Origin: an uncultured Candidatus Saccharibacteria bacterium
GTDB taxonomy: Bacteria; Patescibacteriota; Minisyncoccia; Phycocordibacterales; PALSA-1337
NCBI GenBank assembly: GCA_964406895.1
Contig: CAYOTK010000006.1
Coordinates: forward strand, 557 to 64,556
DNA: 64,000 nucleotides
Reading direction: 5' to 3'
Shown here: in pieces, positions 1-64,000 of the stretch
Position numbering within the stretch: the first letter of the stretch is position 1
Layout: every line of letters begins with the position of its first letter
Translations under genes and position numbers: made by a program
Notes under the pieces: model-generated
What the model was told of the DNA's origin: nothing
What the model saw: only the letters and a program-made list of their open reading frames with translations
The model's database searches: none

Positions 1-47
1 CCGCCGTTCCCTCACGGGAACCGTGGGTTCGAATCCCACTCTCTCCG
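1..47 (+). tRNA. tRNA-Ser (class II, long variable arm), 3' portion only; window begins inside the gene
   Basis: Variable-arm hairpin gttccc-tcac-gggaac, T-arm GTGGGTTCGAATCCCAC, acceptor 3' strand TCTCTCC + discriminator G (matches the canonical tRNA-Ser 3' end ...CTCTCCG); CCA not encoded. Confidence 0.6.
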
Positions 48-205
48 CTGATGATCTGTACCCCATAAAGTGGACACAATCTACAGTTTTCTTTTGTATA
101 ATTAATAACTAATTAACAAAAGGATATGAAAAAATATCTATAATCGAGCATTTTTACTTTTTTGTATTTGTATGGTAGAAATGAATTAGACTAAAAAGAA
201 AGGGG

Positions 206-541
206 GTGATTAAATTGAATGTTTTTGACGAAAAGAGATTTCGTGAAGAGGTGGGAGAATCGCTGGGAAATGATCTGGAACGAGCGGTCATCGTTCTAAA
301 CAACTTCGGACCAAGACTGTCCGCTGATGTGACCAACGTCATACTTCACGCAATCGACAAAAAAATGGTTGCGGAGGTTTTGGCGCTTCTGGAAGAACAT
401 TGGGAGAAATATCTCTGTTATCAACACCCCAGTGTTCGTGGAACGGTCAGGAGTTGGTCCGGTATCAACGAAACCAAAGCACTGTTTCTGAGAATCTGTC
501 AGGAGGTTCTCAAACTTGAACCCACCATTACGACCGATTGA
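206..541 (+). CDS. hypothetical small protein (111 aa)
   Basis: ORF followed by inverted repeat cgccgcttcgag/ctcgaagcggcg at 547-578; no recognisable motif. Confidence 0.4.
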   Translation: MIKLNVFDEKRFREEVGESLGNDLERAVIVLNNFGPRLSADVTNVILHAIDKKMVAEVLALLEEHWEKYLCYQHPSVRGTVRSWSGINETKALFLRICQEVLKLEPTITTD

Positions 542-546
542 CTCAA

Positions 547-590
547 CGCCGCTTCGAGCCTGACCCTCGAAGCGGCGGTCAGTATTTTCA
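547..590 (+). terminator. stem-loop (12-bp GC-rich stem) downstream of ORF 206..541, weak T-tract
   Basis: cgccgcttcgag ... ctcgaagcggcg perfect inverted repeat followed by gtcagtattttcattt. Confidence 0.45.
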
Positions 591-705
591 TTTAACCATC
601 ACCTCCACGAATCAAACAACATTCTATAAAGCAAACATTATTACTTTCGCTATAATGAAATATTAACAATCAATTTATAAAAACATTCTGTGTTAAAATA
701 CCTTC

Positions 706-1413
706 ATGATTCAATATTTCGGAATGATCATAAAGAAATACTTACGCAAATATGGTTATGATATAAAAAAATATCACCCATTATTTGAAACACTCGTAAA
801 GAAATACAACATATCAACAGTATTTGATATTGGCGCAAACAACGGTCAATTTGCGATGAAAATTCACAAAAAATTACCAAATGGCAGAATTTACTCATTC
901 GAACCATTGAAAGATTGCTATGATATTCTGGTTCAAAACCTTGAGAAAGAACGCATCCAATTCAAAGCATTCAATTTTGCCTTAGGTCAGGAAAATGGCG
1001 AGACCATGATTAAACTCAACAATTTCTCTCCCAGTTCTTCAATTTTGCCAATTACTAAAGAGCACGAAAAACTATATCCCAAGAGCAAAGAGATGAACGA
1101 GAGGAAGATTATTATAAGGAAACTTGATGATGTTGCAAAAGAATTGGAAATTACGAATGACATACTTATCAAAATTGATGTTCAAGGATTCGAGGATAAA
1201 GTCATAAAAGGCGGATCTAACATAATCTCAAAAGCAAAAATTATTCTCGTTGAAAACTCTTTTATTCCCCTCTATGAAGGCCAATCTCTTTTCGGCGACA
1301 TACATAAATTACTTTCAGAATTAGGCTTCAATTATTCTGGTCATGGGGATCAGCATTGGAATGAAAAAACCGGTGAGCTTGTCTACGAGGACTCTATTTA
1401 TACAAAATCTTAG
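706..1413 (+). CDS. FkbM-family SAM-dependent methyltransferase
   Basis: FDIGANNGQFAMKI motif (DIGANxG signature of FkbM-family methyltransferases); 235 aa. Confidence 0.65.
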   Translation: MIQYFGMIIKKYLRKYGYDIKKYHPLFETLVKKYNISTVFDIGANNGQFAMKIHKKLPNGRIYSFEPLKDCYDILVQNLEKERIQFKAFNFALGQENGETMIKLNNFSPSSSILPITKEHEKLYPKSKEMNERKIIIRKLDDVAKELEITNDILIKIDVQGFEDKVIKGGSNIISKAKIILVENSFIPLYEGQSLFGDIHKLLSELGFNYSGHGDQHWNEKTGELVYEDSIYTKS

Positions 1414-1470
1414 GGTGAAATACTTTTTGATCTCATAGACCAAATATAGATATGGATTTATAATATATTC

Positions 1471-3114
1471 ATGAAAAAATCAAACTCAATTTATATATAC
1501 ACCACATTTATAACATTACTAATCGCACTGTATACCTTGTCTTTTTTTACTAGATCAAGTCTCATTCCGTTAGTATTGATAATTTTTTACTCAGTATCCC
1601 TTGTACTCATATACAAGAGGAATAGATTTGCCAAAATAATAAACCAAATATCACTCCTAATCACAGCATCAATCCTTTCACTAAATTTATACACCCTCAT
1701 TCATTCAGGATACAACTATAAAGACAGTTTCTTACAATCACTTTTAGTCTTCTATTTATTTATAATCATCATTTCTATTGCATTTATAATATATTGGCAA
1801 AAATCTCAAGCCATAAAATCATTCTTTGACAAATCAACAACAGGGTCTCAAGCAACAGACACATCAAAAACAGGACCAGACGCCTTAAACAATATTCAAA
1901 ATACCTACAAGTTTAATTCTGATCATATAGTTGTATTGTCTATCTTTTCATTTATAAGCTGTATGATGTTCCTATTCACGGGTTGGGGATTTTTATTCGC
2001 AATACCAATTTCACTTGTATTCAGTTTGGTATATGTATTAATATTTGCATCCTCATTGAAGCGAAACAATGCCAGAGCTTTTGCAGTTTATTCTGTGATC
2101 ATTACGCTCATACTTTCTTATGTTTCAATTCTTCTAAATATTGGCGTGGCATCTGATTCCCCAGAGACATACTACATATCCACTGGTCTTTTCGGCGTTC
2201 CAAGCACAAGTCTCAAAGACATATTCGATCAATTGCTTAATATTTCTTATTATTATTTGATTTTTTCAATTCCAGTAAACCTATTATTCATTAAGAAAAA
2301 TGCAAACAAAATCATTTTTTCGATTATTCCTGTATTGGGCATATTGCTTATAGGTACACATTTCGGATTCATCTATAAAAATTTACCCGAATTGAGAGCC
2401 CAGGTAATAAAAGCAAAACAAACTGCTCAAAAAGAAGAACAAGAAAACATCGAGAAAAGATACGAATACAATCCACAAAATATTAATAAAAAAACATTTG
2501 AGAATCGAGTATTTTCAATATTCACTCCTCCAGAACCAGATCCAAGAATATCTACGAATGATTGCCCTTATTCACTAAAAATCTTAAACGAGAATATAAC
2601 TAAAGATCCAATGAGTGTTAGTTGTTTGAATGAATGGTTGAGTGAAGTTAAACAAGTACCGTTTACAGATAAAAACCCTTTTAGCATTACACTTTCAAAC
2701 TCAAGAAATACACTACTGAAAGGGTATGTAATGGTTCTGGTTGTGGAATTAGAAAATCCAAGCTATGTACGTATTTATGCAAATGGCAACGCTGCTAAAG
2801 ATTGTGGATGCAGAATGTGGCCGTATGACTATTCAGGCATTGTGGATTACAAGATAATCAGCTCATCAACAACAATTTATGAACAAAGTGTAGTACAGGC
2901 AGGAGTTACCGATAAGAAAAGGACAATTATGATACTCTATCCTATCAATATTAATGGACTCAAAGATTTGAATTTCAAACTTTCTCAATTTGATGACAAG
3001 CCAGATGTCAAAGTTACATTAAAAGAATTCGGCATATTGAGACCAAAACCACAGACAACTGATCCAGAGTGGCTAATAGAATGGTCGAAAAAACCAAATC
3101 CCTTCTTAAAATAA
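1471..3114 (+). CDS. polytopic membrane protein with soluble C-terminal domain (547 aa), function unknown
   Basis: About 8 N-terminal hydrophobic helices, then Cys-containing soluble C-terminal half; no recognisable family. Confidence 0.5.
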   Translation: MKKSNSIYIYTTFITLLIALYTLSFFTRSSLIPLVLIIFYSVSLVLIYKRNRFAKIINQISLLITASILSLNLYTLIHSGYNYKDSFLQSLLVFYLFIIIISIAFIIYWQKSQAIKSFFDKSTTGSQATDTSKTGPDALNNIQNTYKFNSDHIVVLSIFSFISCMMFLFTGWGFLFAIPISLVFSLVYVLIFASSLKRNNARAFAVYSVIITLILSYVSILLNIGVASDSPETYYISTGLFGVPSTSLKDIFDQLLNISYYYLIFSIPVNLLFIKKNANKIIFSIIPVLGILLIGTHFGFIYKNLPELRAQVIKAKQTAQKEEQENIEKRYEYNPQNINKKTFENRVFSIFTPPEPDPRISTNDCPYSLKILNENITKDPMSVSCLNEWLSEVKQVPFTDKNPFSITLSNSRNTLLKGYVMVLVVELENPSYVRIYANGNAAKDCGCRMWPYDYSGIVDYKIISSSTTIYEQSVVQAGVTDKKRTIMILYPININGLKDLNFKLSQFDDKPDVKVTLKEFGILRPKPQTTDPEWLIEWSKKPNPFLK

Positions 3115-3126
3115 TAAATCGATCTC

Positions 3127-3702
3127 TTATCCCCCTCTTTTTTCCTTCAGAATTCCAGAAGCCTGCTGATAGTAAAGATCCTCTTCATTGAGATTATAAG
3201 AAACTATTATTGACTCAATCTTGTGTAATTCTTGATCAGTTAATCTTCTGAATCCATCATTTTTCAACATATTTTGTTTTTGTTGAGCAGTGAGTTTGGG
3301 ACCATCAATTCTTCTTGTTGTAAACTCAACAAGTTTTGTATTATGCAGAAGCTCGGCGACGCTTTCATCTCTTGAAGCCATATAGAGCTGCGCCCTTCTA
3401 ATCAATGACTCAACATATTCCTTATACTTATCATCCAATTCAGGCAAAGATTCCCTAACCATATCAATCACTTCGGGCAATGAGTCGCCGTACAATACTA
3501 GACTCGAAACCGAACAGTCATCATGAGAAAATGTATTTGAAGCTATATAACGTATATTATTTACATCGACAGTCGCGGACCTGCCCTCCCCATATTCAAC
3601 ATCCGGTCTTTTTATGCTTTCCAGAGATTGCAAGAAAATCTCCAAGGTTTTCATTCTCTCCAAAGCCTCTGGTTTACCCTCTATTGGTAATTCATAATTC
3701 AT
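3127..3702 (-). CDS. hypothetical protein (191 aa)
   Basis: Clean ORF between convergent neighbours; acidic, no recognisable motif. Confidence 0.45.
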   Translation of the reverse strand: MNYELPIEGKPEALERMKTLEIFLQSLESIKRPDVEYGEGRSATVDVNNIRYIASNTFSHDDCSVSSLVLYGDSLPEVIDMVRESLPELDDKYKEYVESLIRRAQLYMASRDESVAELLHNTKLVEFTTRRIDGPKLTAQQKQNMLKNDGFRRLTDQELHKIESIIVSYNLNEEDLYYQQASGILKEKRGG

Positions 3703-3756
3703 ACAACTAGAATACTTGATAATTTTTTATTTGCAAGAATGAATCATGACAATAAA

Positions 3757-5196
3757 TCATCTCCACCCAGGCAACCACATCCTAGAGAAAAGCTCGGAAT
3801 CATTCAGATTGTAACCATAAGTCAGTGGACTAAAATACAAGAATAAAAGAATAGTAACAATGATAACAACAAAAATAACTGGATAGAAATACTTCTTATT
3901 TCTCATAATATTCAGTAGATAAGCAAGAGCCATGATACTGAATATTAACGCAGGTTCATAGTGATACAAAAACATTACACGTCCTATGAAAGAAAATGGC
4001 AGGAAATTGGCCAAAAATCCAAGAAGAATAAAAATCGTTGGAAAATTGACATAATCTTCCGAAGGATTTTTCTTCGAGAATATATTCTTGCAAAATTCAA
4101 AAACAAAAGAGAAAAATAAGAATAAGACAGAAACAATGCCAGCCCAATAAATAAATGGATTACCAATGAGATATATATAGTGACTAGTAGAATTCCAATA
4201 ATATATAGAACGCAACATGAGTGGCCACGTATACCATTTACTAGAATAAGGGTGTGTAGAACCAAAATTAACGTTAGCTTCAATCATGACCTTATTCAAT
4301 TCTAGGGTTTTTTCCATAGAATTCATCTTATTTGTCTGGGTTAACTTACCATCGACGAAAGCAAAAGGTTTCGGCAATTTACTACCAGAAAGTGAGTTCT
4401 GGAAACGTTCACTCATGTAATTATCCCCCGGACCAGAACGAGGAAGTAGTGAAAAATGAATTACGAAAGAAGATATATATAAGATCAAGAATACAAAAAT
4501 AAATATTGTCTTGAATAATATGTATTCCGACCAGTTTTTGCGACTGCAATTCTTACGAAAAACAGAAAAAGAAATTTGATTGTGCATGAAGATGCGCACA
4601 AATTCTAGGCAAATAATGATGAGTGCGAAAGAAAGACCGGTCCACTTCGTGTCGAAAGCAGCCGAAGCAAGAATGGCAGATAAAACTATAAATAAGAAAG
4701 AAAGTTTACGCGAATGCTTATGAACACCTTGAGCATATATCATATAAACGAGCAAAGAAGTGAAACCAAAAAACAAAAGAAAAGTGTCGAAAAGCACAAA
4801 ACGGGATTGTAAGACAAGAGAATTTTCGAACACAACGAAAAGGCCCGCTATGAAAGAAACGATTTTAGAAAAACCAATTCTGCGCGATATGAAGTATATA
4901 ATTACGGGTATGAGAGAACCCAAAAGACTAGGCAAAATCCTCATCAAGATATATGAATGAGGCAAAGCATTACCTATTGTACTAAAATCGACATTTGGAA
5001 CTGCTCCAACAATATGACTGAAAAGAAGGAGTATCAATTTCGCAAGAGGAGGATGAACATCAAAAAAATAAGTACCATGCCAATAATTACTGATGAAATT
5101 CCCAGAATGAACTTCATCGAACACAACCTGACTCGGATAGCCAAAATCAAAAAAACGAGTTGCCAAACCAAGAACAATAAGAACCAAAGGAGTCAT
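3757..5196 (-). CDS. GT39/PMT-like (GT-C fold) polyprenol-phosphate-sugar-dependent glycosyltransferase (protein O-mannosyltransferase / ArnT-like)
   Basis: N-terminal VVFDEVHSGNF ... YFFDVHPPLAKLILL, matching the conserved DE-loop and FDVHPPLGK motifs of PMT/GT39 enzymes; multi-TM 479 aa. Confidence 0.75.
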   Translation of the reverse strand: MTPLVLIVLGLATRFFDFGYPSQVVFDEVHSGNFISNYWHGTYFFDVHPPLAKLILLLFSHIVGAVPNVDFSTIGNALPHSYILMRILPSLLGSLIPVIIYFISRRIGFSKIVSFIAGLFVVFENSLVLQSRFVLFDTFLLFFGFTSLLVYMIYAQGVHKHSRKLSFLFIVLSAILASAAFDTKWTGLSFALIIICLEFVRIFMHNQISFSVFRKNCSRKNWSEYILFKTIFIFVFLILYISSFVIHFSLLPRSGPGDNYMSERFQNSLSGSKLPKPFAFVDGKLTQTNKMNSMEKTLELNKVMIEANVNFGSTHPYSSKWYTWPLMLRSIYYWNSTSHYIYLIGNPFIYWAGIVSVLFLFFSFVFEFCKNIFSKKNPSEDYVNFPTIFILLGFLANFLPFSFIGRVMFLYHYEPALIFSIMALAYLLNIMRNKKYFYPVIFVVIIVTILLFLYFSPLTYGYNLNDSELFSRMWLPGWR

Positions 5197-5250
5197 GGCA
5201 CAATTCTAACATACATACACAATGTGCCAAATAAATATTATACTTGTATT

Positions 5251-6036
5251 ATGCAAAATGATAATAAACCCAAAGCAGTTATAGTCCTACCAACATACAA
5301 TGAAGCAGATAATATCGGCAAAATGATAGACGAATTGCACAACCACATCTTCCCTATTATTCAAAACTGGCAAATGAAAATACTCATTGTTGATGGTGAT
5401 TCGAAAGACGGTACCAGAGAAATAGTCAAAGACAGAATGTCTCGATATGATGATGTATATCTCTTCCTAGAAAATAAAAAAGAAGGCATAGGATCCGCAT
5501 ACATGAATGGTTTCAAATTGGCTTGTTTTACACTAGGCGCACAAGCTGTTTTCGAATTCGACGCAGACTTCCAGCATCCGCTGAATACTATTCCTGAATT
5601 GTTGAATAAACTCGATCAAGGTTACGATTATATTATTGGTTCAAGGAAAATACCAGGTGGCAGCGAAACAAAAGACAGGAATTTCCTGCGCTCATTCCTG
5701 ACCAACGCAGGATCTTTCATTGCAAGAATGATACTTTTCTTCCCCGAAGAAACATTCAAAATCGTCACCGATCCAACCTCTGGCCTAAGAGCAGTGAGAG
5801 TACAGAATTTCCTGGAAAAAATAGACCTTGATCCAACACACCTATACAGTAAGAAATTTGGCTATAAACTGCAATTATTGAAAGAGCTTATAGATCTCAA
5901 ACCAAAATATACCGAGATCCCACTTCAATTCCAGAATAGAAATGCTGGCAAATCCAAATTCGAATTAGGCACAATATTCGAAATTCTCTATACTTGCTTC
6001 CAAACACGTTTCCATAAGAAAACAAAAAAAGTATAA
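5251..6036 (+). CDS. GT2 polyprenol/dolichol-phosphate mannose synthase-like glycosyltransferase (Ppm1/DPM1-like)
   Basis: MQNDNKPKAVIVLPTYNEADNIGKMIDEL ... ILIVDGDSKDGT ... FEFDADFQHP, typical GT2 Dpm1 motifs. Start placed at ATG 5251 because the longer ORF from 4957 overlaps the divergent GT39 gene. Confidence 0.75.
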   Translation: MQNDNKPKAVIVLPTYNEADNIGKMIDELHNHIFPIIQNWQMKILIVDGDSKDGTREIVKDRMSRYDDVYLFLENKKEGIGSAYMNGFKLACFTLGAQAVFEFDADFQHPLNTIPELLNKLDQGYDYIIGSRKIPGGSETKDRNFLRSFLTNAGSFIARMILFFPEETFKIVTDPTSGLRAVRVQNFLEKIDLDPTHLYSKKFGYKLQLLKELIDLKPKYTEIPLQFQNRNAGKSKFELGTIFEILYTCFQTRFHKKTKKV

Positions 6037-6043
6037 TCAATAC

Positions 6044-8266
6044 ATGAAACTTACTCCACAAAGCAGAGTCACAGAGATATTCCGGACTACTGATCTCCAA
6101 AAAGACGCACTGAGAAGAATGGGCATAGAAAGCATAAAAGATCTCATATATTACTTCCCCGTGAGATATGGCGACACAGCTGAAGCAAAAAATATAGACA
6201 GTCTTATTCACGGAGAGAATGTCGTCGTTTATGGCAAAATAACAAATCTCAAAACCAAGAAAAGTTTCCGAAGCAAAATACCGATGGCGCAAGGATACAT
6301 AGAAGATGAAACTGGCAAAATACCTTGTGTTTGGTTCAATCAACCCTACTTGGCCAAAATGTTTTCCGACAACATGCTTGTGAGAATAGAGGGCAAAGTT
6401 TCAGAGAGAAGGAAGAAGCCTCACTCAATAACATTAAACGAAACCCAAGAGGTTGAAGCCGAATCCGGACAATTGTATTTCTCAAATCCCAAAATAGAAA
6501 AAGTAGACAGTGTACCACTGGGTGTCGGAGATTCTCTTTTCGAAAATCAAGAATCAATACACAATCTCTATCCTGTATATCCTGAATCTCGTGGCATAAG
6601 TTCTAGTTGGATATATCACAATATTCAAAAAGTTTTCAAAGCAGGAATTCTAGAACAAATCGTAGAAACTATACCTGAAGAAGTTCTGAATAAATATCAC
6701 CTCCCTTCTATCAAAACAGCCCTTATATGGATACATGCCCCACAGAAACAAGACGACGCAATATCTGCCAGAAAAAGATTTTCATTCGAGGAAATATTCA
6801 CTATTCAACTAGGCAAACAACAAGCAAGAATTGAATATAATAAAAGTCAGTTCTATGATATTACCGTGAATCCACAACATGTCAGAGAATTCGTAAAACG
6901 TTTCCCTTTCACGGCAACACAAGCACAAATGCGTGCAATCGAAACAATCATAAGTGATATGAGTAAAGGTAAAGCCATGACAAGATTGATCGAGGGCGAT
7001 GTTGGTTCAGGCAAAACAGCGGTTGCAGCTTCTGCAACATATGCGGTCATTACGTCGAAAATGAAAGACATGCCTTCGACCAAACTGAGCGTTGCATACA
7101 TGTGCCCTACCGAAATATTAGCCACGCAACATTTCGAATCATTCATAAAATTTTTCTCTTATATGCCTGTACAAATAGGCCTTCTCACATCTTCAGGTTG
7201 CAGGAAATTCCCGTCAAAAATAAATCCAAAAGGTTGGACAGATATATCTAGGACACAACTATTGAAATGGGTTCAAAACGGCGAAATATCTGTTCTGGTA
7301 GGCACACATTCCCTCATCCAAAAATCTGTGAAATTCAAACACCTTGCATTGGCAATAATAGACGAACAACATCGTTTCGGCACATCGCAAAGGTCAAGAT
7401 TAATCAAAAGAGAAGACACAATCATATCACCCCATTTATTGACCATGACAGCTACGCCCATACCGCGCACTCTGGCTTTGACACTATACGGCGATCTAGA
7501 CATCACTTTATTAGATGAAGTACCAGCAGGAAGAAAACCTGTCATTACCGAACTTGTCCTACCTCAAGATCGAGATGCAACATATGAGAAAGTCCGAGAG
7601 GAGCTAAAGAAGGGACATCAATGTTTCGTCATATGTCCCAGAATTGATGAACCGGACCCAGAGAAAGAAATTTTCATAAATGCAAAATCAGTAAAGGAAG
7701 AAGCAAAAAGATTGAAGAAAAAAGTATTTCCAGAATATGAAATAGGCGTCTTGCACAGCAAACTCTCTCCAAAAGAAAAAGATAATGTCATGAATGATTT
7801 CAAAGATGGCAAAACACATATATTATGTTCGACCTCTGTTGTCGAGGTTGGAGTCAATGTACCGAACGCCACTGTTATTCTCATAGAAGGTGCTGAAAGA
7901 TTTGGCCTTGCGCAACTGCATCAACTCCGCGGTAGGGTTCTTAGAAGCACTGATCAAGCTTATTGCTATGTATTCACAGAAACAAATTCCAAGAAATCAA
8001 TCGATAGATTGAAGGCCTTGCAAACAGCAAAAAATGGTTTTGAATTGGCTGAAATAGACCTAAGTCAACGAGGAGCTGGCATGCTGTCGGGCGCAAAACA
8101 GTGGGGCGTATCTGATATCGCAATGGAAGCATTGAAGAATTTGAAAATGGTTGAGGCGGCGAGAAATGAAGCAGCGAGAATTATAGAGGAAGATCCACAA
8201 CTAGAGAAATATCCTCTTCTCAAAGAACGGGTCAAGGCGCATATGGTAGTCTCTCATTTTGAATAG
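6044..8266 (+). CDS. recG: ATP-dependent DNA helicase RecG
   Basis: Wedge-domain N-terminus (YYFPVRYGD), Walker A GDVGSGKT, IIDEQHRFG motif, helicase C-terminal domain; 740 aa. Confidence 0.9.
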   Translation: MKLTPQSRVTEIFRTTDLQKDALRRMGIESIKDLIYYFPVRYGDTAEAKNIDSLIHGENVVVYGKITNLKTKKSFRSKIPMAQGYIEDETGKIPCVWFNQPYLAKMFSDNMLVRIEGKVSERRKKPHSITLNETQEVEAESGQLYFSNPKIEKVDSVPLGVGDSLFENQESIHNLYPVYPESRGISSSWIYHNIQKVFKAGILEQIVETIPEEVLNKYHLPSIKTALIWIHAPQKQDDAISARKRFSFEEIFTIQLGKQQARIEYNKSQFYDITVNPQHVREFVKRFPFTATQAQMRAIETIISDMSKGKAMTRLIEGDVGSGKTAVAASATYAVITSKMKDMPSTKLSVAYMCPTEILATQHFESFIKFFSYMPVQIGLLTSSGCRKFPSKINPKGWTDISRTQLLKWVQNGEISVLVGTHSLIQKSVKFKHLALAIIDEQHRFGTSQRSRLIKREDTIISPHLLTMTATPIPRTLALTLYGDLDITLLDEVPAGRKPVITELVLPQDRDATYEKVREELKKGHQCFVICPRIDEPDPEKEIFINAKSVKEEAKRLKKKVFPEYEIGVLHSKLSPKEKDNVMNDFKDGKTHILCSTSVVEVGVNVPNATVILIEGAERFGLAQLHQLRGRVLRSTDQAYCYVFTETNSKKSIDRLKALQTAKNGFELAEIDLSQRGAGMLSGAKQWGVSDIAMEALKNLKMVEAARNEAARIIEEDPQLEKYPLLKERVKAHMVVSHFE

Positions 8267-8340
8267 TCCGCCCTCTAGGATTCGAACCTAGGACCCCAGA
8301 GGTATAAGCTCTGTGCTCTAACCAACTGAGCTAAGGGCGG
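8267..8340 (-). tRNA. tRNA-Ile with anticodon UAU (reads AUA)
   Basis: 74-nt cloverleaf on minus strand: acceptor CCGCCCT/AGGGCGG, D-arm GCTCAGTTGGTTAGAGC, anticodon arm CAGAG-CTTATAC-CTCTG (U33, anticodon TAT, A37), T-arm CTAGGTTCGAATCCTAG, discriminator A. Abuts recG stop. Confidence 0.75.
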
Positions 8341-8368
8341 GTTATTGGTTACATTATTATCAGTTTAA

Positions 8369-8415
8369 AAGTTCTGTGCTCGGTGCTTTCTAGCCAAAAC
8401 AGCTAAGGGCGGGTG
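8369..8415 (-). pseudogene. degenerate partial copy of the 5' half of the adjacent tRNA-Ile (pseudo-tRNA fragment)
   Basis: ctgtgctcggtgctttctagccaaaacagctaagggcggg aligns with ctgtgctctaaccaactgagctaagggcggg of the intact tRNA, and the flanking gggcgggt[tg]t..ttggtta is also duplicated. Confidence 0.4.
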
Positions 8416-8416
8416 T

Positions 8417-8440
8417 TTGGTTATTGGTTATTGGTTATTT
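8417..8440. repeat. tandem heptamer repeat (TTGGTTA)x3
   Basis: tttggttattggttattggttattt read directly. Confidence 0.5.
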
Positions 8441-8472
8441 ATGGTGAGCCTGTCGAACCATACCCTCATATC

Positions 8473-10380
8473 TTACTGATTTTTTGTCTTCAACGCAATT
8501 CCATGAACACTCAAGAAACCTTCATACTCATCTCGCTCTATAGTCTCCTTCTCTATCAACTTCTTGGCTACAGCCTCAAATACGAGACGATTGTCTATCA
8601 AAGTCTTCTCTGCTTTGACCTTAGCCTCATGCATAATCTTCGTAATCTCAGCATCAACCTCCGCTGCCACGCGCTCGGAGTAATCCCTGTCATTCACACC
8701 CATACCAAACAACACTCTTCCTGTCGGACTCTCGAGAGCTACCGGACCGAGCTTATCTGACATGCCGTACTGAGTGACCATACTCCTCGCAAGAGCAGTC
8801 GACACCTGCAAATCATTCGAGGCACCTGTTGTTATATCACCAAACATCATTTGTTCGGCCACATAACCTCCGAGAGAAACAGCGATGTCGTCCAAGAATT
8901 CACGTCTTGATTGCAATTTCCTATCTTCAATCGGTAATTTGAGTGTATAACCCGCCGCACGACCACGAGAAATAATTGAGATCTTATGTACAGGATCTGC
9001 ATTAGGTAAAACCGAAGCAACAATAGCGTGTCCCGCTTCGTGGTAGGCTGTTATTTCTTTTTCTTTCGCTGACAATATATGACTTCTCCTTTCCGGACCG
9101 AGCATTACTTTCTCGATCGATCTTACTAGATCGAATTGACCTATCTTTGTTCTTTCTTCTCTGGCGGCCAATATAGCTGACTCATTCATAAGTGAATACA
9201 AATCTGCTCCAGAAAAACCCGGCGTTCTTTCTGCTACCACCTGAAGATTGACGTCTTCTGCCAATTTCTTCTTGGATGCATGTATCTTCAATATTTCTTC
9301 CCTATCACTTCGATCTGGCAAATCAATAACTACTCTTCTGTCGAATCTTCCGGGTCTCAAAAGAGCTGGGTCTAGTACATCTGGTCTATTTGTGGCAGCC
9401 ATCACTATGACTTTTTCGTTTGGCTCGAAGCCGTCCATCTCAACAAGTATTTGATTGAGTGTTTGTTCGCGCTCGTCATTACCACCACCAACACCCGAAC
9501 CTCTTGCTCGACCTACTGCGTCTATCTCGTCTACGAATACGATAGAAGGTGCAGTATTTTTGGCTGCCCTGAATAAATCTCTGACCCTCGAAGCACCTAC
9601 ACCTACGAACATTTCTACGAACTCTGAACCAGAAATCGAATAAAAAGCGACATTTGCCTCACCAGCCACCGCTCTTGCCAATAATGTCTTACCACAACCT
9701 GGAGCGCCCATAAGAATAACACCCTTTGGAATTTCTGCGCCTATTTCTATGAATTTCTTTGGATTCTTCAAGAAGTCAACGATCTCTGCCAATTCTTGCT
9801 TTGCTTCTTTTGCACCCGCAACATCTTTGAAAGTTACTTTTTGTTTCTGATCATCGGGCATACTTATTCTGGCTTTTGATTGACTGAATGACAAAGCTTG
9901 CATTCCAGCCCCTCTCACTTGTCTCGATAGAAACCAAATGAAGAAAATCAAGAGCAATAATGGTGCGAGAAATGGCATTAGTAAACTAGCCCAATAAGTA
10001 AATCCGCTAGGCTCAACCACACTGATGGTGGTTGTTGATAATTTTTCTTCCTTGACCCCCAATCTAGAAAGAGTCTCTGTGATCGACGAATCATTTTCCT
10101 TCTGAGAAATTTTCACCGTGCCATCTTTGTATGCTGCAGATATTTTATTATCAGATATTGTCAACGACTGTATTTTGCCTGAATTGATATCGGATGCGAC
10201 CGTATTCAAAGATATTTTGTTTGATTGCTGATTGACATTAGAAAATTCATTGTATATTCCAGCAATAAGCAAGAAGACAATAATAACTATTGCTAGTGCG
10301 TTCAAAAAACGAAGTCCTGAAGACAGGAAACTATTACCCTTCTTACCTTTTGGGTTTTTATTCTTAGGATTAACGGGCAT
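8473..10380 (-). CDS. ftsH: ATP-dependent zinc metalloprotease FtsH
   Basis: N-terminal TM, AAA Walker [22 protein letters not shown] region, zinc-binding HEAGHAIV; 635 aa. Confidence 0.95.
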
Positions 10381-10442
10381 ATGTTTATATATGCTACTTT
10401 AGCTTCTTTTGAGCGTTGTGGCAAGGATTGAACGCTCAACCA

Positions 10443-11168
10443 CTATTTCACCTTCAGCGTAGACATTATTCCAAAGAAATATTCTTCTGCTCTACTAGGA
10501 ATAATCACGCCTGCAATTTCATAAGCTTTCTTATAATCAGCATTGATTGGTGAAAATTCTGGCACAAGAGGACTTGTAATAACAACTGTTTTATTAGAAG
10601 AGATAACTAAATAATAAATATTCAAGCCGCAACCTTCAACTCCAGGAGTTACATGATATCCACTATAAGGTCCGAACTTATATGGACTGTTGGAAACATA
10701 ATCCCATTCCGGCCAACCGCTAGTCTTCAAATATTCTCGAACGCTCTGATTGACAACTTTTATTGATACCTGGAAATCATTTAGAACATTAAGCATTGGA
10801 CCACCTCCTTTCATGTCACAAAAATCATAATGTTTATAAGGCACAGAATGAGAAACAGTAACTTCGCCGTTTTCTTCTTTCAGTGTCAGGATTGATGGAT
10901 AGTCAAAAGAAAAATTACTTCCAGAATATGACTGAATTTTTGAGACTGTAGATTGAACGCCCGCAGGAATGATCTGTGCATTATTGTCTTCCTGTATTTT
11001 GTTTACAATATTTTTTGGGATTTGAGTATTTACAAAAGAATCTTCAATGACTACGTCTGATTTCATCTCCACATTTGCTTTTCTGAAATAAAATAAACCG
11101 CCTGCCAGCAAAGCAACGATGATCACTAATAAAGATACTATTACATAATTTTTTTGTGTGTTGTTCAT
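10443..11168 (-). CDS. hypothetical membrane-anchored/secreted protein (241 aa)
   Basis: Single N-terminal TM helix (VIVSLLVIIVALLAGGLFYF) then soluble domain; no recognisable motif. Confidence 0.45.
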   Translation of the reverse strand: MNNTQKNYVIVSLLVIIVALLAGGLFYFRKANVEMKSDVVIEDSFVNTQIPKNIVNKIQEDNNAQIIPAGVQSTVSKIQSYSGSNFSFDYPSILTLKEENGEVTVSHSVPYKHYDFCDMKGGGPMLNVLNDFQVSIKVVNQSVREYLKTSGWPEWDYVSNSPYKFGPYSGYHVTPGVEGCGLNIYYLVISSNKTVVITSPLVPEFSPINADYKKAYEIAGVIIPSRAEEYFFGIMSTLKVK

Positions 11169-11233
11169 GAGGTGATTATATTATAAAGGGATGAGTAAGT
11201 AAAAATGAGAAATTAGAAAATTGCAATAATAAA

Positions 11234-11257
11234 CGGGAATCTCGCCTTACAGGCGCT
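11234..11257. repeat. 24-nt direct repeat copy (cgggaatctcgccttacaggcgct), partner at 11835..11858; distal boundary of an ssrA-associated islet
   Basis: 24/24 identity with 11835..11858. Confidence 0.6.
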
Positions 11258-11459
11258 CGGAGCTATTTTTTATTGTGGACTTGGTGAGCCAAAGTTGGAA
11301 CAAACTACATCCTTGGGTTTTTGAGGCGTCTGAAATGATTACAGGGGGCAGGAGGTTTCGGAAAAAGACTTACATCTGCTTAACAGTTAGTTATCCATTA
11401 ATCACATGATGAGATTAAAACTTACATAAATGAGAAAGACCTTCCTGAGAAAGCCATTT

Positions 11460-11760
11460 GAAGGTCAGTCTCATGAAGGTCTGGTCAGTGACATGTGTTA
11501 ATGTAACTCGCGATTTCCATGGCATACTTGCTGTCCAGGCTATCGCCAACTTCACCAACACACACGTCGTTTACTCTCCGAGCCACAAACCTTTGCTGAC
11601 TCGCATCCAACTGGGCATTTTCATTAACGCCTTCCCGGAGAAAGATAACGAACATTCGTCGGCGATTCTCAGAATGCGCACAAAGATCTGCCATATTCGC
11701 AAGAAACCTATCCGCTTTCATTTTTTCAGAAGGCATTTCACCTTGGTCCTGTTGTTTCTT
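11460..11760. other. GC-enriched (~48% GC) segment with overlapping candidate ORFs on both strands (11458..11946 +, 11485..11736 -); coding strand unresolved
   Basis: Base composition clearly above the ~35% window background; neither ORF has a recognisable motif. Confidence 0.3.
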
Positions 11761-11823
11761 TGGAGGCAGGAATACCTCAAAACTACTACTAAAATGTTAG
11801 CATGTATATACATAAAAGTCAAT

Positions 11824-11842
11824 AGTGGAGATGGCGGGAATC
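11824..11842. repeat. 19-nt direct repeat of the ssrA 3' terminus (agtggagatggcgggaatc), partner at 12361..12379
   Basis: 19/19 identity to the tmRNA T-arm/acceptor 3' end; the next 16 nt instead continue into the 11234 repeat. Confidence 0.65.
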
Positions 11843-11867
11843 TCGCCTTACAGGCGCTGTACAGGTC

Positions 11868-12131
11868 TCACATTTTCGTCTCAAAACCGTTTGCATACAT
11901 ATTTATCAAAAAATCCTTCTTTTCTCTACGCCACTTCTTTATTTGATTTTCCCTTTTGCGCGCCTCACTGAAAGTTAAATATTCCTCCAAAAATACAATA
12001 CTAAATCCACCAATCTTAGTAAAAGAAGCACCTCTTTTTGAGTTGTGATCATAAAGACGCTTTTGAGGGTCGTTAGAAACACCGACATACAATCGATTAT
12101 TCATATCACGTATCATATAAACAAATGGCAT
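11868..12131 (-). CDS. stand-alone GIY-YIG nuclease family protein (UPF0213-like, 87 aa)
   Basis: FVYMIRDMNNRLYVGVSNDPQKRLYDHN ... EARKRENQIKKWRREKK matches GIY-YIG (URI) domain motifs. Confidence 0.7.
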   Translation of the reverse strand: MPFVYMIRDMNNRLYVGVSNDPQKRLYDHNSKRGASFTKIGGFSIVFLEEYLTFSEARKRENQIKKWRREKKDFLINMYANGFETKM

Positions 12132-12362
12132 ATTATTAATATAAAAAATTATGGTTTTTAAATGTTAAAACGCGCAATCAAAGATCAAAAACATATGCAA
12201 AAATGTCCTTCGACTACGCTTCGATCATATTATAAGATAATACATAGAGTTCGTGCCTCAGCTTCGCTCAGGGCACTCGCCTCTATTGCAATTCTCAATG
12301 TTCGTGGCACATGGTGGTTTACCACGAGCGAGTCCTTCGCGATTAGCGAAGGACGAGTCGAG

Positions 12363-12733
12363 TGGAGATGGCGGGAATCGAACCCGCGTGCAATCGAGAT
12401 TTGTCGGTTACTTCTACGATGATATCAAACTTTATCCGCAAAGCGGTTTAACAAATGTGCCCAAGAAAGTTTGCAAAAAGCACAATTGCGATCTCTATGT
12501 TTCGGGTCTTGGAGTGAGAAGTTCCACTACCCTACATCCAAGTTATTACGCCAACACTACAGTTAGGATCCCTGCAGAGTGACGGCACTTAAACAAGTGC
12601 GAATGCGAAGTCCTTGGCTCCGAAATACGGAGATACAGAAGATTTAGCATTTATGGTTTCTGTCAGATTTACGAGTTAACAGTGCTCGCATCGCATGACC
12701 GGAAATGTTCAATTGTCTAGACCGATCATCCCC
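12363..12733 (-). ncRNA. ssrA: tmRNA (SsrA)
   Basis: 5' GGGGATGATCGGTCTAGAC..., 3' GCGGGTTCGATTCCCGCCATCTCCA (T-arm and acceptor with G3:U70 alanine identity pair), located immediately downstream of smpB on the same strand. Candidate tag ORF GCT AAA ... CTT GTT TAA. Confidence 0.8.
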
Positions 12734-12788
12734 AAACTTTATTCAATAACCAAAATTTGGTTATTGTTTATTGGTGTTTGATTATTAT

Positions 12789-13235
12789 TTACCTGTCAAT
12801 GAACTCTCTTCTAATTTCCCTATCCACTTCTCTCTTCTTTGTGGTTTCGCGCTTGTCGAATTTCTTTTTACCACGGACAACTGCAATACTTACCTTAACT
12901 AAAGGACCCTTATTATATATTGAAATTGGCACTATTGTCAAACCCTTACTACCCTCAGCATCAGCTAGACGTCGAATTTCATCTCTAGTCAGAAGTAGGC
13001 GGCGATTTCTTCTTGGTTCATAACCTTTCGGAGTATTGTTTTCCTGATACGGTGGCAAGAATATATTCACGGCGTAAGCTTCTCCCCCACGCACGATGAC
13101 ATAGGCGCCATCTAGAGAACCTTGGCCTTTCTTTATTGATTTAACTTCGAAACCATAGAGTTCGATTCCTGCTTCGTATTTGTCGATGATTTCATAGTTA
13201 AAATTTACCTTTTTATTATCTACGAAAGTTGTCAT
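12789..13235 (-). CDS. smpB: SsrA-binding protein SmpB
   Basis: 148 aa, FNYEIIDKYEAGIELYGFEVKSIKKGQGSLDGAYV typical of SmpB; adjacent to tmRNA. Confidence 0.9.
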   Translation of the reverse strand: MTTFVDNKKVNFNYEIIDKYEAGIELYGFEVKSIKKGQGSLDGAYVIVRGGEAYAVNIFLPPYQENNTPKGYEPRRNRRLLLTRDEIRRLADAEGSKGLTIVPISIYNKGPLVKVSIAVVRGKKKFDKRETTKKREVDREIRREFIDR

Positions 13236-13302
13236 GAATTAATGCTAACATTTTTTCGCCAAAAATAAGAGCACATTTCATATTCATGAAATATGGTAAA
13301 AT

Positions 13303-13833
13303 GTGAAGATGAGTCAAAAAACAAAACCAAAAAATTACGCTTTCATAGATAGCCAAAATCTGAATCTGGGAATAAGGAAACTCGGCTGGAAATTAGACTA
13401 CAAGAAATTTAGAGTATACCTCAAAGAAAAATACAACGTTGAAAAAGCCTATATGTTTATAGGATTTGTTTCTTTAAATCAAGGACTGTATAGCCGACTG
13501 CAAGAATCTGGTTTTATTGTAAATTTTAAACCGACAATACCAGACGAAGAAGGAAAGATTAAAGGCAATGTCGATGCGGATTTGGTATTACAAGCAATGA
13601 TCGAATGGAATAATTATGACAAGGCAGTAATCATTTCAAGTGATGGTGATTTCTATTCATTAGCTCGACATTTAAATGAAAACGACAAACTCAGTGCTGT
13701 GATTAGCTCGGATATCGAAAATTGTTCGAGTTTACTCAAAAAAGTTGTAAGAGATAAAATCCAATTCATGTACGATCTTAAAAACAAACTTCAGTACATA
13801 AACGACAAACACCACTTAAGGACGAAACCTTAA
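13303..13833 (+). CDS. NYN/LabA-like (PIN-related) domain protein
   Basis: YAFIDSQNLNLGIRKLGWKLDYKKFRVYL ... resembles the NYN domain N-terminal motif (xxFIDgxNl). Confidence 0.45.
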   Translation: MKMSQKTKPKNYAFIDSQNLNLGIRKLGWKLDYKKFRVYLKEKYNVEKAYMFIGFVSLNQGLYSRLQESGFIVNFKPTIPDEEGKIKGNVDADLVLQAMIEWNNYDKAVIISSDGDFYSLARHLNENDKLSAVISSDIENCSSLLKKVVRDKIQFMYDLKNKLQYINDKHHLRTKP

Positions 13834-13883
13834 GCAGTGCTCATCTTTAGAGATACAAGACTATTTTATCAAACCACAATCAT

Positions 13884-14984
13884 TTGTCAATGCCAAATAT
13901 AAACAACAAAAATTCCTGGACACTATACTCATCGAACGAAGAAGCGTGGGCTTCTATTCTCGAAGATTGTTCGAAAGCACAGACAAGTATCGATTTGGAG
14001 CAATTCATTTTTGCCACAGATGATTTCGGACAAAAACTCATTGATGTATGTGCAGAAAGAGCGAGAAACGGCGTACAAGTCAGATTCTTGTGGGATGCGG
14101 CAGGCAGCTTCACATTCTGGGGCTCAAATATCGCAGAAGATCTGAAGTCAAAAGGCATTGAACTGCTTTTTTGGAGAACACTTATTCCTGAATATTTCCA
14201 AGTGCCAGATTTCCGTTCGTGGTATTTGCGCAACCACAGACGCACACTTGTTATCGATAATGAGATTGGCTATACAGGCAGTATTTGTGTCGATGATAGA
14301 CTCAAAAACTGGCGCGATACGAATGTTCGACTCGAAGGTCCGGTTGCAAACAAAATGCAAAAAGCCTTCAACAATATGTGGCTAAGAGCAAAAGAAAATA
14401 AAGTCAGATTCCCGAAACACAAACCAATACCGAAAACCAATGGTTTTTCTTATATCACCAATTTTCCTTTTCCCAGAAGAAGATTGCTCTACAAAACAAT
14501 CGTAGACGCTATCAGAAACGCAGATCGATACATTTATATTACAACTCCGTATTTTGTACCGACTCACAGACTATTCAAGGCGATCAAGAATGCCGCAGAG
14601 CGCGGAGTGCAAGTCATAATATTATTACCAGAGAAGACTGATCATTATTCCGTCGATCTCGGAGCTAGATCTTTCTTCAGTGCACTCATGGAATCCGGTG
14701 TCAAAATTTTCCTTTACACCGGGAATATAATTCACAGCAAATCCATAGTCATAGATGGCAAGTGGTCTACGGTCGGTTCTCTCAATCTAGACAGTGCCAG
14801 CCTGCTATACAATTTCGAGGCAAATATTGTTTCTACAGATCCTGAATTCGCCAAAGAACTAGAGTCTCATTTCATAACAGATATACAAAATTCTATCGAG
14901 GTTAGCATTACTGAATGGAAGAGTAGATTTTTCCTTGAGAAAATCCCAGAGATTCTCATAAAATTAGTAAGGAAATTCCTGTGA
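13884..14984 (+). CDS. phospholipase D / cardiolipin synthase family protein with one canonical and one degenerate HKD motif
   Basis: Second motif HSKSIVIDGKWSTVGSLNLD is canonical; first is HRRTLVIDNEIGYTGSIC (K to R, N to C). 366 aa. Confidence 0.75.
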   Translation: MSMPNINNKNSWTLYSSNEEAWASILEDCSKAQTSIDLEQFIFATDDFGQKLIDVCAERARNGVQVRFLWDAAGSFTFWGSNIAEDLKSKGIELLFWRTLIPEYFQVPDFRSWYLRNHRRTLVIDNEIGYTGSICVDDRLKNWRDTNVRLEGPVANKMQKAFNNMWLRAKENKVRFPKHKPIPKTNGFSYITNFPFPRRRLLYKTIVDAIRNADRYIYITTPYFVPTHRLFKAIKNAAERGVQVIILLPEKTDHYSVDLGARSFFSALMESGVKIFLYTGNIIHSKSIVIDGKWSTVGSLNLDSASLLYNFEANIVSTDPEFAKELESHFITDIQNSIEVSITEWKSRFFLEKIPEILIKLVRKFL

Positions 14985-15002
14985 TATATAAGCATAAAGA
15001 GG

Positions 15003-15563
15003 TTGCATTTATCGACCCTTTATGCTATAAATATGTCCTATAACCATAAGACATTGAGTAATAAAGTCAAAATCAATCATCAGATCAAAGCACCCGAACT
15101 TCGGGTCGTAACAGCCGAAGGCGAAAATCTTGGTGTTATAACGCTTTCTCAAGCTATATCAGAAGCAGAAAAACGTTCACTTGACCTTATTGAGATCTCC
15201 CCTACTGCCAATCCGCCAGTTGCGAAGATCATGGATTATGGAAAGTATTTGTACGATGAAAAGAAAAAGCAAAAGTCTACCAAGGCCAACACCCAAAGCT
15301 CTGAGCTAAAAAACATTCAAGTCAAGATCGGAACTAGTGATCATGACCTAGAATTAAAAGCCAAAAAAGCTTCAGAATGGCTATCACAGGGCAACAGAGT
15401 GAGAATTGACCTGTATTTGGTAGGACGATCCAAATTCATGGACATGAATTTCTTGAAAGAACGTCTAGAGAGAATACTCAAACTCATTACAGTTGAGCAC
15501 AAAATATCTCAAGACATACTCAAGGGACCGAAGGGATTGACTATAGTTATTCAGAAAAAGTAA
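15003..15563 (+). CDS. infC: translation initiation factor IF-3
   Basis: ELRVVTAEGENLGVITLSQAISEAEKRSLDLIEISPTANPPVAKIMDYGKYLY matches IF3 N- and C-domains. True start uncertain (possibly 15033 or a non-AUG start as in many infC genes). Confidence 0.85.
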   Translation: MHLSTLYAINMSYNHKTLSNKVKINHQIKAPELRVVTAEGENLGVITLSQAISEAEKRSLDLIEISPTANPPVAKIMDYGKYLYDEKKKQKSTKANTQSSELKNIQVKIGTSDHDLELKAKKASEWLSQGNRVRIDLYLVGRSKFMDMNFLKERLERILKLITVEHKISQDILKGPKGLTIVIQKK

Positions 15564-15572
15564 ACAAATTTT

Positions 15573-15761
15573 ATGATAAAAACAAATAAATCATACACAA
15601 AGAGATTGAAGATCACCAGAAATGGTAAGATTATGTCTCGTCACGCAGGACAAGACCACTTCAATTCTCGTGAAAGAGGTCCACAAAAATCCCGCAAAGC
15701 AGGTTATATGTCTATTCATATGGACAACAAAAGCAAGAGTCGTTTCTTGGCTAATATATAA
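15573..15761 (+). CDS. rpmI: 50S ribosomal protein L35
   Basis: MIKTNKSYTKRLKITRNGKIMSRHAGQDHF; infC-rpmI-rplT order. Confidence 0.9.
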   Translation: MIKTNKSYTKRLKITRNGKIMSRHAGQDHFNSRERGPQKSRKAGYMSIHMDNKSKSRFLANI

Positions 15762-15780
15762 AGTCTAATAATTAACTAAC

Positions 15781-16125
15781 ATGGCAAGATCAAAAAAAGC
15801 AGTACACGCACTCAAAAATCGTCGCTCTACCCTACGCGCAGCAAAGGGTTTCCGTTTCCGCAGATCAAAAACAGAAAGAGCGGCAAATGAAGCTCTCATG
15901 CACGCAGGTGTATATGCCTTCGTGCACAGAAGAGACAAGAAAGGAGACTTCCGTCGTCTATGGAATGTTCGCCTGAATGCAGCTCTTAGACCACTCGGCC
16001 TCTCATACAGCAAATTCATTGGCGCCGCAAAGAAGAAAGGCATTGCTTTGGACCGCAAATCTCTATCTCATTTGGCAGAAACAAAGCCAGAAACATTCAG
16101 AAAGATAGTCGAGGCAGTCAAATAA
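15781..16125 (+). CDS. rplT: 50S ribosomal protein L20
   Basis: MARSKKAVHALKNRRSTLRAAKGFRFRRSK ...; operon context. Confidence 0.9.
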   Translation: MARSKKAVHALKNRRSTLRAAKGFRFRRSKTERAANEALMHAGVYAFVHRRDKKGDFRRLWNVRLNAALRPLGLSYSKFIGAAKKKGIALDRKSLSHLAETKPETFRKIVEAVK

Positions 16126-16147
16126 TATTTTAAGGAAGATATTTACG

Positions 16148-16176
16148 AAAAGTCCCTTATGGGGATTTTTTGTTTA
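16148..16176 (+). terminator. rho-independent terminator of infC-rpmI-rplT
   Basis: tccc-ttat-ggga hairpin followed by TTTTTTGTTT. Confidence 0.6.
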
Positions 16177-16220
16177 TGCAATGAATTAAGCATAATCAAG
16201 AATTAAAGGTGGGCCTCCAA

Positions 16221-16380
16221 GGGCGACCGGAGCCACATACATAATTCAAGATTGAAACTGTTTGAGCGACCATAAATTTCTTAGAAAAAGCCGAACCGTG
16301 ATGACCTCGTGAGGCTTTTTCTTAGAAATTTAGGGAGCGAGTTTTTCAATCTTGAATTATGTATGTGGCTCCGGTCGCCC
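16221..16380. repeat. 160-bp element with perfect 37-bp terminal inverted repeats and nested inner palindrome
   Basis: gggcgaccggagccacatacataattcaagattgaaa (16221-16257) is exactly reverse-complemented at 16344-16380; inner 19-bp near-perfect IR aaatttcttagaaaaagcc / ggctttttcttagaaattt. Confidence 0.7.
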
Positions 16381-16391
16381 CTTCGCAAACC

Positions 16392-17762
16392 TCAAATTTC
16401 ATACTCTTCTCCACTTTCTGGTACGATGGCTTTCGTCATAAGCTCATTATTAATTCTTTGGGCCAAAAACATTTCTGATTTGGGTTCTCCCATAACCACA
16501 AAGACATTTTTCAATCTTTCTGTTGCTGTGGTCACGAATTCTACGAGATGATCACTGTCTTTGTGCGCTGAATATCCATACAGAGTCTCGATTTTTGCTT
16601 TGACAGGAATACTTTGACCATGAATGTTAACCTTCTTTGTCCCATCAGCCAGCCTTCTTCCCAGAGAACCAGCAGTCTGATAACCAACTAGCAAAATAGT
16701 ATTTCTCTCATCAGGCAGATAGTGTGCCTCATGACCAACCACCCTACCACCAACAGACATACCTGAACCGGCCAAAATAATCTTTGCACCTTTGAGCTTG
16801 TCTATATCTTGTGAATCATTCTTGGAAAAAGTAAATTCAAGGTGCGGAAAGGAAAATATATCATCGCCTTTTGCAATTTGCTCTTGAACTTTATCATTGA
16901 AAAGATGAGAGTTCTTTCTATAAACTTCGGTGGCCTTTATAGCCATTGGCGAATCTACGAATACAGGAACTCTAGGTATGCGATTTTTCTCTACCATATT
17001 GTTTAGCTCATAGAGCAGAACTTGAGTACGATCTACAGAAAATGCAGGAATAACTAGCGTGCCTCCGCGGGAAATCGTGCTCTTTACAACCTCTTCAAGT
17101 TTTTGAACTCTCGCTTCTTTCGACTCATGATTCCTGTCACCATATGTACTTTCAATAACCAAATAATCCACATCTCCAATATTTTCTGTATCTCGAAGCA
17201 ATGGTGCTGGTGAATTCCCGAGGTCACCTGAGAACAATATTTTCTTCTCAAGATTTTGCTCCATAATAGAGAACTCAAGCATTGATGAACCAAGAATATG
17301 ACCAGCATCCTTGAGGACGAGAGTCAATTCTGGACTGATTTTGATCTGCTCATGATATTGAAAAACTTTCCATTGATCAAATATTCGTGGCACATCTTGT
17401 TCAGAATACAGGGGTTCAACACCTCTTTCTTTGGCCTCAAATGCAAGCAATTGTACTGCATCTTCCAATACAATTCGTGCCAACTCTTTTGTCTGTGGAG
17501 TAGAATATATCGGACCCGAATAACCTTCTTTCACAAGTTTCGGTATACGACCAACATGATCCAAATGCGAGTGACTAATAATAAGCGCACTTATGCTAGA
17601 AATATCAAAACCAAAATCCAAATAATTCTCTTCCGAAGCAGTCCTCTCCCCTTGCACCAAGCCACAATCAATAAGAATATTGGTACCCGCCCCTGTAGTC
17701 AATAAAAAATTTGAACCCGTAACCGTGCTTACTCCTGTTAGAAATTTGATCTTCGATGACAT
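16392..17762 (-). CDS. beta-CASP family MBL-fold ribonuclease (COG1236-like RNA-processing metallo-beta-lactamase)
   Basis: ISHSHLDHVGRIPKLVKEGYSGPIYSTPQTKELARIVLEDA (HxHxDH MBL motif), beta-CASP region and C-terminal RNA-specificity domain; 456 aa. Confidence 0.7.
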   Translation of the reverse strand: MSSKIKFLTGVSTVTGSNFLLTTGAGTNILIDCGLVQGERTASEENYLDFGFDISSISALIISHSHLDHVGRIPKLVKEGYSGPIYSTPQTKELARIVLEDAVQLLAFEAKERGVEPLYSEQDVPRIFDQWKVFQYHEQIKISPELTLVLKDAGHILGSSMLEFSIMEQNLEKKILFSGDLGNSPAPLLRDTENIGDVDYLVIESTYGDRNHESKEARVQKLEEVVKSTISRGGTLVIPAFSVDRTQVLLYELNNMVEKNRIPRVPVFVDSPMAIKATEVYRKNSHLFNDKVQEQIAKGDDIFSFPHLEFTFSKNDSQDIDKLKGAKIILAGSGMSVGGRVVGHEAHYLPDERNTILLVGYQTAGSLGRRLADGTKKVNIHGQSIPVKAKIETLYGYSAHKDSDHLVEFVTTATERLKNVFVVMGEPKSEMFLAQRINNELMTKAIVPESGEEYEI

Positions 17763-17763
17763 T

Positions 17764-18147
17764 TTATTTTTTTATTTTAAGGAAAACAAAAGAACCGATA
17801 GCACCGCCAATAAAATCATTAACTAGATCTTTCAAGGTATCAATGATGTATGGATTAGACCAAAGTGGAAAACCGGAAACATCTTCTACTATTTCGAATA
17901 ATTCCCAAAGCAAACCAAAAAACATTGTTCCGAGAATGATGTTTCGGAAAAGAGTTTTATTGGACATGTTTTTCGTCCTTCTGCCCATGATAGCAATACA
18001 AAGCAACGCGATGCCAAATCCGCCTGCAATATGCATACCAACATCAAAATACTGTATGTAATACCATCCATTAAACATAGCGAATATATGAGCAACCAAT
18101 ATAAGTATAAGAACTACAAGTGCTAAAACATATCTTTTTATTATCAT
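17764..18147 (-). CDS. small 4-TM membrane protein (127 aa), function unknown
   Basis: Four hydrophobic helices; no family-specific motif recognised. Confidence 0.4.
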   Translation of the reverse strand: MIIKRYVLALVVLILILVAHIFAMFNGWYYIQYFDVGMHIAGGFGIALLCIAIMGRRTKNMSNKTLFRNIILGTMFFGLLWELFEIVEDVSGFPLWSNPYIIDTLKDLVNDFIGGAIGSFVFLKIKK

Positions 18148-18171
18148 GACTTTATTATAACTTCTAATTAT

Positions 18172-18203
18172 CCAAATAGAAAACGCCCAACTAGAAGGCG
18201 TTC
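18172..18203 (-). terminator. rho-independent terminator on minus strand, 270 nt downstream of ndk
   Basis: aacgcc-N9-ggcgtt hairpin; on the minus strand it is followed by TTTCTATTT. Confidence 0.45.
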
Positions 18204-18473
18204 TCTATTGGTTGCATGTATAACAAACCTGGTAATCCAGGTGGGTGATCTCACATCAAACACCAAGGTGCTGACGAATTTGATCTCCCGTAAAATAAAT
18301 TTTGTAGGATTTATACAATGCAACCTGTACTAATTTTAATACTCTCTCAATCAAAAACAAGTGCAGAAAAAGTTGCGACACTTTTTGGAATTTTGGGCAA
18401 CGTTGACAAGGGAAAAGGAGAGGTAATAATGAAACACCAATGATTCGACAAGCTCATCATAAATAACCAATAA

Positions 18474-19082
18474 CTATTCGAGTATTCCGTCGAGGTTTAC
18501 ATCATACAAGATTTTCTCGGCAATAATACCGTAATCAATAATTTCATTATTCTTGAACCAGTGCTTAATCTCATCCTCTGCTTCTTTCACAGAGCCAGAC
18601 GCGTGCACCAAATTCCTGACCGCTCTACCATCACCGTCACTCATACTATAAGAATCAATGACATAATCTCCTCGAATAGTACCGACGTCAGACATGAGTG
18701 GTTCAGTGCCACCTGTGATCTTCCTAACCAACTGAACAGCATGTGCACCTTGCCAAATCATGATAATAATAGGACCCGAAGTCATATATTTTTCATTATT
18801 TTTAAGTATAATCTCTGTGATTTTCAACGGATCATTATACGGGGGTTTAAGTCCTTTATCCTCGTAGCCCTTTATGGTTTTCAAGCCTGTTTTGACTCGC
18901 CATTCTGGGTCTAAAGTATAGTGCTTCATTATTTGACTCGCAGTTGGCACAAGCATTTTTAATGCAACAAGCTTTAATCCTACCCTTTCATACCTCTGAA
19001 TGATTTCTCCGATCAAACTTCTCTGAATACCATCTGGTTTTATAATAACTAGTGTACGTTCTGTCTTGGGATGCTTTTTCAT
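18474..19082 (-). CDS. ndk: nucleoside diphosphate kinase-like protein with C-terminal extension
   Basis: TLVIIKPDGIQRSLIGEIIQRYERVGLKLVALKM (NDK N-terminal fold); 202 aa, longer than the canonical ~140 aa. Confidence 0.7.
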   Translation of the reverse strand: MKKHPKTERTLVIIKPDGIQRSLIGEIIQRYERVGLKLVALKMLVPTASQIMKHYTLDPEWRVKTGLKTIKGYEDKGLKPPYNDPLKITEIILKNNEKYMTSGPIIIMIWQGAHAVQLVRKITGGTEPLMSDVGTIRGDYVIDSYSMSDGDGRAVRNLVHASGSVKEAEDEIKHWFKNNEIIDYGIIAEKILYDVNLDGILE

Positions 19083-19099
19083 ATTATTAAAATTAATTT

Positions 19100-19870
19100 C
19101 TAAAGCACTGTTAATATTTCTGCATTACCCTTTGTAATCAAAATCGTATGCTCGAAATGTGCGCTCGGCTGACCATCTTCAGTCTTATAAGTATATCCAT
19201 CTTTATCCAAGAATATTTCTTTGCTACCGATATTAAACATAGGCTCGATTGCAATCACCAGTCCAGGACTAAGGATCATTCCTTTGTGAGCCTCACCGTA
19301 GTTTGGCACAAACGGATCTTCGTGTACACCATAACCTACACCATGCCCACACAATTCTTCTATCAAACCATAACCATTCGCCACGGCAATTCTTTCTATG
19401 GCCGAACTTATATCTCCGATTCTATTCCCTCCTTTTGCCTGCTTGATTCCTGCCATAAGTGCTGATTTTGTATCTTGAAGTAATTTACTCAATTCTTGCG
19501 AAACATTGCCAACTGGCAGAGTAATTGCCGCATCCGTGATGAGACCTTTATGCTTCAAACCCAAATCCAGACTGACTATATCTCCTTCTTTCAAAATCTT
19601 AACCTCTTCGTTTGGTATACCGTGCACTACTTCATCATTCACAGAAACACATAAAGCAGCTGGGTAAGGTTTTTTGGCACCCTTAGGTGTGTAATTCAAA
19701 AAAGCAGGTATATCACCACCCTCTTTTATGAGTTCTAGAGCATAATCATTAAGTTCTTTTGTACTAACACCAGGAATAACTTTCTTTGCAATTTCATTCA
19801 GGATATAAGCATGCCTTTTACCACCTTCTCTCAGAATAGCTATATCTTCTTTGGTCTTTAGTTTAACCAT
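19100..19870 (-). CDS. map: type I methionine aminopeptidase
   Basis: VHGIP ... DIVSLDLG ... GHGVGYGVHEDP ... metal-ligand motifs; secY-adk-map order. Confidence 0.9.
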   Translation of the reverse strand: MVKLKTKEDIAILREGGKRHAYILNEIAKKVIPGVSTKELNDYALELIKEGGDIPAFLNYTPKGAKKPYPAALCVSVNDEVVHGIPNEEVKILKEGDIVSLDLGLKHKGLITDAAITLPVGNVSQELSKLLQDTKSALMAGIKQAKGGNRIGDISSAIERIAVANGYGLIEELCGHGVGYGVHEDPFVPNYGEAHKGMILSPGLVIAIEPMFNIGSKEIFLDKDGYTYKTEDGQPSAHFEHTILITKGNAEILTVL

Positions 19871-19879
19871 ACTATGAGA

Positions 19880-20473
19880 CTACAACAAACCGACTTTTTG
19901 TACAATATCGGCATGAATGTCCTGCGGTTCTCTATTACCATCGACAACTATACAATTGTATCTTGGATTTTTCTTGAAATATTCGATCGTGGGCACTACT
20001 TCTGTTTTGTACCATTGCAAACGTTTTTTGATCTCTGATTCTTCATCGTCCAATCTCTTGCGTAAAAGAAGTCTTCTCAAAGATTCTTCTTCTGTAACAT
20101 CAATATCTATGACCCATATCTTGTGTATGCCATAAAATTCAAAAGCTGAATCTAGAACTTCTGCTTCTCGGATTTTCCTAGGCGTGCCGTCAAATATTAT
20201 ATGTTCATTGCCAGTATATCTTTCGACAAGTGCTCTAACCCACATATAAACAGCAATAAATTCTGGGAATAATCCCCCCGTATCATAAAATTTCTTGGCT
20301 AATTTCTCGGTGCTTGTATTACCTTGAATAAACTGCCGTATTTCTTGTCCTTCTTGTATACATAATTGCTTTATGTTTGGATCTTTGTTTTTGAGAACTT
20401 GAGAAAGTAGTTCTACTTGTGTTCCTTTTCCACTACCTGAACGTCCCGTGAAAATAAAAGATTGTTGTTGCAT
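19880..20473 (-). CDS. adk: adenylate kinase
   Basis: P-loop GRSGSGKGTQ, IFDGTPRKIREAEVLD; position between secY and map. Confidence 0.8.
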   Translation of the reverse strand: MQQQSFIFTGRSGSGKGTQVELLSQVLKNKDPNIKQLCIQEGQEIRQFIQGNTSTEKLAKKFYDTGGLFPEFIAVYMWVRALVERYTGNEHIIFDGTPRKIREAEVLDSAFEFYGIHKIWVIDIDVTEEESLRRLLLRKRLDDEESEIKKRLQWYKTEVVPTIEYFKKNPRYNCIVVDGNREPQDIHADIVQKVGLL

Positions 20474-20504
20474 GGTTATATTTTAACATAGAAATTATGC
20501 TCAG

Positions 20505-20860
20505 TGTTGAAAACACCGTTGTATTATGATTTTTGTTTGATTGCAAGGTCGCCATTCCAAATTGCAACCGTATTCGTCTTCGACAGTCCCCGTATTATTT
20601 TTGTAAAATCTCGAACTCCACTCATCATGTACGGGAATTTTCACAAAAGCCAGCTTCCAAGGCTTCAGCTGGCATTTGGAAAATTCAACCGTACATTCTT
20701 CGTGGATTATTCGAGATTTTACAAAAATAATACGGGGGCTGTTCTCGACAAATACGGGCAATTTGTTCATGGCTCAAATCGCATTGCAATTAAAAAAAAC
20801 ACATCACAACGGTGTTTTACCTTCGTGGATTATTTGAGATTTTATAAAACACTATTATGC
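20505..20860. repeat. MITE-like repeat-rich intergenic insertion between adk and secY
   Basis: Perfect 28-bp IR (20588-20615 vs 20710-20737), outer 13-bp IR aaaacaccgttgt / acaacggtgtttt (20510-20522 vs 20806-20818), 29-nt direct repeat 20698-20726 vs 20821-20849 (27/29), hairpin gccagct/agctggc 20649-20673. Confidence 0.65.
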
Positions 20861-20884
20861 TAAGCTCGACGAACAATAGAAATT

Positions 20885-22159
20885 TTAGTACTCTCTCATT
20901 GAAACCTGAGCATCGATCTTCTTCAAAAGATCTAGGACCACAGAGACAACGATAAGAAGCGCTGTACCACCGATAGCAAATGAACGACTAGAAGTGAAGG
21001 CTTGCATTATGAGAGGAAGAATAGCTACAACACCAAGGAATATGGCGCCAACCAAAGTGATACGAGTAACTATAGACGCGAGGTATTCTTGAGTATGCTC
21101 ACCAGGACGAACACCAGGAATGAATGCGCCTGAGCGCTGTAAATTCTCGGAAATCATCTTTGGATCAAATGTAACTGCTGTATAGAAGTAAGTGAAAGCA
21201 ACAACGAAGATGAAATAGAATGCTCCGTAAACAATTGGCTTGTTGAAAAATAGACTAAATGCAGAAGCATAGCCAGCCAAAGTTGGGAATGAAGTTGAAT
21301 GAGACAAGAAATTGGAAATAATCTGAGGGAAAAGAAGAATAGACAAAGCAAATATTATTGGAATAACACCTGCCTGATTGAGACGCAAAGGCAAATATGT
21401 AGAAGCACCGCCATAAACTTTGTTACCTCTAACTTGTTTGGCGTAAGTAACAGGAACTGATCTTTCGGCTTCAGAAACATAGACAACTCCTGCAATAACA
21501 ATAATACCAACTATAAGTGCGCCTATGTATATAGGAAGATCAGAAGGATTGAAACTGGCGAAGAATTGAGTGATTCTTGCAGGAAGAACAGCAACTATAC
21601 CAGAGAATATGATGAGAGAAACACCATTACCGATACCGAACTCTGATATAAGTTCACCGATCCACATGAGCAACATTGAACCCGCAGTTATAACAATAAT
21701 ATTGATAAGAAGCGAAAATGAACCCAGATGTGGCAAAACGTTTTGAGACTGCAAAACAGTCATGAAGCCAACAGCTGACAATATTGCAAGAGGAACAGCT
21801 AATAGTCGTGAATAATGAGAAAGTTTCAATCTACCAGCTTCACCCTCATCATGTAATAATGCTTTCCATTTTGGAAACATCATCGTTAAAAGCTGAATTA
21901 TGATAGAAGCTGTGATGAATGGACCTACTCCCAACATACCGATAGATCGATTGGACAAACCACCACCAGAGAAAATATTCAAAAAACCAAAAAACTGACT
22001 AGAAGAAAGGAGTTTGGACAAATTGCCGAGATCTACACTGGGAATAGGTATAGCGACCAAAAGTCTGAATAGGACCAATGCAAGAACAGTAAAGCCAAGC
22101 CTTTTCCTAAGTATAGGATCCTTGAAAGCCATACTCATTTTCACAAAAAAATTTTGCAT
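20885..22159 (-). CDS. secY: preprotein translocase subunit SecY
   Basis: 10-TM protein, GGLSNRSIGMLGVGPFITASIIIQLL; spc operon position. Start may be a few codons downstream of 22159. Confidence 0.95.
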   Translation of the reverse strand: MQNFFVKMSMAFKDPILRKRLGFTVLALVLFRLLVAIPIPSVDLGNLSKLLSSSQFFGFLNIFSGGGLSNRSIGMLGVGPFITASIIIQLLTMMFPKWKALLHDEGEAGRLKLSHYSRLLAVPLAILSAVGFMTVLQSQNVLPHLGSFSLLINIIVITAGSMLLMWIGELISEFGIGNGVSLIIFSGIVAVLPARITQFFASFNPSDLPIYIGALIVGIIVIAGVVYVSEAERSVPVTYAKQVRGNKVYGGASTYLPLRLNQAGVIPIIFALSILLFPQIISNFLSHSTSFPTLAGYASAFSLFFNKPIVYGAFYFIFVVAFTYFYTAVTFDPKMISENLQRSGAFIPGVRPGEHTQEYLASIVTRITLVGAIFLGVVAILPLIMQAFTSSRSFAIGGTALLIVVSVVLDLLKKIDAQVSMREY

Positions 22160-22164
22160 TGTTT

Positions 22165-22779
22165 TTATTTCTTAACGTTCCTCTTCTCGACTTTTTTGAC
22201 TGGTTTTGCTTCTTTCTTTGCATCTACTGACTTTTTTGTTTCTTTCTTTGCTTTTGGTGTTGATTCTGCTACTTCTTCTACTACTGGTGCGCTCGCAACT
22301 TTTGCAACTGGGGCAACAACTTCTTCTTTGACTACAAGTAATGTTACCACACCTCCCGCTTTCTCTATCTTCTCCTTTGCACTTGTAGAGATGAAACAAC
22401 CAGAAATATTGAGGGATTTGGTCAATTCACCATCACCAAGAATTTTAACAGTTGGTATTTTGCCAGACAAAGTACTCAATATACCCTTCTCAACTATTGT
22501 TGTTGGTGTAACACTTTCTCCTGCCTTGAATGATGTCTCCAAAGCTGAAAGGTTGACGATTTCAGGCTTGATGCTGTATGACTTGAAAGAATTGACTCCA
22601 CGACCGCGAAGCTTAGGAAGTTTCTTGATGATATCTCGCCATTCTGGTCTGCGCTTGTTACCAGCACGTGCTGATTGACCCTTACCTCCGCGACCAGCTG
22701 TTTTACCACGCTTGCCTCCACGAGCAACTATCATTCGCTTTGTATTTGGATGTATTCTTTTGAGTTGATGAGTTTGCAT
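22165..22779 (-). CDS. rplO: 50S ribosomal protein L15 with K/A/V/E-rich C-terminal extension
   Basis: MQTHQLKRIHPNTKRMIVARGGKRGKTAGRGGKGQ...; 204 aa versus ~145 canonical. Confidence 0.85.
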   Translation of the reverse strand: MQTHQLKRIHPNTKRMIVARGGKRGKTAGRGGKGQSARAGNKRRPEWRDIIKKLPKLRGRGVNSFKSYSIKPEIVNLSALETSFKAGESVTPTTIVEKGILSTLSGKIPTVKILGDGELTKSLNISGCFISTSAKEKIEKAGGVVTLLVVKEEVVAPVAKVASAPVVEEVAESTPKAKKETKKSVDAKKEAKPVKKVEKRNVKK

Positions 22780-22789
22780 GGTATTTGTA

Positions 22790-23485
22790 TTAATTCTTAG
22801 CTTTCATGTCTTTCCTAGAAACCTTAGTCAAATTGCTCAATGCTTCTATTGCTGACTTTGCATTATTAAGTTTGTTTTTACTTCCTGAAAGGAATTTGGC
22901 ACAAACGTCTTTTATACCTGCCAATTCGATGACTGAACGAGCCGAGCTTCCTGCTACGACTCCTCTACCTCTTGCAGGAAAAATCATGATGCGAGCACTT
23001 GCGTATTTGCCCTCTACTGCGTGAGGAATTGTCATTTGAGGCGAAAGAGGTATTTTGATCAAGTTCTTTTTGGCCTCTCTTGTGGCTTTCTCTACAGCAG
23101 ATGCTGTATCTATACTCTTACCAAGACCGACACCTACTCTGCCCTTCCTATCACCAGCCACAACTGCGACACTGAAATTCATACGACGTCCGCCAGATGT
23201 AACTCTTGTTACTCTGCGAATATCAATAATCTTACTGTCGAATTCTGGCTTGACTCTTTCGCGATTTTCATTTCTGTTGTTTCTAGAACCACCTCTTTGG
23301 CCTTGTGCTGAATTCTGGCCCCCATGTCCACCTCGACGTGCTGTGTCACCACGGCCTCTGCGACCCAAAGTAACTTTTGAAGCGCCCTCAGTCACAGTCA
23401 CAGTTGCCTCACTTGCAACAGGAATAACAGGAGCAGTATTTGCTGTATTAGTATCTGTATTAATTTTTGTGTCTTTTTCTGTCAT
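22790..23485 (-). CDS. rpsE: 30S ribosomal protein S5 with N-terminal low-complexity extension
   Basis: IIDIRRVTRVTSGGRRMNFSVAVVAGDRKGRVGVGLGKS core; ~80 aa T/N/R/G-rich N-terminal extension. Confidence 0.85.
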   Translation of the reverse strand: MTEKDTKINTDTNTANTAPVIPVASEATVTVTEGASKVTLGRRGRGDTARRGGHGGQNSAQGQRGGSRNNRNENRERVKPEFDSKIIDIRRVTRVTSGGRRMNFSVAVVAGDRKGRVGVGLGKSIDTASAVEKATREAKKNLIKIPLSPQMTIPHAVEGKYASARIMIFPARGRGVVAGSSARSVIELAGIKDVCAKFLSGSKNKLNNAKSAIEALSNLTKVSRKDMKAKN

Positions 23486-23494
23486 ATAAATATA

Positions 23495-23845
23495 TTAAAA
23501 TTCTAGTCCACCTTCTCGTGCGGCATCGGCTACGACTTTTATTTTACCGGTGTATAAATATCCACCCCTATCGAATACAACCTTGGTAATATTAGCGGCT
23601 TTTGCTTTTTTGGCAATATCGACTCCGAGCAATTTGGCCTGCTCTGTTGGTGTGCCTTTTGTCTTCTTTGTATCACCAGAAACAAGAGTGTGACCCTTAT
23701 CATCGTTTATGATCTGTGCGTATATATATTTGTGAGATTTGAAAACAGACAAACGAGGTCTTTCTGCTGTACCAGAAATCTTAGCGCGAGTTCTCGCTTT
23801 TCTTCTTATGAATTTCTGTTGCTTTGTTTTTAGGATGTTTGCCAT
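23495..23845 (-). CDS. rplR: 50S ribosomal protein L18
   Basis: C-terminal [22 protein letters not shown]; operon order. Confidence 0.9.
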
Positions 23846-23850
23846 GTTTT

Positions 23851-24384
23851 TTATGCGGCCTTCTTGCCTTGCTTACGTCTTATAACTTCATCTGAATATC
23901 TAATACCTTTACCAAGATATGGTTCCGGTTTCTTGATAGCCCTGACTTTTGCTGCGAACTGACCGACTTGTTCACAATCTATACCAGAAACTGATATACC
24001 ACTCTTATCAGAAACAACTTTGAGATCTGCTGGTATTGGTACAGATACTGGGTGTGAAAAGCCAACCGCCAAAACAAGATCCTTGCCTTTAACGTCTGCT
24101 TTGTAACCGATACCTTCTATGATGAGTTTCTTCTCATAAGCTTTATTTACTCCTGCAATCATATTCTTGAGATGTGAAGCATATGTTCCCCACAAGGCTT
24201 TTGCTTGTAGTGAGTTGTGATTGAGTGTCAAAACAACATTGTCTTTTTCGATTGCAATACCAATATCGTCTTTGAATCTTTTCTTCAATTCTCCCAATGG
24301 GCCTTTGACAACCACAAAACCGTCTTTGAGGGAGACCTCTGTCTTTGCTGGTATTATGATTGGTTTTTTGGCTATTCTTGACAT
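23851..24384 (-). CDS. rplF: 50S ribosomal protein L6
   Basis: [33 protein letters not shown]; 177 aa. Confidence 0.9.
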
Positions 24385-24400
24385 AGTATTTTTTTATTTA

Positions 24401-24793
24401 TTACCAGATTCTGAACAAGACTTCTCCACCGACTTTGTTTTTCTTGGCTTCCATATCTGTCATCACTCCTTTTGGAGTAGACAAGAATGTATTGCCGAAA
24501 CCACTTCTGAAGACTCTTATATCACTGGATCTCTGATATATTCTCTTGGAAAGTTTCGAAATCCTCTCAACACCATTGACTCTGGCCATGTCACCTATAT
24601 ATGCAATACCAACTTCTAGGAATTTTGAATTACCTTCTGACTTCTTCTCGACTGAAGAAACATAACCTGCCTTCTTGAGAGCGTGAGCTATGTTTTCTAC
24701 GAATTTTGAATGAGAAACACGAATAGAAGGCTTGTTGGCGTCACTGCCATTCTTGATGCGAATTATGAAGTCTGAAACTGGGTCTGTTACCAT
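24401..24793 (-). CDS. rpsH: 30S ribosomal protein S8
   Basis: MVTDPVSDFIIRIKNG; 130 aa. Confidence 0.9.
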   Translation of the reverse strand: MVTDPVSDFIIRIKNGSDANKPSIRVSHSKFVENIAHALKKAGYVSSVEKKSEGNSKFLEVGIAYIGDMARVNGVERISKLSKRIYQRSSDIRVFRSGFGNTFLSTPKGVMTDMEAKKNKVGGEVLFRIW

Positions 24794-24972
24794 GATGATT
24801 TTTTTATACCTGGTATTGTGCCTTCGTTGGCAAATTCACGGAAACAAATACGGCAAAGATCGAAATCTCTCATATAACCGCGCTTCCTGCCGCATCTGAA
24901 ACAACGCCTAACGACGCGCGACTTGAATTTCGGCTTTTTCTGCGATCTTGCTATTACTGATGTTTTTGCCAT
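24787..24972 (-). CDS. rpsN: 30S ribosomal protein S14 type Z (zinc-binding)
   Basis: 61 aa, CFRCGRKRGYMRDFDLCRICFRE zinc ribbon. Confidence 0.9.
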   Translation of the reverse strand: MAKTSVIARSQKKPKFKSRVVRRCFRCGRKRGYMRDFDLCRICFREFANEGTIPGIKKSSW

Positions 24973-25075
24973 TTTATAACAATAAAACTTGGATTGGTCA
25001 GCTTTTTCGTCTTATGACTAAATGCTTCCAAACACTACCTTTAAGACACATATTTAATGAAACTTAAGGTAATGA

Positions 25076-25106
25076 TGATACTAGCAGATTGATATATTTT
25101 GGTCAA
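25076..25106 (-). promoter_or_regulatory. candidate sigma70-type promoter for rpsN and downstream spc genes
   Basis: On minus strand TTGACC (25106-25101), 17-nt spacer, TAGTAT (25083-25078), about 100 nt upstream of rpsN start. Confidence 0.35.
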
Positions 25107-25183
25107 TACTCCTCTCATTTATTATTACAAACGCAAAATCACATAATGCGCTATAATTCATGTATTAATAAATATCAAATCAT

Positions 25184-26131
25184 ATGAATCCAAAACCCAT
25201 AACAACACCAAAAGATTTCTTCCTAGATCTTACTTGGCTTATTGCTTTATACGCCAGTATTATAAGCCTCATCAACATATTGTTTGAGACCATCAATCGT
25301 TCTTTCCCTGATGTATTATCGTATCAAAACTACTATGTTGGAACATATGACACTTCTATTAGACTATCAATAGCCTGCCTTATCGTATTCTTCCCTGTCT
25401 ATATATTGATAACAAGATACGTAAGAAAAATTACAGAGAATGATCCGAGCAAGAAAGATATTCGCTCACACAAATGGTTTGTATACTTGACTGTATTTCT
25501 AACGAGCATAACCATGCTTGTCGACCTTATAGCACTCATAAATACATTCTTGAATGGAGAGATAACAACAAGATTTATCCTAAAAGTAATTGCCATATTG
25601 ATAGTGATGGGTGTGGCGTTTGGATATTACATGTTCGAACTCAGGAAAGAAGGCGTGAGTAATAAGATTGGAAATATATTTGTATCAATCTCAATATTGA
25701 TTACAGTAGGCACTCTTGTATATGCTTTCATAATCATAGGTTCTCCCAATCAAGAAAGACTGAGGAAAATAGATCAACAGAAAATATATGATCTACAAAA
25801 TATTCAGTACAAAATTCTAGATTATTGGCAGAAGCAGTCACGAATACCAGCAAGTTTAAATGTCTTGAATGATCCTATATATTCTTTCACCATCCCTCAT
25901 GATCCAGATTTTCGTTCAGGCAAGAATAGTTCTGACTATGTATATACAGTTATAGATGCAAACACCTTTGAATTATGTGCAGTATTCAATGCAAAAAGCA
26001 TCAACGACGCAGATAAGTATTCGAGCGCGTCTTATCCTGTCATGGCAAATGATGACAATTGGACACATGAACAAGGAATGAAGTGTTTCAAAAGAGTTTT
26101 GGACAAAACCAAATATCCACCGGTAAAATAA
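25184..26131 (+). CDS. polytopic membrane protein (5-6 TM) with C-terminal soluble domain, function unknown
   Basis: 315 aa; hydrophobic helices through residue ~190; precedes the HlyD-FtsX-ABC cluster on the same strand. Confidence 0.5.
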   Translation: MNPKPITTPKDFFLDLTWLIALYASIISLINILFETINRSFPDVLSYQNYYVGTYDTSIRLSIACLIVFFPVYILITRYVRKITENDPSKKDIRSHKWFVYLTVFLTSITMLVDLIALINTFLNGEITTRFILKVIAILIVMGVAFGYYMFELRKEGVSNKIGNIFVSISILITVGTLVYAFIIIGSPNQERLRKIDQQKIYDLQNIQYKILDYWQKQSRIPASLNVLNDPIYSFTIPHDPDFRSGKNSSDYVYTVIDANTFELCAVFNAKSINDADKYSSASYPVMANDDNWTHEQGMKCFKRVLDKTKYPPVK

Positions 26132-26172
26132 AGTGACGTTTGTGCTATAATTGAATTATAATAAATAAAAAA

Positions 26173-27687
26173 ATGAAGAAATCTTTCATAAGACGTCCTT
26201 TCGTATATGTTCCTATTGTCGTAGTTATTATTTTAATAATATTTGTTGTCGTATTTAGAGGTTCTAGCACAAAATATGAGACAACTATCGCCAAAAGAGG
26301 CAATTTCAAACTCGAAGTCTCCGCGTCCGGTCGCGTGGTCGCGAAGGATCGTGCCGATCTCGGTTTCGAACAAAACGGCAAAATCAGCGCAATATACGCC
26401 AAGGTCGGTGATTCAGTGAAAGTAGGCTCTCCGATAGCAAGCATAGAAAATGCAGATCTCAAAGCCGAACTTGCACAAAAATCCGCAAATCTTGCAAAAG
26501 AACAAGCCAAACTTGCTTCCCTATTACAAGGCACAAGACCAGAACAATTAGTCATAGACAAACAAAATTTTGCCGATTCTTCAAAGGCAATGATAATAGC
26601 AATGCGTTCAGCATACGCAATAGCAGAAGGCGCGATGCTTAACAATGCCGATACAATGTTTACGAATGGCAACAGTGTCAATCCAACTCTGAAAATAAAC
26701 GCGCAAAGTTACAACGAACAAAGAGATATGGAAGGTAGAAGACAGCAGATTACAGAAAGACTCAAGGCATGGAAAGATGCCATGACCAATATTACAGACA
26801 CAACAAATACCAAACAAATAGACAATGCTAGAGTTGCAGCAGAATCAGCATTTACTCTCATGAAGACATTCTCTGACAAATTGAGTTATATTACCAACAA
26901 TATATATGAGGGTAATTCGGGACTGAGTCAAAGCACTATAGATTCATACAAAAATTCCGCTAATGTATTGGGCACGAATATAGCAAGTGCATTAGAAACA
27001 TATCAAACCGCCTCGACCGCATGGAACAAATACAAAGCCGGCCTAGATCTTTCTCTTGCAGGAGCAACAAAAGAAGATATAGTCGCAGAGCAAGCACAAG
27101 TACAATCTGCAATGGCGGATGTAGAGGCAGCAAGATCAAAACTTGCCAAATCAATAATATTCGCTCCATTCGATGGCATAATAACAAAAGCCGATGGCAA
27201 AATTGGCGAAATCATTTCACCCAATACTTCTCTATTCTCTGTCATGAGCACATCTACTTTCGAAATAGAGAGTTATGTACCAGAAGTACATATAGCCAAT
27301 ATCAAAGCTGGCGACAAGGCTTCTGTGATTCTGGACGCATATGGAGAAGATGTAATATTCAATGCTCTAGTTTACTCCGTTGATCCTGCAGAAACAATAA
27401 AAGACGGCGTATCAACCTACAAAGTAACTCTTGTATTCAAAGATAACGATCCTCGTATCAAGTCAGGAATGACCGCTAGTGTCAAAATAACAACCTTAGA
27501 AAAAAATGACACGATTGTTGTACCACAAGGCTTCATAAAAATGATTGATGGTAAGAAAACAGTAACGATTCTGAATGGCAAAAACAAAACCACAGTACCT
27601 GTAGTAACAGACGGTTTATCAGCTTTAGGTCAATCAGAAATAGTACAGGGCCTCGCGGGTGGCGAAACCCTAATATTAGAAAAATAA
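26173..27687 (+). CDS. HlyD/MacA-family periplasmic adaptor (membrane fusion protein) of an ABC efflux system
   Basis: N-terminal TM anchor, biotin-lipoyl-like hairpin ISAIYAKVGDSVKVGSPIASIE, long coiled-coil (A/Q/K/E-rich), C-terminal beta-barrel region; 504 aa. Confidence 0.7.
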   Translation: MKKSFIRRPFVYVPIVVVIILIIFVVVFRGSSTKYETTIAKRGNFKLEVSASGRVVAKDRADLGFEQNGKISAIYAKVGDSVKVGSPIASIENADLKAELAQKSANLAKEQAKLASLLQGTRPEQLVIDKQNFADSSKAMIIAMRSAYAIAEGAMLNNADTMFTNGNSVNPTLKINAQSYNEQRDMEGRRQQITERLKAWKDAMTNITDTTNTKQIDNARVAAESAFTLMKTFSDKLSYITNNIYEGNSGLSQSTIDSYKNSANVLGTNIASALETYQTASTAWNKYKAGLDLSLAGATKEDIVAEQAQVQSAMADVEAARSKLAKSIIFAPFDGIITKADGKIGEIISPNTSLFSVMSTSTFEIESYVPEVHIANIKAGDKASVILDAYGEDVIFNALVYSVDPAETIKDGVSTYKVTLVFKDNDPRIKSGMTASVKITTLEKNDTIVVPQGFIKMIDGKKTVTILNGKNKTTVPVVTDGLSALGQSEIVQGLAGGETLILEK

Positions 27688-27690
27688 AAT

Positions 27691-28947
27691 ATGTTTTCTG
27701 CTCTCAATCTCAGAATTGGATTATTCCTAGCGATAAGACAAATCAAGAGGTCTAGCAAATGGACCAATGGTCTTATTATTTTCGTCATGATACTTACCTT
27801 CTTGAATCTAGTTATCATTTCTGGGATTCTAGTTGGACTTATTCAAGGAGCTGTTGATTCTGTTAGGAAACAATATACAAGTGACGTCATCATATCTACT
27901 CTCAAAGACAAAACGTTCATTGAATATAGTCCGGAAATATTGAAAATACTAGAGAAAGTACCGGAAGTACAAAACGTCAGTCCGAGATATATAGGAGGTG
28001 CAGTATTAGAAGCTAATTACAAAGAAAAAATCAACGATACAGACAAACCCAATACAGCAAATGCACAAATCGTCGGCATAAATCCAGAAGCAGAAGATGC
28101 AATTACAAATCTCAGTAAATTCGTCATAGAAGGTTCATATCTACAACCGAATGATTATGACCAAATACTTCTTGGTTCATATCTCTTGAAGAAATATTTA
28201 CCCGTCGACTCTCCAGGATTTAGTGCTCTCTATAACGTAGAAGTAGGTAGTAAAATAAGAATCAAAATTAACGGCGTCAATCGTGAAGTAACAGTCAAAG
28301 GCATCATAAAAACCAAAACTGATGAGGTCAGTATGCGCGCTTTCATGGTTGATACACAGCTACGAAGTATCATAGGCAGGAATGATTTCAACGTTTCAGA
28401 GATTTCAGTCAAACTCAAAGACGGTGTAGACCCTGCGCATGTACGAGATTATTTGAAAACAAACGGTATTGATAAATTCGCAAAAGTCCAAACCTATACA
28501 GATGCCGAACCCAAGTTCATCAAAGACATGATGAATACCTTTGCTCTTCTCGGTAATCTTATCAGTTCGATAGGCCTTGCTGTGGCTTCTATCACAATAT
28601 TCATTGTTATATTCATTAACGCTCTTACACGCAGGAAATATATTGGCATATTGAAAGGCATAGGAATAAGCGGTGAAGCCATAGAAGTTTCTTATATTTT
28701 CCAATCAATATTTTATTCGGTTACAGGATCTATTATTGGCTTTGTCGTGTTGTATGCAGTGCTCCAGCCAACAATTGCTGCTCACCCTATAAACTTCCCA
28801 TTCAGTGATGGCATTCTAGTCGCACCTCTTTCTGGCACATTTTTCCGCATTGCCCTTCTTGTCATTGCTACCGTCATTGCAGGTTATATTCCTGCCAGAA
28901 TGATTGTCAGAAAAAATACCCTAGATTCCATACTAGGTAGAAAATAA
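27691..28947 (+). CDS. ABC transporter permease, FtsX/MacB-like
   Basis: N-terminal TM, large extracytoplasmic domain, 3 C-terminal TM helices; 418 aa; start is 4 nt after the adaptor gene. Confidence 0.75.
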   Translation: MFSALNLRIGLFLAIRQIKRSSKWTNGLIIFVMILTFLNLVIISGILVGLIQGAVDSVRKQYTSDVIISTLKDKTFIEYSPEILKILEKVPEVQNVSPRYIGGAVLEANYKEKINDTDKPNTANAQIVGINPEAEDAITNLSKFVIEGSYLQPNDYDQILLGSYLLKKYLPVDSPGFSALYNVEVGSKIRIKINGVNREVTVKGIIKTKTDEVSMRAFMVDTQLRSIIGRNDFNVSEISVKLKDGVDPAHVRDYLKTNGIDKFAKVQTYTDAEPKFIKDMMNTFALLGNLISSIGLAVASITIFIVIFINALTRRKYIGILKGIGISGEAIEVSYIFQSIFYSVTGSIIGFVVLYAVLQPTIAAHPINFPFSDGILVAPLSGTFFRIALLVIATVIAGYIPARMIVRKNTLDSILGRK

Positions 28948-28951
28948 AAAT

Positions 28952-29632
28952 ATGATTAAAACAAAAAATCTAAAAAAATCATTCCAGAATGGAAACATTC
29001 AAACAGAAATACTCAAAGGTATTGATTTCGAGGTATCCGCAGGTGAATTCATCGCTATCATGGGAAGATCTGGAGCCGGAAAAAGTACTTTCATGTATCA
29101 AATCAGCTTATTGGATGAACCAACTAGTGGCGAAGTTATCATAGACGGAACCAATACACACAACATGTCCAATGAAGAAAAAACTTCTTTCCGACTAACT
29201 AAACTCGGCTACGTATTCCAGGACTATGCTCTCATACCAGAATTAACAGCCCTAGAAAATGTTGCCCTGCCCCTACTCATGCAGAGTGCTCCGAAAGAAA
29301 AAGCCTTTCGAGTTGCTACCGAGGCTCTTACAAAAGTTGGTCTTGGTGATCATTTATCGCAATTGCCTAGCCAACTTTCTGGTGGTGAACAACAAAGAGT
29401 CAGTATATCGAGAGCTATCGCTCACAAACCAGAAATCCTTTTCGCCGATGAGCCCACTGCAAATCTAGATAATGAGTCATCGAAAACTGTCATGGCTATT
29501 TTCGATCAGCTTCATAAAGAAGGTCAAACTATAATCATGGTCACTCATGAAGAGCAATATGCAAAAATGTCAGAGAAAATCATCAAACTTGATGATGGAA
29601 GAATAGTTGAAGAGATACGAAATAAGAAATAA
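28952..29632 (+). CDS. ABC transporter ATP-binding protein (MacB/LolD-type)
   Basis: Walker A GRSGAGKST, ABC signature LSGGEQQRVSISRA, Walker B ILFADEPTANLD, H-loop VTHE. Confidence 0.9.
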   Translation: MIKTKNLKKSFQNGNIQTEILKGIDFEVSAGEFIAIMGRSGAGKSTFMYQISLLDEPTSGEVIIDGTNTHNMSNEEKTSFRLTKLGYVFQDYALIPELTALENVALPLLMQSAPKEKAFRVATEALTKVGLGDHLSQLPSQLSGGEQQRVSISRAIAHKPEILFADEPTANLDNESSKTVMAIFDQLHKEGQTIIMVTHEEQYAKMSEKIIKLDDGRIVEEIRNKK

Positions 29633-29721
29633 AAACATTGACAGTAAGCGATTTTTATTCTAATGTATACACAGAACGGTTGCCGAACCGTCCGGATGGT
29701 ATGAAGTATTTGTGGACATGA

Positions 29722-30459
29722 TTGTCTACAGATGGCCGCAAGCCCATACTCCGAAAAGAGGCATTTGACATTATGACGCTACCTGAAATGTTGGACGCGA
29801 TTCCGCCCGAGTGGTTGGAGCGGTACGAGAAGACTCGAAAGGTCAAGCCGTACGAACTCCTCGCGGAGTACAAGAAGGTTGAGGGAAAAAACTACGGACT
29901 GAGAATGGTGTTCAAATTTTTGATTGGACTGGTATCAGCAGTATCGGTTTGCCTCCTCTTTCAACACAACAAATTGCATGATGAAAGGTCTGGCACAGAG
30001 ATAGTCAACCTGGCCCTCGTGCTGTTTATTGGTCTTCCCATTTGGTGGTGGATGAACCGCAGCGCCAGCAAGGAAGTTGCTCGATTGGAGTTGATCCACC
30101 AACTGGATAAAATCGGCGACGACATTCAGGCCTTGATCGACCTCGTCGGTGGTGAGAGGTGGTTAAACGATCATGGGATCAAGGGGGCCATGATCCGACT
30201 AGCCGGAGAAGCCGTCACGCAGGAAAAATTTATAGTAAAAATCGCCAAAAAAGTTGGGGACGGTGATCTCGAACTCGTCTACAAAATTCAAACTTGCATA
30301 GGCAATCTCAATTCGAAGGAGAAGGCCTACGAGAGAGCGATCAACCTGATCTGCTGTTTCGTTAATCCACCTTACGATTTCGAAAGGGCAAAAGAGTTGG
30401 CAAGAGAAGCCCTGCAGATCGGCGAACCCGACATCGCCGAAGAACAACCTCTCACCTGA
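29722..30459 (+). CDS. hypothetical membrane protein encoded in a GC-enriched (~50% GC) segment
   Basis: 245 aa, two central TM helices, compositionally atypical; own terminator downstream. Confidence 0.4.
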   Translation: MSTDGRKPILRKEAFDIMTLPEMLDAIPPEWLERYEKTRKVKPYELLAEYKKVEGKNYGLRMVFKFLIGLVSAVSVCLLFQHNKLHDERSGTEIVNLALVLFIGLPIWWWMNRSASKEVARLELIHQLDKIGDDIQALIDLVGGERWLNDHGIKGAMIRLAGEAVTQEKFIVKIAKKVGDGDLELVYKIQTCIGNLNSKEKAYERAINLICCFVNPPYDFERAKELAREALQIGEPDIAEEQPLT

Positions 30460-30483
30460 AAAGGTGCGAGGTAAGAACACAAA

Positions 30484-30516
30484 CCGGGAGGCTCACACCT
30501 CCCGCGTTTTTTTATT
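30484..30516 (+). terminator. rho-independent terminator
   Basis: cgggagg-ctcaca-cctcccg hairpin followed by TTTTTTTATTT. Confidence 0.7.
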
Positions 30517-30563
30517 TGAAATTATTATTTTTATGAAATTATTACAAAATTATTATAAGAATA

Positions 30564-31763
30564 TCAAATGTTCTTCCTAACAGTTCTTGAACTAAGATAG
30601 AAAAATACAAGACCAACAACAACGACAACACTCGCGCCAAGTAGGGCTACACTGGACCCATAAACTTGCCATACATAACCACCAACAATACCGGCAATCA
30701 TAGAACCAAAACCAATAGAGGCGTTGTAGAGACCATAAGCGGAGCCGCGGTCATATTCTGGGACAGTATGAGCAATGAAAGATCGCTGGGTAGCATCTGT
30801 ACAAGCAGAAAATACGCCCATAATGATGAATGAAAGCGCGAGAGATATTGCCGACGCAGACATGGCAATGGCAATATACGAAATAATAAGTATGACGTAA
30901 CCATATGCCAAAACTCTAGTTATACCAATACGATCACTGGTTTTACCTGCAAGATATGAAAAGCTAGAATAAGACAAACTATACAACATATAGAAAAGCG
31001 GGACTGAAGCAATAACAAGACCAATAGAAGTAGTTTTGAGTAGAAGAACAGCTGATGGCAAACTACCGATAGACAGAACGAAAATAGCGATCAAATAATA
31101 TTTGAATGCTAGAGACGAACGACTGAAATTGTTGAGATTAAATATTTTGGCACCGTGTTCATTCTTCATAGTCACAACTTCTTTGACAAAAAATATTGTT
31201 ACGAAAGAGATGATGCCTAGCACGAAAGCTGTCATGAAAAGCAAAGTCCAATTGTTGGGAGCCCGAGTAAGGATAATATATGCAACCAATGGACCCAGAA
31301 TACCACCTATAGTATCCATAGTTCTGTGATACCCGAAGGAGCGACCCATTTCATTTTCGGGAGAAGAAACAGAGATAATGACATCTCTAGGCGCTTCACG
31401 AACACCCTTACCTACCCTGTCCAAAATCCTAAGACCCAAAACTCCAGATACACTACTGGCCAAAATATAAAAAGGTCTTACAGTTACAGATAATCCATAC
31501 CCTAGGAATATAAAAGGCCTTCTTTTGGCCAACTTGTCAGAAAGTCTACCTGAATAAATCTTCAAGATATTAGATGCGCCATCCGCAATACCCTCAACAA
31601 GTCCCAAAGAAGCAGCGCCTGATTTCAATACCGAGGTAAAAAAAGCGGGAAAGGAAGATAGGATTATTTCATTGGAAAAGTCATTGAAGAAACTAGTGAG
31701 ACCGAGAATGAATATGTTTTTTTCTAGTCCAAATATTTTCTTTTTGCCGTCTTGCATAAGCAT
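30564..31763 (-). CDS. MFS transporter
   Basis: 12 predicted TM helices, 399 aa, conserved MFS loop between TM2 and TM3. Confidence 0.7.
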   Translation of the reverse strand: MLMQDGKKKIFGLEKNIFILGLTSFFNDFSNEIILSSFPAFFTSVLKSGAASLGLVEGIADGASNILKIYSGRLSDKLAKRRPFIFLGYGLSVTVRPFYILASSVSGVLGLRILDRVGKGVREAPRDVIISVSSPENEMGRSFGYHRTMDTIGGILGPLVAYIILTRAPNNWTLLFMTAFVLGIISFVTIFFVKEVVTMKNEHGAKIFNLNNFSRSSLAFKYYLIAIFVLSIGSLPSAVLLLKTTSIGLVIASVPLFYMLYSLSYSSFSYLAGKTSDRIGITRVLAYGYVILIISYIAIAMSASAISLALSFIIMGVFSACTDATQRSFIAHTVPEYDRGSAYGLYNASIGFGSMIAGIVGGYVWQVYGSSVALLGASVVVVVGLVFFYLSSRTVRKNI

Positions 31764-31765
31764 GA

Positions 31766-33496
31766 TTATAACACGCCGTATTTGCTGAGTCCTGTCAGAG
31801 CGCGAACAAGCTTGATCTCAGCATAAGAATAATTCGGGCCCAGTCTATCTTTGACTGGAAAAAGTAGTATTTTACCCTTCTCGTCATATATCTCTTGCAA
31901 AATAGATTTGATCTTCGCGAAATGAGCGTGACTTATCTCTGATTTCAAATATTTGATATCGACATTATAACCATCATGAACCAACTGATCTATATGACTT
32001 ATTATTGTTTCTCTATTCAATTTTCTTGCTTTTGCTATTTCTTCCAAGCTTTTCTTGTCCTGAATAAGAAGCGCCGTCTTCTCGTATGTGTTTATCTTTT
32101 TCTTTTTTTCTTTCTTAATCTTGGGTGATATTTTATATAGCGTTTCTCTTATTTCGAAGCTGTGTAATGGAGCAATTTTTGCTAAGAATTGTTTCTGAAC
32201 TCTAGATATTTCTTCACGGCCAATATTCTTGAGTCGTTGTTCAGCCATATCTGATTGTTTCCTCAATAATATATCGTGTTCGAGAATATCAGGATGAACC
32301 TTGAGAGCGTGTTCATTCAGGCCTAGAATTTTGAGGCCATTGAAATTGCGCACGCGAGACAATGCTACATAACCCATTCCAAGTTCAAATGATTTCGACA
32401 AGTCAACTTCGACCGCATCTAGACTCATTCCTTGGCTCTTATGAACTGTTATGGCCCAAGCCAATCGCAACGGATACTGATTGATCTCTGCAATGATCCT
32501 ACCGTTGTCTTCTATTACCCAACTCGCTCGCTCTATTCTGATTTGTTCGCCTTTGGCATTTTGTATTACTGGATCTATTCCCCATCCGCAACTAACAACC
32601 ACACCGAGTGTGCCGTTCACATAACCTTTATCAAAATTGTTCTTAACACACATTACTCTCGCGCCTTTTTTCAATCTGAGATTTTGAGGAGCCAAGCAGG
32701 TTTTCTTCAGCGTTTCTACTATGGCCTTTTTGCCTTTCGATGTCATTTCGTAAACTGCGTAATTGCCTTCTATCTTGTCTATTTCTTGATCGTTGATACC
32801 ATCTACATCTGCATTATGAGTATATAAAGATGTTGGTTGCACTGAATCATCAATTTTTGCGTTAAATCTTGTTTGTATTTGTCTTAAAGATTCCTCACTC
32901 AGAGATCCGCTACGAATTTCATTCAAAACATGAATAGAAATATCATCCTTTTGTCTGTGTTGTTCGGACAAATAACAAATTACAAAATTAGCTTCTTGCC
33001 ACGCCTTGGATCGATATGCAAAATACGCCTCGGGTTCTCCCGCTCTTCTCACAGGCGGTAATTGGAAAAAATCGCCACATAAAACAATTTGCACACCACC
33101 AAATGGCTTATCTTCACTCATATCTTTGCGTCTTATTTTGCGCATGATCTTGTCGAGTAAATCTAAACGATAATGATGCAACATGGATATTTCATCTATT
33201 ATGAGGACATGCACGCTCTGAACTTTTTTTGTTACGTATTTCTTTTCCAAAAGTTCTTCTAGTTCGTATTCATTCATGTCGTCTTTTACTCCCATTCCTG
33301 ACCATGAATGTATCGTTACACCGCCCATATGAGTAGCTGCAATGCCTGTAGAAGCGGTTATGCCTATTGCTACGTCATGTTCCCTAAGGAATTTGATGTA
33401 TTCATTGACTACGAAGGTTTTGCCACTGCCTGCTGGACCAGTGATAAACACATTCTTACCCATCTTCAATATATCTAATGCGTCTTTTTGAGTCAT
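31766..33496 (-). CDS. Pif1/RecD-family SF1 5'-3' ATP-dependent DNA helicase
   Basis: Walker A FITGPAGSGKTFV, Pif1 signature region GGVTIHSWSGMG, Walker B LIIDEISML, QLPPV motif; C-terminal HTH-like extension; 576 aa. Confidence 0.75.
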   Translation of the reverse strand: MTQKDALDILKMGKNVFITGPAGSGKTFVVNEYIKFLREHDVAIGITASTGIAATHMGGVTIHSWSGMGVKDDMNEYELEELLEKKYVTKKVQSVHVLIIDEISMLHHYRLDLLDKIMRKIRRKDMSEDKPFGGVQIVLCGDFFQLPPVRRAGEPEAYFAYRSKAWQEANFVICYLSEQHRQKDDISIHVLNEIRSGSLSEESLRQIQTRFNAKIDDSVQPTSLYTHNADVDGINDQEIDKIEGNYAVYEMTSKGKKAIVETLKKTCLAPQNLRLKKGARVMCVKNNFDKGYVNGTLGVVVSCGWGIDPVIQNAKGEQIRIERASWVIEDNGRIIAEINQYPLRLAWAITVHKSQGMSLDAVEVDLSKSFELGMGYVALSRVRNFNGLKILGLNEHALKVHPDILEHDILLRKQSDMAEQRLKNIGREEISRVQKQFLAKIAPLHSFEIRETLYKISPKIKKEKKKKINTYEKTALLIQDKKSLEEIAKARKLNRETIISHIDQLVHDGYNVDIKYLKSEISHAHFAKIKSILQEIYDEKGKILLFPVKDRLGPNYSYAEIKLVRALTGLSKYGVL

Positions 33497-33688
33497 GAAT
33501 GAATTCTACACTACTTCATAAGAAGAACACATAACATTTTTCGGATAATGAGAGGATAAACTGAGGATTATGTGTATTGACACCACAAACAATAGGAGTA
33601 ATCTTTCAGTTAGAACAGCATAGCAAAACAAACCCGTTCCGGTTTCAAAACTGGAACAGAAAGGCATCTCGAGAGAGATGAAAAATGT

Positions 33689-34309
33689 ATGAACGACAGA
33701 ACACCTGTTGGCCTAAGATTGATTCTGAATCGACACACCGGTGGTGGGACGGTCGGCGGAAATGTCGGCGGAGGATCCCCGACGGCAATACAGCCGAATC
33801 AATTCGGACTGCCGGATGATTTGGCGAACGCATTACTTCACCCGTTCTGGGATCTCAAGGAAAAAACCAGAGGTCCTTTCGTGGTCGGAGTAGTGGCCGA
33901 CTACGCCACCAGGTTGGTGCGACTGATAAACGCGGAAACGCAGATCGAGTCGGCCGTAAAGGTGGTCCTCGAGCAGTTCAATGGCAAACTTCGGGTGATC
34001 AGTTTTGCCATCGACCTTGAAAAGCACTGCTTCACCAGCATTACGATCAGGGTGGAACTCAACGGCCAGCCCCTGTATCCAGAAGCGCCGAGACCGCCCA
34101 ATCTGAGTGGCGACATCCGGCAAGCGGTTGCCGATGTTCTTCAGCCTCTCGGGATCACGCCACCACACATCATCATTCCGTCCGACTATTCGGAATCGCA
34201 TGAGCCCCAAGAAATCCAGAAGGGTGAACCGACGAGGCTCTCACCCCCTACTCAGCCAAGGGTAGCCGAAGTCGAAGCCGACACAGACGAGAGTGGGACT
34301 CCGAGTTAG
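33689..34309 (+). CDS. orphan hypothetical protein in a strongly GC-rich (~58% GC) island
   Basis: 206 aa ORF, G-rich N-terminus; flanked by its own terminator at 34361-34390. Confidence 0.35.
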   Translation: MNDRTPVGLRLILNRHTGGGTVGGNVGGGSPTAIQPNQFGLPDDLANALLHPFWDLKEKTRGPFVVGVVADYATRLVRLINAETQIESAVKVVLEQFNGKLRVISFAIDLEKHCFTSITIRVELNGQPLYPEAPRPPNLSGDIRQAVADVLQPLGITPPHIIIPSDYSESHEPQEIQKGEPTRLSPPTQPRVAEVEADTDESGTPS

Positions 34310-34360
34310 ACCATACCCTTTCCCCACAGTTAGCGGCAACTATGCCGACCCAATGCAAAC

Positions 34361-34390
34361 GCGCCACCCCCGTGGCGCGACCTTTTTTTA
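34361..34390 (+). terminator. rho-independent terminator of the GC-rich orphan gene
   Basis: gcgccac-cccc-gtggcgc hairpin followed by gaccTTTTTTTA. Confidence 0.7.
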
Positions 34391-34441
34391 TGCAAACAAA
34401 AAACATATCACCAAAGACAAGGAAAAAATGTGATCAAAATA

Positions 34442-34993
34442 TTATTTGAGATTAGTCCTACTCAAAGGCAAACCGAGATATTCCAAGAAAGCGAGTGTAT
34501 TATCTTTTTTATTTGAACTTGTAACTATAGTAACAGCAAAACCAAAAACATCCTTCAAATCTTCGTCGGAAGTTTCAGCAAATATTGTGTGTTCCTTGAT
34601 ACCGAATGTGAAATTACCCATAGCATCAACAGATTTCCTATTAATACCTCTGAAGTCTTTTGTACGAGGAAGAGCTACGTGTATGAGACGATCTAGGAAT
34701 TCACACATTCTCTTGCCCCTCAATGTGATTTGGTAACCAATAGCGTCACCTGTGCGTGTCTTGAATGTTGCAATGGCTTTCTTTGCAGAACGTACTGCAG
34801 GCTTCTGACCTGTGATCTTAGCTAGTCTATCAGCAATAAGATCAATTTTTCTCTTGTCTTTTATTGAACCGAAACCGTTAGATATAACAACTTTAACAAG
34901 CTTTGGGGCTTGCATTGGATTCTTGATAGAAAGCTTGTCTTTCAAAGCCTTGAATGAATCTCTATTCAATTCGTAAACTGTTTTGTAATTCAT
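34442..34993 (-). CDS. rplE: 50S ribosomal protein L5
   Basis: KNPMQAPKLVKVVISNGFG; 183 aa. Confidence 0.9.
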   Translation of the reverse strand: MNYKTVYELNRDSFKALKDKLSIKNPMQAPKLVKVVISNGFGSIKDKRKIDLIADRLAKITGQKPAVRSAKKAIATFKTRTGDAIGYQITLRGKRMCEFLDRLIHVALPRTKDFRGINRKSVDAMGNFTFGIKEHTIFAETSDEDLKDVFGFAVTIVTSSNKKDNTLAFLEYLGLPLSRTNLK

Positions 34994-34997
34994 GGTA

Positions 34998-35216
34998 TTA
35001 TTTTTGCTTTACTGCATTGGAAACATCGATAGGCATAGCGATATCTACTACTTGACCCTTCTGGCCTTGTTTCCTGGAACGCTCATGTTTCTTCATGACA
35101 TTGATACCTTCAACGACTATTTTGTTGAGAGCAGGAATAGCTTTGACAACCTTGCCCGTTCTGCCTTTGTCATCACCTGAAATTATTTTAACTGTATCGC
35201 CTTTTTTGATATTCAT
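34998..35216 (-). CDS. rplX: 50S ribosomal protein L24 (short form)
   Basis: KKGDTVKIISGDDKGRTGKVV KOW motif; 72 aa. Confidence 0.85.
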   Translation of the reverse strand: MNIKKGDTVKIISGDDKGRTGKVVKAIPALNKIVVEGINVMKKHERSRKQGQKGQVVDIAMPIDVSNAVKQK

Positions 35217-35220
35217 GGTA

Positions 35221-35592
35221 TTAGACTATTTCCGATGCCTTTGAAGCTATGGTCTTGAATCCGGCCTCTTGTACTTCTCTTGGTATAGGTCCGAATATAC
35301 GTCCTGCAATAGGCTCTTTCTTTAATTTTTCTATAATAACAACTGCATTCTCATCGAATCTGATATATGAACCGTCTTTTCTTCTGATTGGCTTGGTCTG
35401 TCTAACTATTACAGCATGCAAAACGTCTTTTTTCTTGATGGCTTTTCTTGGTTCTGCTTTCTGCACTGATAATACGACTACTTCACCAACTTCTGCGTAT
35501 CTCTTGTGACTTGCTCCAAGCACCTTGAAAATACGACCTATCTTGGCCCCTGAATTATCTGCGATTTTTACGATTGCGCGTGGTTGAAGCAT
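35221..35592 (-). CDS. rplN: 50S ribosomal protein L14
   Basis: MLQPRAIVKIADNSGAKIGRIFKVLG; 123 aa. Confidence 0.9.
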   Translation of the reverse strand: MLQPRAIVKIADNSGAKIGRIFKVLGASHKRYAEVGEVVVLSVQKAEPRKAIKKKDVLHAVIVRQTKPIRRKDGSYIRFDENAVVIIEKLKKEPIAGRIFGPIPREVQEAGFKTIASKASEIV

Positions 35593-35601
35593 GTTGGTAT
35601 A

Positions 35602-35862
35602 TTAAGCGATAACTTTGAATGACTTATTCTTGGACAAAGGTCTGCATGACTCGATCGTTACTTTGTCACCAATCTTCTTGGTATTACCTGGATCGTGAGC
35701 CATAAGTTTTGTCTTTCTATTCATGAATTTGTGGTATTTTGGGTGTTTCTCATAACGAGAAATAACAACAGTAACAGTGTCTTTCATTTTGTCTGAAGAA
35801 ACAACACCAGAGAATATCTGTCGCTTTGATTCATTATTTGTTTGTTTTGTTTCTGTTGTCAT
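35602..35862 (-). CDS. rpsQ: 30S ribosomal protein S17
   Basis: 86 aa, KQIFSGVVSSDKMKDTVTVVISRYEKHPKYHKF. Confidence 0.9.
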   Translation of the reverse strand: MTTETKQTNNESKRQIFSGVVSSDKMKDTVTVVISRYEKHPKYHKFMNRKTKLMAHDPGNTKKIGDKVTIESCRPLSKNKSFKVIA

Positions 35863-35874
35863 GTAACTATTTGA

Positions 35875-36066
35875 TTAGGATTTCTTGGTTGTATTCAAAA
35901 CAGTCAATATACGAGCTATGTCTTTGCGTATTTCTCTGCCCTGTTTCACATTCTTGGTCTTTGATCCAGACGCACCAAATCGAAAAACTCTGAGGGCCTC
36001 TCTTTTCTCTGCAACCATTTTATTCAGGTCTGCGGCTGTTTTGTTTGATATATCTTTTATTTTCAT
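35875..36066 (-). CDS. rpmC: 50S ribosomal protein L29
   Basis: MKIKDISNKTAADLNKMVAEKREALRVFRF; 63 aa. Confidence 0.85.
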   Translation of the reverse strand: MKIKDISNKTAADLNKMVAEKREALRVFRFGASGSKTKNVKQGREIRKDIARILTVLNTTKKS

Positions 36067-36125
36067 AAAAAATGCTCAATCGAGCTATGCCCCATGCTAA
36101 CAAAGACCATGAATAAAGTCAATTA

Positions 36126-37274
36126 CTATAAGCCATGCCTAGCGTCAAGACGACCCAGGACGTTTTCTCTCAATAAATTGGTTATTTTGTCTGCATCAGA
36201 CTTGGAAACCCCTTGTATCACAACCGCGTTTGATATTTCGAAATTTTTATTACTAGAGAAGTTTGGCACAGAAGTAGCGTTTTCTATTCTAACCTCTGCA
36301 ATTCCGAAAATTTTGCTTATTATATCCTGTTTGATCGTAACATCTTGAATAGTACTATATGGCATATGTTTCTCTGATAAAGAAAGCATACCGCTCCTGA
36401 AATATATATTATCGGACATGAATGAGAATTTGTAATTCTGCTTCCAGAGAAATAAGCCTATAATTCTAGCTGTAGTAGTTAACAATATTATCCCCAAGAA
36501 AACATACAATCCTCCGAAATCACCATTGTTATTGCTGACCAATATGCTTGTAGACACAATCACAGATATGGTCAGGAAACCCGCCAATATTTGGATAAGC
36601 GATATCATAAACCATTTACCAGTCAATGGATAAACATCACTTGATATTTCCTCTGATAAATTTATCTCAATATTCTTGGGTTTTTGTTCATTTGTTGTAG
36701 CTGTAGTATCACTATGCATCGTGGACATGGTTCCGCCCCTACTCACACCCACGACCTTATTTAACAAATAATCTTTAAGACCATTAGCAACATCTATATC
36801 AACCCCATCTATATGAGCAGCTATGCCAGAAGAAAAAGTTGCACTAGCAATATGAACATCACAAAGACCCATCATTCTATCTAGGATATCTTGATCCACA
36901 TAAACATCTTGAATTTTTTGCCATTGAACGTGTATTTCCGCAGGTGCAAAGACCCCCTTCTTAATAGTAAGGAAGTTGTCATCAGCTGAATAGTAATATC
37001 TTTTGATATATTCTCGGACGTATATAATATATGGCAAAATCACTATCAAAAAACCAATAATAAACAGTACTCCCGCCAAAACAAGCAGAAGTGGCACACT
37101 GAATTTCTTGCTTATGAAAATACCGACATAAACAGTCGAAGCGGTTGCCGACAATATAAAACCGAACATGAAAGCACTTATTGCTTTTTCTATGATCTTT
37201 TTCCAAAACTTTTTTGGACTAAGTGGGAAATTCTTTTGTAAATCACTAACTATATTTTGATTATTCATATACAT
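36126..37274 (-). CDS. membrane protein with tandem bacterial PH (bPH_2/YdbT-like) domains, inserted between rpmC and rplP
   Basis: 382 aa; two copies of the TM-hairpin-plus-PH-like module (e.g. FLTIKKGVFAPAEIHVQWQKIQDVYVDQDILDRMMGLCDVHIASA). Family assignment is from pattern recognition, not a search. Confidence 0.5.
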   Translation of the reverse strand: MYMNNQNIVSDLQKNFPLSPKKFWKKIIEKAISAFMFGFILSATASTVYVGIFISKKFSVPLLLVLAGVLFIIGFLIVILPYIIYVREYIKRYYYSADDNFLTIKKGVFAPAEIHVQWQKIQDVYVDQDILDRMMGLCDVHIASATFSSGIAAHIDGVDIDVANGLKDYLLNKVVGVSRGGTMSTMHSDTTATTNEQKPKNIEINLSEEISSDVYPLTGKWFMISLIQILAGFLTISVIVSTSILVSNNNGDFGGLYVFLGIILLTTTARIIGLFLWKQNYKFSFMSDNIYFRSGMLSLSEKHMPYSTIQDVTIKQDIISKIFGIAEVRIENATSVPNFSSNKNFEISNAVVIQGVSKSDADKITNLLRENVLGRLDARHGL

Positions 37275-37333
37275 ATCTTACAACAAAAAAGCAGATTTCG
37301 CTCTGCTTTTTTGTCACTAAGAGTTTGAGAATA

Positions 37334-37759
37334 TTAAACTCGACTTATTATTTTGGTTTTGACTGGAAGCTTCGTACCAGCTTTTATGAGGGCTTCACTT
37401 GCTGTTTTTGCATCAACACCGTCGATTTCGAACATTATGCGTCCAGGACGAACTTCAGCAACGAAACCTACAGGATCACCTTTTCCTTTACCCATTTTTA
37501 CTTCTGCTGGCTTCTGAGTAAATGGATGATCCGGGAAGACTCTGATCCAGAGTTTGCCTGTCTTAGAAACGTATCTGGTCAATACTTTACGAGAAGCTTC
37601 AATTTGGTTCGATGTTATTCTTGCATAATTGACGGCTTTCAAACCGAAAGACCCGAAAGAGAGTCTTACACCTCTTGTCTCATGCTTGTTGGCCTCCTTT
37701 ACAGGATGCTTACGCTTTGTGAACCACTTGCGATGTTTTACTTTCTTTGGGAATAACAT
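37334..37759 (-). CDS. rplP: 50S ribosomal protein L16
   Basis: MLFPKKVKHRKWFTKRKHP ...; 141 aa. Confidence 0.9.
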   Translation of the reverse strand: MLFPKKVKHRKWFTKRKHPVKEANKHETRGVRLSFGSFGLKAVNYARITSNQIEASRKVLTRYVSKTGKLWIRVFPDHPFTQKPAEVKMGKGKGDPVGFVAEVRPGRIMFEIDGVDAKTASEALIKAGTKLPVKTKIISRV

Positions 37760-37773
37760 GATAGTTAATTAAA

Positions 37774-38445
37774 TTATTTCTTTTGATCTTTACTGAAAAT
37801 CTCACCCTTGTATATCCAAACCTTGATACCTATATCTCCATATGTCATATGAGCCTTCTCGCGGGCGAAATCAATATCTGCACGCAATGTTTGCAAAGGT
37901 ATTTGGCCTTTCTTAAGCTCTTCACTGCGAGCAATATCGGCACCACCCAATCTTCCACCAAGTCTAATGCGAATACCCTTGACCTCTTTGTTTGCCATGA
38001 CTTTTTCGATGGTCTGCTTCATGACTCTTCTGAATGGCAATCTCTTTTCGAGTGCTTCTGCTATCATCATTCCTGCAATAGCTGCGTTTGATTCTGGGTT
38101 ACGAACTTCTTCTATGTCTATTTTGAGTTCTTGATTACCAAGACTGATTTTGTTTTTCTTGATAAGAGTCAATACTTTCTCTCTCAGCTTGACTACTCCA
38201 TCCCCCGCCTTACCGATAAGCATACCTGGACGTGAAGTCTTGATCACGACTCTGATTGCTTTTTGGTTTCTTTCAATATCCACGCCACCTACATAGAACG
38301 CTCTTAGCTCTTTCTGCAAGAATTCACGGATCAAAAGATCTGTTTTCAATGCATTTCTGTATGATTTGTCCGTAGCAAACCAGCGACTCTTCCAGTCTCT
38401 GATGATGCCTAGTCTATGTGAATATGGGTGAACTGTATGTGACAT
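37774..38445 (-). CDS. rpsC: 30S ribosomal protein S3
   Basis: KH domain and C-terminal S3 domain; 223 aa. Confidence 0.9.
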   Translation of the reverse strand: MSHTVHPYSHRLGIIRDWKSRWFATDKSYRNALKTDLLIREFLQKELRAFYVGGVDIERNQKAIRVVIKTSRPGMLIGKAGDGVVKLREKVLTLIKKNKISLGNQELKIDIEEVRNPESNAAIAGMMIAEALEKRLPFRRVMKQTIEKVMANKEVKGIRIRLGGRLGGADIARSEELKKGQIPLQTLRADIDFAREKAHMTYGDIGIKVWIYKGEIFSKDQKK

Positions 38446-38449
38446 AATA

Positions 38450-38839
38450 TTATTTTTTAATTTTCTTGGTTGATTTTGTGACAGGCTTTGAAGCTTTCTT
38501 TGCTTTTGATTCTGCTGGTGCCAAAACTATACTTATATGACTTGTCTTCTTCTTGATAGGATGTGCAGAACCCCTAGAAACAGGCATGAATCTCTTCATG
38601 ACCAAACCCTGATCAACTCTTATCTCTTTTATGAAAAGTGAATCTTTTTCCATCTTGAAATTGTTGACGGCATTTGCAATAGCGGAATCGATCAAATTTG
38701 AAATTGGATGTCTGCCTGCCTTGAGAGCATTTGCCAACAAGTCCTTTGCAATCAAAACGTTTTTACCTCTTACCATATCTGCTACTAGTCTGGCTTTACG
38801 AGGTGATATTCTGAAGTTTTTTAGAGATGCTGTAATCAT
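38450..38839 (-). CDS. rplV: 50S ribosomal protein L22
   Basis: MITASLKNFRISPRKARLVADMVRGKNV; 129 aa. Confidence 0.9.
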   Translation of the reverse strand: MITASLKNFRISPRKARLVADMVRGKNVLIAKDLLANALKAGRHPISNLIDSAIANAVNNFKMEKDSLFIKEIRVDQGLVMKRFMPVSRGSAHPIKKKTSHISIVLAPAESKAKKASKPVTKSTKKIKK

Positions 38840-38844
38840 GGTGG

Positions 38845-39192
38845 TTATTTCTTAGTGGCTGTTGTTGCTGCTTCTTTTGCTGATTTTGCTGCTGCCATTT
38901 CGGCCTCTTTGGCTTTCATTTCGATCTCCTTCTGCATCTTACCACCATGTCTTATAAATTTGCGTGTAGGAGAAAATTCGCCCAAACGATGACCTACCAT
39001 GTCTTCTGTTACGAAAACCTCAACATGTTGTCTGCCGTTGTGAACTCCGAAGGTGAAACCTACCATTTCAGGAGCTATCTGACTTGCTCTTGCCCATGTC
39101 TTAATAACACCACCTGTTCCAGGCTTCTTGCCACCGATTTTTTTCATCAGCTTTTCATCAACGTATGGACCTTTCTTTAGTGAGCGAGCCAT
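38845..39192 (-). CDS. rpsS: 30S ribosomal protein S19 with A/K/E-rich C-terminal tail
   Basis: [19 protein letters not shown] ... [29 protein letters not shown]. Confidence 0.9.
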
Positions 39193-39374
39193 TGGTAATT
39201 GGTTATTAGTTCTTGGTAATTAGTAATCTCACAACAATAATATTATCTATATAAATATGTGTTGTTTTTGGAATAAAATAAGCTCTAACGAGCTAAGTAG
39301 CATACTAACAGAGCCGTATTTCGAAGTCAAGGCGTTATTATTGTTCCATCATTGAATATTAGAAAGTTTATGAG

Positions 39375-39540
39375 AAAACTCACGAATTGTATGATTTGAG
39401 GACCATTTCGCAAAGCACCATGTACTATTAGTTTGAATGATCACTCTCAGATGGTGCTGCGAATAGACAGCCCCATCGACTCTTCCCCTATTGTCGATGG
39501 GGCTGATCGTGGTCCTCAAATCATACAATTCGTGAGTTTT
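39375..39540. repeat. 166-bp element bounded by perfect 31-bp inverted repeats with internal 13-bp stem-loop, inserted between rpsS and rplB
   Basis: aaaactcacgaattgtatgatttgaggacca (39375-39405) is exactly reverse-complemented at 39510-39540; inner cagccccatcgac / gtcgatggggctg (39468-39480 vs 39493-39505). Confidence 0.7.
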
Positions 39541-39565
39541 CTTGATTATTTAAGTATAAAAATTA

Positions 39566-39591
39566 GGAGGGGTAATGCGCATTACCCCTCC
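39566..39591 (+). promoter_or_regulatory. 26-nt perfect palindrome sequestering an SD-like sequence and an ATG (ggaggggtaATGcgcattacccctcc), with an 11-codon mini-ORF
   Basis: Exact self-complementarity read directly; AGGAGG then ATG 6 nt later; ORF MRITPPPDCKS*. Confidence 0.3.
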
Positions 39592-40021
39592 CCCTGATTG
39601 CAAAAGCTAAGGGACTCAGGCTGTGTCCCGCGCCCATAGATATTGTTAAATGTGCTTTGAAGTTGATCACCGTCCGATACGATAACCAAATCACCTGCAT
39701 TTGGCGCTATGTGTATGTGTAAGCACGTTTGGAACGGAGCATGCTATTTATTACGGAGTTGCAACTTTTCCGTCTTCATTCTGCACGTCGCTCCAAAAAC
39801 ACCGACACATCCACCGTGTCCTTTGGGCCCATGACACAACAGATGATATTTGGAATATAGCATTTTGCAAAGATAAATCAAATCGATAAATTGTAATATA
39901 GAAATATTGATGCTTGGAAAAAACACAAAAAGTCCTGCATTTTGTATTTTTCCTTATTGTTACCAATATTATTTATGAAACACGAGTTGCATCGACGTTA
40001 TTTTTATACTAGATTATATGC

Positions 40022-40423
40022 ATGACCATAGACACAAAATCTCACTCAACTAAAATAAAATCACCATATAATATATTCTATATACCGCATATTTATTGGT
40101 TTGGCTTAACTACCAGAATATGTCTATATGCTTTAGCACTATTTTACTTTATATCCTACAACTATAAGATAGTTGTCAGTGCACACAATACATCCTCATC
40201 AAATTCATTAATTATAATGATTGTTACAATTGTTGGGATTATAGGAATGTTTGCTGGATTATTTTTTATTGAAAAATCTAGACGTTACATAATACTATCT
40301 TTTTGGGCGGCATTTGGTCTACTAAGTATTATCGTGTATTTAACTTTATTGACTGTTTTACCGATATTGTCCGGGTATATATCAATTTCATTATTGTTTG
40401 GACCAGCCTTTCGCGGTTATTAG
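40022..40423 (+). CDS. small hydrophobic membrane protein (133 aa), opposite strand to the r-protein genes
   Basis: Three or four predicted TM helices; AT-rich; no recognisable motif. Confidence 0.35.
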   Translation: MTIDTKSHSTKIKSPYNIFYIPHIYWFGLTTRICLYALALFYFISYNYKIVVSAHNTSSSNSLIIMIVTIVGIIGMFAGLFFIEKSRRYIILSFWAAFGLLSIIVYLTLLTVLPILSGYISISLLFGPAFRGY

Positions 40424-40433
40424 ATTTAAACAT

Positions 40434-41300
40434 TTAACTACCACTTCTCATCAACCTACCAGGTTGTCTGCGACTAACAACAAATATATTGGAATATTTC
40501 TTAGGTGTACGTGTCTTCTGGCCCTTACCTGCTGGTTTACCCCAACGAGTCTTGAGTCTTCTCAAACCTCTACCTGACCTCTGTTCTCCTCCACCGTATG
40601 GGTGATCAACAGGGTTCTGAGCTGTACCACGAACAGTAGGACGAATACCCATCCAGCGGCTTCTTCCGGCCTTACCGATATTGACCAATCGTGATTCTTC
40701 GTTCGAAACAGCACCAACAGAAGCCCAAGCATCTTCGTGAACTTTACGAACTTCAGAAGAAGGCATTTTGATATGAGTATAACCAGCATCGTTTGCAACT
40801 ACCTGAGCGAATGAACCAGCGGAACGAACAAGCTTGGCACCACTTCCTGGCTTGATCTCAATATTGTATATGAAAGTACCAACTGGAATATTTTTGAGAG
40901 GCAAACGATTGCCTGTTTGTATAGGAGCCTTATCAGATACCAAGAATGAATTGCCGACTTTCATTGTCTTTGGCAAAAGTACATATCTCTTTGTACCATC
41001 TTTGTAATTGACAAGACCGATGTATCCTGTACGGAAAGGATCGTATTCTATTGTTTTGACTGTTGCTACTATATCCTTCTTGTCATACATGAAGTCTATC
41101 AAACGATAAAGTTTCTTATGACCCCCACCCTTGTGTCTAACTGTTATACGACCAAAAGCATTGCGACCCATATCGCGCTTAAATCCAACCGTCAAAGGTT
41201 TGTAAGGTTCAGAAGCTGTGACATATTCCTTGAAAGGAAGTGTTGTCATGTGTCTGCGTGATTTACTTGTTGGTCTGTATGATTTCATGTTTTTATACAA
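40434..41300 (-). CDS. rplB: 50S ribosomal protein L2
   Basis: 288 aa, ...GGGHKKLYRLIDF ... RWGKPAGKGQKTR conserved L2 C-terminal region. Confidence 0.95.
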   Translation of the reverse strand: MYKNMKSYRPTSKSRRHMTTLPFKEYVTASEPYKPLTVGFKRDMGRNAFGRITVRHKGGGHKKLYRLIDFMYDKKDIVATVKTIEYDPFRTGYIGLVNYKDGTKRYVLLPKTMKVGNSFLVSDKAPIQTGNRLPLKNIPVGTFIYNIEIKPGSGAKLVRSAGSFAQVVANDAGYTHIKMPSSEVRKVHEDAWASVGAVSNEESRLVNIGKAGRSRWMGIRPTVRGTAQNPVDHPYGGGEQRSGRGLRRLKTRWGKPAGKGQKTRTPKKYSNIFVVSRRQPGRLMRSGS

Positions 41301-41724
41301 AGTCTATTTTATCGCCTTTCTTAAGAGTAACTATTGCTTTTTTCAAACCTGGAACAACTCCTCTTTTGCCTCTTACAAAAACATTCTTGGCTGGCAAATT
41401 GACTATTGAAACTTTGATTGGAGTTACTTTGTACAAAGATTTGATAGCGGAAGAAATAAGAGATTTGTTTGAATTCTTAGTAACTTGGAAAGTATATATA
41501 CCATCTCTACTCATAAGTCCTGACTTTTCTGTTACATAAGGTCTTATGATAGAACCAGCAGAATCACCAAAAGAACCTGTGGGAACAGAAACAGCAACAA
41601 CTGCTTTTTCTTTCTTGATCTTTGGGGCCTTGGTCTCTACTGACTTCTTTGTATTGGTTGCAGAAACTGCCTTGCGAGTTTCGCCTGTTTTCTCTGTTTG
41701 CCTTTTGAAACCAAAAATTCCCAT
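41293..41724 (-). CDS. rplW: 50S ribosomal protein L23 with ~50-aa N-terminal extension
   Basis: Core IIRPYVTEKSGLMSRDGIYTFQV; 143 aa versus ~95 canonical. Confidence 0.85.
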   Translation of the reverse strand: MGIFGFKRQTEKTGETRKAVSATNTKKSVETKAPKIKKEKAVVAVSVPTGSFGDSAGSIIRPYVTEKSGLMSRDGIYTFQVTKNSNKSLISSAIKSLYKVTPIKVSIVNLPAKNVFVRGKRGVVPGLKKAIVTLKKGDKIDFV

Positions 41725-41732
41725 GGTATTAA

Positions 41733-42398
41733 TTATTTCTTATCGTTAACAGACAATCTTTTCAAGGACTGCTCTGGGTTTGTAATAATCAAAAATGTAT
41801 TGTTAAGAACAGAAACAGGGTTTACGTTACGGAATTCTTCGACTTTGATAGAGCCGATATTATTGAAACTCTTTGTTATGGCTTCTGATTTGCTATCGAG
41901 GGCCAATATTGCTGTATTAATCTTCTTTGTATTGAGTCTTTCATAACCTTTTATTTTAGACAATGAGACTAGAATATTTTTTGCCTCTTTTGTCTTTGGA
42001 GTTGTCATATTGAGAGAATCGACAAAGAGAACCTCACCATCTTTGAATTTGCGGGACAATATTGTAAGAAGAGCTTTTGTCTTTACTTTCTTGTTGATCT
42101 TACGTGAGAAATTCTGATCATTTCTTGGTCCATGTGCTATACCTCCACCAACCCATATAGGTGAGCGTGTAGAACCATGACGTGCACGTCCAGTACCCTT
42201 TTGTTTCCAAGGCTTCTTACCTCCACCTCTGACTTCACCTCTGGTTTTGGTATGAGCTATATTGTCGCGAGAATTGGAATTCATGAGACGTACTACTTCA
42301 TGAACAAGATCAGCATTCCAAGGCAAATCGAAAATACCTTTTGGAATATTGAACTTCCCTGCTTCTTTACCTGTTTGATTGTATATTGTTGTTTCCAT
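41733..42398 (-). CDS. rplD: 50S ribosomal protein L4
   Basis: 221 aa; ...RGGGKKPWKQKGTGRARHGS... L4 loop motif. Confidence 0.9.
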   Translation of the reverse strand: METTIYNQTGKEAGKFNIPKGIFDLPWNADLVHEVVRLMNSNSRDNIAHTKTRGEVRGGGKKPWKQKGTGRARHGSTRSPIWVGGGIAHGPRNDQNFSRKINKKVKTKALLTILSRKFKDGEVLFVDSLNMTTPKTKEAKNILVSLSKIKGYERLNTKKINTAILALDSKSEAITKSFNNIGSIKVEEFRNVNPVSVLNNTFLIITNPEQSLKRLSVNDKK

Positions 42399-42461
42399 GA
42401 AAGAAAAATGCTCACTCGAGCTGTGTCGCTATGCTAGCAAAATCATTACAAAGAGTCAATT

Positions 42462-43067
42462 TTATCCAACGATCTCCACTAATGTTCCCCTTCTTCCTGG
42501 AACTGCACCAGAAAGATATATTACATTCTCATCTTGATCAATATGCACAACTTTGAGATTTCTTACAGTGATCCTGTCACTACCCATTCTTCCCGCCATG
42601 CGCATACCTACAGGAACACGAGTACGCAAACCGCCACCAATAGAACCTGGCTCGCGCTCTGAGTGTTTCTGACCGTGAGAGCGAGGGCCTCCACCGAAAC
42701 CGTGTCTCTTGACGACACCTTGGAAGCCCTTACCCTTCGAAACGGCACTGACTGTAACCATGTCACCAATTGTAAACTGAGAAATAGATACAGAATCACC
42801 AACTTTCAGGGTAGGATTCGCTACTCTGATCTCTTTCAATGAAGCAAATGAACCTAGATCCTTGAAATGTCCCTTCTGTGCTTTGTTGATGCGATTTGGA
42901 TTGCGGCTACCTTCACCGATCTGTACAGCCTCATAACCATCACGAGTGACAGTTTTGACATCTGTAATGACATTATTCCTGATCGATATTGCTGTCACAG
43001 GCACAGCTGTTCCGGCAGCATCGAAAATCTGTGTCATATTAAGTTTTCTTCCCAAAATGAATTTCAT
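42462..43067 (-). CDS. rplC: 50S ribosomal protein L3
   Basis: MKFILGRKLNMTQIFDAAGTAVPVTAI; 201 aa. Confidence 0.9.
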   Translation of the reverse strand: MKFILGRKLNMTQIFDAAGTAVPVTAISIRNNVITDVKTVTRDGYEAVQIGEGSRNPNRINKAQKGHFKDLGSFASLKEIRVANPTLKVGDSVSISQFTIGDMVTVSAVSKGKGFQGVVKRHGFGGGPRSHGQKHSEREPGSIGGGLRTRVPVGMRMAGRMGSDRITVRNLKVVHIDQDENVIYLSGAVPGRRGTLVEIVG

Positions 43068-43083
43068 GGTATTTCTTTATTTC

Positions 43084-43458
43084 TTACATCATCTTCACAT
43101 CTATATTGACTCCCGACGGCAAACTCATATTGGTCAAGGCTTCAATGACTTTTGGATTTGGATTGATAATGTCAATAAGTCTCTTGTGAACTCTCATTTC
43201 GAATTGTTCACGTGAATTCTTATCGATGAATGAGGAGCGGTTTACTGTGTATTTCTTGATTTCTGTTGGCAAAGGTACTGGTCCATGTATTACAGCATCG
43301 TATCGTGCAGCTGTATCCATGATCTGCTTCAATGAAGCATCGAGAATTTTGTGTTCATATGCTCGAACACGTATTCTAAGCTGATGAACAACTCCGTCAA
43401 CCTTAACCTTCTTCTTTTTTGTTTCTTTTGTAGCAGTCATGTTTTTATTACTAAGCAA
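43084..43458 (-). CDS. rpsJ: 30S ribosomal protein S10 with N-terminal extension
   Basis: Core [21 protein letters not shown]; 124 aa. Confidence 0.9.
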
Positions 43459-44635
43459 CTACCTTTGTAACGACTCCAGCACCTACGGTCTTACCTCCTT
43501 CACGAACTGCGAAACGCTGTTGATTTTCTAGAGCTACAGGAGCTACTAGTTTGACCTTGAATGTAATTGTATCTCCAGGCATGACCATTTCTACCTTCTC
43601 AGGAAGAGTAACCTCGCCAGTAACATCTGTTGTTCTGATATAGAACTGAGGCTTGTATCCTGTGAAGAATGGAGTGTGGCGACCACCTTCTTCTTTCTTC
43701 AAAACGTAAACTTCTGCCTCGAATTCTGTGTGAGGCTTGACTGAACCTGGTTTTGCCAATACTTGTCCACGAGAAACATCATCCTTTGCTGTACCACGTA
43801 GTAGCAAACCAGCATTGTCTCCTGCCAAACCTTCCTTTAGAGACTTGTTGAACATTTCGATACCTGTAATAGTTGTCTTCGTAGTATCTTTGAAGCCGAT
43901 TATTTCGACTTCTTCACCTACTGTGATCTTTCCGCGTTCAATACGACCTGTAACTACTGTTCCACGACCTTCGATAGAGAATATATCTTCGATAGGCATA
44001 AGGAATGTTTTGTCGACTTCACGAACTGGAGTTGGGATATAAGTATCGAGAGCATTCATAAGCTCATCGATCTTTGCTGTCCATTCTGCTTCACCGTTCA
44101 AGGCGCCTGTTGCTGAACCGCGAATAACTGGAACGTTTTTACCGTCGAATTGATTCTTGGTTAGGAGCTCACGCACTTCTTCCTCAACAAGGTCAATAAG
44201 ATCCTTTTCTGGTACCAAGTCACACTTGTTCAAAAAGACAATGATCTTTGGAACACCAACCTGACGTGCTAGCAATACGTGTTCGCGTGTCTGAGGCATA
44301 ACACCATCTGTTGCTGATACAACAAGAATAGCACCGTCCATTTGAGCGGCACCTGTAATCATGTTTTTCACGAAGTCAGCGTGTCCTGGACAGTCGATGT
44401 GAGCATAGTGACGAGATGCAGACTCATATTCAACGTGTGAAAGTGAGATTGTTACTGTCTTTGTTGCATCACGAACTGTACCTCCCTTTGTAATATCTGA
44501 GTAAGCTTTGACTTGAGCCATACCCTTCTTGGACTGAACAGCCAAGAGCGCCGCTGTCAAAGTAGACTTTCCGTGGTCAATGTGACCAATTGTTCCTACG
44601 TTAACGTGTGGCTTTGTACGATTGAATTCTGCCAT
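43451..44635 (-). CDS. tuf: elongation factor Tu
   Basis: [22 protein letters not shown]-motifs; 394 aa. Confidence 0.97.
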
Positions 44636-44868
44636 ATTATTATTTTATTGCTTTGGCTCGCATCGCATGGGCGTGAAATAACAACCATACGACGAGATCC
44701 AAAGATAAATTATATTAGTTAATAAAACGCAATTTTATTTAGCGTAGCGTCATGTTAACACACGCTATCATTTATTGCAAATTCTCTATATATCAAGACC
44801 TTACGCACTTCACCCCATACAAGAAGAGTAATAAAGAATACCCTACTCTATGTATGGGGTGTAAATGC

Positions 44869-46359
44869 TTATCTAAACAAACCTTGAACGGCGTCGAGAA
44901 CACTAGCTGACAATGAATCTTTTCCTGTTTTACCTGTTGGACTTGAACTTGGTACAGGAGTTGCTGTTGCTGTAGGGGTTGGTATCAATTCTGGATTGAT
45001 GATTGTTACCATCTGAGCACTCTTGCCTGAAGCAGATATTGATTCATCTGGACCAATCTGAACATATACGAAGTATCTAGCATATGGAACTGTCTTTGGT
45101 ACAGTCCAAACATATGAGTACATAACAGCAGGTGAAATATCTGGTCTTGTATAATCCAATATATCGATTTTCTGTCCGCCATTTACAGGAATAAGTTGTA
45201 TTCTTCTAACTTCCTGTGCCGTACTCAATGACCATTGAATGACCATTTTCTCGCCAACTTGGAAATAAGTACCTCCTGTGACTTGGCTTGTAGGTGTGAG
45301 AACTGTGAGAGCGGGAGAATTAACATTCTTTTCGGCTGTCTTTGAATTTGTTGTTACAAGAGGAAGTTGACTGTTGGTCACTCTGAAATATGAACTTTCT
45401 CCGTATGTCTGTGCATCGGCAGAATAAACCTTGACCTTATAATATCCTGTTGCAAGATTTGAAGGTATTGTCCAAGAATAATCTGTTCTTTGATATGGTG
45501 CTGTATAAGCTGGATTCTGATAAACACTTACGGTTAAGCCATCGTATGATTCTAGGACTATTTTGTTTATGCCTATTTCAGTTGAAGACCAATTAATGTT
45601 TAATTTCTCTCCGGGAGCAAATATTGTCGAAGAATTCTTGCTATTTACAGGTGTTAGAACTGTTATTGATGTTGTTTTCTTGGCTGGAATTATTGTGGTG
45701 CTAGTTACAGCAGGCTGATAATTGACAGTAGAAACTGGTGTTGGTGTATATACAGGAGTTGGGGTTTGTGTAACAACAGGTTTAACTACTGGTTGAACCT
45801 TATTTGCTGGAACTGGAGTTGGTGTGTAAGAAGGTGTTGGAGTTTGTTTTGCAACATTATTGGCAACACTATTACCACACAATTCTGCATTGATTTTGCC
45901 ACGAGTAAGAGGTCCGACGAATCCTGTAGTAGGCAAACCCTGACTTGCTTGATATTCCATGACTGACTGTGCGGTTGCTTCATCATACACACCATCTCTA
46001 CTCGAAGCACCGTAAACATCCCAATTGTAAAGTCCTTTAGAATCTAGAAATTTCTGAAGACTAGTCACAGACTCCCCCACACTGTCGAGGCCCATATTGA
46101 CGTTGAATATTGCACAAGAATTTTCTTTCCTTGGAATATTAGTCTGGGTACAAATATAGCCTTCCGGACAGATATTTTGATTGGAAACATTGTTTGGTAC
46201 GCACGTATAACCTACAGGACAGACAAATGTCGAAGGTGTACATACATATCCAGCAGGACAGACGAATACCGACTGTGCTTCAGCCTTTGTATTGGAGCCT
46301 AATATAACGAAACAAGTAACGATCAAGACTGGAATCAAATAAAGTGAAAATTTTTTCAT
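44869..46359 (-). CDS. secreted protein with Cys-rich N-terminal repeats, PG_binding_1-like domain and PT-rich linker
   Basis: Signal peptide MKKFSLYLIPVLIVTCFVILG; repeats CPAGYVCTPSTFVCPVGYTCVP; LQKFLDSKGLYNWDVYGASSRDGVYDEATAQSVMEYQASQGLPTTGFVGPLT resembles the peptidoglycan-binding domain (pfam01471); TPTPSYTPTPVP linker. Confidence 0.5.
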   Translation of the reverse strand: MKKFSLYLIPVLIVTCFVILGSNTKAEAQSVFVCPAGYVCTPSTFVCPVGYTCVPNNVSNQNICPEGYICTQTNIPRKENSCAIFNVNMGLDSVGESVTSLQKFLDSKGLYNWDVYGASSRDGVYDEATAQSVMEYQASQGLPTTGFVGPLTRGKINAELCGNSVANNVAKQTPTPSYTPTPVPANKVQPVVKPVVTQTPTPVYTPTPVSTVNYQPAVTSTTIIPAKKTTSITVLTPVNSKNSSTIFAPGEKLNINWSSTEIGINKIVLESYDGLTVSVYQNPAYTAPYQRTDYSWTIPSNLATGYYKVKVYSADAQTYGESSYFRVTNSQLPLVTTNSKTAEKNVNSPALTVLTPTSQVTGGTYFQVGEKMVIQWSLSTAQEVRRIQLIPVNGGQKIDILDYTRPDISPAVMYSYVWTVPKTVPYARYFVYVQIGPDESISASGKSAQMVTIINPELIPTPTATATPVPSSSPTGKTGKDSLSASVLDAVQGLFR

Positions 46360-46486
46360 ATAATATTGTGGGTTTTGTTTAATTCGAACCCAATATAATA
46401 ATGTGCGCATCATATCATAAATCTAGAAAAAATCAAAATAATAAAAGCTCCTTTCGGAGCTTTTATTATTCGAAGAATTAGTACTA

Positions 46487-49400
46487 TTAGAACGTAAACC
46501 TAAGGAACTTAAGCATCAAAGTCCAAACAGAAGCTGTCTGATATTCACCAAATACACTTGATACAGGAGACGATGTTGGACGAGGTGTTGTAGAAGGCGT
46601 TGGAGAATATGTCGAAGTTGGATAATTGTAATTTGGACTAGGAGTTGATGTTGTTGTAGGTGACGCAGTAGTTGTTGGTGTAGGTGATGTTGTAGGAGTA
46701 GAAACAGGAGCAACATAAGTTGTAGGAGTTGGAGTACTTGTAACTACCGGTGCTGGAGAGTAAGTAGCAGTCGGAGAATATGATGGCGTTGGCGTTACAG
46801 TAGTATTCACAGTTTTTGTATCAACAGTGTTTACGTCTTTGGCAGCACTCTTGCCTCCAAACATTGCGTATAGGGACAAATTCTCTAATCCACTCCTTAT
46901 ACTCATATTGTTCGTGACATTTGATGAATTTCCATAGAATATGCTTGTTATTTTATATGAAGCATAACCAGCAACACCTGAATTCATCAAAACACCATTA
47001 TATTTGACGACTCTGCTTGTGTTTGAAGGTATCACTATATAATTAGCACTATCTCCTGCAACTGTTGCGGGAGTATAACTATTGTCAGCAAATGAAACCG
47101 TAGCTGTGTTTGGACTTATAACGGTCACAATCTCATTACCGACATGTTTCTTGCTCATAAATATATCTTTGTCTCCATTATTATTGACTGTAAACGTCAT
47201 TGAGAATGGATATGCGACAACTACATTATTCGACATTACCGGATCACCGAAACTTGTGTTGACACTAGATATATTAACCCCACCCTGAGCAGTAGAGCCG
47301 GCAAATGTTACAACACCCGAATACAACACCGGCTTCAATACAACTTTCATATTATTGAAGTTTCCATCAGTAGCTGTGACATTGGCATTTGAAGCATACA
47401 AAACAACTTCAGCGGATGATTTATTCAAGATATTATTGGTATTCTTAGCAACCACTCCATATATAGTAACTGGTACCCAAGTATCTGTGGGCAATGGTGC
47501 TGCCATATTACTGAATACTATTTTCTGACCCTTTTCTGTTTTAATGATAGTATCAATTGAATCATACTGATATGACTTATCACCTATCTTCACATAGACA
47601 CGATCGAATAGTTTATTAACATTACTACCCTTCCAGTTTGGACTTATGGCATTCACATTCAACTTTAATGAATTGAGCACTGATGACAATCCTTCTGATT
47701 TTATATCGAATATTGCTAATACAACATCGCTAGTATTTTGCGTAGAAGAAATATTTACAATTCTAGCTGAAGGATTAGCAGGATCAAGCCTGAAAGTTAG
47801 AGAACCAGATTTTGCATTTTCTGTAATTGGTCTGTTATCTTCCGGAACAACATTACAAGACTTATTATTTAATGCTTCTCTGGTAAGAGGACCGACACTA
47901 CCAGTTGCTGTTATATTTACAGAGTTTTGAAAACCCTTTACTGCTGCGGTTGTAGACGGGCCGTAGTAGCCTTTTTGGGTCAAATCCTTAGACAAGAAGC
48001 CTAGTTTAATCAATAATTCCTGCAAAGTAACCACTTCTCCACCTGTGCTTCCCTCATCCATGTTGGTAGTAAGTTTCAAACACTGTGGAGTTGTACTAGC
48101 AACTCCTCTCACAATGATTCTTGTACTAGATCCAAAAGCGTATGCATTTCCTGGGAAACGTTCATAGAAGTTAACAGATATTTCTTTGGTTGTAGGATTA
48201 CTATTGAAGACTTGCAAAGTCATTGCAGGAAGTGAACGAGGATTGAATGACTTGGACACATTACATATGTTCTTGTTGCTTTCTGTGGACTGTAACCAAT
48301 CTGCCCTAACACCTTGAGGACATACAGCCATCAATTCTGTACTACTTGCATTACTGTGCGCAGTCATGGAGAGGGTTGTAGTTGCGCCACTTGAGATTTC
48401 TTTTGGTGTGGCGGATATGAAAAGTGCTTCTGAAACAGTGGGGCTTGCAAGAGAAATCCTATATCTATTGACCGCCACTTGTGTAATCGCATCATAATTA
48501 CCTGTATCTTCGCCTGGATTTAGATAACCCTCTTTGATCAACTGATTCTGTAATGTCTTGACTCTCTCACCGCTGGATCCAAATGATAAATTGTTAATCA
48601 ACGAATCTGGAATAGGGGTTGGTTTGGGTAATGGAGTTGGAGTTGGGGGTGCCTTTCGAGGAATAGGTGTGCCTGGTTTGTCTTCTGAATTTGTTATTTC
48701 TCCATAATAAAAACCCCAATAATCAACATCCCAAACGTCTGGAGTTATATCCGCAGTATATAAGACTTTATTAATCGCCCCAGACATATGCAGATCTTCT
48801 GCTTTTTTATTTTTTGAAAGAGGTAAAATAATATAACAATAACCCGCTTTATCTTCTTTAGCACTGACGCTACCATTTATATCGTTCAGTTTCATACGTA
48901 TATCTTTACAAGGTATTTTTCTACCAGTGTTTTCAAGAACAAATTGACTTTTCTCTTCATTGAAGACTGGCTTAAGTTCTGATACAGTTATAGGAATTCG
49001 GATCGAATAGATTTTGTTTGGTTTTGCATCTGAATCTGAATCTATCGCTACATATAAAATATTGAGGCTTTGATTTTTTGAGAAATGGAAAACCTGCCCA
49101 TCAAACTCAACTTCAGAGTATGTTTTTCCAATTTCAAGGTTAGGACGTTTATCGTCCCTTGGTGAATTATACTTTTCATCTATATTAGTGGTCTTATCAT
49201 GGTAAAACATTGTGCCCTTTCTAGTAGTAACTGATACCTCTTTCCCAGCTACAGGATAATAACTTTGTCTATAATCATAATTAGTGTTAATGTCACTCTT
49301 AAAAATATATTCTCCGTTTAAATTTTTTGCATAAGAATTTTCAATCGTGTCACGTTCATACCTCTCTACACGATAGAATCCTTCCGAATTTTCTATAATT

Positions 49401-49606
49401 TCTATTTTACTTTTAGAAATTTTCGGTCTAGTAATCTCGTTAATATAATCTGATGAGTATTTTGTTACCATATACAGCCCTGCTTTGCCAGGATCAAAAG
49501 CATATGCGACATTAGGAGCTTTTAAAATAATCACTCCACAAAAAACAAACACACCAATTAGAACAAGACTGGTTAAACTTTTCCTCACCGATATTATATT
49601 TTTCAT
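46487..49606 (-). CDS. large secreted/surface protein with two PG_binding_1-like domains and extensive C-terminal PT/ST-rich region
   Basis: ~1040 aa; signal peptide MKNIISVRKSLTSLVLIGVFVF; GSSGERVKTLQNQLIKEGYLNPGEDTGNYDAITQVAV and GSTGGEVVTLQELLIKLGFLS...; C-terminal TPTPSYSPTATYSPAPVVTSTPTPTTY... low-complexity. Confidence 0.5.
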   Translation of the reverse strand: MKNIISVRKSLTSLVLIGVFVFCGVIILKAPNVAYAFDPGKAGLYMVTKYSSDYINEITRPKISKSKIEIIENSEGFYRVERYERDTIENSYAKNLNGEYIFKSDINTNYDYRQSYYPVAGKEVSVTTRKGTMFYHDKTTNIDEKYNSPRDDKRPNLEIGKTYSEVEFDGQVFHFSKNQSLNILYVAIDSDSDAKPNKIYSIRIPITVSELKPVFNEEKSQFVLENTGRKIPCKDIRMKLNDINGSVSAKEDKAGYCYIILPLSKNKKAEDLHMSGAINKVLYTADITPDVWDVDYWGFYYGEITNSEDKPGTPIPRKAPPTPTPLPKPTPIPDSLINNLSFGSSGERVKTLQNQLIKEGYLNPGEDTGNYDAITQVAVNRYRISLASPTVSEALFISATPKEISSGATTTLSMTAHSNASSTELMAVCPQGVRADWLQSTESNKNICNVSKSFNPRSLPAMTLQVFNSNPTTKEISVNFYERFPGNAYAFGSSTRIIVRGVASTTPQCLKLTTNMDEGSTGGEVVTLQELLIKLGFLSKDLTQKGYYGPSTTAAVKGFQNSVNITATGSVGPLTREALNNKSCNVVPEDNRPITENAKSGSLTFRLDPANPSARIVNISSTQNTSDVVLAIFDIKSEGLSSVLNSLKLNVNAISPNWKGSNVNKLFDRVYVKIGDKSYQYDSIDTIIKTEKGQKIVFSNMAAPLPTDTWVPVTIYGVVAKNTNNILNKSSAEVVLYASNANVTATDGNFNNMKVVLKPVLYSGVVTFAGSTAQGGVNISSVNTSFGDPVMSNNVVVAYPFSMTFTVNNNGDKDIFMSKKHVGNEIVTVISPNTATVSFADNSYTPATVAGDSANYIVIPSNTSRVVKYNGVLMNSGVAGYASYKITSIFYGNSSNVTNNMSIRSGLENLSLYAMFGGKSAAKDVNTVDTKTVNTTVTPTPSYSPTATYSPAPVVTSTPTPTTYVAPVSTPTTSPTPTTTASPTTTSTPSPNYNYPTSTYSPTPSTTPRPTSSPVSSVFGEYQTASVWTLMLKFLRFTF

Positions 49607-49773
49607 ATTATTAAATAATTTATATAAATTCATCTTAAAAAAATAAGTACTGAATACAATTATACACCTCTCGTCAGTAATCACAAAAAATTTTATCCCC
49701 TAATATTCCCCAACAACAAAGAGCGGTATTACCGCCCCTTGTTGTGAGAACCTATTTAAATAGTCATGAAATA

Positions 49774-51918
49774 TTATTTCCTCTTCTCAATAATCTCCTG
49801 TGCGACATTGGCAGGAACAACCTCATAATGATCGAATTCCATCATAGCACTACCCTGTCCAGAAGTCATAGAGCGAAGTTGTGTAGTGTATCCGAACATT
49901 TCTGATAGAGGAACAGTAGCGCGAATAGAGAGTACTTGGCCTTTTGGTTCTGAACCTTCGACTTGACCCCTCTTGGCTGCAATCGAACCATTGATATCAC
50001 CCATATATTTCTCAGGAGCGACGACTTCGAGTTTCATTATAGGCTCAAGAATAACAGGTTTTGCCCTCTTGGCTGCTTCTTGGAAAGCCTGTGAAGCAGC
50101 AATCTTGTAAGCAATTTCTGATGAGTCAACATCGTGATATGAACCATATGTCAATTCACAGGAAACATTTACCATCTTGAATCCAGCAACAATACCGCGA
50201 TCCATGGCTTCATGTACGCCCTTTTCGACGGCAGGAATGAATTCGTTAGGAATAACACCTCCCTTGATAGAGTTGACGAATTCGAAATCATCATAACGCT
50301 TGACGTTCTTGGGGATTTTCTCGCCTTCAACGAGTTTTTCCATAGGTTTGATATTGATCTTAACGTGACCGTATTGACCCTTACCACCTGTCTGTTTGAT
50401 ATATTTGTGTTCAGCCTCTGCAGTGCCAAGAATAGTTTCGCGGTATGCTACTTGAGGTTCACCAACATTGGCCTCAACACTGAACTCTCTCTTCATACGA
50501 TCAACCATGATTTCGAGGTGAAGCTCTCCCATACCAGAAATTATAGTTTCGCCTGTTTCTTGGTTTGAAGAAATCTTGAAAGTAGGATCTTCGTTGGCAA
50601 GTTTGCGCAAAGCCATACCCATTTTCTCCTGATCAGCTTTTGTTTTTGGCTCAATTCTAAGAGAGACGACAGGCTCAACGAACTTGATAGCTTCTAGGAC
50701 TATAGGATTGGTCTCATCACAGAATGTGTGAGATGTAAGAGCATCCTTGAGGCCTACAGCGGCAGCGATTTCTCCGGCATAGACCTTCTTGACCTCTTCT
50801 CTTTCATTGGCCTGAAGTCTAACAATACGACCGAGGCGTTCTTTCTTGCCTGTAGTTGAGTTGTAAATATAAGTTCCTGCCTCAATAGTACCTGAATAAA
50901 CTCTGAAGAATGTTAGCTGTCCAACGAATGGATCGTTCTGGAGTTTGAAAGCAAGAGCAGCAAAAGGCTCAGCGTCAGAAGCGTGTCGCACTACTTCCTC
51001 ACCAGTGTTTGGGTTGATACCTTTGACAGGAGGCATATCTATAGGGGAAGGAAGATAATCAACGACAGCATCGAGTACTAGCTGAACACCCTTATTCTTC
51101 AAGGCAGAACCGGTGAAGACTGGGAAAATCTTACATGAAATGACTGATTTTCTAACAACTTTCTTCAACTCATCAATAGAAATCTCTTTACCTTCCAAGT
51201 ATTGAGACATGAGAACATCATCGTGCTCCACTATCTTTTCTATCATATTAGCGCGATGTTTCTTGGCATCTTCGAGCAATTCTGCAGGAATGTCTTTCTC
51301 AATAACTTTTTCACCCATTTGGCCTTCAAAATAATAAGCCTTCATCCTCATCAAATCTACAACTCCAGAATGTTCACCTTCCAAACCTATAGGAATCTGG
51401 AATGGCACGGCGTTTTTGTTTAGTCTTTCTAGTATGGACTTGAATGACTTGTCAAAAGAAGCACCCATTCTATCCATTTTGTTGATGAAACAGAGTCTAG
51501 GAACATTACCCTCATCTGCATAACGCCAATTGGTCTCTGATTGAGGCTCTACACCTGCTACACCGTCGAAAACAACCACCGCTCCATCGAGCACTCTTAG
51601 AGATCTTTTTACCTCGGCTGTGAAATCGATGTGTCCTGGCGTATCAATAATATTGAAGCGAACTTTCTTTGAAGTATCAGAAACTGGCATGTATGTAGGA
51701 TTCCAGAAACATGTGATGGCAGCGGCTGTAATAGTAATACCCCTCTCTCTTTCCTGTTCCATCCAATCTGTGACTGTTTCTCCTTCATGCACCTCACCAA
51801 TCTTGTGAGTCATGCCTGTATAGAAAAGCACTCTTTCACTAGTTGTGGTTTTTCCGGCATCGATGTGTGCGATGATTCCGAAATTTCTAACTCTTTCCAA
51901 TGGGTAATCTCTGTTCAT
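49774..51918 (-). CDS. fusA: elongation factor G
   Basis: [32 protein letters not shown]; 714 aa. Confidence 0.97.
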
Positions 51919-52003
51919 ATAATAATAAGTAAATAATAAAAAGCACTAGGCCTTGTTGCGTATAAGATACAGCAAAGTCGCTTATTTAGCAATACGATAC
52001 TTG

Positions 52004-52915
52004 CTATTTGGATATATAGAGAGATGAGTTAACAGTAGATCCTTGAATTTGATCGGAGCTATTGAAAGCTTGAAGTACAATTGTTGCTTGCCTTGGTGTA
52101 GCTGTTGGCTCAGAATTTACGTAACCCACGATATAATTTTTCACTCCTCCTGATGACACAATCTTTTCCTTTGAACCACAAGCATCTCCTGAAGTTATTG
52201 GGTTACCACTTGAATCATATTTATAGGCCTTAATATTGGTATCGCATTTAATTTCTAGAGTGAAATACGAAATCGGGAATGAATAATTGATAGAATATGT
52301 AACCTTCTTTCCAGCAACACCTGACAATGTTGTTGCTGTTGAATTTGAAGATACTGTTGGTTTTAGAACCGTGGTCGCGCCGAACATCCCAAATGTATTG
52401 GTCGTAGGAACGGTACTTGTATTACCCACAGTTGTATTAGATGTAGAATTCGTAGCAGTATTTGTAGATGAGTTGGTCGACGTGTTAGTCGTTGTATTTG
52501 TGGTCGTATTTGTATTTGTATTCGAAGTGGTATTGGTGGTTGATGCTTTTATTTGGACCGGTGGGACCTGCACAGGAGGTAAACTAGTAGTAATAGTCGT
52601 AGTAGCCTTTATGGTAGGAGGAATTACTGGTGGTATTTCAATAGGAATAATTTTTACTTGCGTCGTTGTTGATGTTGTGGCCACAGTGCCGTCTTTTTTT
52701 AGGGAACTTAATAATTTCAATAATTGCTCCCTTCGTGCTTTCAATATCTTCAATTTGTTTTCACTGTTCAATCTCTTCTCTTTCAAATATTGTAATCTCT
52801 CCGAGGTAGTACTAGCTGTACCACTAACACTTTTTACTGATGATATGAACGAGAATATGACACCGAGAATCAACAGCAATCCTATTTGATAAAGTAGGCG
52901 TCTATGATTTTTCAT
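52004..52915 (-). CDS. secreted protein with coiled-coil segment and T/N-rich low-complexity region
   Basis: Signal peptide MKNHRRLLYQIGLLLILGVIF; TNTTSNTNTNTTTNTTTNTSTNSSTNTATN repeats. Confidence 0.45.
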   Translation of the reverse strand: MKNHRRLLYQIGLLLILGVIFSFISSVKSVSGTASTTSERLQYLKEKRLNSENKLKILKARREQLLKLLSSLKKDGTVATTSTTTQVKIIPIEIPPVIPPTIKATTTITTSLPPVQVPPVQIKASTTNTTSNTNTNTTTNTTTNTSTNSSTNTATNSTSNTTVGNTSTVPTTNTFGMFGATTVLKPTVSSNSTATTLSGVAGKKVTYSINYSFPISYFTLEIKCDTNIKAYKYDSSGNPITSGDACGSKEKIVSSGGVKNYIVGYVNSEPTATPRQATIVLQAFNSSDQIQGSTVNSSLYISK

Positions 52916-53029
52916 AGTAATAGTTTAATAATTAATTATACTAATAATAGCACCTATACATAAAAATATAAACAAAAAACGCTCATCGATATACTTTGAG
53001 CGTTTTTTGTTTTTGAATTTTGAGCGTTT

Positions 53030-53500
53030 TTACCAGGCAAAGTGAGCGAAGGCTTTGTTTGCTTCGGCCATTTTGTGGACATTTTCTCGCTTCTTGACTG
53101 CTTCACCTTCATTCTTAGATGCTGATATGATCTCGTCTGCTAGTTTATCAGCAATAGGCTTGCCTTTCTTCGAGCGAGCGGCCTCTATGATCCATTTCAT
53201 GGACAAAGACTGTTTACGTTCTGGACGGACTTCTCTTGGAACTTGATAGTTGGCACCACCCACTCTTCTTGAACGAACTTCCATAGCGGGTGTTGTATTC
53301 TTCAAGGCCAATTCGAATACTTCAAGAGGATTTTCGACTTTGGCTATCTCTTTTATTTTATTCATGCAATCGAAGACAATATTTCTGGCAACATTCTTCT
53401 TGCCCTCTTCCATGACATAGTTAATAAACTTAGATATTTTGAGTGAGTTATATACCAAATCAGGCTTCAATTCTCTCTTTATTTTTATTTTTCTTCTCAT
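53030..53500 (-). CDS. rpsG: 30S ribosomal protein S7
   Basis: 156 aa; ...[31 protein letters not shown]... Confidence 0.9.
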
Positions 53501-53513
53501 TGTATTTTATTTA

Positions 53514-53936
53514 TTAACTATTCTTATTTTCTTTTGGCCTTTTATTGCCGTACTGACTTCGACCTTTTCTGCGCTTCTCTACTCCTGCACAGTCAAGCAC
53601 ACCACGAACCACTGAATAACGTAGACCTACGTCCTTCACACGACCACCTTTGAGCAAAACAACTGAGTGTTCCTGTAGATTGTGTCCTTCTCCTGGAACA
53701 TATGCTGTAACTTCAACACCGTTAGTCAAACGTACGCGAGCGATCTTACGAATAGCTGAGTTAGGCTTTTTTGGAGTCTTAGTTGTTACCTTGACGCAAA
53801 CACCTCTTTTGAAAGGTGCGGGAAAGAAACTAGGACGATTTTCAATTGTGTTGAAAGTACGGGTCAAAGCGATGGACTTTGATTTCCTTTTGAAACTTAC
53901 TCTATTCGACTTTGTTAGTTGATTTATTGTAGGCAC
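53514..53936 (-). CDS. rpsL: 30S ribosomal protein S12
   Basis: [20 protein letters not shown] ... [19 protein letters not shown]; 140 aa. Confidence 0.95.
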
Positions 53937-54120
53937 GGGCTTTATTATTGATTATTTTATAATTATTAATAATTTCCAAGATTGAATTCTTCACAATGTC
54001 TGATATGAGAATCCATATATTATATGGAGTATCAGGCAAAGTTACTCAACCTTGAAGAAACGAACCAATCCTTATTCAGGATTGCAATTGACATTAACAC
54101 AATAGTCCTCAATTAGCAAA

Positions 54121-54732
54121 TTACATGAAACCCACGCCAGTAATAAGGTGGAATAAGAAAGGAATGATAGGCGAAATGATCTGCCACAAGAAGAATACTA
54201 CGACTAGAATAAATATTGTTGAGTATTTTTCGAGCACCATGCGGAATCGACCGTATTGATGTGGGAGTATAGAAAATAGTATTTTAGAACCATCGAGCGG
54301 AGGAAGAGGTATTAGATTGAAAATTGTAAGGACTATATTGATAACAACAATATATGAACAGACAATTACAAAAGCACTAAGTGCACTAGTATCGATATTT
54401 GATAATCTTATAATAACTCCGAAAACCAAAGCCAATATAAGATTGGACATAGGGCCAGCTAGCGATATCAAGAATTCACCCATACGCATATTCTTCAAAT
54501 TATAAGGATTATATGGCACGGGTTTGGCCCAACCAAAAGTAAAACCGGCCAATGACGTTATAAGAGGGATAATAATTGAACCAACCGGATCCAAATGTTT
54601 CAATGGGTTCAAGGATAATCTACCCTGTTTCCTAGCTGTTGGATCACCTAGAATATCTGCCATATAACCATGAGAAACCTCATGGATAACAACGGACATA
54701 ATCAATATAATTATTGTAAGAATAGTAAACAT
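54121..54732 (-). CDS. site-2 protease family (peptidase M50) membrane metalloprotease
   Basis: HEVSHGYMA (HExxH) in first TM, 203 aa multi-TM. Confidence 0.7.
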   Translation of the reverse strand: MFTILTIIILIMSVVIHEVSHGYMADILGDPTARKQGRLSLNPLKHLDPVGSIIIPLITSLAGFTFGWAKPVPYNPYNLKNMRMGEFLISLAGPMSNLILALVFGVIIRLSNIDTSALSAFVIVCSYIVVINIVLTIFNLIPLPPLDGSKILFSILPHQYGRFRMVLEKYSTIFILVVVFFLWQIISPIIPFLFHLITGVGFM

Positions 54733-54777
54733 TTGATTTTTCCTGATACTATGCTAGTATACCCCCTACAAACTTCA

Positions 54778-55020
54778 ATGGCAAAAATTTGTCCAATAAC
54801 AAAGAAAACATCGGTAGTTGGAGGAAGATATTCCAACCGTACTCGCGCAACCCAGTTCAACCCATCTGGTCTCATTCGACGTTATCCAAATCTTCAGAAA
54901 AAGCGCATTTACATTCCTGAAATCAAAAAGTCTATCTCTATTCGCATATCAACAAGAGGTCTTCGTACAATACAGAAGAACGGCGCATACCAAACACTCA
55001 AGAAAGCGGGCGTGATATAA
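54778..55020 (+). CDS. rpmB: 50S ribosomal protein L28
   Basis: MAKICPITKKTSVVGGRYSNRTRATQFNPSGLIRRYPNLQKK...; start set at ATG 54778 within the longer ORF. Confidence 0.8.
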   Translation: MAKICPITKKTSVVGGRYSNRTRATQFNPSGLIRRYPNLQKKRIYIPEIKKSISIRISTRGLRTIQKNGAYQTLKKAGVI

Positions 55021-55036
55021 AGCCTCTATTCCCTCC

Positions 55037-55062
55037 ACCTGCCAGAAGCAGGTTATTTTTTT
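55037..55062 (+). terminator. rho-independent terminator after rpmB (overlaps the stop of the convergent gene)
   Basis: acctgc-cagaa-gcaggt hairpin followed by TATTTTTTTGTCTTTTTT. Confidence 0.6.
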
Positions 55063-55568
55063 GTCTTTTTTCTAGTATTTAGTTTCTCTGTATTGTCTTT
55101 TGCCTGTTTAACCAACCAAGAACTAGACTGAACCTTACCACCATGACCAATTTCATTTACGATCAAACAACCAATTTCTTCACAAACTGGTGTCTCAGGT
55201 ATATTACCACTGTGTCTATCGCCACCCTTGGCAAAAATATTTGGTCTAATTTTCTTTAATTCTTCACATATACTTATGTCTTTTGTATTTTCTTGGTGGA
55301 AAGACATGATAACTTCATCGACAGCCCTGAATGATTCTATTATTTCTTTTCTTTCTTCTTGATCCATGAATACATATCCTTTTTTCAAACGTAGCCAATT
55401 ATCATTGTTAAGAATGACTATCAATTTGTCACCCAATCTTTTGGCTTCATTGAACATCCTTACATGTCCTTTGTGAACAGGATCAAAGCCACCACTGACT
55501 GCTACTATAATCTCTTTTTTCTTATCAGCATTCTTCTTGTTTTTCAATTTAAGTTTTTTTATTTTCAT
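55053..55568 (-). CDS. cytidylyltransferase-like nucleotidyltransferase (RfaE-II/TagD-like fold)
   Basis: IIVAVSGGFDPVHKGHVRMFNEAKRLGDKLIV matches the (H/T)xGH nucleotidyltransferase motif; 171 aa. Confidence 0.6.
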   Translation of the reverse strand: MKIKKLKLKNKKNADKKKEIIVAVSGGFDPVHKGHVRMFNEAKRLGDKLIVILNNDNWLRLKKGYVFMDQEERKEIIESFRAVDEVIMSFHQENTKDISICEELKKIRPNIFAKGGDRHSGNIPETPVCEEIGCLIVNEIGHGGKVQSSSWLVKQAKDNTEKLNTRKKTKK

Positions 55569-55629
55569 GGTTTTATATAAATATTATTTCATGTTCAGAT
55601 TTGAATTGAAAGAGCCCATTGTGTTCAGC

Positions 55630-56490
55630 TCATATTCTGTGCACACCAATATCGCCATCACTAATATCCATAAAAATAGAACCTGTTTCTTTTATATTAT
55701 AAGCGTCTTTGAAGATTCCACCTTTTGCTTGCGAATATATGATTATTTTGTGATTCAATGTATCTAGTAATCTCTCGTCCGTGTTTGATTTTGATAAGCC
55801 ATGTGGAATAATCAGTGCATTAGTTGAGGTTGCAAAATTTGATACAAGAAATGTATCTGATAGTAAATATTTTTGTATTTTTTTTGACACGTTACCGAGA
55901 ATTAAAAAATTAAAATCCTTGTAAGATACGACTAGCACCAATTCTGGCGAACTGGATTTTGAATATTTAAAGTCGGTGAATTGAACAGGAAAAAGAACTT
56001 CTATCTTTGTATTTTCATCTAGTTTGATCACATCCCCTTTTATTAATTCTTGTACATATGTCTTCCTCGCTTTTAATTTGTGAATATAAGTATCATAAAT
56101 TTTGCTAGAAGTTGTAGAGAGATTGAGATTGTGAGAATTTATTTTTTGCAAATATGCTCGGTCAACCTTATACCGATCGACGACACTTATAAGCCCTGTA
56201 ATATTTTTGTCTTCTTCATTGGTAGAGATGATCGTATCAATATGTCGCGAATAAAACGGTATGACTTTTGTTATCTTCCTTATAATCTCAGAATTACCTC
56301 CCCCATTAATCAATATTCTTTTACCGCCAGAAGTCTGTAGGAAAACAGCAATATTATTTTTTAATTCGAAAACATAGAGATGGAAGTTTCGAGAACGCGC
56401 ATCTATTCGTATCAAATATATTGTGATCAAAACCAAAAAAAGAAAAATGGATATCGATAAATATATTCTTTTGTTCATAACAAATTTCAT
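55630..56490 (-). CDS. stand-alone ComEC C-terminal MBL-like domain with degenerate metal-binding motif
   Basis: N-terminal TM; ILINGGGNSEI ... IDTIISTNEEDKNITGLISVV aligns with ComEC MBL ILIDGG ... LDYLVLTHPDADHIGGL but H/D ligands are replaced by TNEEDK. Confidence 0.4.
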   Translation of the reverse strand: MKFVMNKRIYLSISIFLFLVLITIYLIRIDARSRNFHLYVFELKNNIAVFLQTSGGKRILINGGGNSEIIRKITKVIPFYSRHIDTIISTNEEDKNITGLISVVDRYKVDRAYLQKINSHNLNLSTTSSKIYDTYIHKLKARKTYVQELIKGDVIKLDENTKIEVLFPVQFTDFKYSKSSSPELVLVVSYKDFNFLILGNVSKKIQKYLLSDTFLVSNFATSTNALIIPHGLSKSNTDERLLDTLNHKIIIYSQAKGGIFKDAYNIKETGSIFMDISDGDIGVHRI

Positions 56491-56575
56491 TATTTCAATT
56501 TAGCATTTTGTGCTAAAGATTAATTAAAGAAATTTTAAAGATTTAATCAAGATTTTATGAAAATATTGAGGTATA

Positions 56576-57202
56576 ATGATTGTAATTATTAGTAAATCAA
56601 AATTCATGAAATCATTTATTGAAGCAAAATTCGACATTCCTGATTTGAAGGGTATATCAAAAAATACGATAGAAGAACACCTAAAGTTATATTCTGGCTA
56701 CGTGAAACACGCCAATCTGATTCTTGAACAAATAGAAGAACTTAGGAAACAAGGCCCGACTATATCTCCAGGCGCAACCTATACTATCAATGAATTACAA
56801 AGAAGATTCAGCTTCGAATTCAACGGCATGGTCAATCATCAATACTATTTCAATGCTTTTGTTGGTGGTCCCAAACCAATCAATCAAGATGGAAGATTAA
56901 TCAAAAATATTTCAGAAGAATGGGGTTCATTCGAAAATTGGCTCACTGCTTTCAAAGCAATGGCGCTTACGCGTGGCATCGGCTGGGCCATGCTCTATTA
57001 TGATCCAACGACCAAGCGCCTTATCGATTCATGGGTCGATGAACAACACTTAGGTCAACTCAACGGTTGCAAAACGATTCTAGCGCTCGATATGTGGGAG
57101 CATTCTTTCGTCGCTGACTACAAACCATCTGGTAAGAAAAATTACGTTGAAGATTTTTTCGCCAATTTGAATTGGGAGATTATTGAGGGAAATTACAATT
57201 AA
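56576..57202 (+). CDS. Fe/Mn superoxide dismutase-like protein
   Basis: NHQYYFNAF, GWAMLYYD, LALDMWEHSFVADY match SOD conserved blocks including the D..H metal ligands; start may be ATG at 56606. Confidence 0.65.
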   Translation: MIVIISKSKFMKSFIEAKFDIPDLKGISKNTIEEHLKLYSGYVKHANLILEQIEELRKQGPTISPGATYTINELQRRFSFEFNGMVNHQYYFNAFVGGPKPINQDGRLIKNISEEWGSFENWLTAFKAMALTRGIGWAMLYYDPTTKRLIDSWVDEQHLGQLNGCKTILALDMWEHSFVADYKPSGKKNYVEDFFANLNWEIIEGNYN

Positions 57203-57213
57203 TATTATTCGTA

Positions 57214-57814
57214 ATGACTGAAATAAAATTCAAAGCAAATTCTGATGTATTAAACCTTGGAGTAAAAATCATCACAGCTCTTGTAATGAATATAAAGAAT
57301 GAAGATTTAAACTCGGCATTTGAAGAATACAAAAAATCAGAACTTGCAATCTTAAAAGAAAAATTCGCAAATAAAAAATACAAGGACGATCCGATTTTAG
57401 AAGGATTTAGAGAATTACACACAAAAGTCGGTCGCAGCAATAGAGATTATTGATATATACAATTTAATATCATTGAAAACGGGTCTGGCTTTGGGAGCTC
57501 ATGATACAAATGGAATCAAAGCAAATATTACACTAAAAATTACAAACGGCTCAGAGAGCTTTATTCCTCTGGGCAAAAAGGATAAAACCGAAATATTTCC
57601 TGGAGAATATTGTTATGTTGATGACGATAATAATGTTATTTGTCGTATGGAAGTCCTACAAGTCGAGCCTACAAAAATTACAACTGAGACAGAAAATATA
57701 TTCTTAATTATTCAAGGAAACCGAAATACCGAACAATCATATGTGAATGAGACTGCCCAGATATTGTGCAATACAATTGTAAAATATTGCGGTGGAAGCT
57801 GTAAATTAATTTGA
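57214..57814 (+). pseudogene. B3/4-domain protein (PheT B3/B4-like) split by a single-nucleotide frameshift at an A4 tract (57423-57426)
   Basis: ORF 57214-57453 and ORF 57473-57814 fuse into one B3/4-like reading frame (...FRELHTKSVAAIEIIDIYNLISLKTGLALGAHD...) if one A is removed from the tract AAAA at 57423-57426. Confidence 0.45.
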
Positions 57815-57889
57815 CTTTGCAAGTTTTTTTCTTATAATAATATTATACCTTTTTGGTTTCGATCTTCTCTAAGAGTGGAAAATTTCGGG

Positions 57890-59779
57890 TCAGCCGCCAG
57901 CGTTCACTTTATGTGAATATGCGATGGAGGGATCGCCTTGATCATGCAAGGCCCCCGTCCTCCAGAGAAGATCAAAGCCTGAAAGGTATTTTTCGTCGGT
58001 GAAAAAAGAAGTTACGATCAAGAAATCATGTTTTGCTTTTACAGGAACGCGTTCCAAAACAACGGCCTGCAACCTGGCACGATCAGTAATTTTTTTAGAT
58101 AAAATAAATCTATTTTTATCATTACTTTTTCTAATTTCATCTGGTTTAATTGTGATTTTCTCGAGCGAAGCAAGGATCTTCTTACATACTTTCCCTTTTT
58201 CCAGAACATGATTAAGTGAATATTGAGTGAACACGGAAAAAGACCGTTCTTTATCATTTTTGCACACTTCAAAAACATAGGTTTTAAAGTAAACTGGGAT
58301 TATCTTATTTGTCTCATTTAACAAACCTAATTGAATCAACCATTTATAATTAAATAAAATAACATTGTTTCGAAATCCACCAAACTTTTCGAGTAATTTC
58401 TTTCGGTACAAAAACAAAATCGTAAAGACCGCGTAAAAACAGACAACATACCAGAATGAAAATTGCGAAACATGCGCTGAAGCAAATGGAATTCTGGCGA
58501 ACTTTTCGACCATAAAAAGTTCATATGAAAGCAAACCGTGCGCTATAAGACCGGTTGCATATGACAAAGTATAAGAAACATATCCAAGAATTCCTGTCAC
58601 AAAAACAAATAACATTGTCACAGGAATAAACGGCAGAACCAAAATATTCACGACCATACCAATAATAGATATCTGCCCCATCATATATAGAATGTATGGG
58701 GAAACGAAAATCTGAGTAGCAATAGTCGAGGCAACGATACCACGCATGCCGAATTTCTCTGGTATAAACAACAATTTTCCCTCTATGGGACTCGAGAGAA
58801 ACATAAGTCCCATAGTTGCCAAGAAAGAAAGTTGAAAAGATGGATCGTGCAACAGAATAAGCGGATTTTGGATGAGCATGATGAGCCCCGCAAAAGCCAA
58901 AGCGCGACCGACATTATAATCACGCCTGATCAAACTCGCCATAAGAGCGATACTAGCCATCACACACGACCTCACAACGGTTGCGCCACCACCGACTAGA
59001 ATTCCGAATGAAGCAATACCGACACCGCCAATTATTATTCCCCATATGCGAGGCAAGAACACGAGCATTCTTCTCATCGAATCAGCAACAATAGTGATGT
59101 TATAACCGGACAGAACAACAATATGTATCAATCCCACAGTCCTGAAATCATCTATGAGCTCTTTGCCCAAAGCGCTTTTTTCCCCCACCACGAGTCCAGC
59201 TGCCAGAGCTGCATGTGGTTCACCCAGTACATTTTCTAGATTTGAAACGAAGCCTCTTTTGAGAGAGTAAAGGGCGTATGGCACAGAATTTAACAATTTT
59301 ATAAACCATGAATGACTTGCATCAACTGAACTTGTTCCGTTTTCGTGGGATGAATTCCTATTACTCAATTCGAGCAGATCAATTCTTGCACTTTTCATTT
59401 CATAAAAAATATTATCTTTGGCAAGATAACCTTCATAATCGAAACTTCTACCATCATTGCTTCGAAAATTGAAAGGTTTAGATATTTTTCCAGCGAATTT
59501 GACCCTGTCTCCATATCTATATACAGGATAAAGTTTGGTTTTGACTCTTACCAATAATTCAGCACCGCAAATATCTAAGCTTTTTATGATGAAAACCTGA
59601 CCCGACTCTTTCCTTTCTGGCTCTTGTACTATCATACCCACGCTTTCAATATTCTTTTTCAAACAATCAGAAATATCTGGAGCACGAATTCTGGCTGAAG
59701 CAATCAATCTCATCAAAGCCAAACCAATGAAAATGCCCCAAAAGACATACGTACTCCTCGAATATTTGCTCATCATCAA
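57890..59779 (-). CDS. comEC: DNA internalization-related competence protein ComEC/Rec2 (channel domain only; no intact MBL domain)
   Basis: AGLVVGEKSALGKELIDDFRTVGLIHIVVLSGYNITIVA (Competence domain), multiple TM helices; 3' end uncertain because the last ~130 codons run through GC-rich, possibly noncoding sequence. Confidence 0.75.
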   Translation of the reverse strand: MMMSKYSRSTYVFWGIFIGLALMRLIASARIRAPDISDCLKKNIESVGMIVQEPERKESGQVFIIKSLDICGAELLVRVKTKLYPVYRYGDRVKFAGKISKPFNFRSNDGRSFDYEGYLAKDNIFYEMKSARIDLLELSNRNSSHENGTSSVDASHSWFIKLLNSVPYALYSLKRGFVSNLENVLGEPHAALAAGLVVGEKSALGKELIDDFRTVGLIHIVVLSGYNITIVADSMRRMLVFLPRIWGIIIGGVGIASFGILVGGGATVVRSCVMASIALMASLIRRDYNVGRALAFAGLIMLIQNPLILLHDPSFQLSFLATMGLMFLSSPIEGKLLFIPEKFGMRGIVASTIATQIFVSPYILYMMGQISIIGMVVNILVLPFIPVTMLFVFVTGILGYVSYTLSYATGLIAHGLLSYELFMVEKFARIPFASAHVSQFSFWYVVCFYAVFTILFLYRKKLLEKFGGFRNNVILFNYKWLIQLGLLNETNKIIPVYFKTYVFEVCKNDKERSFSVFTQYSLNHVLEKGKVCKKILASLEKITIKPDEIRKSNDKNRFILSKKITDRARLQAVVLERVPVKAKHDFLIVTSFFTDEKYLSGFDLLWRTGALHDQGDPSIAYSHKVNAGG

Positions 59780-59826
59780 ATCATACAGATCGATGATAAA
59801 GATTTTCTAAAGATTAAATAAAGATT

Positions 59827-60591
59827 TTATGAATTTCGAGGTCGGACCTTTTGGAGGTCGGACCTCAAAAAATCTTCTTCTGCTTGATTGAGCGCCTTCT
59901 TATACCTGGCACCTTTCACACCCTTTACTCTCGCTTCGCAGTCCGCCCAACTTCTGTGAACTTTAACAACATTGTTAACACAACTTACATATGAATAGGC
60001 CTTAGCTTTTGATCTAGAATTCGAATCTGATTTCCTTTTATTTGCATTTTCATCCAAAGAAACATTTAGAATATTTGGTATTGAGTAGTTCTGAATCGAC
60101 CCTGAATATAATGCAACCGGATTGCCATCAGCAAACGATGTAGCAATAATATCGCAACGTTCATTGCCTAATATTCCCACATGACCTCCTATGTATTTCC
60201 ATGTAATATTCATATTGCCCGCAATCATATCAAGTTCTTCCCATAGATCCCTGTTTGAAACATCATCTTTTGTTTTTGTTTTCCAACCATTTCTTTTCCA
60301 GCCTTTTATCCATTTAGTAAATCCGTCCAAAAGATATTTGGAGTCTGTAAATATAGTTATATCTTCTTTATTTGAAACTTCATCGATACTTTTTAGGGCT
60401 TCTATTGCAGCCATGATTTCCATGCGATTATTCGTAGTATCAGCAACAAAACCACCGATTTCTCTTATAGAGGTCGGACCTTTTGGAGGTCGGACCTCGA
60501 TAACGACTGCTCCCCACCCACCATTGCCAGGATTACCTCTAGAGGATCCGTCTGTAAATATTGTTATTCCCATAGTTCTAAATATTATCAC
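59827..60591 (-). CDS. rnhA: ribonuclease HI with C-terminal hybrid-binding (caulimovirus viroplasmin-like) domain
   Basis: IFTDGSSRGNPGNGGWGAVV ... TTNNRMEIMAAIEAL RNase H catalytic motifs; C-terminal YSYVSCVNNVVKVHRSWADCEARVKGVKGARYKKALNQAEE resembles the HBD. Confidence 0.8.
   Translation of the reverse strand: MIIFRTMGITIFTDGSSRGNPGNGGWGAVVIEVRPPKGPTSIREIGGFVADTTNNRMEIMAAIEALKSIDEVSNKEDITIFTDSKYLLDGFTKWIKGWKRNGWKTKTKDDVSNRDLWEELDMIAGNMNITWKYIGGHVGILGNERCDIIATSFADGNPVALYSGSIQNYSIPNILNVSLDENANKRKSDSNSRSKAKAYSYVSCVNNVVKVHRSWADCEARVKGVKGARYKKALNQAEEDFLRSDLQKVRPRNS
59838..59866. repeat. 29-nt twin-hairpin repeat copy 1 (gaggtcggaccttttggaggtcggacctc); encodes the C-terminal residues of rnhA
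   Basis: 29/29 identity with 60470-60498; each half aggtcggacct is a 5-bp hairpin. Confidence 0.7.
60470..60498. repeat. 29-nt twin-hairpin repeat copy 2, in-frame inside the rnhA catalytic domain (encodes EVRPPKGPTS)
   Basis: Exact copy of 59838-59866. Confidence 0.7.
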
Positions 60592-62314
60592 AAATATCTT
60601 CTACTCGTAGCCTCAGCTCTATTTTATTTCTATAGAATGATTTTTCAATAGATGCGACTAGATTTATCTTTTCATTCTCTTTTATATTGCACAGTCTACT
60701 ATTTTCCACACCAAAGAAAGAAATCGCTGATATTTTCTGCCCATTACCTTTATCAAAAACAAATTCTAAATGATTGTTTGTCTTGCCGAATCTCCTAACT
60801 TGGATAGGAATAATATTCTGGAAAAGAAAAAGTGGTTTTGGATTACCCATACCAAACGGTGAAAGACTCATAATATCATTAATGAAATCATTGTTTATAT
60901 CTTTGAGTGATAAAATAGCATCTATCATATCAACATTATCATTACAAACTTCTTTGTTTGCATTTACCTTGCAACATGCATCATTGATTCTCTGTTCCAA
61001 TTGAAATACATCTTCATTACTAACCACAAAACCTCCTGAATGTTTGTGACCACCATATTGTACGAAAGTGTCCATGTGCGATTCTTTCATGACTTCTACT
61101 ATGTTTGTTGTGCCTTCAGATCTACATGAACCTTTTATTGTATTGTCTCCATCTCTTCCCCAGAGGAAAACCGGCCTGTTGAATTCTTCAGCACAACTAT
61201 TAGCCACAAGTCCGAGCAAAGAAGGTCTCCATTCAGGGTTTCCAAGCACTATTGCATAAGGCAAACTTGTCTTATCCTTGCCATATCGATCGTGAATTAT
61301 CTTTTTTACTTCTTTGACCAATGAAGCGACCACACCCTTTCTTTCGTTATTTATATGTTCCAGTTTTTCCAAATATTCATGTGCCTCATCTTCATTCTCT
61401 GCAGAAAGCAGATTGAATGCATCCATGGGTGCGCCCATTCTGGAGGCGGCATTTATTCTTGGGGTAATCATGAAAGAAACATCATCTTCACTCAAATTCT
61501 TTTGTGAAATATTCAATTTCGAAAACAACTTTAGCAATCCCTTCCTAGGACTTTTCCGTAAAACCATAAGGCCGTAGTTCGCGAAAACTCTATTTTCACC
61601 CAATAAAGGCACCATATCTGACAATGTAGCGATGCCGACCATATCTAAAAGCCATTTTTCTTGTCCCTCCTTCATTCCCAATCTTTCTTTGGCGAGAATC
61701 CCCTGTATTAACTTGAAAACCACACCCGATCCACAAAGATTCTTATCAGGATAATTACAATCAACTTGCTTATGATCTACGATTGCATACGCTTCCGGCA
61801 AAACTTGTGGCGCTTCGTGATGATCAGTAATGATAACTTCCATGCCTAGCTCATTTGCCTTATCAACCGCTTTCTTATCAGCAATACCACAATCTGCTGT
61901 TATGATAAGTTTCACCCCCTGCTCTGCGATAGTGCTGACAGCTTCTTCATTCAGGCCAAAACCTTCATTGTGTCGATGAGGAATATAGATTATAAAGTTC
62001 TCATAATTTATCTTTTTGAAAAAATCCTTGAATATAACCGCCGCCGGTATTCCGTCCGCATCATAATCTGTATATACTGCTATCTTCTCATTGTTTTTTA
62101 TGGCATGAATGATTCTGTCTACGGCTTTTCCCATATCCTTGAATAGAAACGGATCATGCATATCTCTTTCGTAATCAGGTTCCTTGAATATACGCGCCGT
62201 TTCATTATCTTTTATACCTCTATGAAATAAAATATGAGAGATTATGTCATTGTGTTCACTTAGCTTGTTTCTTTCCTCAGCATTGAGTTGTCTGTGTATT
62301 TTGTATTTCTGCAT
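60578..62314 (-). CDS. recJ: single-stranded-DNA-specific exonuclease RecJ
   Basis: DHH motifs DYDADGIPAAVIF, ITDHHEAP, DHH-associated DHHA1 and OB-fold region; start set at MQKYK (62314) rather than the upstream extension. Confidence 0.85.
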   Translation of the reverse strand: MQKYKIHRQLNAEERNKLSEHNDIISHILFHRGIKDNETARIFKEPDYERDMHDPFLFKDMGKAVDRIIHAIKNNEKIAVYTDYDADGIPAAVIFKDFFKKINYENFIIYIPHRHNEGFGLNEEAVSTIAEQGVKLIITADCGIADKKAVDKANELGMEVIITDHHEAPQVLPEAYAIVDHKQVDCNYPDKNLCGSGVVFKLIQGILAKERLGMKEGQEKWLLDMVGIATLSDMVPLLGENRVFANYGLMVLRKSPRKGLLKLFSKLNISQKNLSEDDVSFMITPRINAASRMGAPMDAFNLLSAENEDEAHEYLEKLEHINNERKGVVASLVKEVKKIIHDRYGKDKTSLPYAIVLGNPEWRPSLLGLVANSCAEEFNRPVFLWGRDGDNTIKGSCRSEGTTNIVEVMKESHMDTFVQYGGHKHSGGFVVSNEDVFQLEQRINDACCKVNANKEVCNDNVDMIDAILSLKDINNDFINDIMSLSPFGMGNPKPLFLFQNIIPIQVRRFGKTNNHLEFVFDKGNGQKISAISFFGVENSRLCNIKENEKINLVASIEKSFYRNKIELRLRVEDICDNI

Positions 62315-62347
62315 GTGATAGGAGTATAACAGAAAACATACGAGTAA

Positions 62348-62374
62348 GGGCGGGGTGACTTCGTCACCCCGCCC
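62348..62374. other. GC-rich 12-bp stem hairpin with UUCG tetraloop (gggcggggtgac-ttcg-gtcaccccgccc)
   Basis: Perfect self-complementarity read directly; lies between recJ start and the upstream GC-rich gene. Confidence 0.6.
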
Positions 62375-62379
62375 AAAAG

Positions 62380-62628
62380 CTATCTCCTTTTCCACTCGCG
62401 TTCCTTCCATGTCACCGTGCCGTCTGCACGGACGATGAATGGGGAACTCTTAGTTGAAAGTGCGATTCGCAGGAAGTCCGTTCGGATGATTATCTCACTT
62501 CCGACCGTCTTCTGCAGGAGGTTTTGGAGAAACCCAAGGGTTGGTGGCACATTTTCGGCTTTCTCCAATTCCGAAAGCGCCACTTCCGTAAGTTCCCTCA
62601 AAACTAGGGAGTAATTGATATTTTTCAT
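62380..62628 (-). CDS. hypothetical protein (82 aa) in GC-enriched segment
   Basis: ORF only; composition ~52% GC. Confidence 0.3.
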   Translation of the reverse strand: MKNINYSLVLRELTEVALSELEKAENVPPTLGFLQNLLQKTVGSEIIIRTDFLRIALSTKSSPFIVRADGTVTWKEREWKRR

Positions 62629-62739
62629 CGTTCTAAGTTCACATACATATTGACATCAAAACTACTCCATGTCAACCGTCCGTTATGTTTCAATGCCTTT
62701 GCAACACCTGTCACTTTTTAGTATTGAAATGACAACAAA

Positions 62740-62772
62740 AAGGCCGGAGCGCGCACGCACGCTCCGGTTTGA
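62740..62772 (-). terminator. rho-independent terminator for the 341-aa GC-rich gene
   Basis: ccggagcg-cgcacgca-cgctccgg hairpin; on minus strand followed by TTTTTGTTGTC. Confidence 0.6.
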
Positions 62773-62808
62773 AATTGGCGACACCCGAGGGTGTCTCGGA
62801 AAACAGAC

Positions 62809-63834
62809 CTACATACCATGCATACTCAGAGGGGTTGAGGTCGTATCCTGACCCACTCCGCCGTCACCGGCATTCAGATAGTCAATCGGCGGTCCCATCT
62901 TTCTGACCGGTTCTCCGCCGTTGAGAACCTGAAGAAGGGTGCCGATGATCCTCGCTTCGCTGAGCGGTCCATCTTCAGCAGTATCCAAGATCGAATCGTA
63001 GTGTTCTTGAATCGTCTGGACTGAAACGCACGGCTCAGCCAGACGCCTGATGAGGCCGGCATACCTGACGGCATCGTCAAGTCCCAACAATCGCAGTACA
63101 CAGGCCAGTTGACCCTGATTGAAAGCGAGCGCCTGCGGCGCCTGCGCTTCCAAGGCCACCACAAGCAGGTCTCTTACTGTCGGTCCCAACCCACGAGGAT
63201 TATTGTGGGCGAGATCAAGCAACAGGCCCTTGAACTGCGCAACCGTAACCAACGGCGGCGCCGGATCTTCCCTCTGCGGTTTCGGCGGCAGGACCACCAT
63301 CTGTTGCGCAGCCAGGGACGCAGGAATCTGAAGATCGTCGGTGTACGCGAGTTCTTTGTGACGCGGGGCAATGTCATTCGCCAGCCGTATGATTGTCTGG
63401 ATAGTTCTTTCATCACTAGACGCCCTTTTGATCGCAGCCGTAACCGCAGGCGCGTGATTAGCCAACACCGTTAACAAATGACCGGTGTCGATCTTCGAAC
63501 GACCTGAGGCATGTGCTTCCCGTTCGACCGAGTCCATAAGCACCCTCATCGTATCGGACAGGTCATCGCTGGAAACGTTGCAATCACGGATGAGCCAATC
63601 CGTCATACCATGAGATATGCGGAGCGGATCTACGAGGTGCAATTCTTCAAGGACGCTGAAAGCCACTGTAAGACGGATCGACAGCAGCCCCCGAAACACA
63701 TCGTCAGATTCGACGCGTCCAGCACCACCCCACTGAGCATGACCCTTCGCCCACCTCAAAACCCGCAAGGAGGCAGCTGTGAACGTTCTATCACTTATTT
63801 CAAACGGCATAGTTTTACCTTTCCCTTCAATCAA
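62809..63834 (-). CDS. orphan hypothetical protein in ~60% GC island; weak resemblance to Clp N-terminal repeat domains
   Basis: 341 aa; segments FTAASLRVLRWAKGHA ... and IDTGHLLTVLANHA are reminiscent of Clp_N repeats (low confidence). Confidence 0.35.
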   Translation of the reverse strand: MIEGKGKTMPFEISDRTFTAASLRVLRWAKGHAQWGGAGRVESDDVFRGLLSIRLTVAFSVLEELHLVDPLRISHGMTDWLIRDCNVSSDDLSDTMRVLMDSVEREAHASGRSKIDTGHLLTVLANHAPAVTAAIKRASSDERTIQTIIRLANDIAPRHKELAYTDDLQIPASLAAQQMVVLPPKPQREDPAPPLVTVAQFKGLLLDLAHNNPRGLGPTVRDLLVVALEAQAPQALAFNQGQLACVLRLLGLDDAVRYAGLIRRLAEPCVSVQTIQEHYDSILDTAEDGPLSEARIIGTLLQVLNGGEPVRKMGPPIDYLNAGDGGVGQDTTSTPLSMHGM

Positions 63835-63928
63835 CCCTCATTGGCTGATCGAGTTTGTCACAGATTACAATGAAGAATATGCCGATGTCAATATTCCGCG
63901 CCCCACCTTTACCTCATATAATACATCC

Positions 63929-64000
63929 ATGGACTGCATTTTTTGCAAAATTGTTAAGAAGGAAATTCCTGCTCATATAGTCTATGAAGACACAAACTTT
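63929..64000 (+). CDS. HIT-family (histidine triad) protein, N-terminal fragment; window ends inside the gene
   Basis: MDCIFCKIVKKEIPAHIVYEDTNF matches the HIT N-terminal consensus (CIFCKI..GEIPA..VYED). Confidence 0.55.
   Translation, partial: MDCIFCKIVKKEIPAHIVYEDTNF

Follow-up and report, generated by a model that had tools for sequence, protein, structure and literature searches.

A GC-rich orphan gene between the Pif1 helicase gene and rplE as a probable allelic-replacement hot spot in one genus of Patescibacteria

Replacement-type hypervariable loci with discrete allele classes are known from several bacteria, and include the agr specificity groups of staphylococci, the comQXP pherotypes of Bacillus, and the 'replacement' flexible genomic islands. 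A second kind of precedent combines variability with unusual base composition. The vls cassettes of Borrelia contain 49% GC in a genome of 28.6% GC, with a coding-strand GC skew of about 0.52, and their high GC content has been argued to be actively maintained and tied to gene conversion (PMC11499132). Elevated GC3 is also found more broadly, in the recombining genes of 11/14 bacterial taxa (PMC4450053). For Patescibacteria, a literature search on genes that are hypervariable or GC-rich turned up no account of a pattern such as that of ORF206, a GC-rich gene of 206 codons examined here within a window of 64,000 nucleotides (the whole stretch of DNA that was analysed). The features of the locus are as follows.

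31766..33496, minus strand: Pif1-family helicase gene (PF05970, E 3.5e-41), left flank, divergent from ORF206
33575..33607, plus strand: promoter-like block, TATTGACAC-N4-AACAATAGGAGTAATCTTTC, invariant except for N4
33636..33657, plus strand: 5'-UTR hairpin 1, stem of 7-9 bp, pairing in all alleles compared
33665..33680, plus strand: 5'-UTR hairpin 2, 6-bp stem with a GNRA tetraloop, pairing in all alleles compared
33689..34309, plus strand: ORF206 coding sequence, an open frame with codon-periodic substitution and an AF2-predicted core
34310..34359, plus strand: 3' UTR, non-coding, GC 0.52, hypervariable
34360..34389, plus strand: intrinsic terminator, 8-bp stem (7 GC pairs), 4-nt loop, and T7 run, kept in all alleles
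34442..34993, minus strand: rplE (Pfam Ribosomal_L5 / Ribosomal_L5_C), right flank, convergent with ORF206

A sequence-only reading of this DNA had described an orphan protein gene of atypical composition, with its own terminator, between the Pif1 gene and rplE, and this description was borne out. The GC content of ORF206 is 0.559, against 0.387 for the window, and its GC3 reaches 0.62, where the window median is 0.34 (MAD-sd 0.05; shift +0.25). The gene uses non-optimal, GC-ending codons in an AT-rich genome. The proposed value of ~58% GC over 860 bp fits the core of the island (33740-34382, 0.575) but not the whole segment 33560-34420, which reaches 0.525. Across 700-nt windows, GC averages 0.386 (sd 0.041); the island reaches 0.573, and values of at least 0.50 occur only there and at 62.35-63.95 kb. 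Base composition changes sharply at the 3' side of the island. The composition, which had been called completely foreign to this genome, is anomalous but not unique in the window, as two other GC-rich orphan genes, orf245 and ORF341, show the same GC3 anomaly. In distant relatives such GC3 outliers are scarce (3/~297 ORFs).

ORF206 forms a complete, monocistronic, and single-copy expression unit, consisting of a promoter-like block, a structured 5' UTR, the coding sequence, and a terminator. The promoter block contains a -35 element TTGACA (33577-33582), a 16-nt spacer, and a -10 element TAATCT (33599-33604). Outside N4 it is the same in 8/8 aligned alleles, and it is unique in the window. Since a generic sigma-70 scan does not call the block, whose -10 element matches at 3/6 positions, we can only infer promoter function; transcription would start near 33611. 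Downstream, hairpin 1 (-11.5 kcal/mol, z -3.4) has three pairs that changed on both sides (UA/CG, CG/UA, CG/UA), and hairpin 2 (-8.1 kcal/mol, z -4.7) has one compensatory pair and one wobble change, with few independent events underlying this covariation. The tetraloop of hairpin 2 reads GAGA, GUAA, or GAAA depending on the allele, and its 3' arm (GAGAUG or GAGGUG) is the Shine-Dalgarno sequence, located 8-9 nt upstream of the ATG. Judged from its sequence, this hairpin may sequester the ribosome-binding site and so gate translation. At the other end of the unit, the protein tail and 3' UTR occur as three unrelated sequence types among the alleles. As the 3' UTR is itself GC-rich and hypervariable, composition and variability belong to the DNA segment and not to the protein alone. 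The terminator (-15.8 kcal/mol, z -3.4), with its stem at 34360-34379 and T-run at 34383-34389, was recovered by an unbiased scan and is as clean as had been stated.

ORF206 encodes a small soluble protein whose hydrophobic core is conserved, whose surface varies, and whose ends are disordered. Its N-terminus is indeed G-rich (HTGGGTVGGNVGGGSP), with residues 1-38 disordered. It is followed by a predicted alpha/beta core at residues ~62-165 (helix-strand-strand-helix-strand) and by a disordered Pro/acidic tail (residues 169-206). The AF2 model assigns the core a pLDDT of 82-94, the core modelled by itself reaches pLDDT 80 and pTM 0.69, and the invariant residues follow a heptad-like hydrophobic pattern. 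Premature stops truncate the tail in L007 (TAC>TAA) and L020 (CAA>TAG), and the tail is therefore dispensable in these two alleles. No significant domain was found in Pfam, PHROGs, PADLOC, or NCBIfam, in agreement with the sequence-only reading, and PDB sequence profiles gave a best E of 0.54. The remote homology search that had been proposed returned matches in Foldseek to generic alpha/beta domains only, none of them significant (full model against PDB and BFVD, core-only model against PDB; best E 0.02-0.07, TM <=0.41). OsmC, RbfA/KH-like, ANL C-terminal domain, and CDF-transporter CTD folds were considered, and none gave a significant structural or profile match. A known anti-phage defence or toxin-immunity module found no support either, given the lack of a PADLOC match, the neighbouring Pif1 and rplE genes, and the monocistronic unit. 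Neither a secretion signal nor an interaction partner nor a known domain was found for ORF206.

The most distinctive property of the locus emerges when strains are compared, using seven distinct ORF206 alleles. Flanks that are 97-99.5% identical enclose islands that are 60-75% identical, and the synonymous divergence of ORF206 exceeds that of the flanks 5- to 20-fold. Between the window and L013, dS and dN are 0.54 and 0.28 in ORF206 against 0.025 and 0 in rplE; between the window and L017, dS is 0.70 against 0.127 in Pif1; and between L007 and L014 it is 0.36 against 0.107 in Pif1 and 0.034 in rplE. The alleles are also mosaic. Along the gene, the nearest neighbour of the window allele changes five times, and a PHI-type statistic of 0.395 compares with 0.580±0.007 under permutation (0/2000 permutations as low). 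The core sequences fall into haplogroups A and B, which are about 55% identical in DNA; these combine with tail types 1, 2, and 3 in all six possible ways, and each haplogroup occurs in both flank-defined sub-lineages. Adjacent accession numbers suggest that single sequencing projects yielded different alleles. Individual alleles are stable, as carriers of P0007 show 0/923 mismatches in the island while differing at 14/1731 positions in Pif1 and 12-13/552 in rplE. Strains that share an allele are identical over a tract from -400 to +1029 (counted from the ATG), which ends ~200 nt into the Pif1 gene and ~300 nt into rplE. The locus is thus mosaic through recombination and is not hypermutating.

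Two properties of replacement loci were found at ORF206, namely an excess of allele divergence over that of the flanks and mosaic alleles that cross lineages. By analogy, the locus resembles agr, comQXP, and the replacement islands in its fixed chromosomal position with conserved flanks and deeply diverged homologous alleles, and likewise in its trans-lineage polymorphism, homologous shuffling within the locus, and stable alleles. It differs from them in that ORF206 is a lone small soluble orphan without a recognisable signalling, receptor, or surface-biosynthesis function, in its strongly raised GC content, and in sharing its promoter type with two unlinked loci. The explanation favoured here, which we consider rather probable as a whole, is that ORF206 is a real orphan gene at an allelic-replacement hot spot that serves as a strain-specificity determinant. 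Old, deeply diverged alleles and allele modules would persist in the population, each of them stable, and homologous recombination would move and reshuffle them between strains in tracts of about 1.4 kb. Such tracts would end in conserved sequence, formed on one side by the 5' end of Pif1 with the promoter and 5' UTR and on the other by the terminator and rplE, with Pif1 and rplE acting as the two homology arms for allele exchange. A capacity for DNA uptake is indicated by the presence of ComEC and RecJ. Balancing or negative frequency-dependent selection may retain the alleles, with a phage, host cell, or competitor as the antagonist. The descriptive part of this explanation is very probably correct; purely from this pattern, we infer that ORF206 may determine strain specificity in an antagonistic interaction, a tentative proposal to which we give somewhat less than an even chance.

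ORF206 is not the only gene of its kind, being one of at least three in the window that share a promoter layout, a GC content of ~55%, and the same behaviour in the population. The other two units are the following.

29638..30514, plus strand: sister unit 1, with promoter layout 29638-29666, orf245 29722-30459, and terminator ~30485-30514
62737..63891, minus strand: sister unit 2, with promoter layout 63862-63891, ORF341 62809-63834, and terminator 62737-62767

The product of orf245 is a two-TM orphan of 245 aa encoded by a GC-rich gene (GC3 0.60), and ORF341 encodes 341 aa (GC3 0.58, likely start 63810) with a weak Clp_N-like domain. Both vary between strains as ORF206 does. Between L007 and L014, orf245 is 61% identical within flanks of 98-98.5%; ORF341 has 60% DNA identity between the window and L055, where recJ has 98.6%, and 59.5% between L054 and L055, where TIM/PGK/HIT have 97-99%. 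The motif TTGACA-N16-18-TAATNT, a pattern defined post hoc from the three genes, occurs three times in 64 kb, where 0.38 occurrences would be expected, and in all three cases a GC-rich orphan gene lies downstream. A common mobile cassette for the three units was considered and rejected, as upstream alignment shows homology in the promoter hexamers only. A broader and more doubtful possibility is that ORF206, orf245, and ORF341 form a co-regulated set of 'allelic cassettes', an undescribed CPR strain-specificity system with frequency-selected, transformation-swapped alleles and recombination-linked GC content. Such a system would govern compatibility with host cells, phages, or rival strains, or would protect against them.

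The main alternative retains a foreign source. An unsampled reservoir of ~55% GC, whether a mobile element, a phage, or another lineage, would have supplied members of a gene family repeatedly to this locus, which is an older and repeated version of the acquisition idea of the sequence-only reading. The composition is compatible with this, since GC1/GC2/GC3 values of 0.62/0.44/0.62 resemble those of an ordinary gene at equilibrium in a ~55% GC genome, and the three GC-rich genes have similar GC3 (0.58-0.62). Polarised singleton changes are biased as amelioration predicts (73 GC-to-AT versus 46 AT-to-GC, with control genes too sparse for comparison), and the core haplogroups are more diverged than the genus itself. 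The distribution of the gene, however, argues against such a source. More than 20 independent metagenome contigs, covering two sub-lineages of one Paceibacteria genus, carry ORF206 at this locus, and all related contigs that extend across the locus contained it; any donor would need the same flanks. Its homologues form six other clusters (53-68% identity), all of them between Pif1 and rplE. Outside this exact locus none was found in about 15 billion proteins, and a profile search of 1.84 billion representative proteins, together with protein-level scans of viral and metagenome contigs, recovered no relative beyond the syntenic family, leaving the proposed high-GC donor or phage without a candidate. 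An exact-match probe with the promoter block gave 0 matches in genome-contig and metagenome-contig collections, which indicates that those collections do not contain this clade. ORF206 is thus a true orphan that is restricted to a single genus-level clade of Paceibacteria (Patescibacteria/CPR), and the suspicion that its homologues might be ordinary conserved CPR proteins did not hold.

The gene is also not recent but ancient within the genus, because the same locus, promoter block, and terminator are found in two sub-lineages with saturated synonymous sites in Pif1 (pS 0.74-0.76), and all alleles in both are GC-rich (GC3 0.55-0.63). The idea of a recent horizontal acquisition fails on this point. 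With a classical acquired island the locus shares atypical composition, orphan content, and a position beside a conserved operon. It differs in that no strain without ORF206 was seen among the related contigs, in the lack of donor homologues in the databases searched, and in being GC-richer, and not AT-richer, than its host. No mobility, phage, or reverse transcriptase genes were found among the annotated ORFs of the window, and no repeats, att-like sites, or tRNA target at the island. The sole tRNA is located at position 8266. Native sequence surrounds the gene, its promoter, UTR, and terminator all being conserved and set in an AT context. A suggested functional link to the helicase did not survive either: 33 Pif1 loci of more distant Paceibacteria lack ORF206, only one of them has rplE nearby, beside a different gene, and the adjacency of Pif1 and ORF206 is merely shared ancestry inside one genus. 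Repeated import from a foreign pool is therefore unlikely. Overall, the observation made in the sequence-only reading holds and its interpretation mostly fails; it also missed the hypervariability, the mosaic recombination, and the membership of ORF206 in a class of three units.

A second alternative, which we regard as quite unlikely, dispenses with balancing selection altogether and treats ORF206 as a dispensable, weakly constrained gene, shaped by relaxed selection and sporadic introgression from diverged congeners, with the likeness in GC content and promoter being incidental. It is favoured by dN/dS values of 0.35-0.60 in all regions, by the two alleles with truncated tails, and by the lack of a known domain. 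No region has a mean dN/dS above 1, so diversifying selection receives no regional support, and relaxed constraint acting on old alleles fits these values equally well. Relaxed selection cannot, however, yield a synonymous divergence so far above that of the flanks, and ORF206 has retained its hydrophobic core, reading frame, UTR hairpins, promoter, and terminator. The recurrence of the same pattern at three loci of one promoter type, and the spread of an identical allele over diverged backgrounds, also speak against it.

Localised hypermutation in situ, by a transcription-coupled or diversity-generating system, has already been largely refuted and is very improbable. Its appeal lies in a variable zone that falls between the promoter/UTR and the terminator, with the non-coding 3' UTR inside it, in a unit whose promoter appears strong. 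Yet many independent samples yielded identical islands (0/923, 0/892, and 0/900 mismatches), also in cases of 1-2% difference between the flanks, and otherwise different alleles have blocks of 95-100% identity in common. The targets of diversity-generating retroelements in CPR bacteria offer a likeness, as rapidly varying proteins in CPR genomes. In contrast to these, the annotated ORFs include no reverse transcriptase, the window and related loci contain no template repeat, and the variation is mosaic and covers the whole gene and 3' UTR, with stable alleles.

Reading the GC-rich block as a structured non-coding RNA, whose ORF would be an accident of its GC content, is already disfavoured, and we consider this extremely improbable. 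In AT-rich genomes GC-rich blocks are often RNA genes, and the fold z-scores are low for the whole unit (-4.5 and -3.8) and for the coding sequence (-2.6 and -2.8), against +0.7 for rplE. Folding is just as good on the antisense strand (z -3.9), however, and because the modest signal in the coding sequence (z ~-2.7) is strand-symmetric, it is not evidence for an RNA gene. Rfam yielded no match, whether the gathering threshold was applied or E values up to 10 were allowed, and the body of the unit is too divergent for a common RNA fold, conserved structure being confined to the two 5'-UTR hairpins and the terminator. ORF206 is instead a real coding gene: no frame but the sense one stays open in every allele (7/7, with a chance probability of 3e-5 to 7e-4 each), codon third positions are the most variable, dN/dS between alleles is 0.27-0.70, and the predicted protein core is confident. 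An antisense ORF (125-214 codons) was rejected as a gene, as it is not conserved among the alleles. Finally, a chimeric misjoin of a GC-rich fragment, suggested by the abrupt composition change at the 3' side and raised as a concern in the sequence-only reading, has a negligible probability, since the same junctions recur in the independent contigs from at least four assembly sources and pipelines (JGI, ENA with SPAdes and MEGAHIT names, and Logan) and the sequence passes without a break from the promoter block and from the terminator into the adjoining flank.

Under the favoured explanation of allelic replacement, the GC-richness of ORF206 would be maintained over the long term and would not be left over from a recent transfer. 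It might arise as a by-product of recurrent heteroduplex repair between diverged alleles, that is, by GC-biased conversion, or it might be a requirement of the exchange process itself; for the cassette set, local GC content would similarly be caused by, or needed for, the recombination of highly diverged alleles. The comparison with the vls cassettes of Borrelia is instructive here. Both are GC-rich variable coding regions in AT-rich genomes, with segmental recombination and retention of helical framework residues. Unlike vls, ORF206 has no silent cassettes or paralogues across the window and 20 related loci, all its database homologues sit at the expression locus, its coding-strand GC skew is -0.003 and not about 0.52, no lipoprotein signal is visible, and its variation is seen between strains. 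As expected under the hypothesis of GC-biased gene conversion, GC-richness coincides with the recombining segment, but the youngest changes are net GC-to-AT. This flux in singletons runs against a strong ongoing GC-biased process for the youngest changes.

A composition anomaly beside a conserved operon is, by itself, not evidence for recent horizontal transfer. The coincidence of hypervariability, mosaic recombination, and a GC3 shift of +0.25 in an AT-rich genome would make this locus a sharp natural test case for whether recombination raises the GC content of bacterial DNA or whether diverged alleles can recombine only through GC-rich DNA. If the cassette-set reading were true, few natural examples of recombination-linked GC elevation in bacteria would be as strong. 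Most CPR/Patescibacteria are episymbionts that have not been cultured, and to our knowledge little has been established about what determines their strain-level specificity for partners or phages. Near-clonal backgrounds, with flanks of 98-99.5% identity, that carry versions of a few orphan genes only about 60% identical point directly to candidate specificity determinants, which may be tracked in metagenomic time series and could be tested by allele swaps.

The GC-rich island around ORF206, an orphan open reading frame of 206 aa, is hypervariable relative to its flanks, and this is the key finding of the analysis. The ORF is real and, as a sequence-only reading had described, lies between a Pif1-family helicase gene and rplE and is followed by a clean terminator, an arrangement confirmed by the ORF itself, by Pfam naming of the neighbours and by an unbiased terminator scan.

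Neighbourhood of ORF206
31766-33496, minus strand: Pif1-family helicase gene, neighbour of ORF206
33689-34309, plus strand: ORF206
34360-34379 (stem) and 34383-34389 (T-run): intrinsic terminator, fold -15.8 kcal/mol
34442-34993, minus strand: rplE, neighbour of ORF206

The same reading had put GC at ~58% over 860 bp; the segment is indeed GC-rich, but its 861 bp average 0.525 against 0.387 for the window, and a value near the one claimed (0.575) is found only over 33740-34382. ORF206 itself has a GC of 0.559 and a GC3 of 0.62, compared with a window median GC3 of 0.34. In 700-nt windows (mean GC 0.386, sd 0.041), values of at least 0.50 occur only at the ORF206 island and at 62.35-63.95 kb.

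ORF206 belongs to a block at ~24.97-34.44 kb (DUF5671, HlyD, MacB/FtsX, ABC ATPase, orf245, MFS transporter, Pif1, ORF206) that separates rplE from rpsN within the ribosomal-protein operon; beyond it the operon continues with rpsN (24787-24972), rpsH, rplF, rplR, rpsE and secY. This ~9.5 kb block, with its HlyD-MacB-ABC efflux genes, is one of three breaks in the S10-spc cluster (24787-43458). The second, between rpmC and rplP, is a 382-aa bPH_2 membrane-protein gene (36126-37274) missing from some related contigs (L007, L008, L011), and the third, which parts rpsS from rplB, is ~1.2 kb long and contains a 133-aa ORF on the opposite strand (40022-40423). The usual fusA-tuf adjacency is also broken, by two large genes for PG_binding_1-domain proteins of 514 and 1065 aa (44869-49684, minus strand) between fusA (49774-51918) and tuf (43451-44635). 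The window further carries a tmRNA gene (12360-12941, minus strand; Rfam 99 bits) with one of its few perfect sigma-70-like promoters upstream (TTGACA-N18-TATAAT, 12912-12941), and a tRNA-Ile with anticodon TAT (UAU) (8266-8340, minus strand), an uncommon means of reading AUA in bacteria.

ORF206 is protein-coding. The sense frame is the only one that is open in every one of the seven distinct alleles (chance probability 3e-5 to 7e-4 per allele), most variation falls at third codon positions, dN/dS is 0.27-0.70 (Nei-Gojobori), and the invariant residues fit a hydrophobic helix and strand pattern. AlphaFold2 predicts an ordered core at ~62-165 (helix, beta-hairpin, helix, strand; pLDDT 82-94) between disordered termini, and a core-only model gives pLDDT 80 and pTM 0.69. 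Structured RNAs often account for GC-rich blocks in AT-rich genomes, and the folding of the transcript is somewhat stronger than that of shuffled controls (whole unit z -4.5 and -3.8, CDS alone z -2.6 and -2.8, rplE z +0.7); this lends an RNA-gene reading no support, however, since the antisense strand folds likewise (z -3.9), and an Rfam search of the island returned no family at the gathering threshold and none at E up to 10. The chimeric join that the sequence-only reading had raised as a possible artefact is excluded by the homologues of ORF206: among 5.8 billion protein clusters searched, six match it (53-68% identity), each of them located between Pif1 and rplE, and the contigs that carry them number over 20 and come from assemblies of JGI, ENA (names in SPAdes and MEGAHIT style) and Logan.

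The anatomy of the expression unit was read from an alignment of eight alleles with flanks.

Elements upstream of the ORF206 start
33575-33607: invariant 33-nt block, TATTGACAC-N4-AACAATAGGAGTAATCTTTC, with TTGACA, a 16-nt spacer and TAATCT; putative promoter
33636-33657: hairpin 1, three pairs with changes on both sides
33665-33680: hairpin 2, GNRA tetraloop in every allele (GAGA, GUAA or GAAA)

Both hairpins lie in a 5' UTR of ~77 nt, and 104/104 of their pair cells are standard, against 32-43% with partners slid by 1-3 columns, with few independent compensatory events. The Shine-Dalgarno sequence is the 3' arm of hairpin 2, which would occlude it. Next come the CDS, a 3' UTR that is both GC-rich and variable, and the conserved terminator.

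Divergence of flanks and island in pairs of related contigs
Window and L013: rplE 99.5% DNA identity, dS 0.025, dN 0; island 74.7% DNA and 58.5% protein identity, dS 0.54, dN 0.28
Window and L017: Pif1 97.2% DNA identity, dS 0.127; island 62% DNA identity, dS 0.70
L007 and L014: Pif1 dS 0.107, rplE dS 0.034; island dS 0.36, dN 0.25

The window allele is a mosaic whose nearest relative changes along the gene from L013 to L020/L017, L014/L013, L020/L001 and then L017, shared blocks being 95-100% identical and the remainder 45-55%. The cores form two deep haplogroups at ~55% DNA identity, A (window, L001, L020) and B (L007, L013, L014, L017), each present in both flank-defined sub-lineages, and the tail with the 3' UTR occurs in three types, all six core-tail combinations being present among seven alleles. 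A PHI-type permutation test was significant, at 0.395 against 0.580±0.007 (0/2000 permutations as low), and the four-gamete test is failed by 58% of informative site pairs.

The alleles are discrete and stable, and homologous recombination carries them between backgrounds, because the island is identical where flanks differ. Same-allele contigs from independent samples are identical over the full intergenic span, even with differing flanks; carriers of the allele P0007 have 0/923 mismatches in the island, with 14/1731 differences in Pif1 and 12-13/552 in rplE, which argues against hypermutation. In L007, L009 and L011 an identical tract of ~1.4 kb spans about -400 to +1029, counted from the ORF206 ATG, and ends within Pif1 and rplE; outside it their flanks differ by 1-2%, and the tract is the mark left by either a gene-specific sweep or a recent import through recombination. 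No silent copy of the island was found, and the annotated ORFs of the window include no reverse transcriptase, recombinase, transposase or phage gene. DNA uptake is plausible because ComEC (competence channel) and RecJ genes are present; they cluster with an RNase H-like gene at 57890-62410 (minus strand), which is consistent with alleles being exchanged by way of DNA uptake and processing. In JGI sample 3300045356, identity to the window is 98.6% for recJ (L055) and just 77% for Pif1 (L001), reflecting either two congeneric species together in the sample or locus-dependent relatedness.

By all searches run, ORF206 is an orphan. Nothing beyond its own family came up when 1.84 billion representative proteins were searched exhaustively with a HMMER profile, Pfam, PHROGs, PADLOC, NCBIfam and the PDB sequence profile gave no significant match, and scans of viral and metagenome contigs found no relative, so that the proposed phage or high-GC donor found no backing. 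The Foldseek matches in PDB and BFVD were all to generic alpha/beta domains of the two-layer kind, namely OsmC, RbfA, the ANL C-terminal domain and CDF-transporter C-terminal domains, with E 0.02 or worse and TM at most 0.41. The source organism is a CPR bacterium of Paceibacteria/Parcubacteria type, with Pif1 at most 59% identical to the closest named genomes. ORF206 is absent from all 33 of their Pif1 loci, and in the closest named relative, L050, rplE is adjoined by a different, convergent orphan gene; the suggested functional link to the helicase is therefore unsupported. The L050 gene (1118-2014, minus strand) encodes a 298-aa Cys-rich protein with a weak DnaJ CXXCXGXG-like match and is mildly GC-elevated. 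The slot after rplE may be recurrently filled by lineage-specific genes.

Two explanations of the GC-richness stand. All ORF206 alleles have a GC3 of 0.55-0.63, and the non-coding 3' UTR is also GC-rich and variable; the composition therefore belongs to the DNA segment and not to the protein alone. It may be maintained and tied to recombination between diverged alleles, either through GC-biased heteroduplex repair, as in the bacterial gBGC hypothesis (GC3 higher in recombining genes in 11/14 taxa; PMC4450053), or because conversion would require GC-richness, an argument made for the vls cassettes of Borrelia (GC 49%, genome GC 28.6%; PMC11499132). Alternatively, an unsampled pool of ~55% GC may have supplied the locus repeatedly, which would fit the codon-position GC profile of ORF206 and the net GC-to-AT direction of singleton changes (73 vs 46); the total absence of non-syntenic ORF206 homologues speaks against this. 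The single recent transfer favoured by the sequence-only reading is rejected, as one locus is common to two sub-lineages with saturated Pif1 synonymous sites (pS 0.74-0.76) and GC3 stays within the same range throughout.

ORF206 is one of a class and no one-off.

Other GC3 outliers of the window
29722-30459, plus strand: orf245, two-TM protein, GC3 0.60; unit 29638-30514
62809-63834, minus strand: ORF341, weak Clp_N-like domain, GC3 0.58; likely start 63810
Beside ORF341: ORF82, small ORF, GC3 outlier

Both orf245 and ORF341 are clade-restricted orphans, hypervariable with conserved flanks. Between L007 and L014, orf245 is 61% identical and its flanks 98-98.5%; ORF341 has 60% DNA identity between the window and L055, against 98.6% for recJ, 40% protein identity in strains with this recJ DNA identity, and 59.5% between L054 and L055, against 97-99% for TIM/PGK/HIT. 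ORF82, likewise highly divergent (44% DNA identity), shares with ORF341 a second GC-rich island (62380-63891, minus strand) between recJ and a HIT-family gene past the window end. The pattern TTGACA-N16-18-TAATNT, partly post hoc in that it was set after viewing the three genes' upstream regions, occurs three times in 64 kb against 0.38 expected (0/100 shuffles with three). All three sites lie directly upstream of ORF206, orf245 and ORF341, the motif is kept in other strains, and each unit ends with a GC-stem terminator. The orf245 unit combines TTGACA-N17-TAATGT, a 5'-UTR hairpin and a terminator, and its 5' end in the window is seemingly frameshifted relative to other alleles (L001: MAESPYSEKRH...). 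The upstream regions share no homology outside the hexamers; the three units are not copies of one mobile cassette. Comparable GC3 outliers number 3 among ~297 ORFs at 32 loci of more distant Paceibacteria.

Regional dN/dS is 0.35-0.60 along the whole of ORF206 and 0.02-0.07 in flank genes, and therefore does not demonstrate positive selection; the disordered tail is missing in two alleles. Old allele classes, cross-lineage polymorphism, free module shuffling and single-allele spread are together typical of balancing or negative frequency-dependent selection. The best inference is that ORF206 is a putative determinant of strain specificity in antagonism with a phage, host cell or competitor, in which the fold would be conserved, the surface variable and translation gated by the Shine-Dalgarno hairpin. 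The original observation is thus confirmed, its proposals of recent transfer, of a phage or high-GC donor and of a helicase link are not supported, and what emerged at the ORF206 locus is of greater interest than a simple foreign island would be.

Follow-up and report, generated by a model that had tools for sequence, protein, structure and literature searches.

A palindromic element with a conserved, invertible interior in the L2-S19 spacer of a split S10 operon

The first-pass annotation treated the ribosomal protein genes for L2 and S19 as a universally adjacent pair and pointed out that they lie 1.24 kb apart in the 64,000-nucleotide stretch of DNA analyzed here (the window). What occupies this gap, and does any of it control the genes that follow? 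On its minus strand, the window carries a ribosomal protein cluster of the S10 type, with the order tuf, S10, L3, L4, L23, L2, and then S19, L22, S3, L16 onwards, and the gap from the S19 start (39192) to the L2 stop (40434) measures 1,241 nt. Three readings of it had been proposed, namely, a MITE or IS remnant, a structured RNA controlling the distal part of the S10 operon, and an attenuator. We compared the gap with contigs encoding an identical S19, and we refer below to lineage A (the window and many JGI contigs) and lineage B (ENA contigs and GCA_964641445.1), whose identity at third codon positions was 57 to 75% in L23, L2, S19, and L22. The gap turned out to be a mosaic: it holds a membrane gene specific to the strain, what is probably a new small RNA (sRNA) gene, and one copy of a repeated palindromic element, which we call E1. 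Read along the minus strand, the L2 stop is followed by the antisense of a 133-amino-acid open reading frame (ORF), the sRNA promoter, the sRNA candidate of ~290 nt with its terminator, E1, and the S19 promoter with its leader hairpin. The features, by position in the window, are as follows:

38845 to 39192, minus strand: rpsS (S19) coding sequence, 115 amino acids; the identical protein, with PF00203, occurs in at least 23 public contigs
39271 to 39294, minus strand: 5' leader hairpin of S19, AGCTC-GTTA-GAGCT, then TATTTTATTC; a terminator-like match, 100% identical between lineages A and B
39302 to 39330, minus strand: S19 promoter TTGACT-17-TAGTAT with TG (extended -10); TTGACTT, CTCTG, TA, and AT-G are invariant across 18 species
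39373 to 39405, no strand assigned: S19-side arm of E1, 33 nt; the outer ~22 nt are locus specific and the inner 11 nt (39395 to 39405) belong to the conserved core
39386 to 39413, minus strand: promoter-like TTGCGA-16-TACAAT toward S19, with the -35 in the E1 interior and the -10 in the arm; a weak lead
39406 to 39509, no strand assigned: interior of E1, 104 nt, with hairpin 2 (39407 to 39463, 13 bp, 2-nt bulge) and hairpin 1 (39468 to 39505, 13 bp, 12-nt loop)
39510 to 39542, no strand assigned: L2-side arm of E1, 33 nt; the inner 11 nt (39510 to 39520) belong to the conserved core
39555 to 39592, minus strand: intrinsic terminator with a 12-bp stem and a 4-nt loop, then AATTTTTATA
39555 to 39847, minus strand: candidate structured sRNA of ~290 nt with its own promoter and terminator, 96 to 97% identical between lineages
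39854 to 39881, minus strand: sRNA promoter TTGATT-16-TATATT with TG; its counterpart at this position in lineage B is TTGCGA-17-TATATT with TG
40022 to 40423, plus strand: orphan ORF, 133 amino acids, hydrophobic and strain specific; a gene call in two Logan contigs identical to the window
40434 to 41288, minus strand: rplB (L2) coding sequence; gene callers choose starts giving 284 or 271 amino acids

When looked up, neither the full-length L2 ORF nor the final ORF of the window yielded a record. The nearest species representatives found in a protein-guided S19 scan were Patescibacteria of the Paceibacteria/Parcubacteria group, with an S19 identity to the nearest species of 83% over the full length and 82 to 87% over shorter matched segments. 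Among the 57 related Paceibacteria loci in which both L2 and S19 could be placed, the gap between them exceeded 100 nt in 49 and reached at least 1 kb in 27, and the large gaps often held cargo genes. Directly before S19, at least 18 species carried the same cassette, in which TTGACTT-N10-(G/C)CTCTG-(T/C)TA..AT-G precedes a GCTC-loop-GAGC hairpin and then a T-run; in this clade, S19 possesses a conserved promoter of its own. Given the large gaps in 49 of 57 loci and the conserved cassette, the split of the S10 operon between L2 and S19 is a property of the whole clade and not a recent disruption of a universal pair. The reported separation of 1.24 kb was thus correct, but the universal adjacency against which it was set does not hold here. 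E1 itself was missing from the nearest species in S19-guided scans of genome contigs and metagenome contigs, and by these scans E1 is confined to the two lineages, while large L2-S19 gaps are normal.

The gene order is the same as in the S10 operon of Escherichia coli (S10-L3-L4-L23-L2-S19-L22-S3-L16-L29-S17), which is controlled by L4 through an attenuator in its leader, and the small hairpin and U-run in a leader are also shared. Unlike in E. coli, a terminator and an internal, conserved promoter interrupt the operon here between L2 and S19, as they do throughout the clade, and no ribosomal protein leader of Rfam was matched. The S19 leader hairpin varied very little between sequences in a covariation test across species. 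This conserved hairpin and T-run downstream of the S19 promoter, which the earlier annotation had not listed, is the only attenuator-like feature of the gap; the 26-nt palindrome that had been put forward proved to be an ordinary intrinsic terminator ending the sRNA. The cut between L2 and S19 is routine in the whole clade, has been re-promoted by the conserved cassette, and is now a landing site for cargo.

The opposite-strand small membrane ORF noticed before is present, as listed above. It matched no Pfam family, and a search of 1.84 billion representatives yielded just two homologues, both weak (E = 3e-6 and 6e-5). It was confined to strains of the window type and was absent from all other strains compared.

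The GC-enriched stretch was likewise borne out, with a GC content of 0.40 to 0.46 against 0.28 to 0.34 around it. Its predicted transcript contains the gggac-N9-gtccc hairpin and an early hairpin with a T-run at 39795 to 39820, and it had a minimum free energy of -101.8 kcal/mol (z = -3.9). Among 89 predicted pairs, 7 were altered on one side with standard pairing retained (G-C/G-U or A-U/G-U), 6 of which lie in the RNA body, and nonstandard combinations were found at 6 pairs in at least one sequence. The only ORF in this block was broken by a 1-nt indel between the lineages. The block is absent from strains of the L003 type, which have only a short terminator after L2, and it is mostly deleted in contig L009. 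We consider it probable that the GC-rich block is an accessory small-RNA gene, as yet a candidate, that is separate from E1.

The perfect 26-nt palindrome at 39566 to 39591 was confirmed and did not occur in any of 100 dinucleotide shuffles of the window. It forms the terminator of the sRNA candidate, and lineage B has a terminator at the same position with its stem changed on both sides and its T-run kept. The palindrome had been said to hide a Shine-Dalgarno sequence and ATG, which we rejected as a real start, since lineage B reads GGAGAGGTGGTGCGCACCACCTCTCC at this site. Scanned against Rfam at gathering and permissive thresholds, the stretch from 39150 to 40480 had no match with an E value below 5, and the whole window contained only a tmRNA and one tRNA, neither of them in the gap, where ARAGORN also found nothing. 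The Rfam scan proposed earlier thus assigned the gap to no family, including ribosomal protein leaders, 6S, SRP, RNase P, and ribozymes. We also rejected 6S, SRP, RNase P, and a hammerhead or other ribozyme for want of their core motifs and of any Rfam match, and a retron msr-msd because the S19 promoter lies downstream and the ORFs scanned have no reverse transcriptase domain.

E1 lies between this intrinsic terminator and the S19 promoter. It spans 170 bp (39373 to 39542) and consists of perfect inverted arms of 33 nt (39373 to 39405 and 39510 to 39542) around 104 nt. The perfect terminal inverted repeats described earlier are therefore real, but they are 33 and not 31 nt long, and the element is larger than the 166 bp at 39375 to 39540 then given; the internal 13-bp stem-loop is as described, perfect at 39468 to 39480/39493 to 39505 with a 12-nt loop. 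Neither the arms nor the 13-bp hairpin occurred in 100 dinucleotide shuffles of the window. Its predicted fold, a three-way junction on both strands, had energies of -99 to -102 kcal/mol and z values of -13.5 and -15.1. We rejected E1 as coding, as its ORFs differ between the lineages in frame and length. Promoter-like matches in the region were not above those in shuffles (9 versus 6.7), and the TTGCGA-16-TACAAT match was flagged in lineage A but not in lineage B. The arms showed weak partial matches, seen by eye only, to Xer/dif-like or lox-like dyad symmetry.

Comparison of the two lineages showed that the interior of E1 occurs in two orientations. One was found in 10 sequences, i.e., the window, eight lineage-A contigs from eight samples, and L009. 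The other was found in six lineage-B contigs from six samples, assembled with SPAdes and MEGAHIT, as the exact reverse complement of the interior, while the arms and flanks of E1 were collinear between the two states. The interior was 98% identical between the lineages, although its flanks could not be aligned.

An assembly artefact, in which orientation is arbitrary because the repeats are longer than the assembler k-mer, is suggested by Logan contigs (k = 31) that break exactly at the repeats and by the fact that the exceptions, L009 for E1 and the window for a second element described below, each come from one assembly. However, the orientation was reproducible within lineages over independent samples and two assemblers (eight of eight in A and six of six in B, apart from L009), and the final k-mers of MEGAHIT (k141) and SPAdes exceed 33 to 37 nt. 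This reproducibility excludes an artefact for the difference between A and B, whereas the exclusion is not strict for the two single-contig exceptions; we regard an artefact as hardly credible overall.

The arms and the interior have changed in different ways. Between the lineages, 11 of 31 arm pairs were changed on both sides with complementarity kept. No G-U pair was seen in the arms except for one in the row of contig L011, which had been flipped back by hand, and the broken pairs were GG, CA, CU, UU, and AC. Arm changes accumulated at an approximately neutral rate and appeared as matched pairs even between very close strains. On the other hand, all 36 interior pairs were unchanged or changed on one side only, and the few interior changes fell in loops or yielded G-U on one strand.

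These patterns bear on the possibility that E1 is a functional structured RNA, in which the 33-bp arms would be a processing or closing stem (e.g., an RNase III site) and the two-hairpin interior of 104 nt a functional RNA or protein-binding domain. Placed between the two parts of the S10 operon, it would serve as an insulator or a regulator. The very stable three-way junction, the combination of a variable paired stem with an invariant interior that is typical of processed RNAs, and the placement of the few interior changes are all consistent with it. However, E1 is located downstream of a terminator and upstream of the S19 promoter, which leaves no promoter to drive it, and in lineage B the inversion makes the opposite strand part of the sense transcript. 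The 11 double arm changes without a G-U intermediate, together with the nonwobble mismatches, point instead to exchange at the DNA level, and neither an Rfam family nor a conserved ORF or strand signal was found. We therefore consider a functional RNA rather unlikely. Structure prediction, as had been suggested, did give a very stable fold on both strands, but a structured RNA controlling distal S10-operon expression finds no support for E1 in view of its position between terminator and promoter, its inverted center, the avoidance of G-U, and a second copy between convergent genes.

This second copy was reached by using a short ORF through the E1 interior as a query, which led through P0244 to contig L271. 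The copy on L271 differs from E1 at a single one of the 104 interior positions, shares its 11-nt ends (TTTGGAGACCA...), and is located between convergent His_Phos_1 and enolase genes. Its outer arms, 36 nt long and 94% complementary, are unrelated to those of E1. The contig comes from a metagenome that also holds lineage A, a setting in which origin from the same genome is not provable. Because the core is shared and the outer arms are unrelated, the repeated unit is the core of ~126 bp, made up of 11-bp terminal inverted repeats (TTTGRRGACCA) around the 104-bp interior with its two hairpins, and the long arms are locus specific. The core is known at these two loci only: a nhmmer profile detected no further copy in the 64-kb window and no diverged one in 2 Mb of fetched loci, and the E1 pattern had no match in metagenome contigs and viral contigs (exact-pattern scan) or in phages and plasmids (blastn). 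An absence of additional copies had been named as an outcome that would count against the earlier proposal, and the copy at an unrelated locus removes that objection.

Two copies at unrelated loci, the small size, the terminal inverted repeats, and the intergenic position could indicate a classical MITE or IS remnant moved by a DDE transposase, with the 33-bp repeats as its terminal inverted repeats. Yet the long repeats are wholly different at the two loci, where only the inner 11 nt are common and the outer 22 to 25 nt differ, and there is no direct target-site duplication at either locus, the flanks being inverted rather than direct. The window has no other copy, the phage, plasmid, and viral collections have no match, and no transposase was found nearby. 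We find such an origin quite improbable. Among the three readings offered at the outset, the MITE or IS remnant is nonetheless the closest: the second copy of the core supports it, while the lack of a target-site duplication, the absence of a related transposase among the genes seen, and the locus-specific long arms do not.

The window contains two more long inverted-repeat elements:

16221 to 16380: an element with perfect 37-nt arms between the convergent L20 and RNase J genes
20510 to 20818: a nested element between secY and adk

The arms of the three elements in the window share no common motif. At 16221 to 16380, the interior of the element is inverted in the window relative to 10 other contigs, which carry its reverse complement; the window is the single sequence with this flipped state, and strain L263 has a matched C>T/G>A change in both arms of the element. 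The secY-adk element shares its core with an element on L060, from another species and another locus, just upstream of an S19 promoter; the stems of the two covary and their arms differ. Among strains, the secY-adk element has long and short forms with the same apical loop. A search of viral contigs with the secY-adk/L060 core motif gave 57 matches that we rejected as false positives, as all were coding sequence of related phage genes without a hairpin. The 1.2 Mb of related loci contained 23 elements whose arms measure 20 nt or more, compared to none in shuffles. All of them are at the 3' ends of transcription units or in spacers between a terminator and a promoter, and several (L039, L165, and L060) are between a terminator and the S19 promoter.

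Flipped interiors at two loci also raise the possibility of a programmed inversion switch (inverton), in which an unlinked site-specific recombinase would flip the 104-bp segment, E1 and the 16221-to-16380 element being two of several switches. The orientation in the window would direct a second promoter toward S19-L22-S3, and the other orientation would send antisense transcription into the sRNA and L2. Consistent with this, both orientations exist with boundaries exactly at the inverted repeats, the TTGCGA-16-TACAAT match spans the interior/arm junction at one end only, and the interior is strongly conserved. With 170 bp and 33-bp repeats just upstream of a gene, E1 has the layout of known switches such as fimS, flgB and cwpV of Clostridioides difficile, and the capsule promoters of Bacteroides, which measure ~100 to 300 bp, have inverted repeats of 9 to 35 bp, and occur in both orientations upstream of a transcription unit. 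However, the orientation of E1 is fixed by lineage (eight of eight A and six of six B contigs, apart from L009) and invariant among samples. A Pfam scan of 40 ORFs in the 64-kb window detected no recombinase, transposase, or RAYT/Y1 gene, and the gene lists of related contigs held no recombinase. The arm sequences are not conserved between lineages or, as a common motif, among the three elements; the hybrid promoter was not flagged in lineage B; and the L271 copy and the 16221-to-16380 element, both between convergent genes, leave nothing for a promoter switch to act upon. Taken together, a programmed switch appears unlikely.

The arm changes without wobble intermediates, the invertible interior, the position between terminator and promoter, and the other copy between convergent genes lead us to conclude that the data fit a palindromic repeat acting at the DNA level better than an RNA. 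In our main explanation, which we judge to have about an even chance of being right, E1 is one copy of a REP/MITE-like, noncoding extragenic palindromic repeat that has been shaped by DNA exchange between its arms. The two arms would exchange sequence either through a template switch on the hairpin while the DNA is replicated or by recombining with each other. Such exchange would keep the arms complementary while their sequence drifts, could lengthen the stem into the flanks and so produce locus-specific arms, and may occasionally invert the interior, and no dedicated enzyme would be needed for the locus-specific arms or the flip-flop. Template switching is documented to create perfect stems, to introduce more than one compensatory change in a single step, to extend stems, and to invert loops (PMC8794818), all of which are seen here, but the loop inversions documented among such quasipalindrome products (PMC8794818) concern a few nucleotides, while those here concern 86 to 104 nt. 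An inversion of a 104-nt loop, far longer than in the documented cases of template switching, counts against this explanation. Template switching would also account for the evolution of E1 and not for the conservation and repetition of its core, and an interior that hardly differs between diverged lineages points toward some sequence-specific function, which the repeat explanation leaves unnamed.

E1 is found at this site because the S10 operon was already split in the clade, and it probably fills a dispensable spacer between the terminator of L2 or the sRNA and the separate promoter of S19. We infer that E1 is not a dedicated or specific control of S19-L22-S3 and that any effect on expression would be generic and independent of orientation. 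Its likeliest role may be to give upstream read-through transcripts a very stable 3'-terminal hairpin, which could serve as a backup terminator, a 3' stabilizer, or an RNase III target, or else to act as a protein-binding site.

REP/BIME sequences and REPINs of proteobacteria are short, noncoding, multicopy extragenic palindromes that form long hairpins at 3' ends, between convergent genes, and inside operons, and their effects on mRNA 3' stabilization and termination are generic and independent of orientation. In REPs and REPINs the arms are conserved and the spacer varies, whereas E1 shows the reverse, with the 104-bp interior and the 11-bp ends conserved and the long arms locus specific. 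REPs and REPINs are also mobilized by a RAYT, in contrast to E1, which has no RAYT/Y1 transposase in the window, two documented copies, and a host belonging to the CPR. The Correia elements of Neisseria and the ERIC elements of enterobacteria resemble E1 in being MITEs of 100 to 170 bp with terminal inverted repeats in intergenic or intraoperon spacers; their RNA hairpins can be substrates of RNase III, and their ends can carry promoter hexamers. Unlike them, E1 has no TA or other target duplication, its terminal repeats are common over 11 nt only, its core is documented in two copies, and its interior is inverted between lineages at the same locus. With a conserved core that recurs at two or more loci, E1 can be placed in a new REP/REPIN- or MITE-like family of palindromic repeats with flip-flop behavior, atypical in that the interior and not the terminal repeat is conserved and in that there is no target duplication.

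A more speculative version, which we think rather improbable, is that the conserved cores (that of E1 and that of secY-adk/L060) are a new kind of mobile element, homing to the centers of palindromes or making an inverted target duplication on insertion. If so, each copy would gain its own long perfect arms and its core could flip-flop, a mechanism of transposition or propagation that is undescribed for bacterial repeats, here in CPR bacteria. The genomes of CPR/Patescibacteria are tiny and densely packed, and to our knowledge, their repeat content and noncoding RNAs are almost undescribed; a literature search for invertons, MITEs, or ribosomal-operon spacers in CPR/Patescibacteria found none. 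The unusual combination that marks this repeat family, namely, a core that is both conserved and subject to inversion, perfect arms that differ from locus to locus, and double changes that match between the arms, offers a natural test bed for distinguishing hairpin-templated mutation from programmed inversion, and the locus also yields a candidate new structured sRNA. On the practical side, short-read assemblies are interrupted by such elements, whose orientation in an assembled contig can come out either way. Some of the JGI contigs break inside E1; a coexistence of both orientations within one population would account for this, and a loss of coverage related to the hairpin does so equally well.

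A second copy of the core of E1, the inverted-repeat element in the L2-S19 gap, was found on a public contig, L271, and two further palindromic elements lie elsewhere in the window.

L271 1786-1961: second copy of the E1 core, in the spacer between a His_Phos_1 gene and the enolase gene
Window 16221-16380: second long inverted-repeat element, with 37-nt perfect arms and an 86-nt interior
Window 20510-20818: nested palindromic element in the secY-adk spacer

The L271 copy has 36-nt arms unrelated to those of E1; its source, metagenome 3300045394, also contains contigs of lineage A, to which the window belongs. The element at 16221-16380 is flanked by the genes for L20 and RNase J, which converge on it, and its interior holds a 19-bp hairpin of its own. 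In 10 other contigs (L261-L270) the interior reads as the reverse complement of the window's, and in one of these strains (L263) both arms are altered, with matched changes. The secY-adk element consists of an outer repeat of 25 nt, inner arms of 48 nt, and a core of 94 nt; some strains (L251, L253, and L254) have a short hairpin only, with the same apical loop. Homologues of both its core and its outer module are present in another species (L060 5550-5923), immediately upstream of the S19 promoter.

The S19 promoter itself belongs to a conserved cassette.

Window 39271-39330 and 18 related loci (e.g., L019 4160, L035 2860 and 5934): promoter cassette TTGACTT-N10-SCTCTG-YTANNAT-G

Across the family the cassette precedes S19, and in L035 a second gene as well, and it is followed by a GCTC-loop-GAGC hairpin and then a T-run. 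The promoter spacer carries a conserved GGCTC, a repeat of the hairpin's 5′ half that could permit an alternative, attenuator-like pairing.

The cluster of ribosomal protein genes is a hot spot of strain-specific insertion, with the following examples.

Window 36126-37274: bPH_2 membrane protein of 382 aa, L16-L29 spacer
L003 3623-7510: ORFs of 267 and 999 aa, L3-L4 spacer of L003-type strains
L009 3907-9520: AAA_5 and VWA proteins, L16-L29 spacer

The genomes of the compared strains are recombination mosaics. GCA_964641445.1 (lineage B) is 98% identical to the window in the L20 region versus 78 to 91% in the S10 region. Among lineage A strains, the adk alleles of L250, L251, and L254 are only 79% identical in DNA to that of the window (19880-20473), and the neighboring map gene is 94 to 98% identical in the same comparison. 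In L250, PGK rather than secY precedes adk.

The palindromic elements were also recurrent break points of public contigs, either inside them or at their edges.

Contig breaks: start of L006; ends of L098 and L100 (window about 39456-39461); ends of L001, L002, L012, and L182

Three JGI contigs share one break point just beyond hairpin 1 of the E1 interior, and the breaks of Logan contigs (k = 31) fall at the repeats of these elements. Coverage loss at hairpins or mixed strains could account for such breaks.

Two RNA genes were located elsewhere in the window, the second adjoined by smpB (12789-13235).

Window 8266-8340: tRNA-Ile, anticodon TAT
Window 12360-12733: tmRNA, tag AKSSVSPYFGAKDFAFALV

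Follow-up and report, generated by a model that had tools for sequence, protein, structure and literature searches.

The canonical str operon, rpsL-rpsG-fusA-tufA, forms one transcript in E. coli. In the 64,000-nucleotide stretch of DNA analysed here (the window), the same four genes are present in the same order and on one strand, but three additional genes lie among them, rpsG and fusA are each followed by a terminator-like hairpin, and fusA and tuf each lie behind a conserved promoter-like spacer. The rpsG/fusA and fusA/tuf junctions are also variable in 80 relatives. Gene-gain hot spots between core genes are reportedly an established concept for many bacterial species (e.g. Oliveira, Touchon and Rocha 2017). 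Here, likewise, a small number of fixed core-gene intervals contain cargo that varies greatly from lineage to lineage; however, the flanks belong to a translation-factor and ribosomal-protein cluster, no tRNA or integrase is involved, and the cargo leans towards exported proteins, especially those with PG_binding domains. We consider it fairly probable that the three genes are envelope genes located at transcription-unit boundaries that act as clade-wide insertion hot spots, and not inside one operon.

Two of the encoded proteins, ORF514 and ORF1039, share a ~60-residue three-helix module with wall-targeting PG_binding_1 proteins such as 1LBU (the Zn D-Ala-D-Ala carboxypeptidase of Streptomyces albus), 4LPQ (L,D-transpeptidase family), 4XXT and 7RUM (cell-wall amidases/endolysins) and SleB, and the PDB sequence matches are confined to this module. 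In the known examples the module brings a catalytic domain to the wall, whereas Pfam, NCBIfam and PDB sequence searches detected none in ORF1039 or ORF514; there it is combined with Pro/Thr linkers, Ig-like domains, modules of Cys repeats and an orphan domain. A Paceibacteria family of ~600 aa, named "peptidoglycan-binding domain-containing protein" (P0008, P0009, P0011, P0018, and P0020), aligns with aa 510-912 of ORF1039 and also has the CPxGYxC motif of ORF514, but its genes adjoin an LCAT-like gene upstream of rplJ-rplL, outside the str cluster. Relative to this family, ORF1039 is extended by a C-terminal tail and a long PT tract, and further by a second copy of the PG_binding module and the orphan N-domain. 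Actinobacterial Pmt/Ppm1 carry out O-mannosylation of Sec-exported Ser/Thr/Pro-rich proteins. The window similarly encodes a protein with PMT and PMT_4TMC domains and a GT2 that resembles polyprenyl-phosphate-sugar synthases, and the three inserts encode long Thr/Ser/Pro tracts and predicted export signals, although the PMT/GT2 genes are ~40 kb from the inserts.

Genes interleaved with the str cluster

The gene order on the minus strand is rpsL-rpsG-ORF303-fusA-ORF1039-ORF514-tuf-rpsJ, followed by rplC, which bears out the initial annotation in placing three ORFs among core translation genes that share their strand. The first core unit is the tight pair of rpsL (53514-53936) and rpsG (53030-53500; uS7, NCBIfam rpsG_bact, 192 bits). 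ORF303 (52004-52915), a predicted exported-protein gene, separates rpsG from fusA (EF-G, 49774-51918; TIGR00484, 1061 bits), and the putative wall protein genes ORF1039 (46487-49606) and ORF514 (44869-46413) separate fusA from tuf (EF-Tu, 43451-44635; NCBIfam, 671-679 bits), with rpsJ tightly behind it. Scores of EF-Tu, EF-G, and uS7 are far over the NCBIfam cut-offs, and the best EF-G matches are to Taylorbacteria, Zambryskibacteria, and other Paceibacteria MAGs; the genome itself is a MAG of a Paceibacteria (Patescibacteria/CPR) bacterium. The ORF listing begins ORF1039 at a GTG (1065 aa), whereas gene callers and homologs place its start at the ATG at 49606. Based on homologs and an invariant 45-nt stretch upstream, ORF514 probably starts at the ATG at 46359, which gives a protein of 497 aa.

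Since orthologs are present in at least five other assemblies and dN/dS values are 0.07 to 0.32 (0.07 to 0.12 for ORF303, 0.12 to 0.13 for ORF514), the three ORFs are genuine genes under purifying selection. Adjacent core genes have dN/dS values of 0.007 to 0.04, and the inserts evolve 5-10 times faster than core genes, as is expected of exposed surface proteins. The idea that they are spurious ORFs or part of a recent mobile genomic island inserted into the cluster has very little probability. The PT and TN tracts are low-complexity sequence, and toxin-antitoxin pairs, an ORF6N protein, and an IS200-like ORF occupy the same gaps in some relatives. However, this idea is contradicted by Pfam domains over threshold, by dN/dS values far under 1, by a GC content in the insert region equal to that of the genome, and by synteny: the arrangement is retained in relatives at dS 0.3-2.4, and in close relatives the core proteins are 96-100% identical and the inserts 40-94%. 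Furthermore, no integrase, transposase, or flanking direct repeats were found in the insert region, and neither the window nor the 60 related loci searched contain a tRNA.

Architecture of the encoded proteins

By sequence inspection, all three proteins begin with a basic n-region and a hydrophobic stretch of 14-20 residues, which is followed by the motif AEA|Q in ORF514 and AYA|F in ORF1039. The translations contain tracts rich in Pro/Thr/Ser and one rich in Thr/Asn, and PT-codon repeats stand in the nucleotide repeat listing, in agreement with the initial description of the three as secreted and rich in such tracts. These features, with the signals judged by eye and, for ORF303, an AF2 helix at residues 2-27, suggest that ORF303, ORF1039, and ORF514 are Sec-exported cell-envelope proteins that may be exposed at the surface. 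Pfam searches likewise confirmed the PG_binding_1-like domains proposed for two of them: PF01471 matches ORF1039 in two copies (76.7 bits) and ORF514 in one (44 bits, aa 113-173), all over the gathering score.

ORF1039 consists of a predicted signal peptide (aa 1-36), an orphan variable N-domain (aa ~38-310) and a PT linker, a first PG_binding_1 module (aa ~336-388; nt 48443-48601) and a beta region, a second module (aa ~509-582; nt 47861-48082), a ~310-aa C-domain (aa ~600-912) common to a Paceibacteria PG-binding family, a PT/ST tract (nt 46562-46819), and an invariant C-terminal tail (nt 46490-46561) that is unchanged in protein although synonymous changes are present. The segment from aa 510 to 912 aligns with this family (A10) at an hhalign probability of 99.7% (E 1.9e-26). 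The N-domain has just 2 homologs among 1.84e9 proteins. In one strain its identity falls to 48%, against 96-97% at the nucleotide level in the flanks; judged from these comparisons it is hypervariable, having been exchanged between otherwise near-identical (96-97%) strains. ORF514 has a predicted signal peptide, three CPxGYxC Cys repeats (nt 46141-46263; repeat D7), one PG_binding_1 module (nt 45895-46077), a PT linker, two Ig-like (Kre9/KNH-like) domains, and another PT linker. It ends, as does ORF1039, in a short, strongly conserved tail. Its homologs P0001-P0005 carry PF01471 and PF10342. Neither protein appears to be catalytic, and both look like modular wall proteins, although ORF1039, whose AF2 model reaches a pLDDT of only 28, might hide a catalytic fold. 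They would be held non-covalently on peptidoglycan by their PG_binding_1 modules and would display beta-rich or Ig-like modules upon Pro/Thr-rich spacers.

ORF303 had no Pfam or NCBIfam match in profile searches. Its AF2 model has helices at residues 2-27 and 37-74, a region of pLDDT <50 at residues 76-181, and a beta domain at residues 187-301 (pLDDT ~80) for which Foldseek returns generic Ig-like matches only. In this model the protein appears to be a membrane-anchored stalk, in which a helix and a disordered Thr/Asn/Pro tract of ~100 aa carry a C-terminal Ig-like beta-sandwich head. Orthologs occupy the position between rpsG and fusA in the related loci L082, L083, L088, and L089.

The GT39/GT2 pair that had been noted at 3757-6036 is indeed present by Pfam as two divergent genes. 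One encodes a PMT-family (GT39) protein O-mannosyltransferase homolog (3757-5196, minus strand; PF02366, 135 bits; PF16192, 157 bits), which scores 50.6 bits against an NCBIfam equivalog cut-off of 800; the other encodes a GT2 (~5200-6036, plus strand; PF00535, 76 bits) whose best NCBIfam matches, ArnC, PgfS, AglJ, and PpgS, are all under cut-off. The presence of this pair makes it plausible, by analogy, that PMT and GT2 O-glycosylate the PT/ST linkers of the three proteins.

Variable junctions in related genomes

Among the 80 related genomes, gaps >300 bp were counted at each junction. They are absent between rpsL and rpsG (0/64) and nearly so between tuf and rpsJ (1/52), and are present at rpsG/fusA in 27/67, at fusA/tuf in 47/55, and at rpsJ/rplC in 16/48. 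Since the fusA/tuf gap exceeds 300 bp in 47 of 55 loci, the arrangement in the window is typical of the clade and not a chance oddity. The cargo in these gaps is varied, including secreted giants, pilin-like proteins, toxin-antitoxin pairs, and metabolic genes, and exported proteins are more frequent in it (28% versus 17%, p = 0.014).

PG_binding_1 ORFs are ~17-fold over-represented downstream of fusA, with 6/234 ORFs there versus 3/1993 elsewhere in the 80 loci (odds ratio 17, p = 8e-5), and span five species (L007, L010, L011, L019, and L025). This distribution would be expected if a PG-binding wall-protein gene had been retained behind fusA from early Paceibacteria onwards and had diverged by rapid change and domain shuffling, such that apparently unrelated insertions are partly its orthologous descendants, with other cargo added around them. 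Several of these proteins share a layout of signal peptide, PG_binding_1 near the N-terminus, and variable remainder, L048 has a secreted CPxGYxC-repeat protein after fusA, and evolution is fast: besides the divergence of the ORF1039 N-domain between near-identical strains, ORF303 is only 42% identical, in conserved position, in a relative whose EF-G is 86% identical. We nevertheless regard such long residence as unlikely, with a PG_binding gene present in only ~10% of loci having both fusA and tuf, widely different architectures (cupredoxin, TIG, FN3/Kelch), and no detectable similarity between lineages outside the PG_binding module. Many gaps instead hold toxin-antitoxin, metabolic, or transposase-like genes, and the closest of the detectable distant ORF514 homologs (P0004 and P0005) are located at a different locus. 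The preferred reading is that, throughout the clade, genes would be gained and replaced at rpsG/fusA, fusA/tuf, and rpsJ/rplC, and that the present cargo of the window would have been resident since at least the genus-level ancestor.

Hairpins, promoter-like sites, and transcription units

Hairpins follow rpsG, fusA, ORF1039, and ORF514 (all coordinates below refer to the minus strand). The terminator-like hairpin after rpsG (52970-53012) has perfect 16-nt arms (I16) and a U-run (dG -20.6 kcal/mol, z -8.05 versus shuffles), and its pairing is retained despite changed stem sequence in L083 and L082. A canonical intrinsic terminator is predicted after ORF1039 (46437-46470), with perfect 15-nt arms (I18) followed by the U-run UUUUGAUUUUUU (dG -20.9 kcal/mol, z -5.42); it is kept in L083 and L084 and missing from L082. 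The hairpin after fusA (49705-49751; dG -27.7 kcal/mol, z -7.56) has a U-rich stretch partly within its 3' arm and compensatory stem changes in L082, and that after ORF514 (44811-44861; dG -27.4 kcal/mol, z -3.9) has no U-run and two compensatory pairs in L082. Neither of these two has a clean U-run downstream, so they could serve for mRNA processing or stabilisation and not for termination. ORF303-fusA is the only pair without a terminator-like structure (spacer z -0.3, no different from shuffles) and thus may be one transcript. In the relatives, hairpins with a T-run in the first 110 nt past the stop codon follow rpsL in 2/64, rpsG in 20/67, fusA in 32/74, tuf in 3/52, and rpsJ in 22/52, matching the gap pattern in that they occur after the genes preceding variable junctions. 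They are commoner at junctions with cargo than at uninterrupted ones, so they may have come along with the cargo and not pre-dated it.

Promoter-like sites accompany these hairpins, although sigma-70-like sites are not enriched in the region (41 versus 35.3 +/- 6.7 in shuffles) and CPR promoters are uncharacterised. A consensus scan located a TG-extended -35/-10 site ahead of ORF303 (52944-52972), which may function as a promoter and keeps its -10 region in L083 and L082, and another site upstream of ORF514 (46409-46436), within the leader region (46360-46436) that contains the invariant 45 nt. Upstream of ORF1039, TTGTGA-16-TATAAT (49659-49686) is a 10/12 match and is conserved in L083. The ORF303-fusA spacer (51919-52003), probably a fusA promoter or leader, is 94% identical among the window, L083, and L082, where flanking coding dS is 0.7-2.4, and its motif is also retained in L088. 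The region upstream of tuf (44636-44800) has promoter-like boxes, near-100% conservation, and a long leader hairpin (44644-44709; dG -26.4 kcal/mol, z -5.2); no Rfam family matched it.

Measured against the translation-gene codon set, the inserts show ordinary adaptation, with ORF303, ORF1039, and ORF514 at the 16th, 49th, and 78th percentile among the other genes of the window and the neighbours of ORF303 and ORF1039 at roughly the 78th-93rd. Because of this, the hairpins after rpsG, fusA, and ORF1039, and the promoter-like boxes, the initial proposal that placement couples the inserts to the most highly expressed operon is not supported as stated. A single long rpsL-rpsG-fusA-tuf transcript that includes all three inserts, with hairpins acting as attenuators or mRNA stabilisers and not as insulators, would be consistent with the shared strand and short gaps (73-233 nt), with the uninterrupted ORF303-fusA pair, and with the non-canonical hairpins after fusA and ORF514. 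The over-representation of PG_binding proteins after fusA, and the location of a related PG-binding family directly upstream of rplJ-rplL, a possible sign that such proteins repeatedly become associated with translation genes, also favour it. Cargo in the relatives is mostly co-directional (73/95 ORFs), but no more so in gaps than in flanks. The canonical hairpins with U-runs after rpsG and ORF1039, stem covariation after rpsG and fusA, the low percentiles of ORF303 and ORF1039, and conserved promoter-like spacers that abut fusA and tuf whatever precedes them make such a transcript improbable. If it did exist, envelope-protein output would follow growth rate and depend on the strongest promoter of the cell. 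In the reading that we favour, the classical cluster would in this clade comprise separate units (rpsL-rpsG, fusA, tuf-rpsJ, and then rplC onwards), and the inserts would occupy the boundaries between core units, each preceded by a hairpin closing the previous core unit and by its own promoter-like element, so that these surface proteins may be transcribed autonomously.

Three predicted envelope-protein genes among the translation genes

The genes rpsL (53936-53514), rpsG (53500-53030), fusA (51918-49774), and tuf (44635-43451) lie in this order on the minus strand, as in the classical str operon, with three additional genes interspersed. ORF303 (52915-52004) separates rpsG from fusA, and ORF1039 (49606-46487) and ORF514 (46413-44869) lie between fusA and tuf, all on the minus strand; rpsJ, rplC, rplD, rplW, and rplB follow tuf on the same strand. 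NCBIfam models identify uS7, EF-G, and EF-Tu far above their cut-offs, and the remaining genes are taken from the ORF list, which mechanically starts ORF1039 at a GTG (49684) instead. For ORF514, an ATG at 46359, preceded by a 45-nt invariant leader, gives 497 aa and is the start in all homologs. The initial annotation has the coordinates and identities of the genes right, as well as their domains and composition. The best EF-G relatives (60-87% identity) are exclusively Patescibacteria MAGs. Those nearest bear the labels Taylorbacteria, Zambryskibacteria, Nomurabacteria, and Kaiserbacteria, placing the window in the Paceibacteria/Parcubacteria. A 15.5-kb contig identical to the window sequence is present in a Logan assembly, in run SRR12487045.

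Orthologs of all three inserts occupy the same positions in the related loci L082, L083/L091, L084, L089, and L090, and L088, whose EF-G is just 86% identical, has an ORF303 ortholog (42% identity) between rpsG and fusA. Compared with L083 or L082, core proteins of the window are 96-100% identical (dN/dS 0.007-0.04), whereas the inserts share 53-90% identity over aligned codons (dN/dS 0.07-0.32, dS 0.3-2.4). The inserts are functional, fast-evolving genes, and since dS reaches saturation they appear to be long resident. In L090 the ORF1039 ortholog looks disrupted, but the break is a 100-N scaffold gap inside the PT repeat. Long fusA matches in some loci, considered as possible inteins, arise from pieces of the EF-G query that cross-match the neighbouring EF-Tu G-domain.

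The initial annotation had named island insertion as the alternative to be checked, together with profile confirmation of the domains. No integrase, transposase, tRNA/att site, or flanking direct repeats were found at the window locus, its GC content (0.34-0.44) matches that of the remaining window, and the inserts are kept in the close relatives L082, L083, L084, L089, and L090, so an origin as a mobile genomic island is not supported; the domains were confirmed by profile searches.

PG_binding_1 (PF01471) is present in one copy in ORF514 (44 bits) and two copies in ORF1039 (76.7 bits), against a Pfam gathering score of 23, and attachment of these modules to peptidoglycan is predicted. ORF303 has no match to this or any other model in Pfam or NCBIfam. 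Sequence comparison with Pfam, NCBIfam, and the PDB found no catalytic domain beside the binding modules of ORF514 or ORF1039. NCBIfam matches to SleB and hydrolases span the binding module alone, with scores far under cut-off, and PDB matches are likewise restricted to it; a catalytic domain of the kind carried by peptidoglycan hydrolases (SleB, amidases, carboxypeptidases) was not recognised in these comparisons.

From the N-terminus, ORF514 has a predicted signal peptide and three CPxGYxC repeats, then PG_binding_1 and a PT linker, and then two Ig-like domains of the Kre9/KNH type, a further PT linker, and a short tail. ORF1039 begins with a predicted signal peptide and an orphan N-terminal domain (N-domain), from which a PT linker leads to the first PG_binding_1; a beta region separates this from the second. 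A C-domain of about 310 aa follows, then a long PT/ST tract, and the protein closes with a tail of 23 residues. The C-domain has homology to a PG-binding family found across the Paceibacteria, whose members are about 600 aa long (hhalign 99.7%); an AF2 model of ORF1039 from a 3-sequence alignment has a mean pLDDT of 28. The AF2 model of ORF303 comprises a transmembrane helix, a long helix, about 100 disordered Thr/Asn/Pro-rich residues, and a confident Ig-like beta-sandwich. Foldseek matched ORF303 just to generic Ig-like sandwiches (best E 9.6e-4, TM-scores 0.2-0.6), to which no specific function can be assigned. As judged by sequence inspection, the N-termini of all three proteins have hydrophobic windows (Kyte-Doolittle 2.7-3.3), with AXA-type motifs in ORF514 and ORF1039, and in ORF303 AF2 places a helix at residues 2-27. 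The three proteins belong to kinds already known (PG_binding wall proteins and stalked Ig-like surface proteins), of which they are new representatives.

Proposed transcription units and insertion sites in the str/S10 cluster

The initial annotation proposed that expression of the envelope proteins is coupled to the str operon. The classical operon has contiguous genes and no internal terminators or promoters; the window locus differs on these points. A perfect 16-bp stem with a U-run follows rpsG (-20.6 kcal/mol, z -8.05), its sequence altered in L083 and L082 with pairing preserved. The hairpin 3' of fusA (-27.7 kcal/mol, z about -7.6) shows compensatory changes in L082 and has its U-rich stretch partly within the stem, ORF1039 is followed by a textbook terminator (z -5.4), and a covarying hairpin without a U-run lies 3' of ORF514; those after fusA and ORF514 are therefore not canonical terminators. 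Promoter-like boxes precede ORF303, ORF1039, and ORF514. Such sites are not enriched relative to shuffled sequences, and CPR promoters are as yet uncharacterised. The 85-nt spacer upstream of fusA is 94% conserved and recognisable even in L088, and about 150 nt upstream of tuf, containing a long leader hairpin, are almost invariant. Because of these hairpins, their covariation, the promoter-like boxes, and the conserved spacers, the intergenic sequences argue against a single operon.

What is left of the proposed coupling is a weaker version. The gap from ORF303 to fusA has no terminator-like structure (z -0.3), so this pair may share a transcript, and read-through of the non-canonical hairpins is possible. 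Against coupling stand the hairpins, the promoter-like spacers, and the average codon adaptation of the inserts to the translation genes of the window (0.55, 0.59, and 0.67, versus 0.66-0.76 for core genes).

The tuf leader hairpin (44644-44709, within the conserved 44636-44800) is fully conserved (-26.4 kcal/mol, z -5.2), and L007 has an apparent hairpin of different stem sequence at the equivalent place. An Rfam scan of 43000-54500 with E up to 1 gave no match, the leader hairpin included.

We measured gaps between core genes within 10 kb on either side of fusA in 80 related species. Gaps above 300 bp are found at 0/64 rpsL|rpsG and 1/52 tuf|rpsJ junctions, versus 27/67 at rpsG|fusA, 16/48 at rpsJ|rplC, and 47/55 at fusA|tuf, where 25 exceed 1 kb and 12 exceed 3 kb. 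A scan for a hairpin plus T-run within 110 nt past each stop codon gave a pattern matching these gaps (rpsL 2/64, tuf 3/52, rpsG 20/67, fusA 32/74, rpsJ 22/52), and such structures are commoner where non-core genes (cargo) follow. Large insertions cluster in relatives with EF-G identity of at least 67%. More distant CPR genomes (EF-G 60-64% identical) instead carry a small, conserved ORF in the fusA|tuf gap (for example L062 9837-10247, L071 12189-12599, L076 4570-4959, L065 12107-12415, and L078 13929-14297), with weak, sub-threshold matches to Phd/YefM or RelB antitoxins and no obvious adjoining toxin gene.

The cargo is highly diverse. It includes secreted proteins, the largest of 2829 aa, in which FN3, Kelch, TIG, subtilase, or cupredoxin modules occur, as well as type IV pilin-like proteins, toxin-antitoxin pairs, pyrimidine/purine genes, an ORF6N protein, and an IS200-like ORF; no tRNA was found in the surveyed gaps. 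ORFs for single-anchor or secreted proteins are moderately over-represented in gaps (27/95 versus 64/378, p = 0.014). PG_binding_1 ORFs are strongly enriched 3' of fusA (6/234 versus 3/1993 ORFs, odds ratio 17, p = 8e-5), where they occur in five species. This enrichment could reflect an ancient resident gene diverged beyond recognition; alternatively, genes for abundant wall proteins may be placed preferentially next to DNA that is strongly transcribed.

Individual loci illustrate the range of this cargo. Type IV pilin-like genes with an N_methyl motif fill rpsG|fusA in L003 (9229-9876) and L020 (9077-9925), and one of them bears a laminin-G/ConA-like lectin domain. In L048 (9840-12732), the closest relative in the genome collection (EF-G 87% identical), fusA precedes the genes for two secreted proteins, of which one has FN3 repeats and the other CPxGYxC repeats, with rpsH, rplF, rplR, rpsE, and secY onward after them; tuf is missing here, as is the first half of the S10 cluster, by rearrangement or misassembly. 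The 6.7-kb fusA|tuf gap of L004, a Zambryskibacteria MAG, holds toxin-antitoxin pairs and an IS200/IS605-type transposase-like ORF (3808-4239; motif YHLVWGTKYRRK). The fusA|tuf cargo is mobile at least in part. Distant homologs of ORF514 (28-33% identity) reside at a different locus. The PG-binding family of about 600 aa has a conserved locus in L094, L095, and L097 (about 8001-13000), directly upstream of rplJ-rplL and beside the gene for an LCAT-like protein of 860-950 aa; here, as a second instance, wall-protein genes adjoin those for ribosomal proteins.

On the most economical reading, this clade has its str/S10 cluster split into [rpsL-rpsG], [fusA], [tuf-rpsJ], and rplC onward, and the unit boundaries would tolerate and collect accessory genes. 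In the window lineage these boundaries would hold three long-resident envelope-protein genes, evolving in the fast regime typical of exposed proteins.

Variable domain, conserved tails, and possible glycosylation

The N-domain of ORF1039 has only two homologs among 1.84e9 representatives in an exhaustive phmmer search, whose matches are its own cluster, the L082 ortholog (41%), and one borderline sequence. A cassette swap of this domain distinguishes the window (48771-49493, ORF1039 residues about 38-280) from L089 (7680-8390). Both flanks in L089 are 96-97% identical to the window at the nucleotide level; the domain itself has no nucleotide match, and its protein identity is 48%. Since it is swapped between near-identical strains, the N-domain is a candidate host-contact or phage-receptor module. 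The L082 ortholog of ORF1039 (8275-9897) is 540 aa long, with about 500 internal residues deleted; the second PG_binding copy and the C-domain are lost, while the N-domain, first PG_binding, PT tract, and tail remain. The terminator 3' of this ortholog is also absent.

The tails of ORF1039 (SVFGEYQTASVW[T/S]LMLKFLRFTF; 46490-46561) and ORF514 (DSLSASVL[D/Q]AVQGLFR; 44872-44920) are invariant among orthologs over their final 16-23 residues despite many synonymous substitutions, including the ORF1039 tail in L082, though the remaining protein is just 40-53% identical there. They are short and amphipathic, of the type (Q/S)(T/L)ASV(W/L)xxhxxh, and are positioned after a Pro/Thr stalk. Alike tails close unrelated secreted Paceibacteria proteins, namely a 437-aa protein in L003 (12325-13638), a 691-aa protein in L007 (12318-14393), and the proteins P0016 and P0006. 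No NCBIfam model of a curated sorting signal (LPXTG, PEP-CTERM, GlyGly-CTERM, and similar) matched the full proteins, nor did any match six tails searched by themselves (E up to 10). A regular expression run over 1356 non-redundant ORFs recovered the four source proteins and one false positive (a transmembrane helix), with no new cases, and counts of ASV in the last 26 residues showed no overall enrichment. Because the scan gave no independent new cases, the tail signal stays a lead. The tails could serve as a signal for anchoring or sorting that has not been described before, a candidate C-terminal signal that is open to testing.

A divergent gene pair at 3757-6036 encodes a PMT (GT39) homolog (PF02366 and PF16192) and a GT2 protein (PF00535) nearest to the polyprenyl-phosphate sugar synthases ArnC, PgfS, AglJ, and PpgS. 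The genome of the window thus encodes both a GT-C PMT enzyme and a putative polyprenyl-phosphate sugar synthase, the gene complement of PMT/Ppm systems. In Actinobacteria, a pair of this kind O-mannosylates exported Ser/Thr/Pro-rich proteins. By this analogy, the PT/ST/TN tracts of the three proteins are plausible glycosylation substrates, as the initial annotation suggested for PT/ST-rich tracts.

The window also encodes a tRNA-Ile with anticodon UAU (8266-8340), which is unusual, as bacterial AUA is mostly read by a lysidine-modified CAU tRNA, and a tmRNA (12362-12733) with the tag AKSSVSPYFGAKDFAFALV.

Implications for CPR bacteria

Our literature searches found nothing joining Patescibacteria or Parcubacteria with the str operon, fusA/tuf, or ribosomal operon synteny, and a full-text search found no paper with both Patescibacteria and protein O-mannosyltransferase. 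A fragmented str cluster with clade-wide insertion hot spots favouring wall proteins was not found described in the searchable literature. Conceptually, the broken cluster belongs with the core-gene hot spots already known, as a variant of them. All the components, from PG_binding modules and PT linkers to insertion hot spots and the PMT system, are of known kinds, and existing knowledge is not overturned.

A more far-reaching proposal, which we consider improbable, is that in Paceibacteria fusA-tuf, together with rpsG-fusA, is a long-standing home, maintained by selection, of fast-evolving wall-anchored surface proteins with a new C-terminal signal, partly tied to translation-factor transcription; the tie would run through ORF303-fusA read-through and leaky hairpins. 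If true, CPR bacteria would have a system for envelope sorting or anchoring that is new, with the ORF1039 N-domain as a strain-level variable tip for host or phage interaction.

CPR bacteria are thought to live on host cells, and to our knowledge their surface proteins are almost entirely uncharacterised. The locus provides a concrete set of predicted wall-bound, fast-evolving surface proteins for which glycosylation is plausible. Further, the supposedly universal str/S10 cluster appears to be split into units in a large clade, with the breaks as preferred sites for accessory genes. Such a split has a bearing on operon-based annotation and on the marker-gene synteny that MAG curation assumes, as well as on how the placement of flexible genes in reduced genomes is understood.

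Follow-up and report, generated by a model that had tools for sequence, protein, structure and literature searches.

The window, that is, the whole 64-kb stretch of DNA analyzed here, carries an rnhA gene encoding an RNase HI with a C-terminal hybrid-binding domain, located between recJ and comEC (Table 1). The order recJ-rnhA-comEC is retained in two of the loci compared below, L001 and L002. The annotation of the 7918 rnhA homologues retrieved is that of Paceibacterota/Parcubacteria ribonuclease HI (CPR/Patescibacteria). Within the gene, a 29-mer that reads GAGGTCGGACCTTTTGGAGGTCGGACCTC on the + strand occurs twice without any mismatch, as the initial annotation had reported, the two copies standing in direct orientation at a distance of 632 bp. 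This occurrence is real and highly non-random. No third copy with up to 3 mismatches was found in the 64 kb, and the 29-mer had no match in 100 dinucleotide-preserving shuffles of the window. Its 13-nt half-site GAGGTCGGACCTC, even with up to 2 mismatches allowed, is confined in the window to the two 29-mer sites, with 0.38 occurrence expected by chance. An assembly artefact was ruled out, since independent ENA and Logan assemblies have the same or slightly diverged copies.

Table 1. Coordinates of the genes, protein domains and repeat copies at the rnhA locus (window numbering).
Feature	Positions	Strand	Description
comEC	57890-59779	-	Neighbour of rnhA, same direction
rnhA	59827-60573	-	RNase HI with C-terminal hybrid-binding/Cauli_VI domain; alternative GTG start at 60591
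REP-like doublet, copy 1	59838-59866		Units 59838-59850 (GAGGTCGGACCTT) and 59854-59866 (GAGGTCGGACCTC); last 13 codons of rnhA
Hybrid-binding Cauli_VI match	59896-59964	-	aa 204-226, Pfam 8.2e-6; copy 1 lies ~10 codons downstream
RNase H catalytic domain	60136-60567	-	aa 3-146, Pfam RNase_H 1.8e-40; interrupted by copy 2 near its N-terminus
REP-like doublet, copy 2	60470-60498		Units 60470-60482 and 60486-60498; inside the RNase H catalytic domain
recJ	60578-62410	-	Neighbour of rnhA

Each 29-mer consists of two units of a 13-nt palindrome, RAGGTC-S-GACCTY, repeated with a period of 16 nt. Four units are present in the 64-kb window in total, all in rnhA. They read RAGGTCSGACCTY, and because both units of each doublet are G-centred the doublets are direct. 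By direct reading of the sequence, each 29-mer can also be described as two 11-nt arms in near-inverted symmetry, separated by a spacer of 7 nt.

The initial annotation had seen each half of the repeat as a separate 5-bp hairpin. The predicted minimum-energy fold is instead a single hairpin in which 11 pairs, broken by one 1x1 mismatch, close a loop of 5 nt. Calculated for DNA, it has -10.3 kcal/mol on one strand and -8.5 kcal/mol on the other, and as RNA it reaches -16.4 kcal/mol (z about -4 to -5; -4.75 for the DNA fold of -10.3 kcal/mol). A lone 13-mer is predicted to form a 5-bp stem closed by a 3-nt loop, at only -2.4 kcal/mol, and a twin-hairpin fold is, in these calculations, possible and not favoured. 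Doublets of the same family found elsewhere have predicted energies of -14 to -22 kcal/mol. With its length and its predicted fold, the 29-mer has the form of REP sequences, that is, a repeat of ~20-40 nt with a stable hairpin. A search of the whole window against Rfam 15 returned only a tmRNA (12360-12733) and one tRNA, the repeat being without match. An intrinsic terminator at the repeat was ruled out, as none was detected and a T-tract is absent.

Translated copies in rnhA and its orthologues

Copy 2 is read in frame 0 and encodes residues E26-S35 (EVRPPKGPTS) between the GGWGAV and TTNNRME blocks, exactly as first described. In the AlphaFold model, two strands (16-26 and 35-46) are joined by a loop (27-34) with a pLDDT of ~83-85, and copy 2 is predicted on this basis to form the tip of the beta2-beta3 hairpin of RNase H, a tip whose length is variable among rnhA orthologues. 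Copy 1, in frame 2, gives the peptide RSDLQKVRPR. It had been proposed to encode the last residues of the protein together with the stop region; the first part of this proposal holds, but the 29-mer ends 8 nt short of the TAA stop. Copy 1 gives the C-terminal tail RSDLQKVRPRNS, just upstream of comEC, and not the stop codon. Comparison with orthologues shows that this tail copy replaces and lengthens the native last residues after the hybrid-binding domain. Since identical DNA is read in two reading frames, a protein-level explanation is excluded. Conservation of the peptide was ruled out on this ground, together with the reading of the motif in several frames in unrelated genes.

Motif-encoded peptides are found in only three of the 120 closest RNase H proteins, which made up the comparison set. 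In L003 (98% amino acid identity), DNA alignment gives 1 mismatch in the loop copy and 4 mismatches in the tail copy. In L002 (86% identity), the tail is identical and the loop, of the same length, is degenerate (19/30 nt). L001 (65% identity) has a loop that reads GAGGTCGGACCTCGAGGAGGTCCGACCTC, in the same register, and no tail, while both loop and tail are absent from P0003 (69% identity). Hence, the loop copy is not a clean 10-aa insert unique to this genome, and alignment puts the net extra length of the loop copy at ~5-6 aa over element-free orthologues.

The comparison with L001 bears on the level at which the element is kept. Outside the element, the two rnhA genes have 63.8% nucleotide identity and 40% third-position identity. 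Within the ten loop codons, 26 of the 30 nucleotides and all ten third positions are identical. Because third positions are identical inside the loop despite 40% outside, the loop element is maintained or refreshed as DNA and not as peptide. The initial annotation had set against its own proposal the case in which relatives would encode the same peptide with different nucleotides, with no other copies existing. The reverse was observed, with the third positions of L001 identical (10/10) and copies present in other genomes. Conservation at one orthologous site could nevertheless reflect function rather than selfish persistence.

No clean empty site was found for the rnhA loop, the element-free orthologues being at most 69% identical at the amino acid level; as these are too diverged, insertion boundaries and target duplications are undefinable. 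When the window was compared by blastn with the fetched loci, only L002 and L003, the contigs of the rnhA clade, matched. Viral contigs contained no exact 29-mer.

A dispersed motif family and an associated Y1 transposase

The pattern GGTCSGACCT-N(1-14)-AGGTCSGACC was scanned in one genome per GTDB species, and at least 117 loci with doublets were retrieved. Among the 117 loci listed, 89 have less than 55% G+C, and their record titles are mostly those of Patescibacteria (Paceibacterota, Saccharibacteria, Kaiser-, Nomura-, Taylor-, Nealson- and Moranbacteria, and others). The other listed loci belong to high-GC actinobacterial genomes, where, according to a rough estimate, matches are expected by chance. 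In the 89 low-GC loci listed, 242 cores are counted vs. 2.0 expected from base composition. The core GGTCSGACC is invariant among the matches listed, a property that the scan pattern itself required. The flanks of the listed loci are more informative. The first flank position is complementary in 93% of cases, on the side left unfixed by the pattern. The second is complementary in 70% of cases and covaries (A-T 90, G-C 59), and from the third position onward complementarity is ~30-40%, near background. This complementarity and covariation led us to define the unit as RAGGTC-S-GACCTY.

Among the matches listed, neighbouring unit pairs are inverted in 89 cases vs. direct in 24. The window doublets are direct, and their period of 16 nt is also the most frequent one in the direct class. 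Within a genome, spacers and outer flanks resemble each other, but they differ from one genome to the next, and several MAGs have at least three to six loci each among the matches listed. A metagenome scan for the 16-nt-period doublet of the window gave ten loci, seven of which come from the JALOBW01 organism. In JALOBW01 (= Ga0265297), the 16-nt unit of the window forms at least 12 clusters, in arrays of 2-8 and mostly intergenic, and a 29-mer identical to that of the window is present. None of the contigs sharing this 16-nt subfamily resembles the window by blastn, and they therefore come from other organisms, with this repeat subfamily in common. The element is a member of a dispersed family and is not peculiar to rnhA.

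Two other kinds of site were considered and ruled out. A dif site is expected once per replicon, at the replication terminus marked by a GC-skew switch, with an 11-6/8-11 layout; here, two copies lie 632 bp apart, many exist elsewhere, and the cumulative GC skew is monotonic across the window. A DNA uptake sequence, suggested by the adjoining comEC, was rejected on density (4 units in 64 kb vs. ~1 per kb).

In the MAG JALOBW01, the locus L078 has a gene of 237 aa with HUH and catalytic-Tyr motifs; the motif sequences are YHVYNRG, MPNHFHLL (HUH) and YIHFNP. The left flank of this gene is the doublet GAGGTCGGACCTTGATCGAGGTCCGACCTC, and its right flank is made up of eight tandem GGTCCGACCTCCAAAA, exactly the 16-nt unit of the window. 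The protein passes the Pfam Y1_Tnp cut-off (1.6e-6; 28.7 bits vs. a cut-off of 23). Its sole NCBIfam match, REP_Tyr_transpos (NF047646), has a score of 36.2 bits, under the cut-off of 80. About 2000 homologues are present in protein databases; all are Y1_Tnp and are named only "transposase". A single-sequence phmmer search against the PDB gave only noise, and a profile search gave Y1 transposases only, with marginal E-values of 0.03-0.08. The predicted structure of the protein (pLDDT 85.6) has as best fold match 4ER8, the E. coli REP-associated tyrosine transposase with a REP hairpin (E 4.6e-6), followed by ISDra2, IS608 and IS200 TnpA. As sequence searches were marginal, the assignment as a RAYT-like transposase needed this structure comparison.

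Homologues of the protein were found by tblastn in eight loci that had been fetched by the DNA motif alone. In five of the eight (L078, L030, L043, L033, L042), doublets stand on both sides of the gene, within 9-101 nt. A Y1 gene between repeats is the mark of a REPtron, and the gene and flanking repeats of these five loci from related genomes correspond, judging from their sequences, to a REPtron arrangement. Paralogues in L027 and L008 have other palindromes as flanks. No transposase gene was found in the 64-kb window by tblastn or HMM search.

Association with a Y1 gene may also be read differently. The family could spread without Y1, by gene conversion, hairpin slippage or another enzyme; the Y1 flanks would then be IS200-like ends or the result of an insertion preference, and the rnhA copies solo ends or MITE/PATE-like derivatives. 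The tandem arrays with a 16-nt period do have the look of slippage, the palindromes around some Y1 paralogues (L027, L008) are different ones, and CGTC-type REPs are without dedicated transposase (Di Nocera et al., 2013; PMC3733652). However, the motif stands on both sides, within ~100 nt, of five out of eight Y1 genes in loci fetched by motif alone, and the best structural match is a REP-associated transposase. Moreover, palindromes specific to each paralogue are the pattern reported for multiple REPtrons (PMC3733652). We regard this explanation as very unlikely.

The 29-mer is, most probably, a REP-like selfish palindrome found across Patescibacteria/CPR, tied to a Y1/HUH transposase and tolerated in frame. 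When single-stranded, as DNA or as RNA, the units of a doublet or short tandem array would pair into one long hairpin. A RAYT/IS200-like transposase would recognize this hairpin on single-stranded DNA and would disperse or duplicate the repeats, and the surviving copies would be those in tolerant places with the frame preserved. The data above demonstrate that the repeat belongs to this family, that the family is dispersed and tolerated in frame, that it is associated with the transposase in relatives and that it is maintained at the nucleotide level, whereas movement of the repeats by the transposase, the origin of the two copies in rnhA and any influence on the mRNA are inferred. The identity of the two copies (29/29) would most likely result from recent re-insertion or gene conversion among family members and not from protein selection. 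Local re-insertion may account for two identical copies in one gene; so may gene conversion, which fits the degenerate loop of L002 and the degenerate tail of L003, or targeting of pre-existing hairpins. Several points go against the REP-like reading, namely the lack of a transposase gene in the 64 kb, the presence of both window copies in one gene, the absence of the GTAG/CGTC tag, the direct orientation of the doublets, the score of the transposase under the RAYT cut-off and its marginal sequence similarity to solved RAYT/TnpA structures. With only two copies in 64 kb and no transposase there, the window copies could also be relics.

In-frame copies in other genes

Insertion within coding sequences is common in the family, and 59 of 138 doublets (~40%) among the matches listed are located well within ORFs whose length is 150 aa or more. 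According to Pfam, the hosts involved in DNA metabolism include the NAD-dependent DNA ligase LigA (four genomes), topoisomerase I TopA (two), UvrB, a UvrD-like helicase-nuclease, an SMC_N-family ATPase (RecF/RecN/SMC), DinB, UDG, MPG and DprA. Those related to translation and tRNA are GatA (two), GatB (two), Leu- and Ile-type tRNA synthetases, TGT, the formyltransferase Fmt, the deformylase Def and TsaD. CTP synthase, a class-V aminotransferase (two), glycosyltransferases and one Y1 transposase gene are also found as hosts. In L090, from a CPR genome, the core domain of DprA is located between two in-frame 120-nt repeats containing REP units.

The motif is translated in different frames, as RSDL, as VGP/VRP or as GPT/GRT, and even at one site the frames may differ (L008 vs. 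L063 for LigA; L066 vs. L091 for the aminotransferase). Alignment of LigA sequences shows one site filled in L022 alone, and a second one that is filled in L008 and in L054 but empty in L022. For GatB, presence and absence are clean between L034 and L115. Copies that are intragenic, keep the frame and are absent from some orthologues are thus found in rnhA, LigA, GatB, TopA, GatA and the class-V aminotransferase. The initial annotation had proposed a small mobile or recombinogenic repeat tolerated in frame. The use of different frames, the presence or absence of the element among orthologues and its position next to Y1 genes all support this view, and mobility is probable.

The hosts and the rnhA orthologues also bear on a reading in which the hairpins are functional cis-elements under selection. 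They would act on mRNA stability or translation, protect a 3' end between rnhA and comEC, or serve as the site of a dimeric protein, the link with the transposase being secondary. Such a role is suggested by the loop, which is in register with all third positions identical between orthologues of 65% identity, and by the position of copy 1 at an ORF 3' end in a same-direction gene pair, a typical position for REPs. The 6-1-6 palindromic unit resembles a dimer-binding site, the RNA hairpin is predicted to be stable (-16.4 kcal/mol), and many of the host genes serve DNA repair or replication. Yet the hosts also include GatA/B, aminoacyl-tRNA synthetases, Def, Fmt, TsaD and glycosyltransferases, and many sites are intergenic. 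The element is degenerate in an orthologue of 86% identity and absent from one of 69% identity, it has neither a T-tract terminator nor an Rfam match, and its flanks and spacers are genome-specific, as expected of proliferating repeats. Selection for a cis-acting function is, on this evidence, improbable.

Finally, the two 29-bp copies may be viewed as recombination substrates. The initial annotation had considered a deletion or an inversion between them; because the repeats are direct, only deletion is possible. One proposal is that of a programmed or recurrent 632-bp deletion, by a tyrosine recombinase, RecA or slippage, that would turn rnhA off or release its core as a circle. It would draw on perfect direct repeats 632 bp apart, on an 11-7-11 layout that resembles the core site of tyrosine recombinases, and on the DprA core flanked by in-frame 120-nt repeats with REP units in another CPR genome. 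However, the full gene is found in all three assemblies of the rnhA clade, among which no 632-bp deletion variant was seen, and the product of the deletion would be a truncated peptide of ~45 aa, irreversibly. At 29 bp, the repeats are short for RecA to recombine them efficiently. The many motif loci per genome cannot be reconciled with a dedicated switch or with a site of the dif type, and a GC-skew switch is absent at the locus. Such a programmed event is therefore highly improbable, and dispersal of a selfish, REP-like palindrome remains the preferred explanation.

Relationship to known repeat systems and implications

The CPR family has several features of the REP/REPIN-RAYT systems (E. 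coli TnpA-REP, 4ER8; Pseudomonas). These are short hairpin repeats present as singles, doublets and arrays, a Y1/HUH gene between repeats, genome-specific variants, and copies often located at ORF 3' ends. There are also obvious differences. The GTAG/CGTC tag, as defined in PMC3733652, is absent at either end, both in the window copies and in the family listing. The CPR unit is only 13 nt long and is itself palindromic, with an odd centre, and the window doublets are direct, in contrast with the inverted arrangement of REPINs. Compared with curated RAYTs, the CPR transposase is longer (~220-240 aa), distant and below the cut-off of the NCBI model. REP sequences elsewhere are usually species- or genus-specific, whereas the core GGTCSGACC is found under many CPR lineage names.

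IS200/IS605 elements and their PATE/MITE derivatives share with the CPR family the HUH Y1 transposase, subterminal hairpins and scattered derivatives consisting of hairpins only. In contrast, TnpB is absent from the CPR family, the repeats are far more numerous than the gene and occur as doublets and arrays, and the top fold match is a RAYT and not the TnpA of IS608 or ISDra2.

A third comparison is with repeats inserted inside genes. The Rickettsia palindromic elements (RPE), reportedly described by Ogata and colleagues in 2000, are said to be in-frame inserts in protein-coding genes. To our knowledge, no transposase is known for RPEs, and the CPR family differs from them by its linked Y1 gene. 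As with intragenic REPs and RPEs, the CPR repeats are palindromes translated in frame in housekeeping genes, with double inserts per ORF and some C-terminal copies. As with intragenic REPs, they show a bias to DNA synthesis and repair genes (uvrA/B/D, ligase, polymerases) and to tRNA synthetases. They belong to another sequence family and to another host phylum, and the CPR inserts are shorter (10-15 aa vs. 20-30 aa for intragenic REP dimers and 30-50 aa for RPE-1).

Intragenic REPs have been described in Proteobacteria, Opitutus and Rickettsia (Di Nocera et al., 2013; PMC3733652). More than half of these inserts are dimers, double inserts occur in single ORFs, and DNA synthesis and repair genes, ligase and tRNA synthetases are favoured (PMC3733652). 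In the same study, REPs at ORF 3' ends were argued to act at the RNA level, and REPtrons and TIRtrons were described (PMC3733652). The kind of element found here has therefore been known since 2013, while a REP-type family of CPR with its cognate Y1 has apparently not yet been described. A search for the motif in the full-text literature, of incomplete coverage, returned no relevant paper, only unrelated primers and constructs, and the top-ranked CPR/Patescibacteria papers in this same incomplete coverage contained no mention of RAYT or REPIN.

A bolder proposal, which we consider rather unlikely, is that an ancient REP-RAYT partnership between GGTCSGACC and Y1 spans the entire Patescibacteria superphylum. 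Copies would then be kept or refreshed at fixed orthologous sites in replication and repair genes, such as the rnhA beta-hairpin and the LigA, TopA and GatA/B loops. If true, this would mean site-specific homing, or a co-opted function, for example a hairpin-dependent control of DNA-metabolism genes. Direct copies around a catalytic core, as in rnhA and in DprA of L090, might also render the segment mobilizable or deletable.

In the preferred reading, that of a REP-like family tied to a Y1 transposase, an odd feature of an essential gene is explained as ordinary selfish DNA. For annotation, extra loops and tails in CPR proteins would be repeat-derived and not lineage-specific functional motifs. 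For the assembly of MAGs, exact hairpin repeats of 25-45 nt are able to break or misjoin contigs. For RAYT biology, GGTCSGACC provides a short conserved target open to biochemical testing. The finding is thus relevant both to CPR genome biology and to REP-RAYT evolution, and it bears on how such mobile elements are tolerated and retained in streamlined genomes of 1 Mb.

Inverted and direct repeats elsewhere in the window

Besides the 29-nt copies in the RNase HI gene rnhA, the window carries several other repeated sequences (Table). The ~160-bp element (cttagaaaaagcc...ggctttttcttagaaa), whose terminal inverted arms match perfectly, lies between ORFs, abuts the 3' end of a 456-aa ORF (16392-17762, minus strand) and contains a second palindrome. 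It could be either MITE-like or a long terminator hairpin. The ~170-bp element (cagccccatcgac...gtcgatggggctg), also with perfect inverted arms, has a GC-rich hairpin inside; it is located within a 500-bp stretch devoid of ORFs of at least 60 aa, and no Rfam match was found for it. Nested inverted repeats are clustered in a further region, together with a direct repeat.

The two copies of CGGGAATCTCGCCTTACAGGCGCT, an exact direct repeat containing a small hairpin, have ~600 bp between them and lie a short way upstream of the tmRNA gene (12360-12733, minus strand). They may mark a small insertion beside ssrA whose attachment site was duplicated. One copy of an AT-rich repeat (TAAAGATTT...AAGATTTTATGAA) directly follows rnhA and precedes comEC, the other being 3.3 kb away; it is possibly a promoter or intergenic motif common to both places. 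Finally, at the end of the window (62001-64000), G+C content rises to 0.49 vs. ~0.38 across the rest, and neither rRNA nor any other Rfam family was detected there.

Table. Location of repeats in the window, and of repeats and Y1 genes in loci of other genomes (L-numbers)
Feature	Location	Characteristics
~160-bp element	window 16221-16380	37-nt arms
~170-bp element	window 39373-39542	33-nt arms
Nested cluster	window 20510-20850	48-nt arms (88% complementarity), 25-nt arms; 29-nt direct repeat (20698/20821)
Direct repeat	window 11234-11257, 11835-11858	24 nt
AT-rich repeat	window 59797-59833, 56514-56561	86% identical
DprA gene repeats	L090 1031-1150, 1721-1840	120 nt, 98% identical
16-nt-unit arrays	L078 2128-2252; L125 5519-5639	eight units each
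Y1 paralogues	L027 100-1000; L008 6650-7500	flanking palindromes
Y1 gene	L104 3108-3782	in-frame doublet

An in-frame pair and tandem arrays in other genomes

In another CPR MAG, a DprA gene has two repeats containing REP units. Both are in frame, 690 nt apart, with the DprA core domain between them, an arrangement that parallels the two 29-nt copies bracketing most of rnhA. Tandem arrays of the 16-nt unit found in the window are present at two loci, where both appear to be intergenic. Since the unit length is not divisible by 3, such an array, if translated, would encode GPTSKRSDLQKVRPPK with a 48-nt super-period.

Y1 transposase genes and their palindromes

In a Moraniibacteriota MAG, a Y1 transposase gene itself carries a GGTCSGACC doublet near its N-terminus. 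Elsewhere, the palindromes on either side of Y1 (RAYT-like) paralogues are of other kinds, GCGTTAGGTCTTGCCTAACGC and CTGCGGGTGTCCAACACCCGCAG. CPR genomes thus appear to hold several transposase-repeat pairs.
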